From assembly GCA_036172245.1 (NCBI GenBank), contig JAYWIR010000040.1, positions 1,302,001-1,366,000 of the forward strand: a stretch of DNA of 64,000 bases, written 5' to 3'. The translations under genes and the position numbers were made by a program. The notes below the pieces were generated by a model. The model was not told the DNA's origin. It worked only from the letters and a program-made list of their open reading frames with translations, and searched no databases. Shown piece after piece: positions 1-64,000 of the stretch (position 1 is its first letter; each line of letters opens with the position of its first letter). Origin of the DNA: Raillietiella orientalis (taxonomy: Eukaryota).

Positions 1-834
1 AGGATGGGTTGCTTTCAGTTGCACTCTTCTTGCCGGCCGGGTCGTGGCGCGTGTCACTGTACACGAGAAATCAAGACACTTGCAAATCAGAGTCCGAGGT
101 GAGATGGGTTGGGACGGGTTCCCCGGTTGAGCAGCATCTGAGAGGAAGCACCAACGAACAGACTTGGGGTGAGGTGGAATGTTTCCAGCCATCATGCTGA
201 AGATCTGGTGGTTGCGCAAGATCCCTGCTCTCCCTGTTCTATTCGTAAGGAAGAAACTTTTGTCCCCGCCATCTTGTGACCTTCAGTTGCTGCAAGCGTG
301 GCAGAAGTCGTCTCTCCCACACGTAGCAAGTTTACATGTGCGAGGTGTGGTTCAGCCAGAGACCAGAGTCTAAAAAATGAGTGGTAGAATTCATGAATCG
401 GTCATGTAATGTGCACGGTGGCAGTTTGGTGCAAGGGAAGTGACCCCTCCGAAGTCTCTGACCGGAGGACGGCGGAGCGATTCCGAGCTGCGTGCGCCGA
501 GCGAGTTCCAAGTTTTCCCGTTACGTTCAAGCGGCACTCGTTTCGTTTTGAGCCTTTCATTTTCCAAAATTAAACAGAAGTGCAAGAGACCCTCAAGAGA
601 TGGCGCTGCGGAGAGGAGCGGTTGCTGCCGGCCCGGTTCCAAACCGAACGCTCTGCGTGGGGTGGAAACAGCTCTGCAGTGCACACGAAGCGGCAAAGAT
701 CGCGTCAACCGGTTGTCCAGTTTGCTTTTCAGAGTTCTGCGTGATCTTCTGCCCGCTTCTCTCCCTCGACGCATCTTGCAGCTTCTTCGCGGAAATCTTT
801 CCCTGCCCGCCGCATCATCACCTGCGGGAACCCT

Positions 835-3800
835 TTAGTTACCTGACTGCGTCGCGCATTTGCAGGATCGCAGTCTGAAGCGCAGCTGCAGAAGCTCTTT
901 CTCATACTGAGCGCGGAGTTTGTTCAGCTCTATCCTCTGGCAGTGCTGCTTCTCCAGTAGGGAATCGGAGAGTTCCCTCAGCTGCCAAGCAGAAACGGGG
1001 ACGTTCCCAGGAAGCAGGACCGCATCGCTACGAACCTTGTCCTCCAGTTGGGATTGGTAGCACTCCCAATCCTTCTTGGCGGTGTCGAATTCCTCCTGCT
1101 TCTGCATTCTGGCGCATTCCACGGCCAACCTCTTGTCCTCCAGGTGGAATTTATCCAGCTCTTCTTTCATCCGGGAACACTCCTGGTCGATGCGATCTTT
1201 CCACTTGGGAGAGAAGAATATCGTGACTGAGGAACGCGCTCGTTCCTTCGGGGAGGAGGTAGAGGAAGGTTTCCTCGGGACTCGCTCCAAGTGCGGCGGC
1301 TCACTCGGAAGCTGCGAGCGCGCCTCGCGGAGAGCAACCGACGAGGAAGGGCGCTTTTGCTCTCCCGATCGCGTGCCGCGGCCCGCCGGATGGGAAAAAA
1401 CTTTCACGCCTGCTGCGACTCGGTCGGCAACCTCTTTTTACCTCGTTGAGACTCTCAGGCACCCGCCGGAGCCCGGGAGGCACAAATGGGTCGGCACGTT
1501 CGAGGACCACACTCTCCTGCGTTGGCTCGGACTCGGTGGCGAACGCAGCATCTCCCCTGCCCATCTCACGCCCACCCGTTTGCGGGGACTCGAAGGAAAG
1601 GAGCGAGGCGGCGGCGACCGGCACGCTGCACCGCCGAAGGGCAATCGTTGACCAGATCGCTGCCGAGAAGAACGAGCGCGCTGCAAGACAACAGAAGAAC
1701 AGGAGTCCGCAAGGTGGGGCGCCTCCGAAATGGACCGCCTTCCAAAAGATCATCATCTCCAGCGGATGCTGAACTTCGCCAAGAGAGCTATCGGGGGAAA
1801 CCCGACCTACCCCGTGGATCCCCAAGGAGAAGCGCGGTGAAACGCGGCAGAGACATTTCGACCTCCTTCCAGCTGACCACTCAGGAGGACGTGGTTGCTT
1901 TCGGACCGCTGGGGACTCGCTGAGGCAGTGACCAACTTGACTCTCCCGAAACGTTCCGCCCGCGGAGGGAGAGGACACCTCCTGAGATGCCCGTGTGTTC
2001 GTTCCTAAGGGGAACTTCGCGTCCACTTGACGACGAGGTCACCACTCCTCGGAGAACGAATTCTCTGCGGAGGCAGCCCACGGTCAGCGCAGCTGCGAGA
2101 CGAGCAAAGAGCCGGGACTCAGGATCGAACCGATGAGTGGAGGAAAGCCGCAAGCTCCCACGCTGCAGTGGTCACTTTCGCTTCGGGGCAATCCCGAAGC
2201 GGCGACACCCACCCACCGCAGTGCGACCGGGTTCGATCGTTCGGCGGGTGTGGCCCCGACTAAAACAGCAGCCTCTTTCAATAGCGGTGAGCTCTACGGG
2301 AGAAAACCCTGGAAACGGCTTCCCGAGATGGATGGGCAGCTGCACTCCCTCTTTTACTTTTTTTTTCTTTTTTTTCTGGAAGGCAGGAATCTTTTCGGGT
2401 TCTTCCGTTTTCTCTGCTTTCTTCTCATTTTTTTTTTCCGTCGTCAAGGAGTACTGGAGAACCGTCCTCCCCCTTAGGTAAAGCTCACGAATATCTTGGA
2501 CGCTGTCCACGCCACCTCAGGATGCGTCAACTCCTCAAATTAGGGAATATTCCATAGGGATCACCCTATGAATCCAGGAAGGCTCCGGAGAAAGGATTCC
2601 GTTCCTCTCAAGCTTGGAAGGGAATCCCGAAGGGGATATGCGCCCCCGAAAAGGAACCGCTCCTGGTTTCCCCCTCTGAAGAGAACCCTAGAGGGAGCAG
2701 CGTGCTGCTTACACTCTAGGCGATGGAAAGTCCCCCCTCGAGGGGAGGACGGCTTTATTTTCCCAACTGGAAGGGGACGGCTCCCTGATTCCTGGAAGAA
2801 CCCCGGAGGATCCACTTCCAATCCCAGCCAGTCAACGGGGACACCTGGCTTCCACCAGTGCCGCGCCCGAAGCCAACCGGGGCAAACCAGCGCCATCTTG
2901 CGGGGGAAACTCGAAACTCCCGACGCACCCCTTCCTTTCTCGTCCATCCATCATCCCGTCATTCCGGTTTGTGGGGATGCACCTCTTTTCTCCTCTGGAG
3001 GGACCCCCCGGAAAGGATTTGCTCCTGGTTTCTTCCCCTCTGAAGGGAACCCAAAAGAGGCGCTTCCCGATTTCTCTTAAGGACACTTCCCGAAGGGAGC
3101 AGCGCGCTTGCACTCAGGAGAGGTGCCAACCAGTTCCGCGATACGAGATGGAGGGTCCCTTCAAGCGGGTGGCGTCTTCATTTTCACAGCCGGAGGAGTA
3201 ACCCCTAAGGGAACCGACCCCCAGATTCCTAGAAGGGAAAACCTCCAATCCTGGCCAGTCGACGGGGCCATCCGGTTTCCGGCTTCCACCAGCTCCGCAC
3301 CCGAATGCAGATCGACCAGAGTCATCTCCTGCGGGGGGAGAAGGCACTTGAAACCCATGACGCATCCCCCATTTCTCTGGCGTCGGTGCTCCACGCGGAC
3401 ATTCGAACCCGCGACGCTTTGGTCCCGCGCGCGCGGAGACCACAGCCAGGAGGCCGCCGATGCGGGCGCAGAACGGGGAGAAACCCTGGAGACGGCTTCC
3501 CGGGAGGAACAGTTAGGCGCACAGTCTGAGGGTCCTATTGGAACTTGACGAAGATCTCGATGCCATCGCATGGATTTCTTCTTCTTGCTCTTCTCCTTCT
3601 CCTTCTTCTCCTTCTGGAGCTATCTCATTAAAGTTGCTGATTTTCTCCGTCCAAAAAACCGGATCTGTGTGACCCGGGAAGGAGTAGGGAGTAATTAGAT
3701 CAGATCTTCCTTGGCTTCATCTGTCGAGGGCCTCGAGGCAGCTTGCGCATCTTGGCGCCGGGAACAGTCACGATGAGTCCTCGAGAGCATTTCCCGTTGG

Positions 3801-6800
3801 CTGTGAGCAGCTCAACGCGCGTCGCTCGTGAGCTCCTCTCCCTGTGGTCAGTGATGTTTGCGGCACGCCGCCTCAACTCCCACACCCGGAACAGTGAGGT
3901 CGCAGCGGAATGCAGGCCACCTCCACAGCATCCGCCGGCGGATCAACCCGTCCACCTGCAGAGTTGCCAGTTTGCGGCGCCTTTCGCACCACAGGAGGGG
4001 AACCCCGAAGGGAACCGGCTCCCTAGCTCCTGGAAGGACCCCGGAGAGCTTGCCTCGACCGATGTCAGACCTGCAACCAAGGCAACCAGCGCGCCAGTCT
4101 GCCCCTCTTCGAACGGAACCCTTGGACACCAGTGGGTGGGAGCTCTCGTCTGGGGAGGGGGAAGGGTTTTCCGTTACCGCTTCTCGGTGCCAGGAATCCT
4201 GGCGCCAGACAACAGAACCGGTCTCCTGGCTCATTCGTATCGGGAGCCACGAAAACGCACCCGCAGAAAGCGCAAGCGACCGCTCCGGAAGTTCCTGTCG
4301 AACCGCTCGAATCCCGGAGTACATCGGGAGCAGGAGAGCAGGGAGCGAGCTAGAGGAACCACGCGGGGATGGATGCGCGCTCCAGGTCGCACCGCGCGCA
4401 GCCTCCCGTTCTAGCGTTGGACCCGGCAGACGCCCACTTACCCAGACGGCGAGGTCGCTCTTGAGCTGCTCCAGTTGGCACTGCGAGCTGAGGCTGTCCG
4501 GCTTGCTCTGGGGAGTCTTCTGAGGGAGAAAGCCGAGGTCGAATTTCGGAATCCCGAAATTCCGCGGCGCGGTTCACCTGGAAGTCGTTGGCCAGCTTTT
4601 GGTGGAAGTTTCGGATCTCCTCCAGGTGCGCCTGCTCGTTGACTTTGAGCTGCTCGATTTGTTGAGAGGCAACCCTGAGTCCTCTCAGCTGCTCGAACGT
4701 CAGTCCCCTCAGCTGGTATACCTCGGCTTCCAGCGACTTCAGGTAGCCGAATTTGTTGGGATGGGATCTGGAAGGATAACTTGCGGGCAGGAGTCCGGTC
4801 GCATCCCAAATTCGAATCCGTTCCGGAAGCGGAAGCTGCTAGGAGCTTTTCGCGATGCGCATCGCTCGTTCGGGAAGAGGTCTGCAGTCAGGAGGGAGAT
4901 GGGGGAGCTGTCCCTCGAGACCAACTACCCGGATCCTTCCTGTCAGCATCGGCGTTCCACACGCAGAGCGGAGTCCTCTTTGGCGCTGCCGGACGCCTCT
5001 CGGCAGGCAGGGAGGAGGTGGAGAGAGTCGGGAACGGGAGTCGCCCCTGACCATCATTGTTCACGCCGCTTCTACCGAAATCTTCTTCAAGCACCGTCAT
5101 TTCCGCCGAAGGAAAGGGGGGAGGGGAAAAAAGTGCAGCTCCCCACGGCTGCTAGGGTACTGTTGCTGTGGGCGTCAGCATTTTTGCAGGGCGGGAGCAT
5201 CGTCCCCAAGGCGGAATCGGCAGCTCTTCGGAAGCCGAGGTCCCTGACTTTCTTTCGTACTCCTGTGTGTTGTTGCTTGGCAATCTCAGAAGTCTCCGTC
5301 ATCCTGACGTCTTCCCTCCGTGACGTCGGGAGGCTTCCAGGGTTGCCAAGCGTTTTTATCGCAAGCATGTGTGTCCTCCGGCTGTCACCGACACCACCGC
5401 CCAAGTCACCTGGATGCAAATCGCGGCAACGGACTGGATGGATACGACTTCTCCCTCTCGTCGGAAGTCAGGTCAATCCTCCAGCTACCAGGTCACGCCG
5501 ATCCGGGCTCAGAAGTCTATCTAGCATCGCTTTCAGGATTCAGGAGTCGCGCGTCACCGTGGCTACCGCTTTCCTCGCGCATCCGTCTTCTTGCGAGGCG
5601 GCGAACGCCGTGAAGAACGCGCTCACCTCCTTCCCGAAAGCGAAAGCACTTGGTTCGTCCGTTTTTTCCAGGCACGCGGTCACCCGGATTGACGACGCGG
5701 AAGTGCATCCTCTCTCCTTTCCATCTCCCATTCGCCGGAAGCATCCCGCGCGAACGTCCTGTCGCGAAGGTGGAAAAAAAAAATCGCATCTTTTCGCGCG
5801 CGTGCGGTTCGTTGCCCCTTCGGACGAATCCACGCCGCACCGCCCGCGGGCGAGGACAGCGCGGCAACCACGCAACCGGAAGAGCAGAAGGAAGCTGTGC
5901 AAGGAGATGTCCATCTAGCATACTCATTGTCTTCCGCGCTTTCCCTCTCCTGGAGCTTCTTCTTGTACCCCTTTTCGATCTCCCTCAGCTTCCACTCAAA
6001 GTCGTCCATCAGCTGCTGCTCCCGGTCGTTGTTGACGGTCCTCAGATGCTCGAACTCCTTTTGGAACTGCTCCTGCATCTTGGCTTTGCTGCTGATGGCC
6101 GCGCACAGGTCCTACGAGAGCAAACAGCAAAGGCGTTTCCTCCGCTAAGCCGCCAACCGCTGCTTGCGCGAGATCCCCTCAGGAAGAGGGGTGAGGAACT
6201 GGGGGATCAGGTTTCGGGACGGAGGGATCTCTCACCTTCTTCGCCATCTTGATCTCCTTTTCCTTCTCGCTGAGGATCTCCCTGTTCTCCTCGATCAGCT
6301 TCTGCTTCTCCTCCTGCAGGCACTTGAGGCGCGCCTTCAGGTTTTGCAGCTCCCCCCTCAGTTCCTCCACCATCTCGTCGTCCTCCGAGATCTTGTACTC
6401 GATGGATTTGATCAGCTCTGGAAAGCCGGCCGTGTCAGCTCCTCAGATCAGCACGCCCCGAAGGTGTCTCGGCGAGGACAGCAACAGAAGCGAACGGCAA
6501 GCTGCCGCTATCCTGCGCGCTCCCCCTTTGCATACTCTCGGCCGGAGTCTCGCGTTCCTTCCGAGAACAGACGGCTACGAATGCTGCAGACTAAGTGGAA
6601 AGCTGGAGGGGCATCGAAAAGACCGAGGAAGCGTTTGCGATGGAGCGCATTGGCGACGCCGACGATGCATGCTCGAAAGTGCTCCGGCGCACAGGAGCGA
6701 GTCGCCTGCAGCTAGGGGTCGCGAGCGCAGAGAATTTTTTGCCCCTACCATCCATCCTGCTCTCTCCTCTCCTGGACCCCAGCACTCGCCGTTCCTCGAA

Positions 6801-9800
6801 GTGCGGCAGCGGTGAAGATAGGGTACTGTTGCTGTAGGTCGTTCCCGAACGCTCCAACGTCTCACCGCAGCCGAGGGCATCTCGGCCGGTCGCGCGCCGG
6901 GGACTCCGCGAAACCCCCCGCCATCCACCCGGAGGGAGGAACCCTGGGATCTCGGATCTCCCTCTCGAAGATGGCCGGAGCTGCTGTCTCGTAGAGCTGA
7001 AGGGTTTCAGCGGGAACGAACGGGCGCGCGCTCCGTTCACAGCAGGCAGCAGCTGGACCTCGCCCCACCCGCCACCCGGAGCAGTTCCTCGAAACCTGTG
7101 CATCCAGGAAATCGTCTCTCCGATCGGAGTCGGGCCTCATGTCGCCTCCGGTTGGGAAGCTTCCGTTGGAGCGCTCGTCGTCCCCGAGCGCAAGACCAGC
7201 CTCCTGGACTGGGCTGCATCGGCCAACCGAACCGGAGGAATTTTCGGTGGAATTCCAGGAATGCGAAGTCAGCGGAGCCATTCTTCCCTCCATCCACCCT
7301 CCCTTCTTCTTCTGGGGTTCACCGATTACAGGAGGAAGTGAATCGTCGCTGAGCGACCGTTTAGGAAGAGGAGGAAAAATGCTTCTCTGGAGCCGCTTCT
7401 CGCGGGGCCAGCCAACCCCCTCCCGGCAAGGAGGGACGGAAAAGGGTACGCGCTCCCGCGTCGTCCACACAAGTCGCCTGCGAAACACCTCGAAGAGATC
7501 TTCATCCCGTGGGATCACCGCAACCTTGCACCCACTCCACCACTGGAAGCATCCCGAAGCTTCCAGGGGGTTCTCCGTGGATCCTGTCGCTTCCAACACG
7601 GGAATTTTCTGCTGCTCGACACTCCCGTAGGCACCCGATCCCTCTCTGCGTCCAGAGTAAGGTGCTGCTTCCTTCAGTTGGTCGGCCCCTTCCACTGAGA
7701 GCATTCGTGGGAGGTTCTTTCCAGAATTCCCTACTCGAGAGTCGCAGCCTTGGTGAAGGAGGCTTCAGCGAAAGGTACCGGAACCTGTCAGGCTTCCAGA
7801 TACGGGATGCAGGGTCCAGGACTATCCACGTAACCTCGAGCTCGAAGTCGACGAGGAGGGACCCCCCGGCTAGGAAGACTCTGGCCCTTGGCACCTCGCA
7901 GCGCCGTAGGCTCCAAACTTCGCCACCAGAAGACTTCCCGTGCTCTCTTCGGAGCGCTTGCACCCAGCATCCGCGGGATCGCGTGGCTGATGCGACTTCC
8001 CGTCGCAAAGGAACGGGACAGTTCCTACCTTGCCTGAGGGAAGGCATCGTGGAGGAAGTCCCCTTTCGATGCAGAAATTAGTCGCCGACTTGCGAAGCTC
8101 CCGCAAGACGGCGACGAATTTCTGCAGCGACTGGGCAGCTTCCCCTCTCCTCCTCCTCTTCCCGGCACACCAAGTCGAACCGCTCTGCAGGCCACGTGCT
8201 CACTACGACATGTGCGCGCGCGCAAAGGCACGTGTGTTCCGTGCGCCCGCTCCCCGCACTTGCAGAGCTCAGACCATTCGCCTCTCCGGAAAACCGCATG
8301 CTTTTGTCCGCGTCGGAGACCGTGCGGCTGCGGTCTCCTGCTCGTGGCACCAGGCGCCGCTGGTTCGAATCCCTCCCGGAGAAGGGTCGACGCCGAGAGA
8401 CGGGTGCGCCTTGGGTTCGAGTTCCTCCTGCAAGACGACGCTGAGATCGCTCCCCAGGCGCGAGCGGACTCGTAGGGCGGTCCCTTATCTTGAAGAATTA
8501 CGCGCACCCCCTGGCGGCGTGGAGCAGCGCTAAAGAGCTGCCGGGAATGAGATGGTTCTTGAGGGACTCAGCGTGCTTCTTGGCGGCGCGGTGCGCCGAC
8601 CGAGAATCGTTGCGCCATGCGCGACGCGACGCGCGGCCAGCAGTCTCGCCAACTCCCGTTCTCCGAACCGCGCTGCGTACATCGACGTTTCGAAGCTGCG
8701 CGTTCCGGTTACACCCCCACCTCGAAGTCGCCGAGGTTTCTCGAGAACCGCCGCTGGCTATTTATCGAGAGGACTTTGCAGGACTAGCTCGCAGGACCTC
8801 CATCGAATACAGCCCTGCTCCATCTCATGAATCAAGACTGCCTCATCCTCTATCCAACCATCCGTGCTGGAAGCCACGTTGCTCCAGCCATCCCTCCCGA
8901 CACCATACCAAAGAGCTTTGGAATGAGGGAGGCTGCTTCAGTTTTCGTCGACGCCTCGACCCTCCACCTGGAACACGCCCAGTCTCACCTTTGTTCTCGC
9001 GTAGCTCTTCCGCCAGTTGTTTGTTTCTCTCCTCGTAGGCTCTGACCTCATTCTCCAGCGTCGTCTCCCTGGAGCTGACCGCTACTTTCGACGAGGCCTG
9101 GAGCTCCTTGTCCAGTTTCTCGATGTGCAGGGACAGCGCTGGAAGGAAGGGAGGACGCAGTCAGGGCGCGGTCTTCAGTACAGGTCGCGCACCGCGGAAC
9201 ACCAGCGCGCACCAGCGAGCACTCGTTCCCGTGAATTATGGGTTTTTTCCTAAGGCGCCAAGGAACATCGCCAGCCCTTTTCGAGGCGATTCTTCTCCAT
9301 TCCTGCCTCGAGTCCCTTCGCCGGCACCAGGAAGCAATCTGTCTGCTGCGGCGACTGGGAGCCACCACAGGTTTGACGCACCACCAGCTGCCCTCGGTGG
9401 TTTACGGTGCGCATGCCGATGGCGACGTGCGAGAACCGCAAATCGCGCCAGCGTTCAACGAGATCCACTCGCATTCACCTGGCTGTGATCTCCCCTTTCA
9501 CCTTTTGTCGCGTTTGGACCAAGTCATCCTACGAAACTCCAGTCCCTCGTGGTGATGCAGCGAATGGACCGAAATTCCGAATGCTCCTTCACCGACTTAA
9601 AGGCTTTTGATAAGCACCGGAGAAAGTTTCCAGCTCCGTGCACAAAAAAGCAACACGTGTTTGGAGTGTTTGGCGCTGTGATTCCGCGAGCGAGGGAATT
9701 CAAATGGAACACCGGGAGAGAAAACTGAGATCAGAGGCTGGGGGACTGAATTTCCGAGCTAAAATGCTCCTTCCTCAAGACGGTGATTTGCACGAGTCAC

Positions 9801-12800
9801 CTGGGGAGGAAGAAAACTGCGAATCTTTCACGTTTCTTTCCGAGGAGAGCTGCGCCTCCCTTCTCGACCCGGAGCAGGTTCTTGGTCATCCCCGCTCCGT
9901 AGCTCGCCCTCACAATCAGGACACGCACGTACCCTTCTCAGTGGAGCGGCAGAAATTTCACTTTTCTATGGGAAGGCAGAAAAATTCCAGAAATTTCCTT
10001 CCTTCAACTTTTGACTTTCGCTCCTACTCCAGGTCAACACGGGAAATATTTTAACATTACAGAACGCTGTATACTCACTTGTCCTTGTACATAGAGAGGG
10101 ATACTTATGGACATATGTGCTCCATGTGAGCGAGCGTATACTTTGTTTTGCAGCAGTTAATATTGATATTCCTTATTAACTGTCCGCTTTAAACTGACAG
10201 TTAATAAGGCCTCACTGAGGGCGTCCGTCAATATCCAAAGTTTAACCTTCCGCAATTGGCCATCAGCTCCCGTCCATAAGCAAGATTTCATCTGCCACAA
10301 AAGTGCAGGCTTCTACCAGGGATAGCATTAACCCCAGAAAGATGACTTCTAGATAAACAAAGTCGACCTGCTGCGGAAAGCCCTGCTTCAGCGATATTCA
10401 TTTGTCTGCACGGTTTCCCAGCGCGATCTCTCTTCTTTTTATAAAAAAAAGACAGAGAGAGAGAAGAAAAGAAAGGAAGCATTTGGAAATAATCTCCATG
10501 TTGTGCAATCTGACCTTAGGGCTGGGTTATGCTGACCTCGGAATTTCCTTCTCAGTTATTTTTCATCTGTCCTCACGGGTCAATCAGTCGCGATCAGGCG
10601 TCGCGGCCTCGTTGCATGGCAACGAGTTTCTGGGTCACCCTGCGCGGCTGCTTGACGCAGATGCAGCGCCGGTTCGTTCTCCCGGAAGGGAAAGGGATCG
10701 AGCAAGGAAGGTCCTTCGAGTGCGCGTGACCACCACGTCTTTCGCACTCGCGAGCGGTTCCTCGTGGCTCGCGGACGGTCCGAACCTATTCCGTGCCGGA
10801 GGGAGGGCCCCGGCCATCCCTCCTGGACTCTGCGCCGTTTGCCACTTCGACGGGCAACGTTCCTCTCCGTCCCTCCATCCCCACGCCGCGAGAGGAACGC
10901 GTGATTTTCGCTCTGGCGGTCGGTCCCAACGGCCGCTGCCAGATTTGCGCTCAGCTGAGACGGGGGGACCCACTTGGCTCGCGACACACTCCTGGAGCCG
11001 CAGTCGGGTCTCTCCCGCCGGATCCCGCCGGCAGGAGCGAGAGCCTCCCTCCAGCGGAGGGAAAGCGCACTCCACCCGAAAGCGCTGAGCGGAGAAACGG
11101 GTTGCCCAGGCAACGGCGGCGCTTGCACGCAAGCCGCCACTTTCGGCCCGGGAGTTCGCGCTCCGTATGTCGTCGACTGTGGCGCTGAATGCGCGTGCGC
11201 AGTTAGTCGTCCAAATAGCAGGAAACCGGAGTTTGGGCGCTCCTCGAGTCTGTATCGACGCGCCCTCTCTTCCCTCACCCCTTCCCCTCCCCGTATGCAC
11301 CGCGAGGACGAGAACCTCCCTGCCGCCGCCCTGCTCGAATCTCGCTCGGCGGGCTGCGCAAAGCGCCCGGACCCTGCTCGAAGTCCACACAGCCCTTGCT
11401 CAGGGGTTCCCATGGAGTCCGGAGCCAGCCTCGAGAGAGTCGGCGGGCAACGCGACGCCGCCTTCTCGCACGCCCAGCGGGCGGCAGGAGCTCTCCTGCA
11501 CCCGCTCTCCTGCCCCCTGTGACCCTTTAAGCAGCCTTTACCCCCACTTTCGAAAACCAGGTTCTCGAGGAAGCAGGAGCCAGGATACTTGGGATCCGTC
11601 GGAGCATTGTCTCCCCCACGAAGGACGTCAGGCGGCGATCGTCCCGCGTCCGCTTCGGAGAGGTGGAATTTCTCCGGGACTCCTTCGGGCTTCGGTTCTC
11701 CGGACCACGCGCTGGAAGGAGCGCCGGCGCTGGGAGGCAGGAAACTCCGAGGAGACTGAGCGTTCCCATGGTAGCCTGGCTCTGTCGTGAAGATCTCGGA
11801 GAACTCTTGAGCTCTTGAGAGAAGGTGGTGCCATCTCCCCGCGCAGCCCCCTCGCCCCGGATGCTGAACCTCGCATAGTCACTGCTCCCCCTCCTCCTCC
11901 TCGCTCTTTCCCTCTCCCCCTCCCTCTTTCCCTCTTCCCCTCCCTCCGTGTTAGCTCCAGCCGGTGTTCCCGAACGGGAGCTAGGAGTGCCAGACGCTCC
12001 CTCGACGAGGATCGGGAACGGTTGCGGCAGTGCATGGAGGTCAGCCGCCGCGTCGGAATGGGGGCCTCCGTTCCGAAGGGGGCGGGCCTTTTCGGGCCGC
12101 CGAGCGGCCGCGTTCGCCTCCCCCCGGACCTCTCGGGAGACCCGGAAGCGGAGAGCTCGCGGCGTTCCCTTTGTGCCTAGGCGACCTCCAGAAACGCCTC
12201 TTTACCCGGCTCGATCCTCGAGGCGGCCTGGTGCAGCCACTCGGGAAGGAGGAGCGTGTCCGAGGCGCCGAGCATCCGCTCGGGGGACGCAGGGAAGGAA
12301 GAGACACTCCTCCCGCCGTGAGGACCGCGGCGGTGGCGTAGGTCATGCCGACGCAGCGACCTAGGAGGGGTGGTCTCCGAGGAATCCTCGAGGACTGAAG
12401 CCCCAACGGCCAAAAGTGGGGAAGGGGATCGCCTCCCCTTTCGCGCCCATCACGTGGACCCAGCAGCCTCGATCGGAAAAAGCCCTCTGAGAAACGAAGG
12501 CGGGAGGAAAAGGAGGAGGTCGCTAACTTTCCTACTTTCGTTCAACAGCCTCTCCTTCCTCAGTTCCTCCTGCAGCTGCTGGATGTTCCTGTGAAGGTCG
12601 GCCACCATGGCGTCCTTCTCCTTCAGGAGCCTCTCCAGCTCCTGGGCCTGGAAGAAGCACTTGTCCGCTTCCAGCCGCAGCTTCTTCTTCTCTTCCCTGG
12701 AAGGCAAAAAAAGAAGCGCTCGTCTCGGACTAGCAGGAGCGGCGCATCCGGTGTCAAGGCGGAAGCGGCCGCCGGACCTGGGTCGAGCACGCGCGAAAGA

Positions 12801-15800
12801 CAGGGGATCACCCCCCTTTCCCCACTCCCCCCCTCTTACTGAGGCCCGCCCGGAGAACCACTTGAAACCGGCCCGAAAGCCGCGAGCCGGAGGGAACTTC
12901 GGGCCGGACCGAGTGGTTCTCCCGGCACTCCCTCGGCGAGCCGGCCACAAGAGCCAACCGAGCATCCAAAATTCCTTGGGAGCAGGGATCCTCCCGGGAG
13001 AGCTGCGGCAGAAGGGAGGAATGGAGGGAGAGGAGCTCGCGATGGCGCTGCACGCCGGAGGCGTCCCTGTCGTTCCTGACTCCCGTCGCGTTCGCTTGAG
13101 ACATCCTGGGTGGATCTTCCGGGCAGGCGAGGTAAGTCGAAGGCGTTGCTACCGGAAGTGCGCGATTCACTCGCTGCCCTCAACGCTCTTCAGAAAGGGG
13201 GCGCCGAGCTCTTGTCGCGAGAGGACTTCCGCGGTCGATGATCCGCTGGGCCGGGAAAGATCCAGCCAGGAGCGTCGTCAACCTTTCCCGTGCCCGAGGC
13301 TGCTGGCTCCGAAGGCGGACGATCAGCGGATGGAATCCGCAATGGGGACGTCACGATTGCACGCCCATGCGCTTGGGCGTGCATGTCACGCTTTGAGGCC
13401 TCCCCTCCTTCGCTCTGATAGTCCGCATGGCCTGGCTGTGCGGCTGCGGCCTCCACGCGCTCGGGACCGAAGTGACACGGGTTCGAATCCCCGCGTGGAG
13501 GATCGACTCCAGAGAAATGGGTGCGTCGTGGGTTTCCAGTGCCCCCCCCCCCCACCGTAAGAGATGACGCTGGTCGGCCTGCATTCTGGTGTGGGGCTGA
13601 AACCCTCTGGGGGTCGGTTCCCTTTGAAATTGCCCCCTCGGTTCTAAAAATGGGAACGTCACCCCCTTGAAGGGACCCTCCATCTCGTATCGCGGAACTG
13701 GTTGGCACCTCTCCTGAGTGCAAGCGCGCTGCTCCCTTCGGGAAGTGTCCTTAAGAGAAATCGGGAAGCGCCTCTTTTGGGTTCCCTTCAGAGGGGAAGA
13801 AACCAGGAGCAAATCCTTTCCGGGAGGTCCCTCCAGAGGAGAAAAGAGGTGCATCCCCCACAAACCGGAATGACGGGATGATGGATGGACGAGAAAGGAA
13901 GGGGTGCGTTGGGAGTTTCGAGTTTCCCCCGCAAGATGGCGCTGGTTTGCCCCGGTTGGCTTCGGGCGCGGCACTAGTGGAAGCCGGGTGCCCCCGTTGA
14001 CTGTCTGGAACTAGAATTCGACTCTCCGGGATCCTCCCAGTAATCAGGAGGTCAGTTCCCTTACGGATTTCCCTTTCGGTTGTGAAAATGGAGCCGTTAC
14101 CATGGAGCTGGCTGATACATCCCTCAGGGGGTCGTCTTTCCAAAGTGCAAGAAGCGCGCTGCCACCCTTCATAGAAACTTGGAAGCGTTCCATCGAGATT
14201 CCCTCCAGAGGAGTGAAGAAGGATCGGTTCCCTTCCGCGGATTCCCTCCGGACAAGAAATTCCAGGAGCTCATCCTTCGAGAGTCCCTTCGGAGACAACC
14301 ACGGCGAAGGGAAGTTCCCTCTGGGATTCCCTCCCAAGCGCGAGAGAAACGAACTGCTTTCCTCCAAAGCCCTTCTTGGATTCACGAGGTGGTTCCCTTC
14401 CGAGGAATGCCCCCTGAATTGAAGAGCCAACATGCGCCCCAGGGTGGCATGGACATTGTCCGAGAGCTCCGAGAGTCTTCCCTGAGGAGGCGAACGGTTC
14501 TTCAGCGCCGAGCCCGTGCCACCAGGGCCTCAGCGTCTAACGACGCTAGTGAAGCTTCCAGTATGCTGCGTCTGCCCCAGGACTGCAGGGCTCTCCTGGG
14601 GGACGGCGCCTCTGGTCCGGGCTGATCACCAGGATGGCGCGTCCTCCACACATCTCTCGGGGGAGCACGGTCGCGCGTCCTTCTGCCTTCGGCGCTCACG
14701 CGAGGAGGTCGCGGCTTCCGTGGGACTTCACAGTAGCGTCCGCCCGCATCCCTTGGTCCCAGGAGATGCCCTGAATTCCCGGGGACCGGTTCCTGAGCCC
14801 CTCCGAAGGAGAAGGAGGGGATAGGGTCGGCTCGCGCTGCTTGTCCTTTTCCGTCTGTCGCGCATCCGCCCACACACGGGATCGCGATCCTTCGAAGGGG
14901 GACAAACGCCGAGGACGACGAAGACCCCGTTCCTCTCCCGGAGTGCCAGATGTTTCTCTTGAGTTGTGCGTCGGCTCCTGGGTTTGATCGGCTACAAAGA
15001 GGATGACTCCTTCGCACCCGACAGCAGATGCAGTTTCTCACGATGAGAGCCAGGAATGCCATCTGCAGCTTCGCTGTCGGATTGCATCCCCCCAGACGAC
15101 CTCGGTTTCCTGCATCCGCCGACGGATCAGCTGGCATCTCTCACGTTACCCAAATGCACCTCTCACCATGAGCACTCCTTTCCTTTTGCTGACCTTTCCT
15201 TCCTTCCTCCCTTAAAAAAAGAAGGGACGTCTGAATCCACTCTGGGAAACAGATCCATCCCATGCGTGCTCGTCTTTTTGTCACCTGAGCACCTGGAGCG
15301 CTCTCCTGTTTCCATGCCAACTCTCTCTTTCCAAATCTGTTCTGTCTCGTCTCCAAGTCTCGTCGGCCACTTCTCGCAGCATGCGCACGTCGATGCCGCA
15401 GGAAGGAGCTCGGAGAACAAGGAGCGATCGCGGTGGTTAGTGGGTTTGCTCATGAGGATCCGGTTGTACGTAGCGCGAGGGAGAGGATGTACGGTACATT
15501 CACAACGACCGAAAAAATCCGCTCTTAGCGGAAACGGACAACGGGAAACACCTGATCGCAGAGAAAGGGGGGGGGGGGAAACGACCTACTGTTTTCACAC
15601 GCCCTCGTTGCAACGCTTTGGTGCCACGCGGCCTCCTCCGCACCACGCGGTGCCAAAGAGTTGCGGGTTCGAATCCCACTCAGGGTAAGGGCTGATGCCG
15701 AGAGGAATGGGTGCGTTGTGTTCGGGTTCCCTTCGCAAGATGGCGCTGGTTGACCTGTAGACTCCGGGCGCGGTACCAGTGGAAGCCGGATACCCCCGTC

Positions 15801-18800
15801 GACTGGCGGGGTCAGAATGCGACCCTCCGGGGTCTTTCCAAGAATCCAAGAGAACCGGTTCCCTTCGGGATTCCCCTCCGTTGTCGACAATGGAACAGTC
15901 CTCCATCGCGTACCATAAAGCAGGTTGATACCCTGCCAGGGTGCGGAGAAGCGCTCTGCTCCCTTCGGGAGCCACCCTTCAGAAAAACCTGGAAGCCTCC
16001 CTTCGAGGTTCTCTTCAGAGGAGTGAACAAGGAGCGCATCCCTGCCGGATTTCCTCCGGAGAGAACCAGGGCGAGGGTCCCCTTCGGAGTTCCCTCCCAA
16101 GCGTGGGAGAGTAACGGACTTCTTCCTCCGGAGCCCTTCCTGGATTCCTAGGATGGACCCCTCTCGAAGTACCCCCTAACTCAAAAAGTGACAGGCACCC
16201 TCGATTGGCGCGGGCATTGTGAAAGAGCTTCGTAATCTACCCCCCTCCCCTTCCTAAGGAGGCTAACGGTTCTTCCGTACTTTACGAACCCCCCTCCCCT
16301 CTCAAAAAAAGGAAAACACGAAGGCGGGACATCGGTCTGGAGAGCCGACCTCGCCCTCTCCATGGCCACGTGCTGAGATGCCTGCGAGAGCGTTCGGCGC
16401 GAGTGCACTCGGCACTTCGCGCGTCGTCCCTGCGCGCACGCACTCGCTGCTGCGGAGGAAAAGTCTACACGGCCGCCAGCTGCCATGAACCGCTCACCCC
16501 TCGCTCGCGCTCAGGGCGAAGCGAACCTCTCCCAAGCTGAAGAAACGCCGGGCGGAGAGATGTCCAAATTTTCGCGATGATGTCGTCATCATCGCGAAAA
16601 TTTGGATCCCTCCCTCCCTCCACGTCTCGGCATTGCTTTACTTCCTTGCAGCTCCCTCACGTTCATGGATTCCCACGCGGTTGAGATACGCAGTGCTGAT
16701 CGATAGTGGTGAGATCGCTGCGGTCAGTTTGAATAACGCACATCTGCGTCCTGCCTCGGGCAATCCGATCTCGGAGGTTGCCCTTGGATATCCGCAGGGC
16801 TCACTTCATCAGTGACGCGATCGCCAAACAGGGAAAACCTATCCTAACCCCAGTCGTCCCAGTGGAAGGCTTCGAAGTGACAAGATGATGAATGACGGCG
16901 CGCCTTGTCTTTCTTCTGAGCCAGAAGTCGCGAGCGAAGCAGAGCATGGCGGCGCTGCGGATGGGCCGGAAAATTCAACCCGCTTCCGGGCCGTCTGCGG
17001 TTCTGTCCTCTTCGTGAGGAAAGGGTCGTCATTTTGTTCGCCCTCGTTTGCGCTAGGTCATTTCGCTTGCGGCTCACACGAACCCACCCATCCTTTCTCC
17101 AGGGAAACGGGCGCCAGTATGCGCGACCATCGTCCTCCATAACTTTCCCTAGCACCCTGCCCCCCTGTCCCATTCCACGAAAACCTGAGCGGTTCACCGA
17201 TGCCCGGCCGATCGGGCGAATGCTCCCAGTGCAGGCTCGCTCTGACCCTGAGGCGACTAGTTCGCTCTGCCTTCCTCCTGCCAGGGAACCTGCGCGAGAA
17301 CAACCCCCTTCCCTCTCCCGGAGGAGGGCATCCAGATGCACGTCCCGGTTGTGAGCTGCGACGACCGGAGCGCCGCAGTCAAGGTTTTCGGCCCCACAGG
17401 TTGGGACGAGTACGGTACTCTGGCGCACCGGAGCGACGGCGCTCCCAGATCAGCATGAAGGTCTCCAGGATGCCGCCTCACGTCCAGCGGCTCCCTACTC
17501 ACCCTCCAGGACGTGGTCATTTGGTGAGGTCGAGGAACAGGCTACCTTCCGTGCTCACCTCCGGCCTGCGATCCTGTGGTCCTCTGGGACGATGGAATAA
17601 AAGAGACTGTGCGGACGGTTCATGCAGACATGTGTGGTCCACGAAAATCCACTCCTCAGCCGTCACGACATCTTCCCTCTTCTCCTTGGGAAGATGGCTG
17701 CGCAAACCAGTCTCAACCAGCGCAAACCAGCAGCTCCGTGGGGTTCCTGCCCTTCTCCAAATTTCTGCAGAGTTGCAGATGAGCTCGAAACTCAACCCCA
17801 TCTGCTCCCGCGTTTGGAGCCCAGAGAGCAAAAGGTGATTCTGGTACAGCAATGCAACGCTCCCGGGAACACCCAGCTGAGAAAATCTGCTTCGAGGTGG
17901 TGGCCGCACTCCTCTCGGCCTTGCACGTTTCGAGGCTTCCTCCAACGACCTACAGCGAGACTCGTCTCCCGTGTGAACAAGGTGACGTCTCATCGTATCG
18001 CATCTTGTGAGGTCTCAGGAAAACTCCTCGCTCCGCTGGCAGGCCCGTGGTTGTCCCTGACCACGATGGTCGACCACTTTATTTGGGGACTGAGCCAACC
18101 GATCGAGAACGGCCCGATTCGGCTCGACAGCGATACCTCTCCTGGATCGTCAGCAAGGGCTGTCGGTTTCCTTGCCAATGGTGGCTCTGCATCTTCCGAG
18201 AAACTTTTGGTTCTCGAAGAGCTTCCCCCGAATTGTCCCTTGAGGGCGCTCCAAGACCTCTCCAGAGAGTCTCCTCTTTTCGCTACAAGACAAGTCTGCT
18301 GCTGCTCACAGGTTCCAAGGCCGGATTCACGCCCGGGTAGCCTCCGCGAGGCGGCCCATACGTGAGGAGCCGTCAGCGAAGATGCCAAGGAGGTAGCCAG
18401 CGTCACTCTGCGTCCATTGAAAGCCTCGAGCACTTTCCCTTTGCCGTTTTTTCGACGGTTCGCACTTGCCCGAATTTCGGCCGTCCCCATGAACTCCCTG
18501 GGAACACTAACGCAAAATTCCTATGGGACCATCGACCTTGGTCTTTCCCTCTGAGAACTGTGAGGCAGAGTTCGGAGAGCCAACTGCAGCAAGGGTTCTC
18601 AGCAGACACTGCTTGTACCAAACGAAGACTCTCAACCTTCCTGCAGTGGCCGAGTGGCGCCCTACGAAACTTCAGGTAGTCATCCTGGACAAGACGTCAT
18701 ACCGTCTTGAAGCCAAAGAGCATCTCGGTCAAGCCATCCTGCAGATTGCTTCAGATTATCTTTCGCGTCATCTTTCGAGCGCAACCTGACTGACTCCATC

Positions 18801-21800
18801 TTTTACTCGGAACTCCTTCTACGATTGCCTTCCATATCACTGGCGGGAGGGATTTGGGATCTCCATTGTTGATGACTGACCGAAGAGCGCTCCGGTAAGA
18901 TCACCCCACCTTTAAGTGAAAGCATCTCTTCTGCAGCCTTTAACACTTCCATCACCATCGATTTGGTTCCATGTAGCCGTGATGTCTCAGCTGATCGTCA
19001 AGTTCCTCATCTCCTCGAGCAAGATGAGTCACTCTTTTTCCGGTCCGTGTGCTCCGCAGAGGATGCTACCAGCTCGCGGCTGCTCTGACAAGGGAACAGC
19101 ACCTTTCAGTCTAGGTGCTCAAGAAATTTAGTGACTCGATTACGCCTTCAACTCAAGTGAGCTCTAGGCAAAGAGTTCTCTCCTTGGCCTGGAGATCTTC
19201 ACGTGCGGGCGCTTTTGGCTCCACCTTCCAGGAGAGTAACATCGCGGCGCAGCGAAGCCTTCAAGCAGCAGAGCTGAAGCTTGCCAAGATGCATTCAACG
19301 TCGACCTTCTTCATGTCCCCCACGGAGCTGGAGAGGCGCGAGATGCAGTCGAACCGCAGCTCCGCTGATCTTTCGAGAAGTCATCCTTTGGTTCTCGTAG
19401 AGTTTCCTCGGGATTGTCCCGTATGGGTGCTTCAAGAGCTCTCCAGAGATCCTGAAGGTCCCAAGGTGCCTTCACAATCACGGCAAAGAGAAATCAAACG
19501 AATTGAATCCAGGTAGCCAAGAGACGTTCTTTTGCCCCCCCCCCCTCGTTCCTTTTTTTGTTCTTATTTTTTTTTCTTGTGATGAGCTGCTCGTTCAGTC
19601 TGGTACTGACGAAGGAAAATATATACCAGGCCGCATCGGGAATTTTGGAACCGTGCACGGCGCAAGAGATTCAAAACAATTTTTTGCTCCACGTCCTTCG
19701 GCTCGAAGAGTTGATTCCTCGGGGAGGGAGAGGAATCCTCCTTGGAGGAAACGAACCTTTGACGAGTGAGGGATGGCACTGAAGCTTCGAAGACACTCGA
19801 GGAAAGAAGTGCAGCGGGAAGCAGAGCCGAGAACGCGTTCCCAAATACTCCCTCAGCCCCATGAGGAAATCTGACGGATGTCAGATACGCTCGACAGCTA
19901 CTCTTAGCCTCGTGTTGCTGATGTCACGATACAGCACAGCGTCTTGCGATCAGTGAAACTTTCGTGGAATAGAGTAGCAGCATGCAGGACCGTTTCCGTT
20001 CCTGGCAGATCTCTCCCGCGAGATAAACTCGCGCAGAAGGAAAGGAAGTGCATGCAGGTTCTTGCGGGCTGCGGTATTGGGACGAGGATAGCGCACCCGT
20101 GTTTCCTCTTCGTGGACTCCTCCTCCTTGAGGCATAGAAAATGGATAATCACGAGGACAATGCAGTCTCCAAGAGACGATGATGCCGAGATGAAGGTGAA
20201 TTTTGCAGGGAGCTGTGGCAAAAGCCACACACGCTCGAGTCTGAAGTGGAACGCGACTCCTTTCGCATCCTGCGGAGAGTCGCAGTAGTCAGGTAAGGAC
20301 CGAGTCGAGTTGGTTTCGCAGGATTCTGTCCCAGCTTCGTGCCGCCCTGAGGTCACAGCCTCGCCTGCGGCATGGAGCAGCTGGCCGCTGAAAGCACGAC
20401 GGTTCACTGAGGCTGCGACGGATTCGCAATTTGAAGATTTTTGGCACGATGTTTCGCAGAGAAAGCAGATCGAGGGAGGACAAAGTTCCGCACGGCTCGA
20501 GGCAACTGGGGTGCCACAAGGGTGGCGCCAAAGTATGGCTCAATTTGGAAAGTTCGCACGTCATTGTTGCGAAGCGCCCGTGAGCCACAGGAAACGGGCA
20601 AACCTCAGCACGTCCACCGCAACCGCTTTCGCGGGGTTTCCCTTAGGCAAGATAAAATGGAGGCGATATTCCCAATAATGGACCCAGTTCTCATTTTTCT
20701 GTCTTCCTCGCAACTATGAGAGCGCCTGGGCATCCGATGAAGAGGGCGAACGGCGATTTCCCCGGTGCCCGTGTTGGAGGCCGCGTGGCTGCGGTCTTCT
20801 GCGCGTAGCACCAGGCGTCGCGGGTTCGAATCCCACCCGGGGAAGGATCGGCGACGAGGGATGGGGGTGCGTCGTGGTTGATGCCCCCGATGAGTGACCG
20901 GGATGGGGAGTCGACCTTCCGGGGTCCTTCCAGGAAACAGAACCAAGGAGTGGGCAGTTCCCCTCCGGTTGTTCAAAGGAGCGGGCCTCCCCTCCGAGGG
21001 GAGGCCCTCCGTCTCGCACCATATGGTAGGTGTGGTACTTCTCCAGAGTGCAGAAAAGCGTGTCGCTCCCTTCGTAGAGCGCCCTCCTGAGAAATTTCGG
21101 AAACGTCCCTTCGGAGGAGCAAACTCCCTTGCGGGTTCCTCTGGAGAAGAAAAAATGAAGCGGACCCCTCTAGGGTCCCTCCGGAGACAACCAGGATGGA
21201 AGTTCCCTGCGGAGATCCCCCTCCCCAGTCGTGAGGGAAAATGGACTCCGAGCCCTATCTGGATTCATAGATTATGAATGCAGCAAATGAATCAAGGGTT
21301 AGAAAAAAAAAAAAAAAACAAGGGGAGAAAAAAACCGTAGCCTCCGCAACAAGCACGTTATTTACCGCAGATCTCCTTAATAAGGACCCTGCGGTGGGTA
21401 CAAATGTGGATGAGATGTGGATTCCCAGACAGAATCGCAAGGTGGATTCGAATTCGAGACAGAACTTGGCTGGCGACCAAAATTCACAGACTGCCGACGA
21501 AGCATCCACAAGGAAAGGCGAAACGCGGAACAGGGGTGCCAGCGTCACTAAATTATGGCCAGAAGGAAATCTTAGAACGGTTGGAGGTTTGCCCGTTTCC
21601 TGAGGCAGAAGCGGGCAGCTAGCAACAATAGCGTGCGCCCTTTCGGGATCTGGCCGCCATCTCTGGCGCCACCCCCATCGCGTCCCGGTCGCCTTGAGCT
21701 CTCGGGAGCCGAGAGTTTTCAGCCCGGTCGGAGGACGAGCTGAAGACACTCCGCGGTATGGTTCCCGCGTTCGTGACCGGCGAACACTTGGAAGGGGCGG

Positions 21801-24800
21801 AAGCGGCAGAGATTCAGTCTCAGCAACGGTGGCACGCCGGGCTCCAAGGAGCTTGTCGATCCGGCGCCGACTCTCCAGAGATCAACAGAGCAGTTGGCCA
21901 GTAAGCATCGCCATACTGCTTGTACCGCCACACCCCTTTCTTCCTTCCAAGAAACCATGCCCTCCTCTTTCTCGCTCCCTTCCCGAACGCTGCGTGCATC
22001 AAATTTCCGGAATGGGCCCGTTCCTGGGAACGTGGAATTTCCTGGCTACTCCCAGGGGGAAGGCAGATTTGTCAAAGAGACTGATCACGGAAGTGATGGA
22101 GCTCTTGCTAATTTTCTCTCAGAAGGGAGGGGGAGAAGGTCTTCGTGAGGCTGGTGCGTTGGTAAGGCAGACGAAGTGCTCGCTCTCGGCGCCTCCAGCC
22201 TGGAGGATTGCCACCTGTTGGGCGGGGCGCGTTGTCGAGGCGCCTCCACTCACATGGATACGGGCATGAGGATTCGTTCAGGGAAAAGGAAAACTGGAGG
22301 TTCCAAGTAACTGACCCTCGGTCGCATCCGCCTCCTCTGGAAGAGCAGCGGAGAATGGTCCGATGAGAACCATTCAGCTGCGAGAGAGGAAAATCGCGAT
22401 CAAGAAGAGGAATTGGTCTCGCAGAAATGGAACGTGGCTTCTGGAAGTGAGGAGGTCGACATGGCACTCTTGCCGGAAATCGAGTCTGGTAACCATGGTA
22501 ACCATGGAGCAGGCTCCATGGTTACCATTAGGATGTGTGAAAACCACGACACCCGCGTGACTCGTAAAACTCACGTCGGTCGCTATGGCGACGGCGCACA
22601 AGCGTTACGGAAAAAGGCAAAAAAATGGATGCTGCAACAGCGACCCATGAGGTATAGCGACACAAGGAGACCCACGAGTTGTGTGCGAGAAAGTGGGGCG
22701 CCCCCATGCCTAAGTTCCACTCTTCGCCTCCGAGAACAATTGTGGCACGGAACCGCCACAGTTAGCGGCTGTACCGGGGCGTGGTCGTCGTCCGCATTAA
22801 AGGCAAAGAAACCGCTGCTACAAAACCTTCTCGGTCGTGGCAAAGGTCAACGGAAGTGCTGCCAGCGCCGTCGTTTCTTCGACACCTTCTTCACTCTCCC
22901 TCCGGATGCGCAGAGCACTGTTGCGCGGAAGGACGGCAGAATGAAGCGCGCCGCTAGCGTCGGCGTCCCCCTTCCTCTCTTCGCGGTCCTGAGCTGGACC
23001 CAAACCGACAGCGCAGTCTCCGCATCCGCTTGCCCAATTCTCAGGGATTCCTCCGTCGCGCAGCTCACCCGACCCGCTGATTTCCGGATGAACCAGCGAG
23101 GACGCACACTCGAGGGTTGCACAGGCTGCGGTGCCCTCGAACGACCTTGGCGGGCTAAAATTAAGCGATTCGGGAGTCTCCGAGAGCACGGTCGGGGGGC
23201 GCGACGCATCACTGGATACGGCTCCGAAGGGAGAGAGGAGGAGGGGAAGGGAGAGACACGAGTAGGAGGACGACGGGCACTCCTGAAAGGGACGCGCGCA
23301 GAGCGTGCACAGCGCAAGGGGGTGGTACCTTAGCATGGAGGAAGCGTAGAGGTCCGTTTCGGAAGAATCGATGAAGGAGATGCTGCCGCCGCCGCCTTCC
23401 ATGAAGGCTTCCTCATCGCTGGCGGCAGCGGCGACGGGGGCCTCGGCCGGCGCGCCGTCCTCCTCCTCTTCTTCCTCCTCTTCCTGTAGTCGGGGACGGC
23501 CCTCCTCCTTCCCCTCCTCGCGCGCGTTCCGAGGGGTCTTCCGGCTCGAGCGCTTCCGCTTCCTCTCGGAGCACTTTTCCTTGCCCGGGCCGCCTCCGCG
23601 GCTCTTGGAGGGCCTGCCCCTCAGGTTCCGCAGAAAGGACCACATCGGGACGGCGGGGGTCAGCGGCGACTACGGGGGAACGAGGGCGGGCGGGAAGGGT
23701 TCCGGTTGGGGTGGTCGCGGGACAGTGGCAGGCTGCTCGCCGCCGGGGGAGTGGCGCGCGGAGGGGCTCCTGCGGTACTGGGAAGGAGGCCAAACACAGC
23801 TGCCTGCGCCCTCGTCTCGGAAGCCTCCTGGGATGAACCCGGATCCCCTCCAGGACCGGGACACGCGCGTACGTATGGGTGTGAGCCGGAGAGCGCGTGC
23901 GTGCAGGTATATGAGCGTGCGTGCGTGTGTATATATATGCGTATACGTATATATATAAACACAAACACGTGCTCGAGAGTATATATAGGTCGGGCCCAGA
24001 AGGTCACAAGGGGAGAGGTGAAAGGCATGCACGGTGGCAGCATTGTCGCCGCCGCCAGTCGTCGCCCGCCGTCGGACAGGAACGTTGCCAGGAGTCGCTC
24101 GTTGCGACGAGGCGATGTCGGCACGCACGCGAGCGGGCTGTCGCCGCACAGGGGGAAAGGGGGGAGGGGGACGGCAGTTTTGGGGATCGCCTGCTCGAAG
24201 GAACCCGAGGGTCACACCAGGGTGCTCTCCGGAGGCCCCTGGAAAGAGACGATCGAAAGGTCCCCCCCCCCTCCCCTTTCGCCGAAGGAGGAGTGAAAAG
24301 CAACGGAAGAGCCCTCGCTCTGTCCCCGTGGGCGAGCCCGCCGCTGACCGGGAAGGTTCGTTCGGGTGGATGGCAGCCTCGCCGGTACGGCGGCCTCGAG
24401 GATGGACGGGCGGACGATGATGGCGCGGCCCCTCTCGGAACCCGGCTGGCGGTCTGCCTCCTCGGGGTCACGGAGGGCGCTTTGCATCGGCTCCAGGCGC
24501 GCCCATGCCGTCCTTGGCTGTGGAAAAGCAAAGGGGGAGGGGAGGAAGTCAGGCAGACGACCTCCGAGGTCTCCGCCAGCTGTCCCTCCTCTTCTCTTGC
24601 GCGTACCGGCAGAAAGCCCCACGGAATGCGGGAAAATTTCCTTCCGCGAAGGAACTGCCACGACTTCTCCTCCCACCCCACCCCCATCTCCCGCTCTCCT
24701 CCCTTCTTGGCAGAGGGGGGCGCATTCCACAGGTCTCAGAAGAGCAAAACCGAAAGGGAGTAACCTGCTGACCTTTCTTTCCTCGCTTCGCCTTCCGTTC

Positions 24801-25225
24801 GTTTACCTGAGGTCGCTGATGACCGCGTCGACATCCTCCGCCGGGGTGTCCCACTCTCCGTCGGGGCAGCTGGTCCCAGCGTCCGCTGAGGCGCCCGCGG
24901 CGGCGGTCGGGACCGCCGGCCGACTGAGCTCCCGGCGGCATGCCTCCAGCTGCTCCTCCAGGTGCTTCCTCCTGACCTCCTCCGCGTGATTCTGCTCCAG
25001 CAACCTCTCGAAGGTCCACCGGAAGCGGCCCAGCCTCTCTGCATAGCTCCTCCTCTCGCTCTGGAGCTCAGCCAGGCACGACTGCTGCGCCCTCCGCGCG
25101 TGCTCCAGCTGCTGCTGCTGCAGCAGCAGCAACCTCTCGGTCTGGCAGTCGGGAGCGCTCGAGGTGAGCCCGTCGGCATCCCTCAGGATTTCCTGAGTCT
25201 CGTAGGGTCGAGCAGGAGGCGGTTC
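835..25225 (-). CDS. Multi-exon long coiled-coil protein of unknown function (partial gene model)
   Basis: GT-AG exons assembled by hand in transcript order: 24807-25225 (or alternative 23329-23669), 12536-12696 (EEKKKLRLEADKCFFQAQELERLL), 9047-9138 (LSLHIEKLDKELQ), 6236-6417 (LIKSIEYKISEDDEMVEELRGEL), 5924-6111 (QQLMDDFEWKLREIEKG), 4578-4767 (LKSLEAEVYQLRGLTFEQ), 4442-4519, 1036-1203 (WKDRIDQECSRMKEEL), 835-981. All are E/K/Q/L-rich and heptad-like. Phases agree at every junction except 9047 (phase 0) to 6417 (phase 1), so at least one exon is unplaced. The 5' end (possible exon ~25355-25475) and the 3' end are uncertain. Confidence 0.8.
1390..1950 (+). mobile_element. Degenerate LINE fragment (end of APE endonuclease plus EN-RT linker)
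   Basis: TFEDHTLL resembles the endonuclease xDH motif. It is followed, across frameshifts and stops, by KWTAFQKIII...RPTPWI, which resembles the W..F..I...PW linker of non-LTR ORF2. Confidence 0.4.
2540..3460 (-). mobile_element. tRNA-derived SINE, tandem pair (full copy ~2960-3460 plus head-truncated copy ~2540-2950)
   Basis: Reverse-complement B box (ATTCGAACCC at 3401-3410). The body and tail are shared with the other copies (GATGGCGCTGGT...GTGGAAGCC; GGTTCCCTT-rich tail). Confidence 0.75.
2847..3165. repeat. Arm 1 of a near-identical inverted repeat (partner 13666-13985)
   Basis: Direct comparison with the reverse complement of 13666-13985 shows about 4 differences (3 substitutions, 1 indel) in ~320 bp. 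Confidence 0.95.
3985..4140 (-). mobile_element. Partial copy of the same SINE family
   Basis: CCCGAAGGGAACCGGCTCCC...CCTGGAAGGACCCCGG is the reverse complement of the family's tail segment. Confidence 0.55.
8320..8445 (+). mobile_element. SINE head-only copy
   Basis: GGCTGCGGTCTCC...GGTTCGAATCCC (8362)...GGGTGCG...GGGTTCGAGTTCC...GCAAGA, collinear with the other copies. Confidence 0.7.
10104..10280. repeat. Nested inverted repeats, possibly a decayed MITE
   Basis: Perfect 14-bp IR CCTTATTAACTGTC (10171-10184) / GACAGTTAATAAGG (10196-10209). It is flanked by ATATTGA/TCAATAT and by CTTATGGAC (10104-10112) / GTCCATAAG (10272-10280). Confidence 0.5.
13430..14420 (+). mobile_element. tRNA-derived SINE, tandem pair (full copy ~13430-13860 plus head-truncated copy ~13900-14420)
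   Basis: B box GGTTCGAATCC at 13480-13490. Same dimer arrangement as 2540-3460 but in the opposite orientation. Confidence 0.75.
13666..13985. repeat. Arm 2 of a near-identical inverted repeat (partner 2847-3165)
   Basis: See arm 1. The same spurious peptides (MHSGEVPTSSAIRDGGSLQ; MPRPKPTGANQRH) appear in the ORF track on opposite strands at the two loci. Confidence 0.95.
15615..16180 (+). mobile_element. tRNA-derived SINE copy
   Basis: B box at 15666; body GCAAGATGGCGCTGGTT...GTGGAAGCCGG; shared tail. Confidence 0.75.
16563..16606. repeat. Perfect hairpin, 20-bp stem with 4-nt loop
   Basis: TCCAAATTTTCGCGATGATG-tcgt-CATCATCGCGAAAATTTGGA. Confidence 0.95.
17740..18500 (+). pseudogene. Degenerate retrotransposon gag-like ORF with decayed zinc knuckles
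   Basis: Across frameshifts: ...CEQGDVSSY..*GLRK...AG... then MVDHFIWGLSQPI (compare gag Q..V..Y...L / D.FI.GL...I). This is followed by SLEHFPF...RTCPNFGRPH, resembling a worn tandem CCHC knuckle. Confidence 0.45.
18620..19440 (+). mobile_element. Degenerate Penelope-like (PLE) reverse transcriptase relic
   Basis: PLE-type motifs in the correct order: RPTK.QVVILDKTSYRLEAKEHL (cf. PADK...VVLDK..Y..EA..HL); FYDCLPYH...ISIV (FY.LPKIHK..RPIV); FNTSI (LYTNI); RGC..GT.PFS..A.I (G.AMG.P.SP..ANI); KMHSTSTF (N..HP.IKFT); FLGI (FLDI). There is no intact YxDD, and many stops and frameshifts. Confidence 0.6.
20775..21265 (+). mobile_element. tRNA-derived SINE copy (internally deleted)
   Basis: GGCCGCGTGGCTGCGGTC head, B box at 20823, shared tail segments. 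Confidence 0.7.
22489..22592. promoter_or_regulatory. Cluster of RFX X-box-like palindromes
   Basis: GTAACCATGGTAAC (22489-22502) fits the X-box consensus GTHNYY-AT-RRNAAC. GTCGCTATGGCGAC (22579-22592) is a palindromic variant. A 16-bp perfect IR overlaps the first site (22495-22528). Confidence 0.5.
23329..23669 (-). CDS. Alternative first or mutually exclusive coding exon of the coiled-coil gene (basic then poly-Glu segment)
   Basis: Open frame from ATG 23645 (MWSFLRNLRG...EEEEEEEED...LYASSMLR). It ends at an AG|GTACC donor in phase 2, matching the phase-2 acceptor at 12696. A candidate acceptor CCCCCGTAG lies just before 23669. Confidence 0.6.
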
Positions 25226-27269
25226 CTGGGGAGACGGAGAGGGAGGGAGAGAAGAGGCTGCAAAACATCCCTCTCTTCCCAAGTCACTTCCACCCCGCCC
25301 CCGAGGCTCAGCCCCGTAGATGCCGCGACCGCCCTCGTCCCTGACTCCACCCACCCGAATGCTGCCGGTCAAAAGAGGCGCTGGGAGAGAGGCGCTGGAG
25401 GACCGTCGCCCTCCAGACATGCCAGGAGATCGCGTGGTCCTTTGAGGGCATCCCGGCTCCACGCCCTCCCCTGCCTGGTGCACGGAAGAACATCCCTCCG
25501 AGACAGAACGGAAGATCGAAGAGCGGTAGGACGTCCCCGAAGCCAAGCCGGGGTCGAGGTGATCCCCTGGGTACTCCGTACCAGCTAGGTGGTTCCTCCA
25601 GAAGCCGCCAGATGCCTCCGGAAGCGACCCTGAGACTCCCGGCAGCTCCGCACTATCGAGTCAGCTGGCTGGGTGCCCGCACGCGTACGGTAGATGGCGT
25701 GGGCCGAGTGCCGTCAGGGCGTAGTAGGGCAGAAGAGCCGCCATCCGACGCGCGAGCGAGGAACTGAGCCGCGCACCGGCGCACACGCGACGAGGGTTGC
25801 TGGGTGGCGCGACCCGTCGCTCCCGTCGCTGCTGCCGGCACCCCGGAGCTCGGACTCTCCAACCCGCGCAGGATCCCACACCCTCGCGACCAAGCGTCCC
25901 AGGATTCTTCCACTGCACCCTGTTCTCCCTTCCGGCTCATTGAACGAACTACGAGCGAGTTTCCCGACCTAACCGCTAGGTGGACTCCGTGCCGCGGCGC
26001 AGTCGCACCTCCCCTGATCGCCGACCCGCTTTAAAAATAGCCTTTCTTCCTCTCTTCCGTGTCTTCCGGAAGGCAGAGCTTCACAATATTCTCTGTCCCT
26101 GTCTCTGGACCTTTCCCTTCCTGGTCCAATCCTTCCTTCCCCTGGAACGAGGTCTCCAATCCTGGGCTCAGGAGACCTCGGAGGGCGTTCCGGAGCGTTC
26201 CCGAAAAGATACGGCTTGCGTTGGGGGCACATCGGCGCGGTCCCCGTGCTTCCCAGGGAGATGGCAGAGCCTGTCCTGACTTTCCCGATTCTCTCCTTTC
26301 CCCCACTTTCCTTTTTCTTTCGTCTTTTTGCATCTTCCTGGCCCTCGTGACCAATCGCGACTGCACTTCCCCTCAGGGTAGTAGGTGGAAGAGAGGCTCG
26401 AGACGAGGAGGAGGGAAATCGGGAGGCGGAAAGGGGCAAACGTCGCGGGTGAGGGTGGGGGGGAAGAAAGTCGAGAGGAGCCACGACGGACGCTGAACGG
26501 AAGTCGGCGATGGAGGTGAACGATCCGGGTTCAGCAGTCACCTCCTGGACGGCGCAGAGGGCGGAGGCACAGGAAGGAGCTTCCTGGAAAGCCACCGCGG
26601 GAAAGGGAAGCACTGGGAACTCTCCCAAGGGCAGCATCCCTGCCTGCGGCGTGCTGCTTCAGCGCAGCACAAGGAACCGACTGCTTCAGCCAGCGCATCG
26701 GGCGTTGTTTCGCGCGACCTCTTTGGTTGGAGCTGGCGTGCGTCCCCGGCCTTCGGGCACTCCCCTGCCTCCTTGGCGACTCTGCTTTCGGTGCGGATCC
26801 CGCTGGCACACTCCATCCCGCTCTCTGACGCCGACGCTTTTACGAGCTTTTTCAGGGCTTCCCGGGCCTCAGGAGCTAGTGCATCTCCCCGGATCGGTTC
26901 CCTGATCTCTCCCACCCCTTCCGGCTGGCAGCGCATCCAACACTGCGTCCTTGCGGGGCCCGCCCTGCAGCCTGTTCGAGCGGAGGCGTAGTCTCCGACG
27001 CGGGCGCAGCGACCTCCGAGTGCGGGAAGCCGTTACCTTGCCCCGCTCACCCGCCCGGGACTGCGAGCTCGAAACGCCTTCCCTTCCCGTCTCCCCGTCC
27101 CCCACGGGGAAAGGGAGGTGAACTGGGACTGCGCGCGGGGACGCTCCCGCCGTCCTCGCCGACGTGGGCGAGCTGTCGCCAAGAGAAATCGGAAGCGGGT
27201 GCGACGCCATCATGGGCGTCCCTCTCGTGGCTGCTGTCAATCCTCTTCACCAGAAGCGATTCGGCTCGC

Positions 27270-27765
27270 GTTGGCGGCCGCATGGCTGCGGTCTCCGCGT
27301 GCGTGGCGCCAAGTGTCGCGGGTTCGAATCCTCGCGCAGAGGACCGACGCCAGAGAAACGAGAGGGTGCGTCGTGGGTTTCGAGTCCCCCTCCCCCCCGC
27401 AAGATCTCGCTGGTTGGCCCACATTCGGGTGCGGCACCGGTAGAAACCGCTAAAAGCCGGCTGCCCTCGTTGACCCGCCAGGATTGGAAATCGACTCCCT
27501 GGAACCTAGGAATCAAGGAGCCGTTTCCTTTCGGTTGTAGAAATGGATCCTGTCCTCCCCTCCTTTTCCTCAGGAAGTGATCCTCCATCTTGTACCGTGG
27601 AGCTGGTGGATCGATATCTCTCCAGAGTGCGCGAAGAAGCGCTCTGTTCCCTTCGGGGAGCGATCCTCCGTAGGAATCAGGAAGCGTGCCTTGGGGGTTC
27701 TCTTCAGAGGAGTAAACAAGGAGCTGTTCCGTTGAGAGTTCCCTTCGGAGCTTCTTGTTCCTTCC
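27270..27765 (+). mobile_element. tRNA-derived SINE copy
   Basis: GGCCGCATGGCTGCGGTCTCC head, B box at 27321, shared body and tail. Confidence 0.75.
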
Positions 27766-29711
27766 AGCTCTTTGCGGGAGCTTAGGTGCCGCAGGTCGCA
27801 CATCCCATGCAAGAGTGGCGAGATCCAAGGAAACGGCATGCTGACAGCACCCTCGGAACTCGGCGAATGACGGCGACGAGCCTGCACGCGCGACGGGCAT
27901 CTCCGGGAGAGGAAAGAGGAAAAGAAGCCAAAGAAGAAAAGAAACAACGGAAGAAAAGGAGAGAGAGAAAAAACCCGAGGGGCAACGTGGACATCGCGTT
28001 TCTGAAACCCGTTACTCCAGCTTGGGTTACCTCATGCATCGGGAAAGCCAAACCTCACTCTTTTCCGGTCTAAGAAACTCAGCATCCTCTGCCAACACGA
28101 CTCCCTGCAGCTACGAACGTCACGCGCCCAAGGCCAGGATGGAGAAAGCTGTCTCCCGGTGCAGCCAGAAGGAGCTCCGCTTTCCAGAATCTCCAAATCA
28201 CAACTTCGCGCACCCCTTCGCTGGAAAGGTAGGGGAAACGGCGGGGTAAAAATTGCCGCGCCCGCCCGCGTGAAAAGGCGCGCGTGTGCGCGCGCGCGCG
28301 CGTCTCCGTCCGGGAGAGCTCAGCGCGCGATGGCTCTTGCAGCAGCACTCCCGCACAGCTCGTTGCTGCGATCACACTCGAGTCCTCCTCCCCCGCAGAG
28401 ACCGATGTCATGCCATCTGAGCGCTGTCGTCTTGTCGTGCCGTCGGGTCGCCATCGAGGGAAGAGACCAGGTGGAAGGGGGTGGGATGGGAGGAAGCAGA
28501 TACCTGCGGCCACCCGAACGCTGGTCCCAGGCTGCCCGTGATGCAGCAGCTCTCTTTCCGGGTTTTCGACTTTGCGGGGGCACGAAAGGCGCGCGCTCCC
28601 GGCTCGACGGCGGCTGCGGCCAGCGTCCAACGCCCGGAGCTCCCACGCGGCCGTTAGGAGACGCAGAAATAAACTCGGAAGATTCTGGAAAGAAGAGGCG
28701 GGAAGCAGGGACCGCGCCCGTCGTTCCTGCTTCCCGCCTTTTCGAGAGCACGGCAGGACCGCTCGCGGAGGCTCCATCCGATCCCTGGTTGCCCAAGGAC
28801 ACCGACTGTCCCAAACCGGAAGAACCACCAACGTCGGCGCGGCTGGCGACACTGCGCCTCGATGAAATCGCACGCGATGCGTCTCATCGAGGCGCAGCGA
28901 CGGATACATTGGATCACTCGCGGTTCCACTTCACACTCAGAAACAACATTCCCTCTCTTTCTCTGTCCCCTCCCCCTTCTTTTCCCCCCTTCCCTTTTGC
29001 CATTCGTGCTAACGATAATCTGGGAAATTTCGGACTCACTTTGTTTTTCAGCATGGCTTCCTCCTTGAGACCTATCGGCGTGCGAGTTCGGTACGGTACA
29101 TCACGTTTTACGGATGCCCGGCACAGAAAGCTTTGAATGCGTACTACAAGAAAAATGATCACAAGTGCAGAGTACAGTTCTCCTTGGCATATCTTTAAGA
29201 GCTTTTCTGTTTCCTTCCTTCCTCTTTTTTTTTTTTTTTTTTAATACGCGTTTCCCCTTCCGCCTGACGATATGCATGAATATGAATATCCGCTGTTGGG
29301 GATCTATAAATAAACAAATTGGAGGCATTTAAATTGAATCACTGAGGGAAGGAGTGCCTCAACAGCCCTGAAAGATTAATGAGCGTTTCCATTTTCCCGG
29401 TGGTATCATCTTCTCTCAAGCAGGCACCGGAGTGTGCCGGGGGAAAAGACCTACAGTTTGATCTGAGCCAAAAGGCCGAGAAGAGATCTAAGTTGAAAAT
29501 GATGCCTCAGGTGCAGGGAGCCTTTGAATAGGCCGTAGGGACCGTCTCACAGATTTCTGACCGCGTGTTGCATCACTACAACGCGCTATGAGTAAGCTGG
29601 CGGATGGAGATCTGAATCACCAGAGAGATGCTTTCGTCGGCGTGAGACCACGTGGCTGTGCAAGGACGGGAGGAATCCCTCAGCGACGGCAACTCCACGG
29701 AAACCGCCTCC

Positions 29712-29945
29712 CTTGCGCGCTCGCGCACATCGCGACTCAAAGTCTCCCCGCTCATCCGACTCCCCATGAGTTTCTTTCCGACGGGGAACAGCGTTCCCTA
29801 CGGGATCGGCCCCTGCCCGGGATGTGCCACCGTGCGAAGGGAGTCCATGCATTTCGGGTCACCTCTCAGTGGCGGGATCGCACCTCACACGCCCTTTGCG
29901 TGTAATGTGAAGAAGGTGAGCTCCCACTCATCGGTGGTGCAAAAC
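29712..29945 (+). repeat. Direct repeat copy 1 (probable LINE C-terminal zinc-finger fragment)
   Basis: 29755-29926 matches 31468-31639 with 2 mismatches in 172 bp. One frame reads PCPGC....ESMH, like a worn zf-RVT finger. Confidence 0.85.
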
Positions 29946-31424
29946 AAAGAGCAGCTGAAGACGGGGAACCTGCGTTAGATGGGACTCGGGACGATTTGTC
30001 CCCAGTCTGCAGTTCAGTAATAGGGAAAATACGGATCCCTGAAATTGAATAGAAAAGCGTGGATCGAAGAGTGTTTCGAAATGGGTGGAAACCTCGTCGA
30101 AGGACCAACACCCTTGAAAATGGCGTACAGCAGGGGATACGGGAGTTGAGCTGCGGTAATGAGCTTTCCAGGTTGCTCACCGGGGATCCCGCAAAAATGA
30201 TCCAGCGTTTCAATTCTTCCTCATGTTTGAGGTTTTTGGTTCGTTTGGTAAACGGAAAGCAAATCCCGACGTCTGTTTCTCAGAAGAGGAGAGTACGTGC
30301 CTGCGTGACAGGGGCTTTCGCCTTTCCAAATGCTCCCGGTGTTCAAAGAGACAGCGAAAATTCGTCTTTTGGTAAAACGGCATCAATTACCGGTGACAAG
30401 TTCAAGTTTCGGAAAGCTCTTCGGGGGAGCACAAAAGGAATCTTCCTCTATAAAGAAGAAGGAGAAGAAGAAAAATGAAAACAAAGGAAATGTCAGGCAA
30501 AACCGTGAGGTTTTGCATGAGCGGTCTTTCCTCTCCACCTGTGCTTTGATCCGCTCCAAAACACCACAAACGCAAGCAGTTGCCAATCGAACACACGACG
30601 AGGGATGCACCCGCGTTCAAAACACACGGAAGAAGTGTTCGTCATCAGTTGGTCATCGTGAGGCTGTCAGGAAGATGCTTTCCCGTGGCAGGAATAGGAG
30701 CGCAAGCTGTGCGACTGCAACGTTTGTTGCTGCGAATGCCTGTCGGGGAAGGCGACCTTTGTCCTTTGCAACCTTCGAGTCCAAAGAGATCCTGCCCTCC
30801 AGGAATCAGGAAGATTTCGCTTCCGCCGATCGTTTCAGCACGTCCTGAATTCTCTGTGAGCCTTTGCTTTGCTTTTTAGCCAAGGATTGCAAGAATTGTT
30901 TGGAAACGAATGCGCTCCCTGGAAGCCCACGCCATCCACGCAATTTCCGGCTGATTTCTTCCTCTGTTTGTTCCCAATTTTGGAAATGCTATTTTGTTTT
31001 CCAAGGGTTCCTTTCCCCTTCTCTCCCTGCTGCAGTCGGACCGAAGAGTCGAGGCAGTTTTCCTCTTCGTTAGCACTTTCTTCCAAACACTTGTGACGTC
31101 GCGCTCTTGCTGTAACAGGCGAGAGGCGTGCTTCTCAGGCGGCATTCTGCATCTCCAGGCTTCCGTGTCTGTCATCCGAGAAGGCGAGACTCTGAAGATC
31201 TGGCGGCATCCGGCAAACCAACGGCCTCAGAGGGAATGCGAGCTCTTAGCCTCCCGATAAGTCAGCACCAATTAAAAGGGAACGGGGCAGCAGCTGCGGC
31301 CCCGTGCTTGTTGCCGGGGCACGGGCATGACCCACGCAAGCCGTTATGCAAGAAACCCAGAAATTAGGGAAGATACTTCAAAAGAGTCGGAAGGCGTGGC
31401 CACAGGAGGAAGAAGGCCGGTCGT

Positions 31425-31660
31425 GTTGCGCGCCCGCGCACATCGGAGCTCAAAGTCCTCCCGCTCGTCCGACTCCCCATGAGTTTCTTTCCGACGGGGA
31501 ACAGCGTTCCCTACGGGATCGGCCCTTGCCCGGGATGTGCCACCGTGCGAAGGGAGTCCATGCATTTCGGGTCACCTCTCAGTGGCGGGATCGCACCTCA
31601 CACGCCCTTTGCGTGTAATGTGAAGAAGGTGCGCTCCCATCCGCATCGGTGGTGCAGATT
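31425..31660 (+). repeat. Direct repeat copy 2
   Basis: Offset 1713 bp from copy 1; near-identical core with diverged edges. Confidence 0.85.
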
Positions 31661-34239
31661 GAAGAATTCAAAAGGTGTTCAGACTCGAGGAGATTCGTGA
31701 AATTCACTCAACGGATTCCCAACGTTCCATTGCAAGGCCTAAAATCAGGAAAAGGGAACAGCGAAAGTATTTTCCCAGTTTTTTTTTTTTTAACCAAATC
31801 AGATATGACCCATAAAAAAGGTGCTGAGAACACATATGGAAGCTCAGGTGACCAACAGTAACAGTCTGTGACGTGTTTTGTTGTTCTTGTTGTTGTTTGA
31901 AAAAAAAAAAAAAAATTCAAAGAAATGTTTCAGATATTCTACGAGGACCTTTGTGGGTAAGTAAAGTGGGAAAAAACCTGTGCTCAGATGGGTGCGGTAA
32001 ATGACCGGCTGACTTATACCAATAGCTAATCTCTTTGCTTGTTTGCACTCTAAACACGCTTCCTGTTAGGCATCTCCGTACTTGAAAGTGACGATGAGAA
32101 AGAATGAAGCTGGGAAAATGGCAGCTTTGCAATAAAAGGGAATTTTGAATTGAAACGAATGAATTTTGTTTCCTTTTTAATTCTTTCTCGAAAGCCACAG
32201 ACGTCACCCTATGCCCAGCATACCATCTCATGGAATTCCAGCAAGCAATCACCTTCGGATGAGAAAGCAGGACGATAGAGCTGCACCCAAATGGGAAGGA
32301 AGATGCGTCGCAGAGACATGGGACCTCAGCAGGTCAAAAAAAAAAAACTCCGAAACCCCGTATTCCCGGATCCATAATCAACGAATCCTGTTTCCAGAAT
32401 GATCCTACCAACTGCCGCTTTAGGCGAGGACCGCGAAATGGAACCTTAGAGTCGTAAGTTGCACGTAAAGCACGCGCTCCTGGTCGGAACAAGAAAAGGC
32501 AGGCATTCGGCGGCAGAAGGACAAAAAGTGTCCCCGCGCGGAAACAGGAAACACGGGAGCACCTATCAAGTGGCTGCACACGGGTTTAAGGCGGGTGAAC
32601 AACGGAACCGCTGGACCCAACAGAAGTGAGGATACTTGAAAAGGCAACTTGGAACAAAAGGCCTGAGGTCGATAAAGAGTCAGCAAATCATCGCCGCTTC
32701 TTCGTGTCGCCAAAACGAAACGCTGGACCCACGAGGAAAGCAGAAATGAGGGGAGCCAGCAAAGCAGACGCACAAGCTAGATTTGTCACAAAATGCTGTA
32801 GATTAAAAAAAAAAATACATACAGCAGTTCAGTTGTTACCGTGGAAAATCCATAAAACATCTCGGCAGGATTTTCCCCCTTTTTTTTCTCCAGCTGCGAT
32901 TACAAGCGCTAGAAAGCGCGATCCCAGTTCTTGAACGGAACACAACACTGCGAAGGAAGGGGGGCACCAAAACGGGATTCGTCATAAACCAACGCCCTTG
33001 TCCCTTGTTTCGCAACCAAGGAAAGGGTGTGTGGTTCCCAAAATATTTGCTCAGCTCCTTCTTGTCGACGTAGGGCCAAGGATGGAGTTCCGCACCCAGC
33101 TATCCGTTTAGTCAACTCAGGGGTGAAGGCCGTGGCGGAGGCAGAAAAAGACAAAAAAGGTACCTGCATCCGACTCGCAGCAGATGTGGGTGATTGGTTG
33201 GAGGTGTTTCCTGAAGGTCTTTAAGATGCTGAGCTAATGTAAATACATCGGTTGCAGCATTGCTTTTTTGTGTTTGTTTGTTTGTTTTTTTTAATTATTT
33301 GATTTTGACTTGCAGTAACTGTATCGCCTAGCAACAGAATAGCATGCACGGATAATCCACAGAATGATCAAAAAGCCAGTAACCATCAAGTGAACATACA
33401 GTATGAAGAATTCAGAGTAATGAAGAAGGGGGAGGAAAAAAAAGGGGGAGGGGGAAGGAAAGAGGGATTTTATAATCCCATGACGCAATGTTTTTCATCA
33501 TGGCTGCAGTAATCTCATTTCGTGGGAGCCTAACCACAGTCGATTATGCAAAATCACTTATTATCTAAAACTCTTTGCTGCATCATTTTCCATTCATTCG
33601 ACCGAGTGGAAGCACAAGGAATAGTGATGATTCGGTTACTCCCTAACTCAGGTACGGATAAATGCGCCTCTCGAAATACAAGCTGAATGAATGAGTGGGG
33701 ATTACTCGTTCTAATCCCCAAGCGGTTGCGCCTGGCAACTGGATTCAGACAACAAGAATTCAGGCAACAGGACCGAGGATTCCAAGCTACTCCTACCTAG
33801 ATCCTTCTCACCACGGAACTTCCTCTTTTCATTGGTCGCATCCGAAATTCCTCTATACCTAGGACTATCCAGATGCTCATGTGCATTTATTTTCAGGCAA
33901 GCTCATAGCCGGTGCTCCATCCAGCTGCAGAAAACATTCCGATGGGTTCGCGACGCTCGTGCTTCCATCTGCGACCTTCTGTGTCAAGTACAACGAAGAA
34001 TCCGTACAAAGTGACGTAACGCAGAAATTAGGATCGTGCCGTCGGGGCCGAAAACGCCCGAAATACCGGAAGAGGAAAAGCAAACGCAATGCACTATCAA
34101 TGCCTGCAAAGTCTGCCTAGCTGTGCAACTCCGCACTCGTGTGCGACAACACGGAAAATATTCACATTCGAGTTATGAAATTAATTACACCGTCTGCGAA
34201 TCCTCTCCGTCTGTTTCGAAGATCGAGGATCACAGGTAT

Positions 34240-35620
34240 AATCACAGGCCCATAATCCTCCACCTTCGCAATCCATCCACCCTCCTTCTTCACTGCTTTA
34301 TTCTTCTGGATGTCCCCTCTATTTCTGCTAGCGGAATGTCGTCCTCGTCGTTAGAAGGATGCCTCGATTGGTCTCCATCGTTCATCGTCTGGGAGACGTC
34401 CAAGCACATGACTCCAGTGGATGTCTCTGGTCCACCGGGCGCAGGAGGCTACCACAAAGTGCCTCATTTTGTCCGAGCGCTTTCCGGGAGCTCCCGGCTC
34501 GCGTAACACAGCATCGTTGCCAAGGATCCCATGTTCCGAGTGGTCCAGGGATGAAAGCATGCGCTTTGCACTGACTTCCATTTTTCGACAGCTCACAGGC
34601 AACATCTTGATGCTTGGTAATCTTTTCCTTCCTGGCGATGCTGGACGCTTGTTCCGCATTTTCGAACGGGGCAGCAGCAGCCGTCCACACCGCCATCCTG
34701 TTGCTCCTCTGCAACACGAAATCGGGCCGCAGAGTGGAATCTCCGTGTCCGTGTCCATTTCTCCGTGTCCACCGCGGCTGTCCTGGTTCTTTCCGATGGA
34801 GGGTCATGCCGTGAGGTGTGCAGGCGAGAATGCCTGATGCTGCGCTTTGTAATGAGGGGCAGCGTTTCGTCCCAGATTTTACAGAGCCGACATATGCGAT
34901 CTGCTTCCCTTCTTCTGGTAGCACCTCTTAATTGAGTGAGGATGCTATTATTGATGCAGATCCATCCGATCCGCGTGGATGAACCGACAGCAACTGGAGA
35001 ATCTGAGGAAGCCTCCGGTTGTTGGGAAATAGCCGGACGCACGATGCAGTCCCCACGCACTGAATGGCTCTCGTGGGGGCGAGCTACCAACTATTCCGGA
35101 GGAAGGCCTGCAATGGCCCCGGTGCTCTTGGACACACGCATCCCCCTATTAAAGTTGGCAGGAATCGGCGCTCATGCTACTGCACTGTGGTCTCCCGTGC
35201 AATGCCCGCCGGCATCACTGGTCCCGAACTGTGCAAGGTGCAGGGAGCGGGAATCTCCCCCGCATTTCCTAGTGGACTGTGTTGCCCTCCGGCCCCTCTG
35301 GGAACGCTTTGCTGCGACCCTAGGAACCCAAGGAGACAACTTCAGGTACGCTTTGAAACCTCTCCTCCTACGCGGTGCACTTCGGCCGGCAGCCTCGTTA
35401 GCTGGTCTCTGCTTCCCACGCAGGAACGGCCTGGAGTGATGCAAGAGGAAGACCTAGCGACAGGGGTGCTACATCCAATTCGCCTTCCGCTTCGTGAGGA
35501 CGGCAATAAGGTGGCCCCATCTGGAAAACAGCATGCGGCAGAGCTTGCCGGCTGATCCTCCAAAGGATGCAGAGGACCTCCCCAAGCAGACGTGGTCCGT
35601 TCCCGCACCCTACCTCTTCC
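34240..35620 (+). mobile_element. Degenerate LINE (L1/Tx1-like) ORF2 3' part with CCHC zinc finger
   Basis: CARCRERESPPHFLVDC...LW matches the C-x2-C...E..H...C...W finger of non-LTR ORF2. The upstream sequence is frameshifted, so the left boundary is approximate. Confidence 0.65.
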
Positions 35621-36251
35621 CCCTTTCTCCCACAAATTTGTTTTCTTTTTGTTGTTTTTGCTTCTTTTCGTTTTGATTTGTTCCCTCCCCTCTGCTGCCG
35701 TGGTGGACCTCACCGATCTGCCAACCGGTAACGCGGCGGGTTAGATCTAAAATGGACGTGGTTGGACCACCGACCCAACCACAGAGATTGGAGATGTTTA
35801 TTTTATCTATAAATAAACGCATCGGCGCATCCGGGGCGTTGCCGCTCTTTGACAAGGGATTGCATTGCGTCTTCTCTCTGCGCCGCTCTCACCGTAGAGG
35901 CAAACTTCTTCCTCGTGCAGCTGCTATTAAAAGCAACTTTGCCCATTAGAATCATGGGCCCTCCATCCGAAAGCTCCCCAGGAGGTTCCTGATTTCAGAG
36001 AGGCTTGTCTTCCGCAAGCTTCTGACCTGAGTTAATCGTGGACCAAACGACCGGAAGAGTGAATGTCTTGCATCTTCGAGCTCTTTACGAGGAACACACA
36101 TCAGCACAGCCTACCTCTGAAGGTTCGCATGACCAACGACTCCAACAGCCCCACTGCTTGCATTCCCGTGTGTGATATTGGCAAAGAATTCGATAGAACG
36201 AGGATTTGCCCAAACTGACGAATGCAACTTTCGTGACAAGTCTTGTTGCGA

Positions 36252-36254
<3 letters not shown>

Positions 36255-36282
<28 letters not shown>
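36255..36282. repeat. (TG)14 microsatellite
   Basis: Read directly from the sequence. Confidence 0.95.
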
Positions 36283-36288
<6 letters not shown>

Positions 36289-36819
36289 TTTAAAAAAAAT
36301 GTTTTATTAAGAGTTTCTTTCTTCGGTGCTTTAACGATACTTGACAAAAAATAAAAATAGAAAAAGTCTCCATTGAAAATGAAGTAAATGTACATCGACA
36401 GGATGAGAGCCATTGTCCCGCAATGCGTGAAAAAAAGAAAAAATTAAAAATTAAAATTAAAATCACGTTAATCTTAATTCTCCATGCAGGTACTCTTTTA
36501 TCAGAAGAGCTCAAATCCAAGGCTGCGTAGCACTTGTACCCTCCGAATTTCGTACAAATTCGCCTCGTTCCAGCATTCGCTGTTTCAAAACCGTGTGCCG
36601 TTGGGCGATTCACCTCACTTCTTTCTTTATAAGCCTCGATCTGGGGCTTTGCAAGAACGGCCTCAGCGGAGGAACCGCGAAAGAAGGTCCAGAGCCCCTC
36701 CTGTAACCTCCCGTAACCATAACTGCACATATAAGCAATCAAGTTTGTATCTTCATACTTCTGTTGATGTTTTTCTACTTGAAAACTGAAGTGTCATTCC
36801 CGGGTAACCTTTCAGGGAA

Positions 36820-37280
36820 ACCTTTATCCCAAGCAGGGCAACAGGAGCGGAAGCAGGTCTCCCGTCTTCCCGAAATGGCGGCTCACCCTCCCTCCCAAGT
36901 GGCAAGAGGCGGCGTTTTTGCTGTTGCACTGGGACCTCCCATGCAGCGCGCGCCGAAACCACTGGGCCCGGGGAGTTGTGGGGGACAGGAAATCCTCCCG
37001 CACCTGCTTGTGGACCGTGGGGGGACGCTTTGCAGCGACGATCCTTCGCCCCCCATGTGGCAGCCCCAGAGGTTCAATGAGACCTCTCTTCGCGCGCGAC
37101 GCATTGCTGCCGGCCGCATCATTAGCAGCGCTTTGCTGCCAACGGAGGAGGAAGCGGAAGCCATCCACTACACCCTACGTCTCCTACGTAGGACAATGAG
37201 ATGGTCCCACCTGGATACAAGAACAAAAGGCGATCTTGCCGGCATCCTGCAAAGGATGCGGAGGACAGGGGTCACGTCCT
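36820..37280 (+). mobile_element. Second 3' fragment of the same LINE family
   Basis: SCGGQEILPHLLVD finger remnant; nucleotide similarity to 35150-35580 and to the reverse complement of 37285-37740. Confidence 0.65.
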
Positions 37281-37284
37281 GCCG

Positions 37285-38400
37285 GTGACGGTCCTGTCCA
37301 TCCTCTGTAGGATACCGGCAAGGTCTTTCTGGATAATGCTGTCCAAGTGTTGGGCCGTCGCGTTGCCATCCTGATGAAGCGGACGGCGAAGAGGATGACA
37401 TCCCTATCGCTGCATCGCTCCAGGCAGCCACGATCCCACGTAGGCAGCACAGGGCTGCCAGCGAGACCGCTGGCCGAAGGGCGTTGCGAACGAAGAGGGG
37501 TTTCAAAGCGTCCTTGGAGTTGCCTCCGGGGGTTCCCAAGGCTGCGGCAAAGCGTTCCCAGAGGGACCAGGGGTCAGCACAATCCACAAGCAGGTGGGAA
37601 AGGGACTCACGCTCCCCTCACTTGACACAGTTCGGTTCCACACACAACCGCATCCAGTGATGACGGCAGGCGTTGCACGGGAGACCCCAGTGCAGCAACA
37701 GCGCCGGTTCCTGCCACTTCAAGGAGAGGGTGCGGGTGTCCATGAGAACCGGGGGCCACTTCAGATGTTTCAACGGAACATCCAGTAGCTCGCCCCAGCT
37801 CAAGAGTCCATGGTGTCGAGCAATCGGGGTCACAGAGTCGGTGAGCTGACCCGTCGCCCACTCGCCCAGTCCTTTCTCCCTTCCGGAGGTGGTCACTGAA
37901 ACCTTCCATTTCTCTGCGATGCGGCTGCCCAGATGTTCCCTGAGGGTAAGGAGTGCTGCAGCGAAGGAGGTTCTTCCTGCCCACAAGCTTTTTCCGGGAT
38001 CCTCCTGGGGCGTTCAGCGGTTCTTGCGTGGAAGCGACCCAACTGTTCCATGCGTTGCTCCTGGATCCTCACCCACCTGAGAACGGCTTCCTGTAGGCAG
38101 GCACTAACGCTCGCCGGGCGGCAGGAGATCCATCCCGTGTTCTTCCTCGTCAGCGTGACCATCCGCCGAAGCTGCAATCCGCAGATGCCGATGTGGGGAC
38201 GACGGAGTGCAAGGGAGGACACGAACCCCTCGTTGCCGGTGGCTTGCTCGACGAGGAGGCGTGCAGGGTCGCCCAAGGTAGTGCTCCAGAGCTTCGCCGC
38301 AAGGGCAAGTATCCTCAACTGGAGCTGAAGCTCCAGCCACTCCAGCGTCAGGAGGCCGAGACCGCCGTCCCGACGCGGCGTTCTCATTTGATGATGACCT
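37285..38400 (-). mobile_element. Third fragment of the same LINE family, minus strand
   Basis: PRRDGGLGL post-RT motif (~38350-38380) followed by CVK*GERESLSHLLVDC...LWERFAA, homologous to the + strand copy near 35230-35330. Confidence 0.7.
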
Positions 38401-38892
38401 CTTGTGACCCGTCTTGAAGGACTCAACTCGAACACGTCTTCAAGCGCCCGCAGGGGAATCGATTCTCTAAGAATCCTCAACCATGTTTGAAATGGTTCAG
38501 GCATGGAATGTGAAATGGAATGCAATTACGTGTTGCATCACTTGATGTGGTCCATCCGTTTTGATAATTAAAACTTTTAAAGCAGTAAACCTTCCTATTG
38601 TATTTTTATTTATGATACCTTTCTGCCTTTGACTCAAATGGAAAGGTTCAAAGAATCCTGTATCATCCTCTTTTCAGCAATTTAGAAAAGACTGTAGAGA
38701 TTTTTGGCCATGTTTGTATAAACGTTATATCGGGCAACAAGTTGTACCATACACTAATGTTACTCCTGACATCCGAAGACACTGACAATTTCCAATTGTG
38801 CTAAAAATTTCATTCAGTGTCTCAGCCGCACTGAGCAGACTCTCAAAGGACCATTCGAAATTCGTTTTTTGTTTTTCTTTTTTTCCAACTTT

Positions 38893-38907
38893 GTTGCCCA
38901 TGGCAAC
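38893..38907. promoter_or_regulatory. Isolated RFX X-box palindrome
   Basis: GTTGCC-CAT-GGCAAC fits GTNRCC(N0-3)RGYAAC. The target gene is unknown. Confidence 0.35.
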
Positions 38908-40222
38908 GCATCTTCAATTACACTCTGCAGCGATGATTAAGAGAATGGACTTTTGTATTATTGATACCACACCGTTTTACTCCTAAAACCTATCTTTGAG
39001 TGAGTTTAACTTTCGAATCTCAGGGAATTTGCACACTCAGCAAAATGCAGCACGTAGAAAAGCCCAACAGGAACACGAGTGACGCGCTCTCCTTGATTTA
39101 ATTATCCCACTCTGCCGGGAAACCTGGGAATCTTACTCGTGTGCGAGTCCTGTACAACCTGTACAACCTGTAACAATGTTACATCCTGACGACAGCTTTA
39201 AAATCCTACGGGAGCCTTTTCTTTAGCAGCTCATACTGCCGTTCACGTTGGAACGAAAGAGACATTGCATGGTGTTGGCATTCGTGCAACTCTCTCGACA
39301 TATGCATTTCAACGAGGGTCTCGGTTTTCTGTTCTTCTTTCCTTTTTTTCTTTTCGTTCTCTCTCTTGTAGTTACTGTACAACTTAATGGTCGTCCCCAT
39401 TCCGATGATCTGCTCATCCGAAACTTGTAGAGCTACAAAGGAATGAAGCGTCTTCAGAGGCGAATTGGGCGCCTTCCCCTGAGCACTGATGGCACAAGTA
39501 GTACCTTCAAGCAGCGAGTGCAACGATGAGCCTTGTTGATCACTCTTTCGGATGCTTTTCTAAGAAGAGATTTTTCCCAAAGAATCTCATGCTCAAACCT
39601 TGTGCCTTCGGATGCTTTGGAGTATATCACATGTGATCTGATTCCAAATCATGTGATTCAGCTCCTTTTGGAGGCAAAACCGAGCGCGGGACTGCTGACC
39701 TCCAAGGTCTTGCCTTGCAAAAAGCTGCTGCGTGGATGTTGCTGTTTGTTTGAGGAAGCTCGAAGGCACTTGTGTGGACTGAGATCCAGAATTTTTTCGA
39801 ATCAGATTGTGCTGCATTCTCTGCATGTCTCATTATCTCTTTCGAGCACAGTGGAACGATCCTAGAGAAAATCAGCCTCCTCCCCCATCTGCAGATGCAG
39901 TAAAAAAAAAAAATATGCCTCAGTTCATTCCCCCGATATCGTTGTTTTCTACAAACACTCGGCATGCTGCTGCTAGCATTGAAGCACAGCGGAATATTCC
40001 AGGAAAGAGCACCTATCCTCAAACCGACTAGAGGAAGCGACTGATTGGTACTTGATGAAATTCCAGAGTTGGATTTTCAGGGACTGACTCTTCAGCTCTC
40101 TTTTGAAGAGAGAGAGGAACGTGAGCAGATTCGGCTCCTCTTTGGTGCATACCAACTCCTTACGAATGCAGATCAGCTTGTACATCTGGATCCCTGGAAG
40201 GAGAGCAGCGTGCTATGCTGAG

Positions 40223-40258
40223 AATCAAATCAAATCAAATTGATTTCAAACATTTATT
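40223..40258 (-). repeat. AATAAA plus (ATTTG)n tail, probable 3' end of a non-LTR retroelement
   Basis: The minus strand reads AATAAATGTTTGAAATCAATTTGATTTGATTTGATT. The element body is not recognisable. Confidence 0.35.
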
Positions 40259-43045
40259 GGTACTGAATATCGATTTGTGTACAAAAATGCTGTAATTAAG
40301 CATACATCTAAGAGATTTCTTCCACGAGATCGTTCGTATATCAAACATTTGGGCAGTGCTGAGTAATGTTGGTATCACATGAGATGATGACTGTTAGTTT
40401 TTTTGTTTTTTTGTTTTTTCTTCCTAATTGTGAATTTGGAGCTTTCCGATTTCAGGGAAGATGCATTGCTGAACTGCACGCATCAAAACTTTCATTCTTC
40501 CCTGTCAGCAGATTTGCAAAATTTCTGGTCCTGCTTCTTCTCTGCTTTCCTCGCTGGAGAGAGCAGATCGTTGCTTCCCTGATCCTCATTGCGTGGTACG
40601 CTGTTTCCTCGCAACGGAGCACGAATGCAATCCAATGGTCCATCTCAACAGATCACAGGTTACGATTCACAGTGTTGGAATCACCATGGACTTCAGAGCA
40701 AAGGAAAAACTACGGAATTTTAGGAATTTCGCCCATTGTGGGGGAAGAAGAGAGAGGGGGGGGGGGGCTATGTAGAAATTCAAGCGTTGACGATTCTCTG
40801 CAAGTTCATGCCTGCCCTGCGACCTACACCATCCCGCTCCTCTTCATGGAACCCAGTGCCACAACTGCAGAGATATTTGTGCAAATTGCTTCATCCACAT
40901 TACTTGGATTGCAGATTGCAAAGAAGCGTTCCTTCTCTATTGAATCCGTGGTTTCTATATTCTGGAGGAAAGTTATTCCTATTTGGTAGCTTGGTATGAG
41001 ACGTGAATTTTTTTTTCTACGAAAAAGAAAAAAATGGCAGAATTTAAAGAATCCTCTTGTTATAACGATCTCGGATTTATTTTAAGCTTCATCTGATTGA
41101 TGAATCGGGGTTTGTTCCACACATGCAGAACCCCATTATAATTATGCATTGACTGCATCGTGTATGTGCAAAAAGAAATATCGAAAAAAGAAAAAAAAAA
41201 AAAAAGGAATATCACCTGTTTAAATAGATCATCTATGTAATTTTTTTTTTTGTGTGTGTGTGTGTATGAAAAGAAATCAATATTGTCATTATGCAATGTT
41301 CAGCAGCTTAACATTGGTTTTCGTGCCTTCTGTTCGGAGTTTGAACACGATGAAAAAAATTGTGGCAATGCAACGAATGGAACACTGCTTAACACGTGAA
41401 CTAGAAAATTGGCTGAAAGAAAATTGAAGGAGCTCATTTGGCACAATAGGATTATCCGTAAGCAAATTTCCCATTGATTTACGGCGTTCATCGAATCCAG
41501 TATCCTTCTATTAAGTAATTTGCACAGCAAGAAGAAATGGTTTCGTTTTTCAACATTTAACTTCATACTTTGATTACTCGGACACTAAAAATCCGTATAT
41601 ATGAACTCTTTTATATGTGCAGTATTCAATGAAACGGTTCAAGATATTCTTCAAATTAATAAAACATGTTGGAAAATGAATTTTCCTTTAAAAAAAAAAA
41701 AACATTTAAAATCTTTTAAATTAAAATTCCCAGTATATCAATAATCCCATCACGACAGGATCATCTAAAAGCAGTGATGAATTCCAGTGTAAAATCTGGA
41801 AATGAGTTCATAAATAGAAAGAAAGAAATACTATTCAAATATAAAATACGTCTTCAGAGATCGATACGTGGAAAGCCTGCATGCTGATCAGTTTTTTTTT
41901 TTTTTTTTTTTTTTTCAGAATGTGATTTTAACACACAAAAGGGTGGTCTCGAATGGGCAAGCATGGAACACGCAGTGCTCAAACGAACAAAAAGCACAAA
42001 ATAAAAACAACTCCCAGCTTGCTGGTGTACGGCGCTTTCCTGGAAAAAAAAAAAACGAGCAGATTTGTAAAAAAGAATAGGTGGATGTCGGATAAGAATT
42101 ATTAATGATGCGGCAGCTTAAACGAAACCAAAAAGACGCCTACACAACAAAACATCCCAAATATTTTACATGCATAATCGACTGCACGTTGCACCTTGTC
42201 ATCCATCATATCGTTGCATTTTGTCATGTTATCATGCTGCATGCACATCACAACAGTAATGTACGAAATTTTCTCTGGATGCACAAATCCTGACAAATTA
42301 CAGTTGTAGGTTTGCTTTATGCACAGTATCTTTGCACGCAGGATACATTCTGACCCAACTGACATATTGAGAAGCAAAAACGAAAAACTTCTAAAACAGT
42401 GCAGTTTCTTTACCAGAGCAGGGAACTGCTCACATCAATAAAATAGGAATAAACAAATTAACTGATCTGCGTGTTTGAACCTTAAATTGACTCACTAATT
42501 ACTCTGTGTTGACAAAGAAAGAACCTTGGATTACTCGAGAACTTCTATAGGCTCTGTATATCATAATTCTGCAGAGATAAAGGAAACTGATTAACATAAT
42601 AAAAAACAATGTTGCATACAAATTTTAGGGCCTCGACTCGTTGCACTGCACTAGATAGCCAAGTGGAAGGATATCACTAAACAGAGTTAAGAATATTAGG
42701 CATATCTTTCTATTGTGCTTGTTCCTTTGTTTATTTTCTTTCTTGGCAGAACAGTTTTCGTTATTTGCCTTTCGGAGTGTTAGTTTTTCTCCTTCTTATC
42801 TGTTGTAACAGTCATTGAGATTTTTGTTAATTATTTTGTCAGCATCTCTGTGATGCCTTGCACCATGAGGTTGAGAGTGATCTGGTAGCCCCGCACGTGT
42901 GGAATTGACCGAACGCAGTGTGCAAAGGCTCTGTCAGTGCAGAGCAGAAGACCACGTAAAAGGAAAAAGGAGTCTGCTTCCCAGAAGCAACAAGAAACCA
43001 ATGGACCTCCTAGAATGTTAGATGTTTTGAAGTAAAACATAAAAC

Positions 43046-43646
43046 ATGCCTTCCAAGTCCAAACCCCGACATCCAAAAAAAAAGTGCGCAAATAGATTAA
43101 TGAAAATAAAGCATAGATCAAAGGATTTGGATGAGATCGACAAGGATTTGACGATCCAGGATGCAACCTCAAAGCTTCTTCATCAGGATTTAGATCTGGA
43201 TGTTGTTGGTGGAGCGCAGTTTCTTTGTGTACATTGTTGGTAAGGCTATTAAGATTCCCTATTATGGGATGACTTTCGTTATGGTGAAACTGAGTTCCTG
43301 CCTTGAGTTGCACCTTCTGTAATAATATGGACTGTCTTTATGTATGGGTGTGTGTGTGCATACATATATGTGTATATATAGGTAAAAGTGCATATATTTT
43401 CTTTCACATGTATTTGTGTGGGTTCCTTTTTATGTTTTTCTGTTTTCCAGTCGTTATTTCATTGATAACTCTTCATTAGAACGTCACTTTAAATCAAAAG
43501 TTCATAAACGTAGATTAAAACAGTTGGAAATTGAACCATATTCAGTGGAAGAATCCCAAAGGGCTGCTGGTATGGGATCGTACATCCCTCCTGCAAAAAG
43601 AGAAGTAAAAACATTAAGAAAGAGTGATGTATTAATGGAACTATAA
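43046..43646 (+). CDS. ZNF593: Zinc finger protein 593 / Bud20 homologue (60S ribosome biogenesis/export)
   Basis: Two exons, 43046-43239 and 43451-43646 (GT-AG, phase 2). They give KDLDEI...[19 protein letters not shown]...[34 protein letters not shown], the characteristic ZNF593 signature. Confidence 0.95.
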
Positions 43647-45347
43647 GTTGTGTTGCATGAAATAGATGCTTTTTAATATTAAGTGATTTTTGGGAATAGT
43701 TATGGGTATGAACTTTAAATATGCAAAAGCGTAATTCAGTGGAATGTGGTCACTCAGTTTTTTGTGTTTTTAATTGTGCTATAGCATGTACCCTGAATAT
43801 AAACAGGAATCATTGTATTCTCAAACAAGCAAAATGATAAAATACCTTCAAAACTCAGAAGTCACGTCTCTCAGCTTGAGGATCACACAAGTGCAATCAG
43901 GATTAGAATGATTGTATAAAGTTCATTGTGAATATCTCATCCTGTGAGTATTTAGTGTTTAGTGCATTAGATTTGGCTTTAAAACACATTTTGAATAGCA
44001 TCTTGCTAGTTAATTGCGGCACAATATTCTTTCAGCAAAGTATTAAATTGGTTCATAGCATAATCTGATAAATTATTGGGTAAATTAATCACTTTAGAAA
44101 GTATGGTAAGTGTTGATGAAAATAAAAACCCTGAAGCTGAGCAGATTTTGAATTCAAGCAGTTTTCACAAGAATGCACATCATGTTATGGGTTAATATCT
44201 GCATTTTCAAAATTAAGGAATCAGAAGCAAGTTCATATCACAAACTTCTGATGAATAACGTTTTTGGTATTTTTTAATACACTTTTTGAGTTTTATTTTC
44301 ATCATATGATGTAAAAAAATATGTCGCACAATGTATATTAATGTGACAATTAATGGTTGGGTCGATGTTCGTGATGCATGAACTTCTCATGTAGTAAAAG
44401 AATTTGTCTACCATTTACCATTCAGTAAATTAGAAATATTTCAGCCCATGAAAGTTGTAGGAGTATCTGTTGCATAGTTGATGAAACATGTTAAATTAGC
44501 TCAAAAAGTTTTCTAGTTTTCCTTTTTCTCTAAAGTTTGAAATATGAGTTTTGAAAACTAATCATGTAAATTTTTCTGATCGGGAGGCTCCTTGGATTCA
44601 TTCAAGACAGAATAGACAGTTCACAGTTTCCTGTTTAAAGTAAGGTTTTTTATTTCAAATACCGAACTCATTACAATGACATGAAAACATGAGCTCGTTT
44701 GCATTGTGAAGATTGAGAAGATGGAAATTTATTAATCGTACTCTCTTGAAACTCTGTACAGCATCATTTGCTCTTGAAAATAGGATTACTTTTCACTACT
44801 ATGAAACCTGTTGCAAAAATTGTAAATACAACAGAATTTATTGAAGTTGATTCAACTGTGGCTGCACAAATGCAGTACATAAATGGAGAATTTTGCAAGA
44901 ATTAGGAACCATTGGATACAACTTATTTTTCAGTGAGTTTCTGATAGCTTATTTTTTCAGTGATATAATTAAATACAAAAATAATAAATGGAATTCCTAA
45001 GAGTTTATCATAAACTTGAGGAGAAAAACAAAAAAGAAAATGGAAATTTAATTGCCTTTGAAAGAGATTGTTGAAAGATCTAACTTATCTTATTGTTGAA
45101 CCATTTTGTGAATTATTTGCTGCTTGTTTTCGACCATTTATACTTGATTGAGCAATGTTGTGTGCGGATTTGGTTGTAAGAAGCATAATTTTTAGTTTTA
45201 GCTCATTAAATATTAGGAATTGAAGAATAAGTACTTGAAGTGTAATAGCACATTTTTTGAGAATTAGTGTGATTGAAACTGTACTCTTTGCATAAATTTA
45301 TTCTATGCAAGTTTATTGGAATATAAAGACAATGATTTTAAGACTTG

Positions 45348-48300
45348 TTAATCAGTTTCGAAAGACGAATTTGGGGTGTAGAATATTTCCGTGTTGGTCT
45401 CACTGTCATTTCGTTCTAGAATTACAGCATAATAACGATTGGAAGTAATTATTAGCTTTGCTTCAGCATGTCTTAATTCTTCTTGCAATCTATCCATATT
45501 TGTTGCTTCCATACCAATTTCCTGGTAGTTGCTCTCTGATTCATCTACTAAGGACCTCAGTAAGTTTGCATATTTGCTGGGTATTCCCTTTCCAGCTGTG
45601 ATGCTAGACTGACATAAAGCAATGCTCTGGGTTTCATTAAATGAGCAATCTTTATTGTTTTTCGATTCCTCTAATATAGAAACATCCTGGTTGCTTTGCA
45701 TCTTCTTGTTTCGAAATTTAAAAGAATCAATTGGGTTCTTCGATCCCTTACCAAAAGCTGCATAATATACATACTTAACAGCATTTTGTACATCTTCATT
45801 CTGTTCTAAAAGCACACTATGAGCCAATATCAAGTCCACAGCTCTCAAATGGATGAATTCTTCTTGGCAAACGTCACTTGCTTCGACTGCATGGCCAATT
45901 AAGATCAAAATTCGAATGATAATCTGCAAGAACGAAAACAAATAAGGAAATATAAAGCAATAAGCCTTTCTACCTCTGGAGAAAGACTATTAGCCTCTAA
46001 AAATTTAAGACACAACCTGATCCCTGATGCTTTTGCAAACTGGTTACTATTGTCCTTGTGGCTGTCGATGCATACATCAATCAAATTGATGATCACTGGG
46101 CGGAGATTATGTGAGGTGTGGTTCTCAAAAATTGACAGAGCACACCTGGAAAGAAGTTGGTATATTTCAAGTTGGTTCAGTTTGGCTCGCACCTTATCAA
46201 TATGGGCATTCCTCCAAGCTTTCCCAGTATAGTCTGGTTTTGGTAATTGTGTGCAATTATTTGACTGAGGACGCCAATTATGTGAACTACAGTTTCTTCA
46301 TCTGTTGGAAAAGTTCTCAAAATATCCACACCGATGGGAATTATGTGTGCTTCAAAAAAATAAAATACAGAGCAACAATCCAGATTGAAACTTGGTGCAT
46401 ATATACTTCTGCATCCAAAGTGGATTGCAATAATGAATCATTACATAAGATCATTGTGTAGCATTGAATAAGAACGAACAAAATATTCTTTCTTGTATCA
46501 TTTTTTATTCGAATTGCCTTGAGTGTATCCGAATTTTGCACAAATCTCATGGAGGAGTATGTCTTATAGAGGAACTTGAAAGATCTTAAGGTTGAGCAAA
46601 CGCCACAAAGAAATTTACAGAGCAGTAATGGAAAAACGAAGTCAAATTCTTCAACTTTTTAGCGGTTGTGCGAATTAGATAGGAAAAATAGAGAGAAAAA
46701 TCGTGACTCCATATTAAAGAACTTAATGTTATTTAATGTAGTTTTTCATTGCATTTGAGGATTAAAGAGAAAAGACTGTTAAGCTGTTTGCTTCTCTTTG
46801 GGAAAATTTTCTACAGTCGGTCTTTTCTAGAAACTGTTTAATTAACTCGGTTTTTCCATGTAATTATCTACACACGAAACTGATGTAAAGTTTCCTGTTG
46901 CAAGTTGTGTCACTATACATTTACTTTTAAAATTTATGTATACCTTATTATTTCAATTAACATTAAACCTCATGCAAAAATCATTGCTAATAGCCTTCAA
47001 TGTAAAGCATAATTAAATCCTAAGTTTAATACATATATTTCTGTCATATTAGCATAAATAAAGAAGTTTTCCTTTTTGATGTAAACAAAATATTTTCTTT
47101 TGTTTACAATAGAGTGATTCAAAGAATTCTTTAGAAATCAGTTCTCTGATATAAATTTTCATATTGTATTCATAAGACATAAGCGAATACACAAAATTAT
47201 AATCTCGTTACTGAAAATAAATTCAGTAACAGATATTCATTGTTATTACTTGAAATAAATGAATAATCAATACTTATTGTGTGATTTTAAAGTTCATTTT
47301 GTCTTTATGCTGAGTTTGTATGCTTCGTAAAGGAAAATCAAATTCAAGATTTATTCCGCAAAATAATTCAGTGAATTACTTCTTCAATGTTTTGTTTATA
47401 GGGCTAAATATATGCCTAGACAATCGAGCAATTAGTATGTCATTTTATTATGCCCTACAGGTATGTAAAATGTAATAAGAGCGAATGGAAACTTCCGATA
47501 ATTCGTTTTCTACATTTCCTCATTAATGTCACTAAACGTTAGGAACGATTGCATCGTATCTTTGGGGGCTCATGTAAATGTTTTTTTAAAGAAAAAAAAA
47601 AATTTAACCACCTATGTTCTTAAACTTCAAGAATTTGTACTCTCATGCCACTAAAAGCATATTTTTTTTGTATTGTATTTCGCTTGCCATTAAGCAGATA
47701 GAATTTGAAGCTGTGATGCTCGTAATAAATTATTGTAGTTGACGTATTCGTGATTATGCGTTCGTTAGTTGGAAAAAAGAAGAAATAATTTTCAAAAGTA
47801 GCCCTTTACTGAGCTGGTGAGCTTGGATCTATAAACCAATGCAAGCAGCGTCTAAGTGAATCTTTTGAACTATAACTGTAACTGAAGGTATCACAGGTTA
47901 CACAAACTTGAGTTTATCCGAATCGAACCAGAGGACATGCATACCAGGAATGCATAATGCAAGGCATAAATACCGATAAGCGTTATGGACGAAATCAGGA
48001 TGAGAATTTCTAAACGTGTCTTGGAATCAGTTCGTTGGTCTGTAAGAGGCTCAAGGATGTGCCATCCTGACGAGTCAACAAGTGAACTTTCATCTTGAGG
48101 AGGAAAAAAATTTTTCATGGGGTATCCGGGTTAACTATGCATCCATGGATTGAGAGTGCTATTGGATCCCACGTAATCTGATGGGGGTGCTTTGGGTGCA
48201 TTTTGGGGTTTTGAATAGCATGTTATGAGCACATTATGAACTTGATAAAATCTATTTCATGGAATTTTTCATGAAATGGATCAGCATGACTGATACATAG

Positions 48301-50377
48301 GTGCCACTAATAAGAAAATTAGTTTTGAAAATTACTTTAGCTTGGCTGGTGAAGCTTCTGATAAGCTAAATGTTTTGCAGTCTGTGTTCTTCAGAATGCC
48401 ATGAAATCATGAAATCAAAGTGACATTGAAAGTTATTGTTCTGACATCTATTGTTTCAACGAAAAAAAATAGCTTATTATGGATGGATGAAATCCTTTTT
48501 ATCGGAACTAGCCGTATAGGTCTACGCAAGACAGGTCGTTTACTATGTGGGTTTTAAAGATAAAGAAAATTTCCGAATCGTTTTGTGGCAGGATGACATT
48601 TGCCGAGTACACGGAAAATGACAGTTAATTAATTCAAAATCGAGGAGTGCCATCATGAAATTCCGAAAATGCTCCACACATTGAAAATTTCTGCTCTGTA
48701 GTCATAGGATCCAAGTAGCGCGAAAGTACCTAAGACTCATCTGTGAAATGGAGGCGTTCCTTTCGAGATTGCAATAACGCCGATACAGTTCAATGAAAGT
48801 GATTCTTTCTATGCACCTGTATGTGTTTGGTGGATCAATATGAAGACTTTTGCACTATTCCTCTACAGTTAAAACTATTTATTAGCATCCTTTTTGCCCG
48901 TCATTTGGGAAATCATTTTCTCCCTATTTGCCTATTAATTCAACAATAAATGGAGATCTTGAAATTTGATTACGTTTGCGTCTTAAAACAAATTATGTGA
49001 GAAAGCGAAGCCGTGCTAAAGTTGCAATTCCTGAGAAATAATTACTGTGTTCCGAGTTCGATCACTTTTACGCAGTTATTTGGAGGGGGGGGGGGGAACC
49101 ATAACGGCGTTTGATTTCCGAGAAACAAAGGTAAGAGCAAAAGGCAAACACCGCACAATTCACATTTTCCGCCCTCGCCCCTTATTTCGTTGAATTTCTA
49201 AAGAACATCTTGCGTATTCAGGAAGCAAAAAAAAAAAATGCTTCAAAATTTCAATGGCTCCCAAAGCTTTTGGATCGTTGGCGTGATTTGTGGCTTGCAA
49301 ACTAAAATGCCCAAGTTGTATTGAAAATTTAGTTTGAGCACAATTTTGAAATGTACTCACTTCTTGTAAGAGTTGCCCCTACCACGCTAAAAGATAGGTG
49401 AGAGTTCCGTCACTTTTAAAACAAACCGTGAAGTTAAACAGCTGAATTATAATCTTCATTTTTATGCAGAAATTCTTCCTACTCCCTCATACGTATCTCA
49501 AATAGTAGTAGGGTATTTTAAACATTATAAGTGAAGTAACTTTTAATTTCAATCAGCATAAAAAAATGCGAAATACTCAGGTATGAAATCAGTTGGGACT
49601 CTTAGTGGCATTAAGAAATAATCGATGATCTGCACATAATTTAACATAAATATTTCCCCCCCAATTGCATATGCAATTTTCCTAAAGATAATTAATCTAC
49701 ACGGAAATCTTACCTGATAGCTTTTGATTTCTTTGATGATGTGGATTATTGGCACATGAGGAAATGGCTCCACATATCAAAACTAGTTGATAACATGGAC
49801 GAATGGCTAGTATCTCTTTCTAAAGCACAATCTATTGGTTTCGTGAACAGGTGATTGATTTACCTTCTTCGTAACTGATGTTTTCCTTATGCAGTAGGAA
49901 AACAGGCGTACGAGATCCGTTACACATCCAGATTCCGATGCATGGGTTTGATTCATTCCATTGTTAATGACGAGGACAGAAAAAAGATACAGAGATGCAT
50001 GCAGTAACTTCTTCTTTTCATAGTTTTTTAAATCTTTTAGTATTTTATGTAATATCTTAAACAGAATGGGTTTTCCAATATCCTGCTGATTGGCAATCTA
50101 TGAAAAATCTGTGAGCACTTTATTTTAAACGTTCATTACTTGCATTGCCTTCTACTGCACACCCTAAAGCAAAGAATCCCAGTTCTAAAATATTTCGCTT
50201 TATGCTCTGCGTTTTTAAAAACACATTGAAGATTTTCTGCTTCCCGTTAAGGATGCGAAACTGTTCCTTAAACACTTCGCTGGTGTTGAACAAGGAAGCC
50301 AGCGCTATGAGTTGATCCTTGGTCGAGAGGTCGGGTGGGCAACATATACTGTCCAGGATTTTTTGAAGGTCACCCAT
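45348..50377 (-). CDS. TERB1: TERB1 (CCDC79)-like armadillo-repeat protein, 492 aa, no visible C-terminal MYB domain
   Basis: Six phase-consistent exons: 50144-50377, 49864-50097, 49714-49819, 46193-46349, 45974-46145, 45348-45923 (1479 nt). Collinear by-eye matches to the remembered human TERB1 ARM region: SLYLFSVLVINNGMNQTHASESGCVTDLVRLF vs SVYVILVLVSNNRTGQTLVRETGCITVLSRLF; YQLVLICGAISSCANNPHHQRNQ vs YQLWSSVCSTLCVCVNNPQNDENQ; ILILIGHAVEASDVCQ vs IMLTLGHCTEDCEENQ; QNEDVQNAVKYV vs QNEELNKAATFV. AATAAA lies ~30 nt after the stop. Confidence 0.85.
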
Positions 50378-53300
50378 TTTCGCTTCTGCCTATCTGCAGA
50401 AAACAAATGAGTAAACGTCATACAGAAATTAGCAAGGGCATTTCGATGTGATTGATTTTGTTGTTGTTGTTGTTTTTGTAGCCCCAGGTTCGTCCGTGAT
50501 GTTGCGTTAAAACCGAGTGATTTCCTTAGCCATATTGCCGCTTGTAAAATACATATTCCTACACGGCACTACCAGCATTCGAGTAGCGAAGAGAAAGTTT
50601 TAAAGCACGAACTAGTTCAAAATTTCTTTCCATGAAAGACATTTGCAGAGAGCACGTTTTTTCTTGGTCTGTAATGTGTACAATTTTCATAGTGGAAACT
50701 TGCCGTACAGCAGATTAAATATTGCAGTTCTGTGAGAAGGGGTCTTGCTGAGCTCGACGTGGCTAATCACGAATCTGTAGGTTAACCGACAGCAACCTTA
50801 CCGAAAGTAATTGCTTCGAGCATCGGCTTTGCTTTCCGCATAAAGGATATTTACATCCTCAAAGTGGTTCCGGAATTTGGCTGCATTAGCGTCTCTTTCC
50901 TCAGTTCTTATTTCAGGAAATTTCCAATCATTCCGCTTTCAAAGTGAAATTTGATGGAGACTTTAGGATTTCGCTGAGTTAACGACATTTATAGGTTTTA
51001 CGAGGAAAAAAAAAAAAACTCCCCTAAACTCGAATAGGCAGCTTTCACTCGCATCCTCGACTGAGGCACCAACATGAGACTGTATGTGATGCTGATGCTG
51101 ATGCTCGATATGCTGATGTAAAACTGCATTTCCAAATTTGTTATGAAATGTTTTAATAACAAGCAGTGATGACGAGGGCACTAAGATATTCTGTACGAAA
51201 TTACTGTATTTTTCAAAGGTTAGCGTGGTCCTAGTCATTGCAATCGTCATCTGACATCGTTGCTTTTAGAGGGATGGAATATCATGCGAATTTCTTCCGT
51301 CAAAAGAATCTTACGGTTATTCCAATTCATAATACGCGCAAAGCAAAAGAATAAGTAATGGATGAATGGGTCACTATAGGAGCTTAGATGTAACTGCAAG
51401 CTTCTATAACAATTCCAAAACACACTTCAAAATCAGTGAATACTTCTCAGTAAAATATGAAAAAAATTCGGTTAGAAATTTATTAAGCTACCCCCGTATG
51501 TGAAGAAGAAGAAGAAAAATGAAAATATCTAAATTTTTCAAGAAAGGAATATTAGAGGTACTTCGAAGGGGGGAGGGGGGGGTGCAGACGCGCGCACATC
51601 GATTCCAGGAACCTCCAAAATGCGAGAGATCCAACTATGAATGTAATTGACTTCCACTGATTCCATTACAGCAGCAGCCTTTCAGTTCTACTCTATTTTA
51701 TTCTGAAATCACTTTGAACAGGTTGTTTGTTTCAAGATACGTATTCAAAGGATGCCAATGTAGTCTTCAGAAGAAACTCAAATCACAAATCTACAAATTC
51801 AAATTGTGGACCGATCCAACTTGGTATTAAAGGCTAAATAAACAGATGATGATGCGACCTTGATCTTGGTGTCTAGCACTTCCGTGTCATCGACTGTGCA
51901 CCGTCACCGAGCAAAGCCACGGAGGTCGCGAATACGTCGAGTTCACGGCAGCTCTTTGACTGGAAGCTTACCAAACCGAACAAGACTTTACTGCAAAAAT
52001 GGGTCAGGGATTTCCCATTCAGAAGGTTTTTTATTTTTAATGTTTTCTCGATGAAACACTCATGTCTTGAAACCCACCGATGGAAACCTTTGGCCCCTTC
52101 GGATTTGGAAAATAGATGTTCGTTACTTGGAAAGTATGCCATATTCCATGAACAAATCTGATATTCTCCAGAGATCACTTGGTATTCATTCGGTGGATGA
52201 TGTCGTTATGCTTTCATCTGGAAATACGACACTGGTTTCATGATACTGTCATATTGCTCGTTGCTTAAATTCAGCGGTCGTATTTAGAATGTCACCTCAT
52301 TTTCTTCACCAAAATTTTCTCAGCTTCACTTGCATAACGTGCATATCCCATCACCTTTTCAATGTATATTCTTCTGCTGGCAGTGTAGTAGATGTAGCAT
52401 TTTGTTTTCATTAGTGATAAGCCACAGTGTGTTTTCATGAAATACGTGTTTGAATACAATTGCTTGTAACGAGGTTCAAAAATTAAATGTTTTTAGATTG
52501 CTAAGAATTAGCAAAGATAGAGACAGAAATAGAGACATCAATTATTCATCACAGTTGACAGTTTTTATTCACATGCTGTTAAGCTTATGTTGTTCCGCCA
52601 TTTTTAAATTTTTAAATGGTCACATCTAGAACCCACTGAATGATTCGCTGGTAATATTTCACATTTCTAAGGATTTTTGGCTTTCCACACATTTTCCTTA
52701 TCCGTGGAGAACCAGAAACTTCAGAGCAATGCAAATTACTACATCATTTCGTCAGTCTACTCCAAACTCGACTACATCAATTTTGAAGATCGGGTTTCGG
52801 AAGCCCAGTGAAGAGTCGCACTAATCCAAATCAGATTTCTTCAGAATCTTGATATGCGCGATAGTAATTATTTTTCAGATTCGTACCCATATCATAATTA
52901 ATAATCTGCAGCCATTGTCTCTAAGTAAGGCTGTTTTGTGAAGTCTTATTAACATGCCTAGCAAAATAGGCTACACGAATCTGCAAAATGCATAGAATTG
53001 AAAAATTTGGAGATTGATCATTATAACGCAACTCAGGTCGCTGCATCTAATCTATTTAAGAGATAAATCATTTTCTTTTATGTGAAGTAGAAAATATTCT
53101 TAACGGCAACAAATCTGACGAAAAGTCCATTTTCGCCTTTTTACTGGTGGCTTACCACACTTATCTGTTCGAATGATGAATCACAAGTTCTTCATTCCTA
53201 AATTTCGGAATGCTACCATCATCTTTCAATCATTGCATTCCAGACTCTTCCGTTCACGTTTTACAATCTTTGTATTTTCTGTATCCCTTTGGTAGAGCAG

Positions 53301-56029
53301 TTCGAAAGTAGTGCCATCATGTACTTATCTGAAATTTCTTCATTCGAACGAATTCTGAGATCCAGAATGTTCTTTCATGTGCCAATTATTTCCGGGGACG
53401 ATGTATGCAATGGATAATGGAAGACGTGAGATCTCTTTTGCACTAATCTTTTTCGTTGCTTTCAAGATTTCAAAATAATGGCACGAAGCTCAGTTCGCTG
53501 AGCTTTGCATCCCTTCTGATGGGTTCCGAAATCAATGGTGAAGAGTAATAAGAGCACATTCCTTTTCCTATTATTATACCCCCATGGATACTACAAAAGT
53601 TGATCGCTCTCTGATGTTTAGTCAAAACAGCAAATTCCTCAACATGAGCCATTAAACTTGAGATCGTAGTTCCGAAACAAGTGGATGTGCAGAACTTTGC
53701 CAAATATAAGTATACGAGAAAATAACTTGGGCACTAGGTTTCACTTGAATGGAATCAAGTAAAAATAAAGCTACATTGAACGTAAATTAATTTATGAAGC
53801 TCTCGTGAAAAAAATAAACATTCAAGAGTTAAAAATCACGTCTTATTAAATGCGTTGAAAAAATTGTACTATGACTTCACAAATCAAAATACTTCATTCA
53901 TTACAATGCACAAAGCGTTCGATAACGAACTTAAATGTAAATCTCGTCTCTGATTCGTATCAGTGATTTAAAATCACACTCATCATTGAATAACATTGGA
54001 AGCAGCACCTGCAATTTCAGGGTGTCAACTTGCAAAGGTTTTCGTCACGAAACAGTAAGCAGCAGTTTAAAAATTACTCAAACTGCTGTTTGCTGCGTGT
54101 TTTCCTATTACTTCATTCGAAGATAACAACTAAACGCATCCGCGAACACAATAAAACATGAGGAATACGCGCACACAAAACGTAGGTATTTGCAAAAAAA
54201 ACATTCCTCATCTACATGTAATTATTTTTTTTTTCATCGGCGTAAGGAATGCGAACTTGTAAAAGAAAAACTCACAATGCAGTTACTGTTCAGCTATTAA
54301 GACATCATCATGCAATTACCCATCTTTGCTTAAACAACATATAATAGAAACTCAATAATAATATTCCCAGTTCTAGTCTTTTCTTACATGAACATTTCTT
54401 TGAAAGCACAGTACTGTTCAGAAATCAGGTTGAATTCAGAACAATTTTCCTCAACCTTCAGGTTCACTTATGTACTTGAAAATTATTTCTGTATTTCTAT
54501 GAACACACGCACCACGATAGTGCCCAATGGTTTCCTAATTCTTTTGAAATCCTTTCCACAGATAAATTCGACAGATCGTAGGCCTCAGTGCTGCTAGGTT
54601 GTGATTATCATCACAACTATCATAAATAGAGACATCATAAATGCAAATAAAATATTCAGTTATCAAACCAAAAGCTCGCATTGAATTTTCTAATGTTATA
54701 ACTTTCGAGAGTTTTCTCAATATATCACTCTCGGTAAGATTTATCATGCATTGATACTTTTTTAAAGGAAAGAATGCTCTAAAAACACATTTAAATTTCA
54801 TGCATGCTTCAAAAGTTTATCAGGATGTTTCTTGGGATATATTAATTTAGACTAAACAGTATCTAAATCTATGGAATCCTAGAAATTTACTCGATAATTT
54901 TTACCAAACTATTGAATTTTTCAAGATGGAATGTATTCAATGCTCAGGTTACATTTAGTTGATTAAGAATTGCAACATTAATTTGTGTCTTTAATAGGTA
55001 TTATTTACCTACAGTTTCTGATATCAGATCGTCATTTACCTGATTTTTCGTTTTTGAAACTTTTTAACAATGATAATTTCAATTAAAACATATTTCTATC
55101 CAGAGTACGGAGTACTTACTCGTTTGAAAACTTTCTAACCCCACTCATCGATAGGATATGTTTGCAGCAAATTTATTTCTTTGAAATTAGAGGTGATGAG
55201 TCTCCAGTTGCTAATTCTTAGGGAGACAGTCTAAAAGAGATTAGGGAGGTATTCTTCGGAAGACACTAATTAGTGTTAATGTCTAAATCGCTTGCTATTT
55301 CGAATGCTGAAAAAACAGATTTCCTGAACTGTACAACAGAACGTAAGGTGTTTTATCATACCGATTAGTGAGGATGGAGCAAACGGATTGATATTCCATA
55401 TTTTCCACTCATTTTTTTTTTTATTTTTTGTGCGTCATTTCAGTCGCCAAGCCAGTTTTATCTTGTCTTAGGTATAAGCGTTCATTAGCTAAATAAATTT
55501 AATATAGGGAGTGCTCTTGACGAATTATTGAAATAAGCATTTATGCAATATTCTGCTATTGGTTTTAATAGTTTCAAAGAATATCAGGTTCTATCTTTAT
55601 GTAAAGTATTATTTCTCGGCTACTTCTCAAATCTTTTATTCTAAATTTCCGATATGCATCTGATATCCTGAAATCAGAAAACACATATATGGCAACTGGA
55701 TTTCAATTTCAATACGAAAAAATTATTTGAAGAAAGAAAAGTTTCTTGTTTTCTTCGTCATTCTTTAGTGTTTCAGATGCCATGATAAAAATTTCTTTCA
55801 CTTCTTACTTTGAGTAGAGATACATAAGAATTCTTTCTTTCCATCTCGAAAACATCGATAATGTTTTTGTTAAACTCACCGAGCAAACACATAATCCTCA
55901 AAATACTAGCACTTTTGCACAAACCATAAGGTTTCCCCACATTGATAGCCAGGTCCCATGGTTGTTTGCTTTCTTGATCTTGTTAATTAAAAAGTTTGAG
56001 ATTATCCTTGCTTACAGAAAGGATAATAT

Positions 56030-56140
56030 GAAAACTTTTTCCTTACAGAAAGATATCCCGTGCAATGAATGGAATACCTTATCAAGGAGACTGGACTCCA
56101 TTATCGATATTTGGAGAGATTGTTAACATGTTACAAATTA
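56030..56140 (+). pseudogene. Possible DNA-transposase C-terminal remnant (Chapaev/CMC-like)
   Basis: Frameshifted QKDI...ME...YQGDWTP resembles the FHQDI..ME.RYQG.W transposase motif. The match is short and degenerate. Confidence 0.25.
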
Positions 56141-58227
56141 CAGTTTGCAATTTGAAATTCGTAGATTTGGATGTAAACATGTGCTAAATGAAGAATCATA
56201 CTGATCCAGAGTTCAGGACAAACAATCTGATATATTTTGTTTTCTTTGACAACGAAGACCGAAGAACAAGCACTTGCTTCCAATTAGTAATCAGTGTACT
56301 AGTATTTAAGCATAGTGATTATATTGTGCCATGTAAAAACATGAAACTATTTGACTTCCATGTACGAGGAGAAGATGCATACAAGGTAAGATTTTAATAT
56401 CCTACGATCGTGGTGAGTTTGATCAAGTTCACCATTGAAATCTAGAAGATGAGAAATCTTATGATACAGCACCATTGTCTGTACGTAAGGTACAGATCAG
56501 CACATGGAGATGGTTTATAGCTCATACTCAAAAAAAAGATACTTGCAGTGAATTTCCAATTCATATGAATTATACACTAAAATTATTTTGTGAGGAAACG
56601 GGAGACAAATTATTTAATGCAGGCAATAGAATTGCAATTCATAGGAAACCTAATCATTCATGTATCTGAGTACAACCTGCAATGTTTGAAATGTCATTGA
56701 AAAGGAAATTGAGATACTGTTCTAATATTGACTTAATAGTTAAAAAGCAACTCGGATTTTGAGGCCATTATTTCCGGTTTAAGAGCTTATAAAAAAGAAA
56801 AAAACCTCACTCGGAAAACCAACGAACAATTGCTGATGGACCAACGAAACCAAACTGTGAATCAAGTTCAACTGTCAATGTTATGGGCTGGTGAGATCTC
56901 TTTTTTCAAGAGGGTATTTCAAAAATAATTGTCTGATAGAGTGGATATGATATTCAGCACGAAGAGAAATTATGGTGTTAAAAATAATTCATGGATGTCG
57001 AATGTTAGGGAGATTAACAGCAGGAAGAAGTAAAGGGGTAGAGGAAAATGTTGAAGATGATTTTGAATTGATTGATATTTAGGGAGAATTAGAGAGTTTC
57101 AAAATCTCCCGTGTGAGTACTCTACGTAGATGTTTATGTAAGTGTTGATCTCTAAAAGTATTTTTGGATTTGGTTTAATGAATTTCTTATCACACTAACA
57201 GGCAGGGCATGAATACTACTCATATTCAATGTATTATTTCTAAAAAGTATAGGAGATAGACAATGTCTGACTTTTCAACTGATTTTTTGGAAAAAGTTTT
57301 CTAATTCATTGTTCAGCCGATCAAATCAGCATTTTAAATTCCTTTCAATTTATGAGGCCATATAGATTTTATGAAACATGCTTAAATTATGTATGCAAAA
57401 CGAACTGTTTGAGTGCATTTTTGTAGAGTATAGATTAGGGGTATTTGTATAGATTGTACTTCGACGAATATTTAGAATATTTTAAATCTTTTAGATGGAT
57501 TAATGTTGGAAACCTCGAGTTTCACAACGTGCATAAAAGGCAGTATATATACTTTTTAATGCATTATTGTCACCAAGCAGTTAGTTGTGCTTAAAACAGC
57601 ATTGCATATATTTTTTGTGTAAAATAAAACTCCCAAATCAGCATTTTGGGAGAACATTTATGGCAATATGGTAACACGAATGTGGTTGATCCGCATCGCT
57701 TGTAAGTAAACGTGGTCTACTGATTGAAAACTACTCGATACAATGGAATAGAAAATGTAAGAGCTGTTGCTGGTTATACAAGTGTTCAAAAATGTAGAGA
57801 CTAGCTGTTTGCAATTACCGGCAGCTGGAGCAACGCATTTTAGAATTTCAGTTTTGCTAACGTTTGTGGCGTTTTCAGTTCAATGTTGCGGTTTAAAAGT
57901 CTTTGCAGCATAAGGCTGCTCTTCTTTTTTTAACAACTAAGACTTCTGATTTGAACATTATTTTGTTCTATTGGGAATCAATTTGATACAGCAGATATAA
58001 AACCAGTTTGTACAAGTGTGCGTCTAACGTTAGTGAGAAGCCTTGATTACTAGACAGTTTTGTTGTGATTTCATGTCAATACGTGTGCATGAAATAATTT
58101 TATAGCCGTTCGTAGCATACGCAGAAGCATGGATGAAAGATGAATTTTCTTTTAGATCAGTATTTTGTCACGATTTATTTTTAGAAGTGAAATATGGTTG
58201 CCTCTAATAATCGCAATAGTAGAAATC

Positions 58228-61200
58228 ATGATAGACATGAATAATGGAGCAGAAGATAAGAAAAAACATTCCAAATCTGGAGCAAATTTCATTTGTGGTG
58301 TAGTAGAAGGTCTGTATATTACCCCTTATTTGTGCGACTAAGTCGAAAACATTTGTTTTAGGATTTTATGGTCAGCCTTGGACTGCAGAACAGCGAAAAG
58401 AACTCTTTAAAATGTAAAATATTTTTTTTCTGTATTGATTTAATAAAAACTATAGAAAAAATTAGTTAGCAACTTAATAAGCAATTTGATGATTAATCAG
58501 AGGTTGTACATCTATTGTGATGTAGTTCAAATCTCTAAATAATTGATAATTCCGTAATCCTTGCTTGTTATGGGAAAATTGTGTAAAGTACTAAGACTTT
58601 GTAAAGTTTCCTGTCTGAAATTGGAGAGTATGTATTTGTGCATGTCTTATAACATGAATCTAATTGTGTTCTATCAACTGTAACTGTAATTAGAATGAGG
58701 TTAATGAATTATGGAATTATGTTATTGTGTTTCCTATATTGCAATTATAGATGATGCATGATATCATTGTGTGGTGAGTTGAAGTGAATAATATTCTTGG
58801 TTGTGGAAACTGCAAATAACTTTTGGTGAATGTAGCAACAACATGAAAAACATCAAGTACACTTGTTGGAAATTGCATTTGAAATTGTGCATGTGAATGA
58901 AAATGAAGCTGAATGCGATGCACTAATTATGGTGCACTGGCTTGTTATAAGGCACATACCAAGGACTTGTTGCTGATTGCAAAAACAGTTGTTAGTATTT
59001 GGAGATTGAACATTTAAACATGGAAATTATGTTTACACTAGACTGCTGTAAGCATAAAAAATCTTCTAATCTTAGCTCTCCTTTTTCTGTCAAATTTGAA
59101 ATATTTGATGCTATTAAGTGGAGTTGCTGATTTGCAAAATCATATGTATTATGAAGAACTACTTCTGAATAAAGGAATCTTGCAGCAGCATTACAAAAAA
59201 ATCAAATGTCTGAATGAATCATCGTTCATTTACACTGCTCTGTTTTAATGTTATCAGTGGTGTGTATTGATTTATGACATTGAGTTTGTTGAATGCTCGC
59301 ATAATTGAAGTAATTGAAAACTATTTCAAAGCGGATCTGTCATCAGCTTACTATTTGTCGAGCCTCAAATGATGATCTGTTGTTATAATGTTGATGAAAT
59401 GTTAGGTCTCTCTGGAGCAAAAGATTTTCTCTGAGATTGGATGAGGGGGCATGAATTTGTAGATCTCTTGCTGAGAAAAAATTCTTGCCATGTTTTCTTT
59501 CACCAATTTGAAAAGGAAAAGTTCTAATTTCCTTTAGAAAACACTATTCACAGGAAAAGTACAAAGTCAAAAATATAATATCTCATTGTTTTGCTAATTT
59601 GAAGTGATGTTTAAAGTTTTAATGGAGGATCAGTTCTCATCTTTGTTACAGATACATGTGACTATAAAGTTCTTTATGTCATACTGTCGAGTATCAAAAG
59701 ATATTCAAAGAAAATTGTGTTTTGTTCTGTTAAATATTCTAAAAAAGCTGTTTTGGCAGGTTAGGAAAATGGGGCATGAATTCCTATTTGTATGCTCCCA
59801 AAGATGATTGCAAGCATAGAGCTTTCTGGAGAGAAGCTTATAGTGTGGAAGAAGGAGAGCATTTAGCTAACTTAATCAGTGCAGCAAAAGAACAGAACAT
59901 TACATTTTATTATGCAATTTCACCTGGTTTAGATATTGTGTACTCGTCTACCAAAGATGTAAATTGTCTGAAACGCAAATTGGATCAGGTGAGCATTAAT
60001 CTGAATGTTTCTTCTGTTTTATGAGTATATGCTTCCAGGTTGCACAGTTGGGATGTCAGGCATTTGCATTGTTGTTTGATGACATTATCCCTGAAATGAA
60101 TGAGGCAGATAAAGAAGTCTTTCAGTCATTTGCTCATGCTCATGTGTCTATTACTAATGATATTTTTGAGCATCTCAACCAACCAGCATTTTTGTTTTGT
60201 CCCACACAGTATTGTGGCTCTTTTGCAATACCAAATGTAGCCAATTCAGAATATTTGCAGACTCTGGGATCTAAACTAGCTCCTGGTGTTGATATCATTT
60301 GGACAGGTGAGGTGTCATCTGAAAATTAATTCTTACAGTTGAGCTTAGGACCCAGAATTATTTCCAAAGTTATACGTTTGGAAAGTGTTCAAGAATTAAC
60401 AGAGGTACTGCGTCGACCTCCTGTCATTTGGGATAACTTGCATGCCAATGATTATGACCAGAAGCGCCTTTTTCTTGGTCCTTATTGTGGTCGTTCACCT
60501 CAGCTTATTCCTCATTTAAGAGGTGTTCTTACTAATCCAAACTGCAGATTTGAAGCCAACTTTGTTGGTATTCATACATTAGCTCAGTGGGGTTCATGCA
60601 GTACTGATGTGCCTTCATTCCCAAGTATGTAGGATGTTGCTACTTTTCTTACACTCTTCTGCTCACTAGTGAGACCTGCATTGTGGTCTGTCTCCAGATT
60701 GCACAGTAAATGCGGACATCAGGTTGGAAGTGGAAGGTGACAATGGTGAGGGTGAACCCAATTCTCTTCCTCCCGATGTTTATCATCCCAGACGTGCCCT
60801 TCGACTAGCCATTAATGAATGGATGATGGAATTTTACAAATTGAAAGAAAATCCAATGGTGGCAGAATCTCAGGTCAGCATTCAAAATATCATTAGAATA
60901 ATAGGTTCATCTTGTGATTTGTAGACTGCAAAGGAGAGTAGTTGTGGAATGTTAGGGAATGCTATTCCTCCTCTGGCATTAGCAAATGCTCCAAATGAGG
61001 TAAGGTTATATGTCAAGAATATGCTGTATTTGGCAGTATGATAAGTTGCAGTTACTTACAGCTGCTTCTTCCATTTTCACTTCTACGCCTATCATGAATT
61101 CACTCATTGCAGAAGATAAGATTGTGATTTCTAGTCAGCAGGCAGATGATTTGTCTTCTGCCTGTCTCCCCAAAGGTGTAGAACCAATGGACTGCCATCC

Positions 61201-62922
61201 TACAGCTAAAAAAGATGAAGAGAGGAAGAGCTGTATGCAGGAAGAAGACTCACATATGTTAACAGAATCATTGCCTGATAAAGAAAAATTGCCTTATGCT
61301 GCTGTAAAAGATTCTCCAGCAAATAGTCCTCAGGCTCCCAAGAACCATATGGATTTAGAAGGTGACCATGTAGATCAAGAGGAGCATATGGATAAGCAGG
61401 CAGTACAAGAACCTGTTCAGGCATCTATGATTGTGGACAACGGAAATGGACCATCATCTGTTGATCAGCTGGTGGTAGAAGATGTGACGTTGCTCACTGA
61501 ACTGTTTTGTCTACCCCATGAATATGGACCTCAAGGATTGCTGTTATTACATGAGTTCAATTGGCTAAAAGTAAACGCATTTGTTCTCCAGGAACATCAG
61601 AATAGAGAAGAAAGCTTACCTGAGGTCAGTGTTTGTGAGAACAGTAACTTAATTAAGAAATGCCAGGTGGAGGAATGGTGGCAGAGAGCAGAATCTTTGT
61701 TTGCTCTATCAAAGTCCTTGACTGTTTTGTTTCAACGCTTGCTGCATATTCCAAATCACTGTCTACTTTATGATCTTTACCCTTATGTATGGGATCTGCA
61801 TGGAGTTTTATCTATTGCATGTGCTTACATCCAATGGCTGGGTAAGTACATGTAGTCTCCCATTATGGTCTTCATGTCTTTATGTAGGCAAGTGCCATAA
61901 GCTGACCAAGGACAATGTGACTTATGTCACTGGCCATCGCACCTGTATGTTGAGTTGGGAATGAAACACTGGCGAGTGCTTACGTTTGTTTCAGGGTCAT
62001 CAAAAAGTTGGAAAGATTCCTTTACGTCTGGGGATCAGGAACCTTGGGTGTTCATAGGTGGACTCACTGGGGAACTGCAGGTTTGCCATTTTGCAGGGTG
62101 TTTTCTATTAAGAACGATTTTCTGTAGCGGCTTCTACCCATCGATTCGTCCAATGACTTATTTGTTTACAAAACCCCAGAGCGTCCTTTGACGAAATTAT
62201 ATTCAGTGCGTGCTTATGAACCTTCAGACCTCACAGCTTTATATTCCATTTGTAAAATAGCATCTCCTAATGATCATTTAGAGTCTGTGCATAATGATCT
62301 GCATCCTGATAAGTAAGGGTTGCTAATGGTGGCTCCAGTGAAAATTGTTTTTAGATTGCTTGGTGGTTTTTTATGCCTTTGCCCTGAGGGCTGTTTTGTT
62401 GTAGCAGAAGAAGGTACAGGGGAACTTATGGGTTACTGTATTGCAGCTACACCCATCAAAACTTTTTATGATCAGCTGAGGTCAGTCTGGAAGCCACAGC
62501 TACTGGGAAAGTATTCGAGCTTAGAGAATGCTGGTGATGTAAGTATGGAAGCAGTACCACAGTATGGCCCTTTATGGGTTTTTAGGAATTGAGCAGCATC
62601 CTCCAAGGTGATATCCTCGAACCTCCATGTTCTGTTACTACTCAGTATACATCTGAATTACAGTTGGCCATGTTGCCAACTATCTCTGATGCATCATGGA
62701 CCAAGCGTTTGTTGACATGCACACTAGCAGCATTACGTACTCAGGGTTTGTTTTCCCTTATGTAGAGTCATCATCAAAGTTGTAATTGTAGGATCATTTG
62801 GTGCTTATGTCAAATGTTCCACCAGTGATGCAGCATACATTGAATTCTACAATAAGCTGGGATTTTTGGAGATTAGTCCAGCTGTAACTCCAGGAACTGC
62901 ATATTTAGGAAGAACGTTTTAG
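58228..62922 (+). CDS. OGA: O-GlcNAcase (GH84 catalytic domain, stalk, C-terminal HAT-like domain)
   Basis: 15 phase-consistent GT-AG exons: 58228-58309, 58362-58413, 59760-59988, 60039-60306, 60349-60624, 60698-60873, 60925-60999, 61052(or 61037)-61624, 61667-61841, 61888-61944, 61995-62080, 62128-62312, 62355-62538, 62586-62745, 62792-62922. Motifs: [19 protein letters not shown], catalytic [43 protein letters not shown], terminal LGRTF. AATAAA at 62935 and 62995. Confidence 0.97.
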
Positions 62923-64000
62923 GGTTTAATGGTGAATAAATTTTGTGATGATGCAGACACTTTCTGCCCAAAATGCTTGCCCAATTTACTTCCCAATAAA
63001 ATTTGTTAAACGGTTTACATATGAAATATTAAGCAAAAAAAATTCAGGTGTTTCATTTTATAATATTCTGCGTAGATCTTAAGATTTCCAGTTATTGTTT
63101 TTCGTTGGTGGGAATCGTACCCTATTTGCAAGTGTGCACATCCGTTTGATGTTCCTAGATGCCGAATCACGGCTAGCGCCAATGAAAAAGCACTGTTTTT
63201 AAAAATGAAAACGGCATTTAGAAAGGATATGAAGTTCTCAAATCAGTACGAAACAACAGTGTTTAAAGCCTGGATAGAAACATGGTTCATATAGGAAAGC
63301 CAGGAAGAAAAAAACATAAACACCGTACCATTCATACAGATCTGCATTTCTAAGGCACTCCGTGGATGAGTGAATGCATACTTTGTAAGTAATTCAGTCA
63401 TCGCTATACCATAATTTCAGGGAATCGAGTTTTTTCAAGTGTACGAATCTTTTCTTGAGAATATGATCGTTTGGCCTTTTTTCTTTTTTTGTGGTTTTAT
63501 TTGCAACCTAATCAGTCATATGACGTTCTCATCTGAAGGTGCTCATCTGCAAAATTTCCATGTAGGACTGGACAAGAATTGCGAACTGATTTTTTGCAAG
63601 AGATACATACTTTACATCCAGAAATTTGACGAAGCCATGTCTAATCTTGAATCGAATCGAATCTAAGTCTTTAATCTTATGACTACGTCCCTTTTGGTAA
63701 CCTGGACTGGGAGTAAGCAATAAAAAAGCAAGGAAGCAGTCAGTCTCTTTAACACCCAGCATCACCACCATTTCATCATGCAACCTCGACATCGAGAAAT
63801 CTGAATTACAACGTAACCATCCTTCAAATTAAGATCGTGGTGACCTTACACGCTTTGCCTACTATCATTGCAGCTTTTTTAGCTTGTCTACTATCATAGT
63901 AGGCAAAGCGGTTAAGAAGGGAAAAGAAAAAACTGCACATTCCACTGATAAGTGTAAAGGTCCAAATAGTTGGCACCAAAAATCCGGACACCAAAACGAC

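Follow-up and report, generated by a model that had tools for sequence, protein, structure and literature searches.

We propose that a six-exon open reading frame chain on the minus strand of the analysed window, a DNA stretch of 64,000 nt, is a real and apparently intact armadillo (ARM) repeat gene of about 488 amino acids in an animal genome with compact introns, and we put the probability of this reading at roughly three in four. The chain runs from an ATG at 50377 to a TAA stop codon at 45350-45348, and an in-frame TAG is located at 50392-50390, 15 nt 5' of the ATG. The five introns are 58, 44, 3364, 47 and 50 nt long and all of them are of the GT..AG type. The six-exon chain described in a sequence-only reading of this DNA was thus found at the coordinates given there. 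The length of 492 residues given in that reading was not recovered, as the four open models that could be enumerated encode 471, 488, 500 and 502 residues, and the best splice sites lead to the preferred 488. The description of the gene as intact was supported by canonical splice signals and by the 488 codons, across which no frameshift or internal stop was observed.

All of the following features are on the minus strand. Exon 1 (50156..50377) begins with the ATG, contains 74 codons and ends at GCA/GTAGAA, the sole donor that leaves the frame open into exon 2. The hexamer GTAGAA of this donor is non-consensus, and the identical hexamer is present at intron 5, following exon 5 (45974..46145, 172 nt, donor GAG/GTAGAA). 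Exon 2 (49864..50097) consists of 78 codons of ARM type. Exon 3 (49714..49819, 106 nt) ends in phase 1 at the strong donor CAG/GTAAGA, and the phase is compatible with that of exon 4 (46193..46349, 157 nt), which holds the clearest ARM repeat. Exon 6 (45348..45923) contains 191 codons and the TAA, with the last ARM-like helices followed by a polar tail. The tail is rich in Ser, Asn and Glu, has one short helix-like stretch and terminates in ...EIFYTPNSSFETD. Two AATAAA signals (45297..45317) are located 30 and 45 nt 3' of the stop codon, so the previously described succession of an acidic tail, here Glu/Ser-rich, a stop codon and AATAAA was also observed. The neighbouring gene on this side is convergent and ends at a distance of 1.7 kb. 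The introns of the adjacent NAGidase-domain gene are 50 and 42 nt long, matching the intron sizes of the chain.

The 3' half of the gene is longer than expected by chance. Exon 6 is located within an open frame of 212 amino acids, compared with a mean longest frame of 114 and a maximum of 190 amino acids in 200 shuffles of positions 40001-59000. When two GT..AG introns of 40-60 nt were allowed, exons 4, 5 and 6 formed a chain of 1001 nt, a length that was attained in 0 of 100 dinucleotide shuffles (mean 577 nt, sd 71, maximum 764). In the same test the chain of exons 1 to 3 was 593 nt, which is about the shuffle mean. Since the 5' half is not distinct by open reading frame statistics, its assignment rests on its likeness to ARM repeats and on how well exons 3 and 4 fit at their junction. 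Codon usage was also compared by log-odds, with the neighbouring gene as training set, but the test lacked power, and exons 1 and 4 scored no better than background frames.

Because intron 3 (46350..49713) is 3364 nt long, an outlier of about 60 times the local norm of 42-58 nt, each half could be a gene of its own, or an exon could have been missed. A rival explanation is that the chain does not represent one functional gene, and might instead be a decaying pseudogene, two ARM units flanking a 3.4-kb gap, or a 5' series of frames that arose by chance. The great length of intron 3 for this genome, the shuffle-like length of the 5' chain, the per-exon searches without relatives and the codon test without signal would all fit such an explanation. 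However, the 488 codons are uninterrupted, exon 2 carries the strongest ARM signal among the exons, the donor of exon 3 is strong, and the junction over intron 3 preserves both the phase and the repeat period. We consider this explanation unlikely. Within intron 3, 22 open reading frames of at least 45 amino acids were present on both strands and none reached the Pfam cut-off; terminal repeats were looked for in the intron and none were found. One candidate extra exon (46445..46654, minus strand, acceptor AAAAAG/, donor TAT/GTAATG) has 69-70 codons, fits the phase of exons 3 and 4, and would extend the product to 558 amino acids. It had no match in the PDB, the 42-47 residue periodicity of the product weakens once it is added, and it is probably unused. 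Separately, scans of the whole window for Rfam families, tRNAs and tandem repeats returned nothing relevant.

Several comparisons support the preferred reading of one ARM-repeat gene. The Atlas language-model features of exon 2 gave a score of 0.97 and a recognition value of 2754, with 184 of 256 features common to the Arm (PF00514), ARMC9 and KAP clusters. In phmmer searches of the PDB, exon 4 weakly matched ARMC4/ODAD2 at an E value of 0.008 and beta-catenin at 0.04-0.2; at E<=10 its matches comprised 28 distinct sequences, namely natural ARM proteins, ARMC4/ODAD2 or beta-catenin (25/28), and designed helical repeats (3/28). A designed helical-repeat protein was also matched by exon 5 (E 1.7e-4). 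The ten best family-carrying Atlas matches of exon 6 all belonged to one ARM/HEAT-like set, with a top score of 0.89. Among 120 self-similarity lags tested over residues 1-360, the top three were 42, 46 and 47 amino acids, with modest z values of 2.9, 2.5 and 2.5. A pattern of three-helix repeats was read from the sequence by eye, as was the continuation of a regular repeat of about 45 residues across the exon 3/4 junction. Pfam searches with the six single-exon translations returned junk rows (E 0.021-0.25), and neither Arm (PF00514) nor a related model was matched at E<=10. The searches were made per exon, and since translations of 35-191 residues cut through the repeats, their sensitivity was lowered. 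An AF2 model of exon 6 alone had a pLDDT of 41.5 and was unusable. Taken together, the exon 2 features, the exon 4 matches to ARMC4 and beta-catenin and the self-similarity at 42-47 residues agree with the ARM fold that had been assigned from the letters of the DNA.

The predicted structure is an armadillo-type alpha-solenoid over residues 1 to about 355, built from about eight repeats that are each 42-47 residues long, followed by a polar tail of about 130 residues that would include one short helical stretch. By analogy with other ARM solenoids, the protein may be a non-enzymatic adaptor, with the groove of its superhelix occupied by a partner peptide in extended form, and the tail may offer a second, short contact site. 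The exon chain, its splice signals, the ARM-type features and the absence of MYB are observations, and expression of the gene, the connection of its halves across the 3.4-kb intron, the peptide-binding adaptor function and any meiotic role are inferred. In the canonical ARM proteins beta-catenin and ARMC4/ODAD2, it is single repeats to which exon 4 can be aligned, including the ...GG.P.L... turn, and the 42-47 residue period of the product is also like theirs, whereas the product differs from these two proteins in its length and its tail, and exon 4, weakly, is the only exon that matches them. By their language-model features, exons 2 and 6 are grouped with the Atlas clusters of ARMC9, KAP3, ZER1, the inscuteable C-terminal domain and CFAP69, but the Pfam models of these families match no exon, and the likeness is at the level of the fold class.

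These generic ARM/HEAT likenesses (ARMC4, beta-catenin, ARMC9, KAP3, ZER1, inscuteable, CFAP69 and Ric8) are what would be seen if the gene belonged to another, or a lineage-specific, ARM-repeat family unrelated to telomeres. No feature specific to TERB1, the telomere protein named in the sequence-only reading, was found in the gene. Membership of such a different family has, in our estimate, somewhat less than an even chance. Against it, the Pfam models of the families concerned match no exon at E<=10, and a well-conserved ARM family probably would have been caught by an exhaustive HMMER search with exon 1, which covered 1.84 billion proteins and gave 0 matches at E<=0.001. In word-index searches against longer proteins, exon 6 yielded 876 candidates with none at E<=0.01, and exon 2 yielded 28 with none at E<=1; against proteins of similar length, exon 6 yielded 105 candidates with none at E<=0.1. 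A metagenome scan with exon 6 gave 83 pattern matches and one locus. This locus aligned with query residues 160-191 only, at 52% identity and an E value of 2e-5 (relative to the candidates only). The match is inside an open frame of 780 amino acids with no other likeness to the query, and the DNA agrees over only about 30 nt. We took it as a chance match driven by the seed, although it may be a shared short motif.

[quoted passage not shown] Among the named families it is the best single candidate for the gene, and we regard it as a tentative lead that is less likely than not. A TERB1 orthologue of a form without the MYB domain would refine the reading as an ARM-repeat gene and is not exclusive of it. 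Under this possible assignment, SUN1 in the inner nuclear membrane would be the partner of the ARM domain, and the tail would contain a diverged TERB2-binding segment, so that telomeres would be connected with the LINC complex during meiotic prophase. In the Atlas comparison with exon 6, a row named 'TERB1 protein (Fragment)', a cluster with 445 members from Chordata, ranked 13/30 with a score of 0.87, and its 143/256 features in common were the highest count among the rows listed; however, the row is below the thresholds (score <0.9, <170 features, recognition 2092 <2300) and is a lead only. TERB1 was not among the rows listed for exon 2. Fragments of TERB1 covering the TERB2-binding (T2B) and TRF1-binding regions are present in the PDB, and no TERB1-named chain was returned in PDB searches with the single exons of the gene; with exon 6 as query against every chain in the PDB at E<=10, two matches were returned, both unrelated, and no TERB1 chain.

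The product resembles TERB1 in layout, with ARM repeats at the N-terminus over about 355-370 residues and a tail without them, an ARM feature that is generic to many families. Unlike TERB1, which has about 730 residues in vertebrates according to the sequence-only reading, it has about 488, it has no recognisable TERB2-binding segment, IxLxP motif or MYB domain, and the per-exon searches gave no sequence match to any TERB1. From its start at the N-terminus, the ARM domain extends over about 355 residues, compared with residues 16-384 in mouse TERB1, as given in the available sections of PMC7227075. According to the same sections, the T2B region is kept in almost all TERB1 sequences (da Cruz et al. 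2020, PMC7227075). None was recognisable in the gene, and no Pfam model for T2B was among those matched against the exons.

The product of the gene is without a MYB or other recognisable DNA-binding domain. A MYB family was identified by Pfam in 0/6 exons and in 0/75 downstream minus-strand frames over 7.3 kb (18 at 43644-45337 and 57 at 38000-43644), a search which a MYB domain split over small exons could escape. With AATAAA signals after the stop and no MYB from 45337 to 38000, the proposal that the gene lacks the MYB tail was supported. The pattern [F/Y/I]xLxP, which includes the TRF1-binding IxLxP, is absent from the 488 residues. In the segment IFYTP, the position of the required L is taken by Y. 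Only the loose pattern [FYI]x[LIVMFY]xP accommodates this segment, and chance alone would be expected to give 0.8 matches to that pattern. The idea that EIFYTP is a TRFH-docking motif is weakened accordingly. Since the TRF1-binding motif is conserved mostly in vertebrates, as stated in the available text of PMC7227075, the absence of IxLxP weighs little. A more specific version of the TERB1 assignment is a fast-evolving orthologue, in an animal with introns of 42-58 nt, that has shed the TRF1-binding and MYB half and gained a new docking peptide, ETNTEIFYT..., at its end. We consider this version very doubtful; if it were true, another subunit would recognise telomeres in meiosis, and the gene would be a test case for the rebuilding of the bouquet complex.

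At present the locus is an unannotated-looking ARM-repeat gene without detectable relatives at the level of single exons, which is useful for annotation and unsurprising. TERB1 is found across Metazoa, and the available sections of the survey of the family report candidates without MYB in Anthozoa, Arthropoda, Priapulida, Cephalopoda, Hemichordata and Cephalochordata, which are left 'to be verified' (da Cruz et al. 2020, PMC7227075). With candidates in these six animal clades already described, the novelty of a TERB1 without MYB was overstated in the earlier reading and is modest. The published candidates, and the fast-evolving arthropod TERB1 described in the same sections of PMC7227075, are in favour of the TERB1 assignment, and fast evolution of TERB1 would account for per-exon searches without relatives. 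Should the gene prove to be TERB1, the candidates listed by da Cruz et al. 2020 would be joined by one further lineage. Its clean end, marked by a stop codon, AATAAA and, at 1.7 kb, a convergent neighbour, would in that case argue for true domain loss and not for an annotation error. The gene would then also be relevant to the dispensability of the MYB domain, which work on mouse Terb1 delta-MYB suggests in the available part of PMC8867601.

An open chain starts on the minus strand at an ATG at 50377, with an in-frame TAG 15 nt upstream (50392-50390). For this armadillo (ARM) gene, GT and AG sites flanking the open frames were enumerated, and of the resulting models the one whose splice sites were best was chosen. 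It has six exons, all on the minus strand (50377-50156, 50097-49864, 49819-49714, 46349-46193, 46145-45974 and 45923-45348, TAA at 45350-45348 included), and recovers the six-exon chain and the AATAAA after the stop that a sequence-only reading had described; the latter is present 30 and 45 nt 3' of the stop. The best model encodes 488 aa and the remaining open models 471, 500 and 502 aa, none of which matches the 492 aa reported in that reading. The five introns are 58, 44, 3364, 47 and 50 nt, all GT..AG, and the donor of intron 1 is a non-consensus GTAGAA, with the identical hexamer at intron 5. A multi-exon NAGidase gene (PF07555, beta-N-acetylglucosaminidase; E down to 7.8e-26), which we take to be O-GlcNAcase-like, is located at 59743-62600 on the plus strand. 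Since the introns that fit this gene best measure about 50 and 42 nt, very short introns are the local norm and the 3364-nt intron the exception. On the other side, a zinc-finger gene of the C2H2 'jaz' type, convergent with the ARM gene, has its last exon at 43386-43646 (plus); this exon scored 22.3 bits, just under the cut-off of 22.6, and the gene presumably resembles ZNF593/Bud20.

The open frame holding exon 6 is 212 aa long, compared with a mean longest frame of 114 aa and a maximum of 190 aa in 200 shuffles of 40001-59000. The longest open chain was also determined by dynamic programming, with at most two GT..AG introns of 40-60 nt permitted, and compared with 100 dinucleotide shuffles. 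Exons 4-6 form a chain of 1001 nt against a shuffle mean of 577 nt (sd 71, max 764), a length reached in 0 of the 100 shuffles. The 593 nt of exons 1-3 were ordinary by the same measure, so that support for the 5' half has to come from other lines. Codon usage, with the NAGidase gene as training set, could not separate even the accepted exons from background ORFs and was uninformative both ways. Elsewhere in the window, at about 40200-40990 on the plus strand, a 770-nt open chain with up to two short introns surrounds a 208-aa ORF (40363-40989) in which no Pfam family was found. This chain barely exceeds the 100-shuffle maximum of 764 nt and may be a further unrecognised gene or a remnant of a mobile element.

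Translations of the six exons, which are short and interrupt the repeats, did not reach any Pfam family, even at E<=10. In a protein atlas that compares language-model features with named clusters, exon 2 scored 0.97, with 184 of 256 features common to clusters bearing Arm, ARMC9_ARM or KAP and a recognition value of 2754, above the 2300 mark. With exon 4, PDB matches at E<=10 comprised 28 distinct sequences: three of ARMC4/ODAD2 (E from 0.008), 22 of beta-catenin (0.04-0.2) and three designed helical repeats. A designed helical-repeat protein was matched by exon 5 at E 1.7e-4. For exon 6 the best atlas score was 0.89, and the ten best family-bearing matches all fell within one ARM/HEAT-like set; the AF2 model of this exon alone was useless (pLDDT 41.5). 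Self-similarity over residues 1-360 was strongest at 42, 46 and 47 aa among 120 lags (z 2.9, 2.5 and 2.5), and by eye the exon 3/4 junction keeps the regular repeat of about 45 aa. The ARM scaffold proposed earlier is supported by the ARM-type likeness of exons 2, 4 and 6 and the 42-47 aa periodicity, and we conclude that about eight repeats make up an ARM-type solenoid in the product, with about 130 aa of polar tail after it.

Within intron 3, none of 22 ORFs had a recognisable family and terminal repeats were not found. A 105-aa open frame lies directly upstream of exon 4 and could be the source of a phase-compatible cassette exon (46654-46445, minus, donor TAT/GTAATG), extending the protein to 558 aa. 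This candidate exon had no PDB match. Because its inclusion lowers the 42-47 aa periodicity, the six-exon model was retained.

No MYB family was found by Pfam in any of the six exons, in 18 of 20 minus-strand ORFs of at least 25 aa between 45337 and 43492, or in any of the 57 minus-strand ORFs of at least 30 aa between 43644 and 38000. The two ORFs set aside lie beneath the last exon of the neighbour and were covered, cut at 43644, by the latter scan. The absence of MYB in the exons and in the downstream ORFs to 38000 supports the earlier reading of a gene without MYB, and the ARM gene looks like a real, intact adaptor of this kind. The proposal that the terminal EIFYTP could be a relocated docking motif was not supported: [F/Y/I]xLxP does not occur in the 488-aa protein, and IFYTP (residues 477-481) fits only the looser [FYI]x[LIVMFY]xP, of which composition predicts 0.8 matches. 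Using exon 6 as a query, a single metagenome locus (L001) was matched, whose 770-868 aligns with window 45351-45446. Its peptide, inside a 780-aa open frame, agrees with the C-terminal end of the ARM protein at 13 of 18 positions and over an unbroken stretch of nine residues (ETNTEIFYT), and at the DNA level the agreement extends to only about 30 nt. The likeness is probably a seed-driven chance match, with a common short linear motif as a possible alternative.

Word-index searches with exons 2 and 6 singly found nothing, an exhaustive HMMER search of 1.84 billion proteins with exon 1 returned 0 matches at E<=0.001, and single-exon PDB searches returned no TERB1 chain. The atlas rows shown with exon 2 as query did not include TERB1. 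With exon 6, a cluster 'TERB1 protein (Fragment)' of 445 members ranked 13 of 30 with a score of 0.87, and its 143 of 256 common features were the top count among the rows shown; a score below 0.9 with fewer than 170 common features is a lead only, and the recognition value of exon 6 was 2092, under the 2300 mark. This table is the sole pointer to TERB1, and we treat it as a lead. From these single-exon comparisons, the ARM gene is a candidate TERB1, with a probability of about one in three. According to da Cruz et al. 2020 (PMC7227075), TERB1, TERB2 and MAJIN are found across Metazoa, the ARM domain of mouse TERB1 spans aa 16-384, and conservation of the TRF1-binding IxLxP is mostly in vertebrates. 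The same study lists apparently MYB-less TERB1 candidates in Anthozoa, Arthropoda, Priapulida, Cephalopoda, Hemichordata and Cephalochordata, leaving undecided whether these reflect annotation error or true loss. Even if the assignment to TERB1 is right, the MYB-less state is an already published pattern. In mouse, neither telomere localisation nor fertility requires the MYB domain, as shown by Zhang et al. 2022 (PMC8867601). Among the papers listed for TERB1 in combination with asexuality, none was directly relevant.

The G+C content of the window is 50-66% from 1 to about 38500 and shifts sharply to 30-40% from there to 64000. CpG observed/expected is 0.83-1.03 in the G+C-rich part; in the A+T-rich part, gene bodies are depleted of CpG (0.37 in the NAGidase gene). 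None of nine long ORFs tested in the G+C-rich part had a Pfam family, and this part may represent either an isochore rich in repeats or a join made in assembly. Scans of the window found no tRNA, Rfam families or notable tandem repeats. Interspersed repeats are present in the G+C-rich part, including two copies of about 445 nt in inverted orientation with 92-93% identity (2784-3225 and 13606-14048) and a 48-nt pair (3372-3419 and 27311-27358) that contains a tRNA-like GGTTCGAATCC box.
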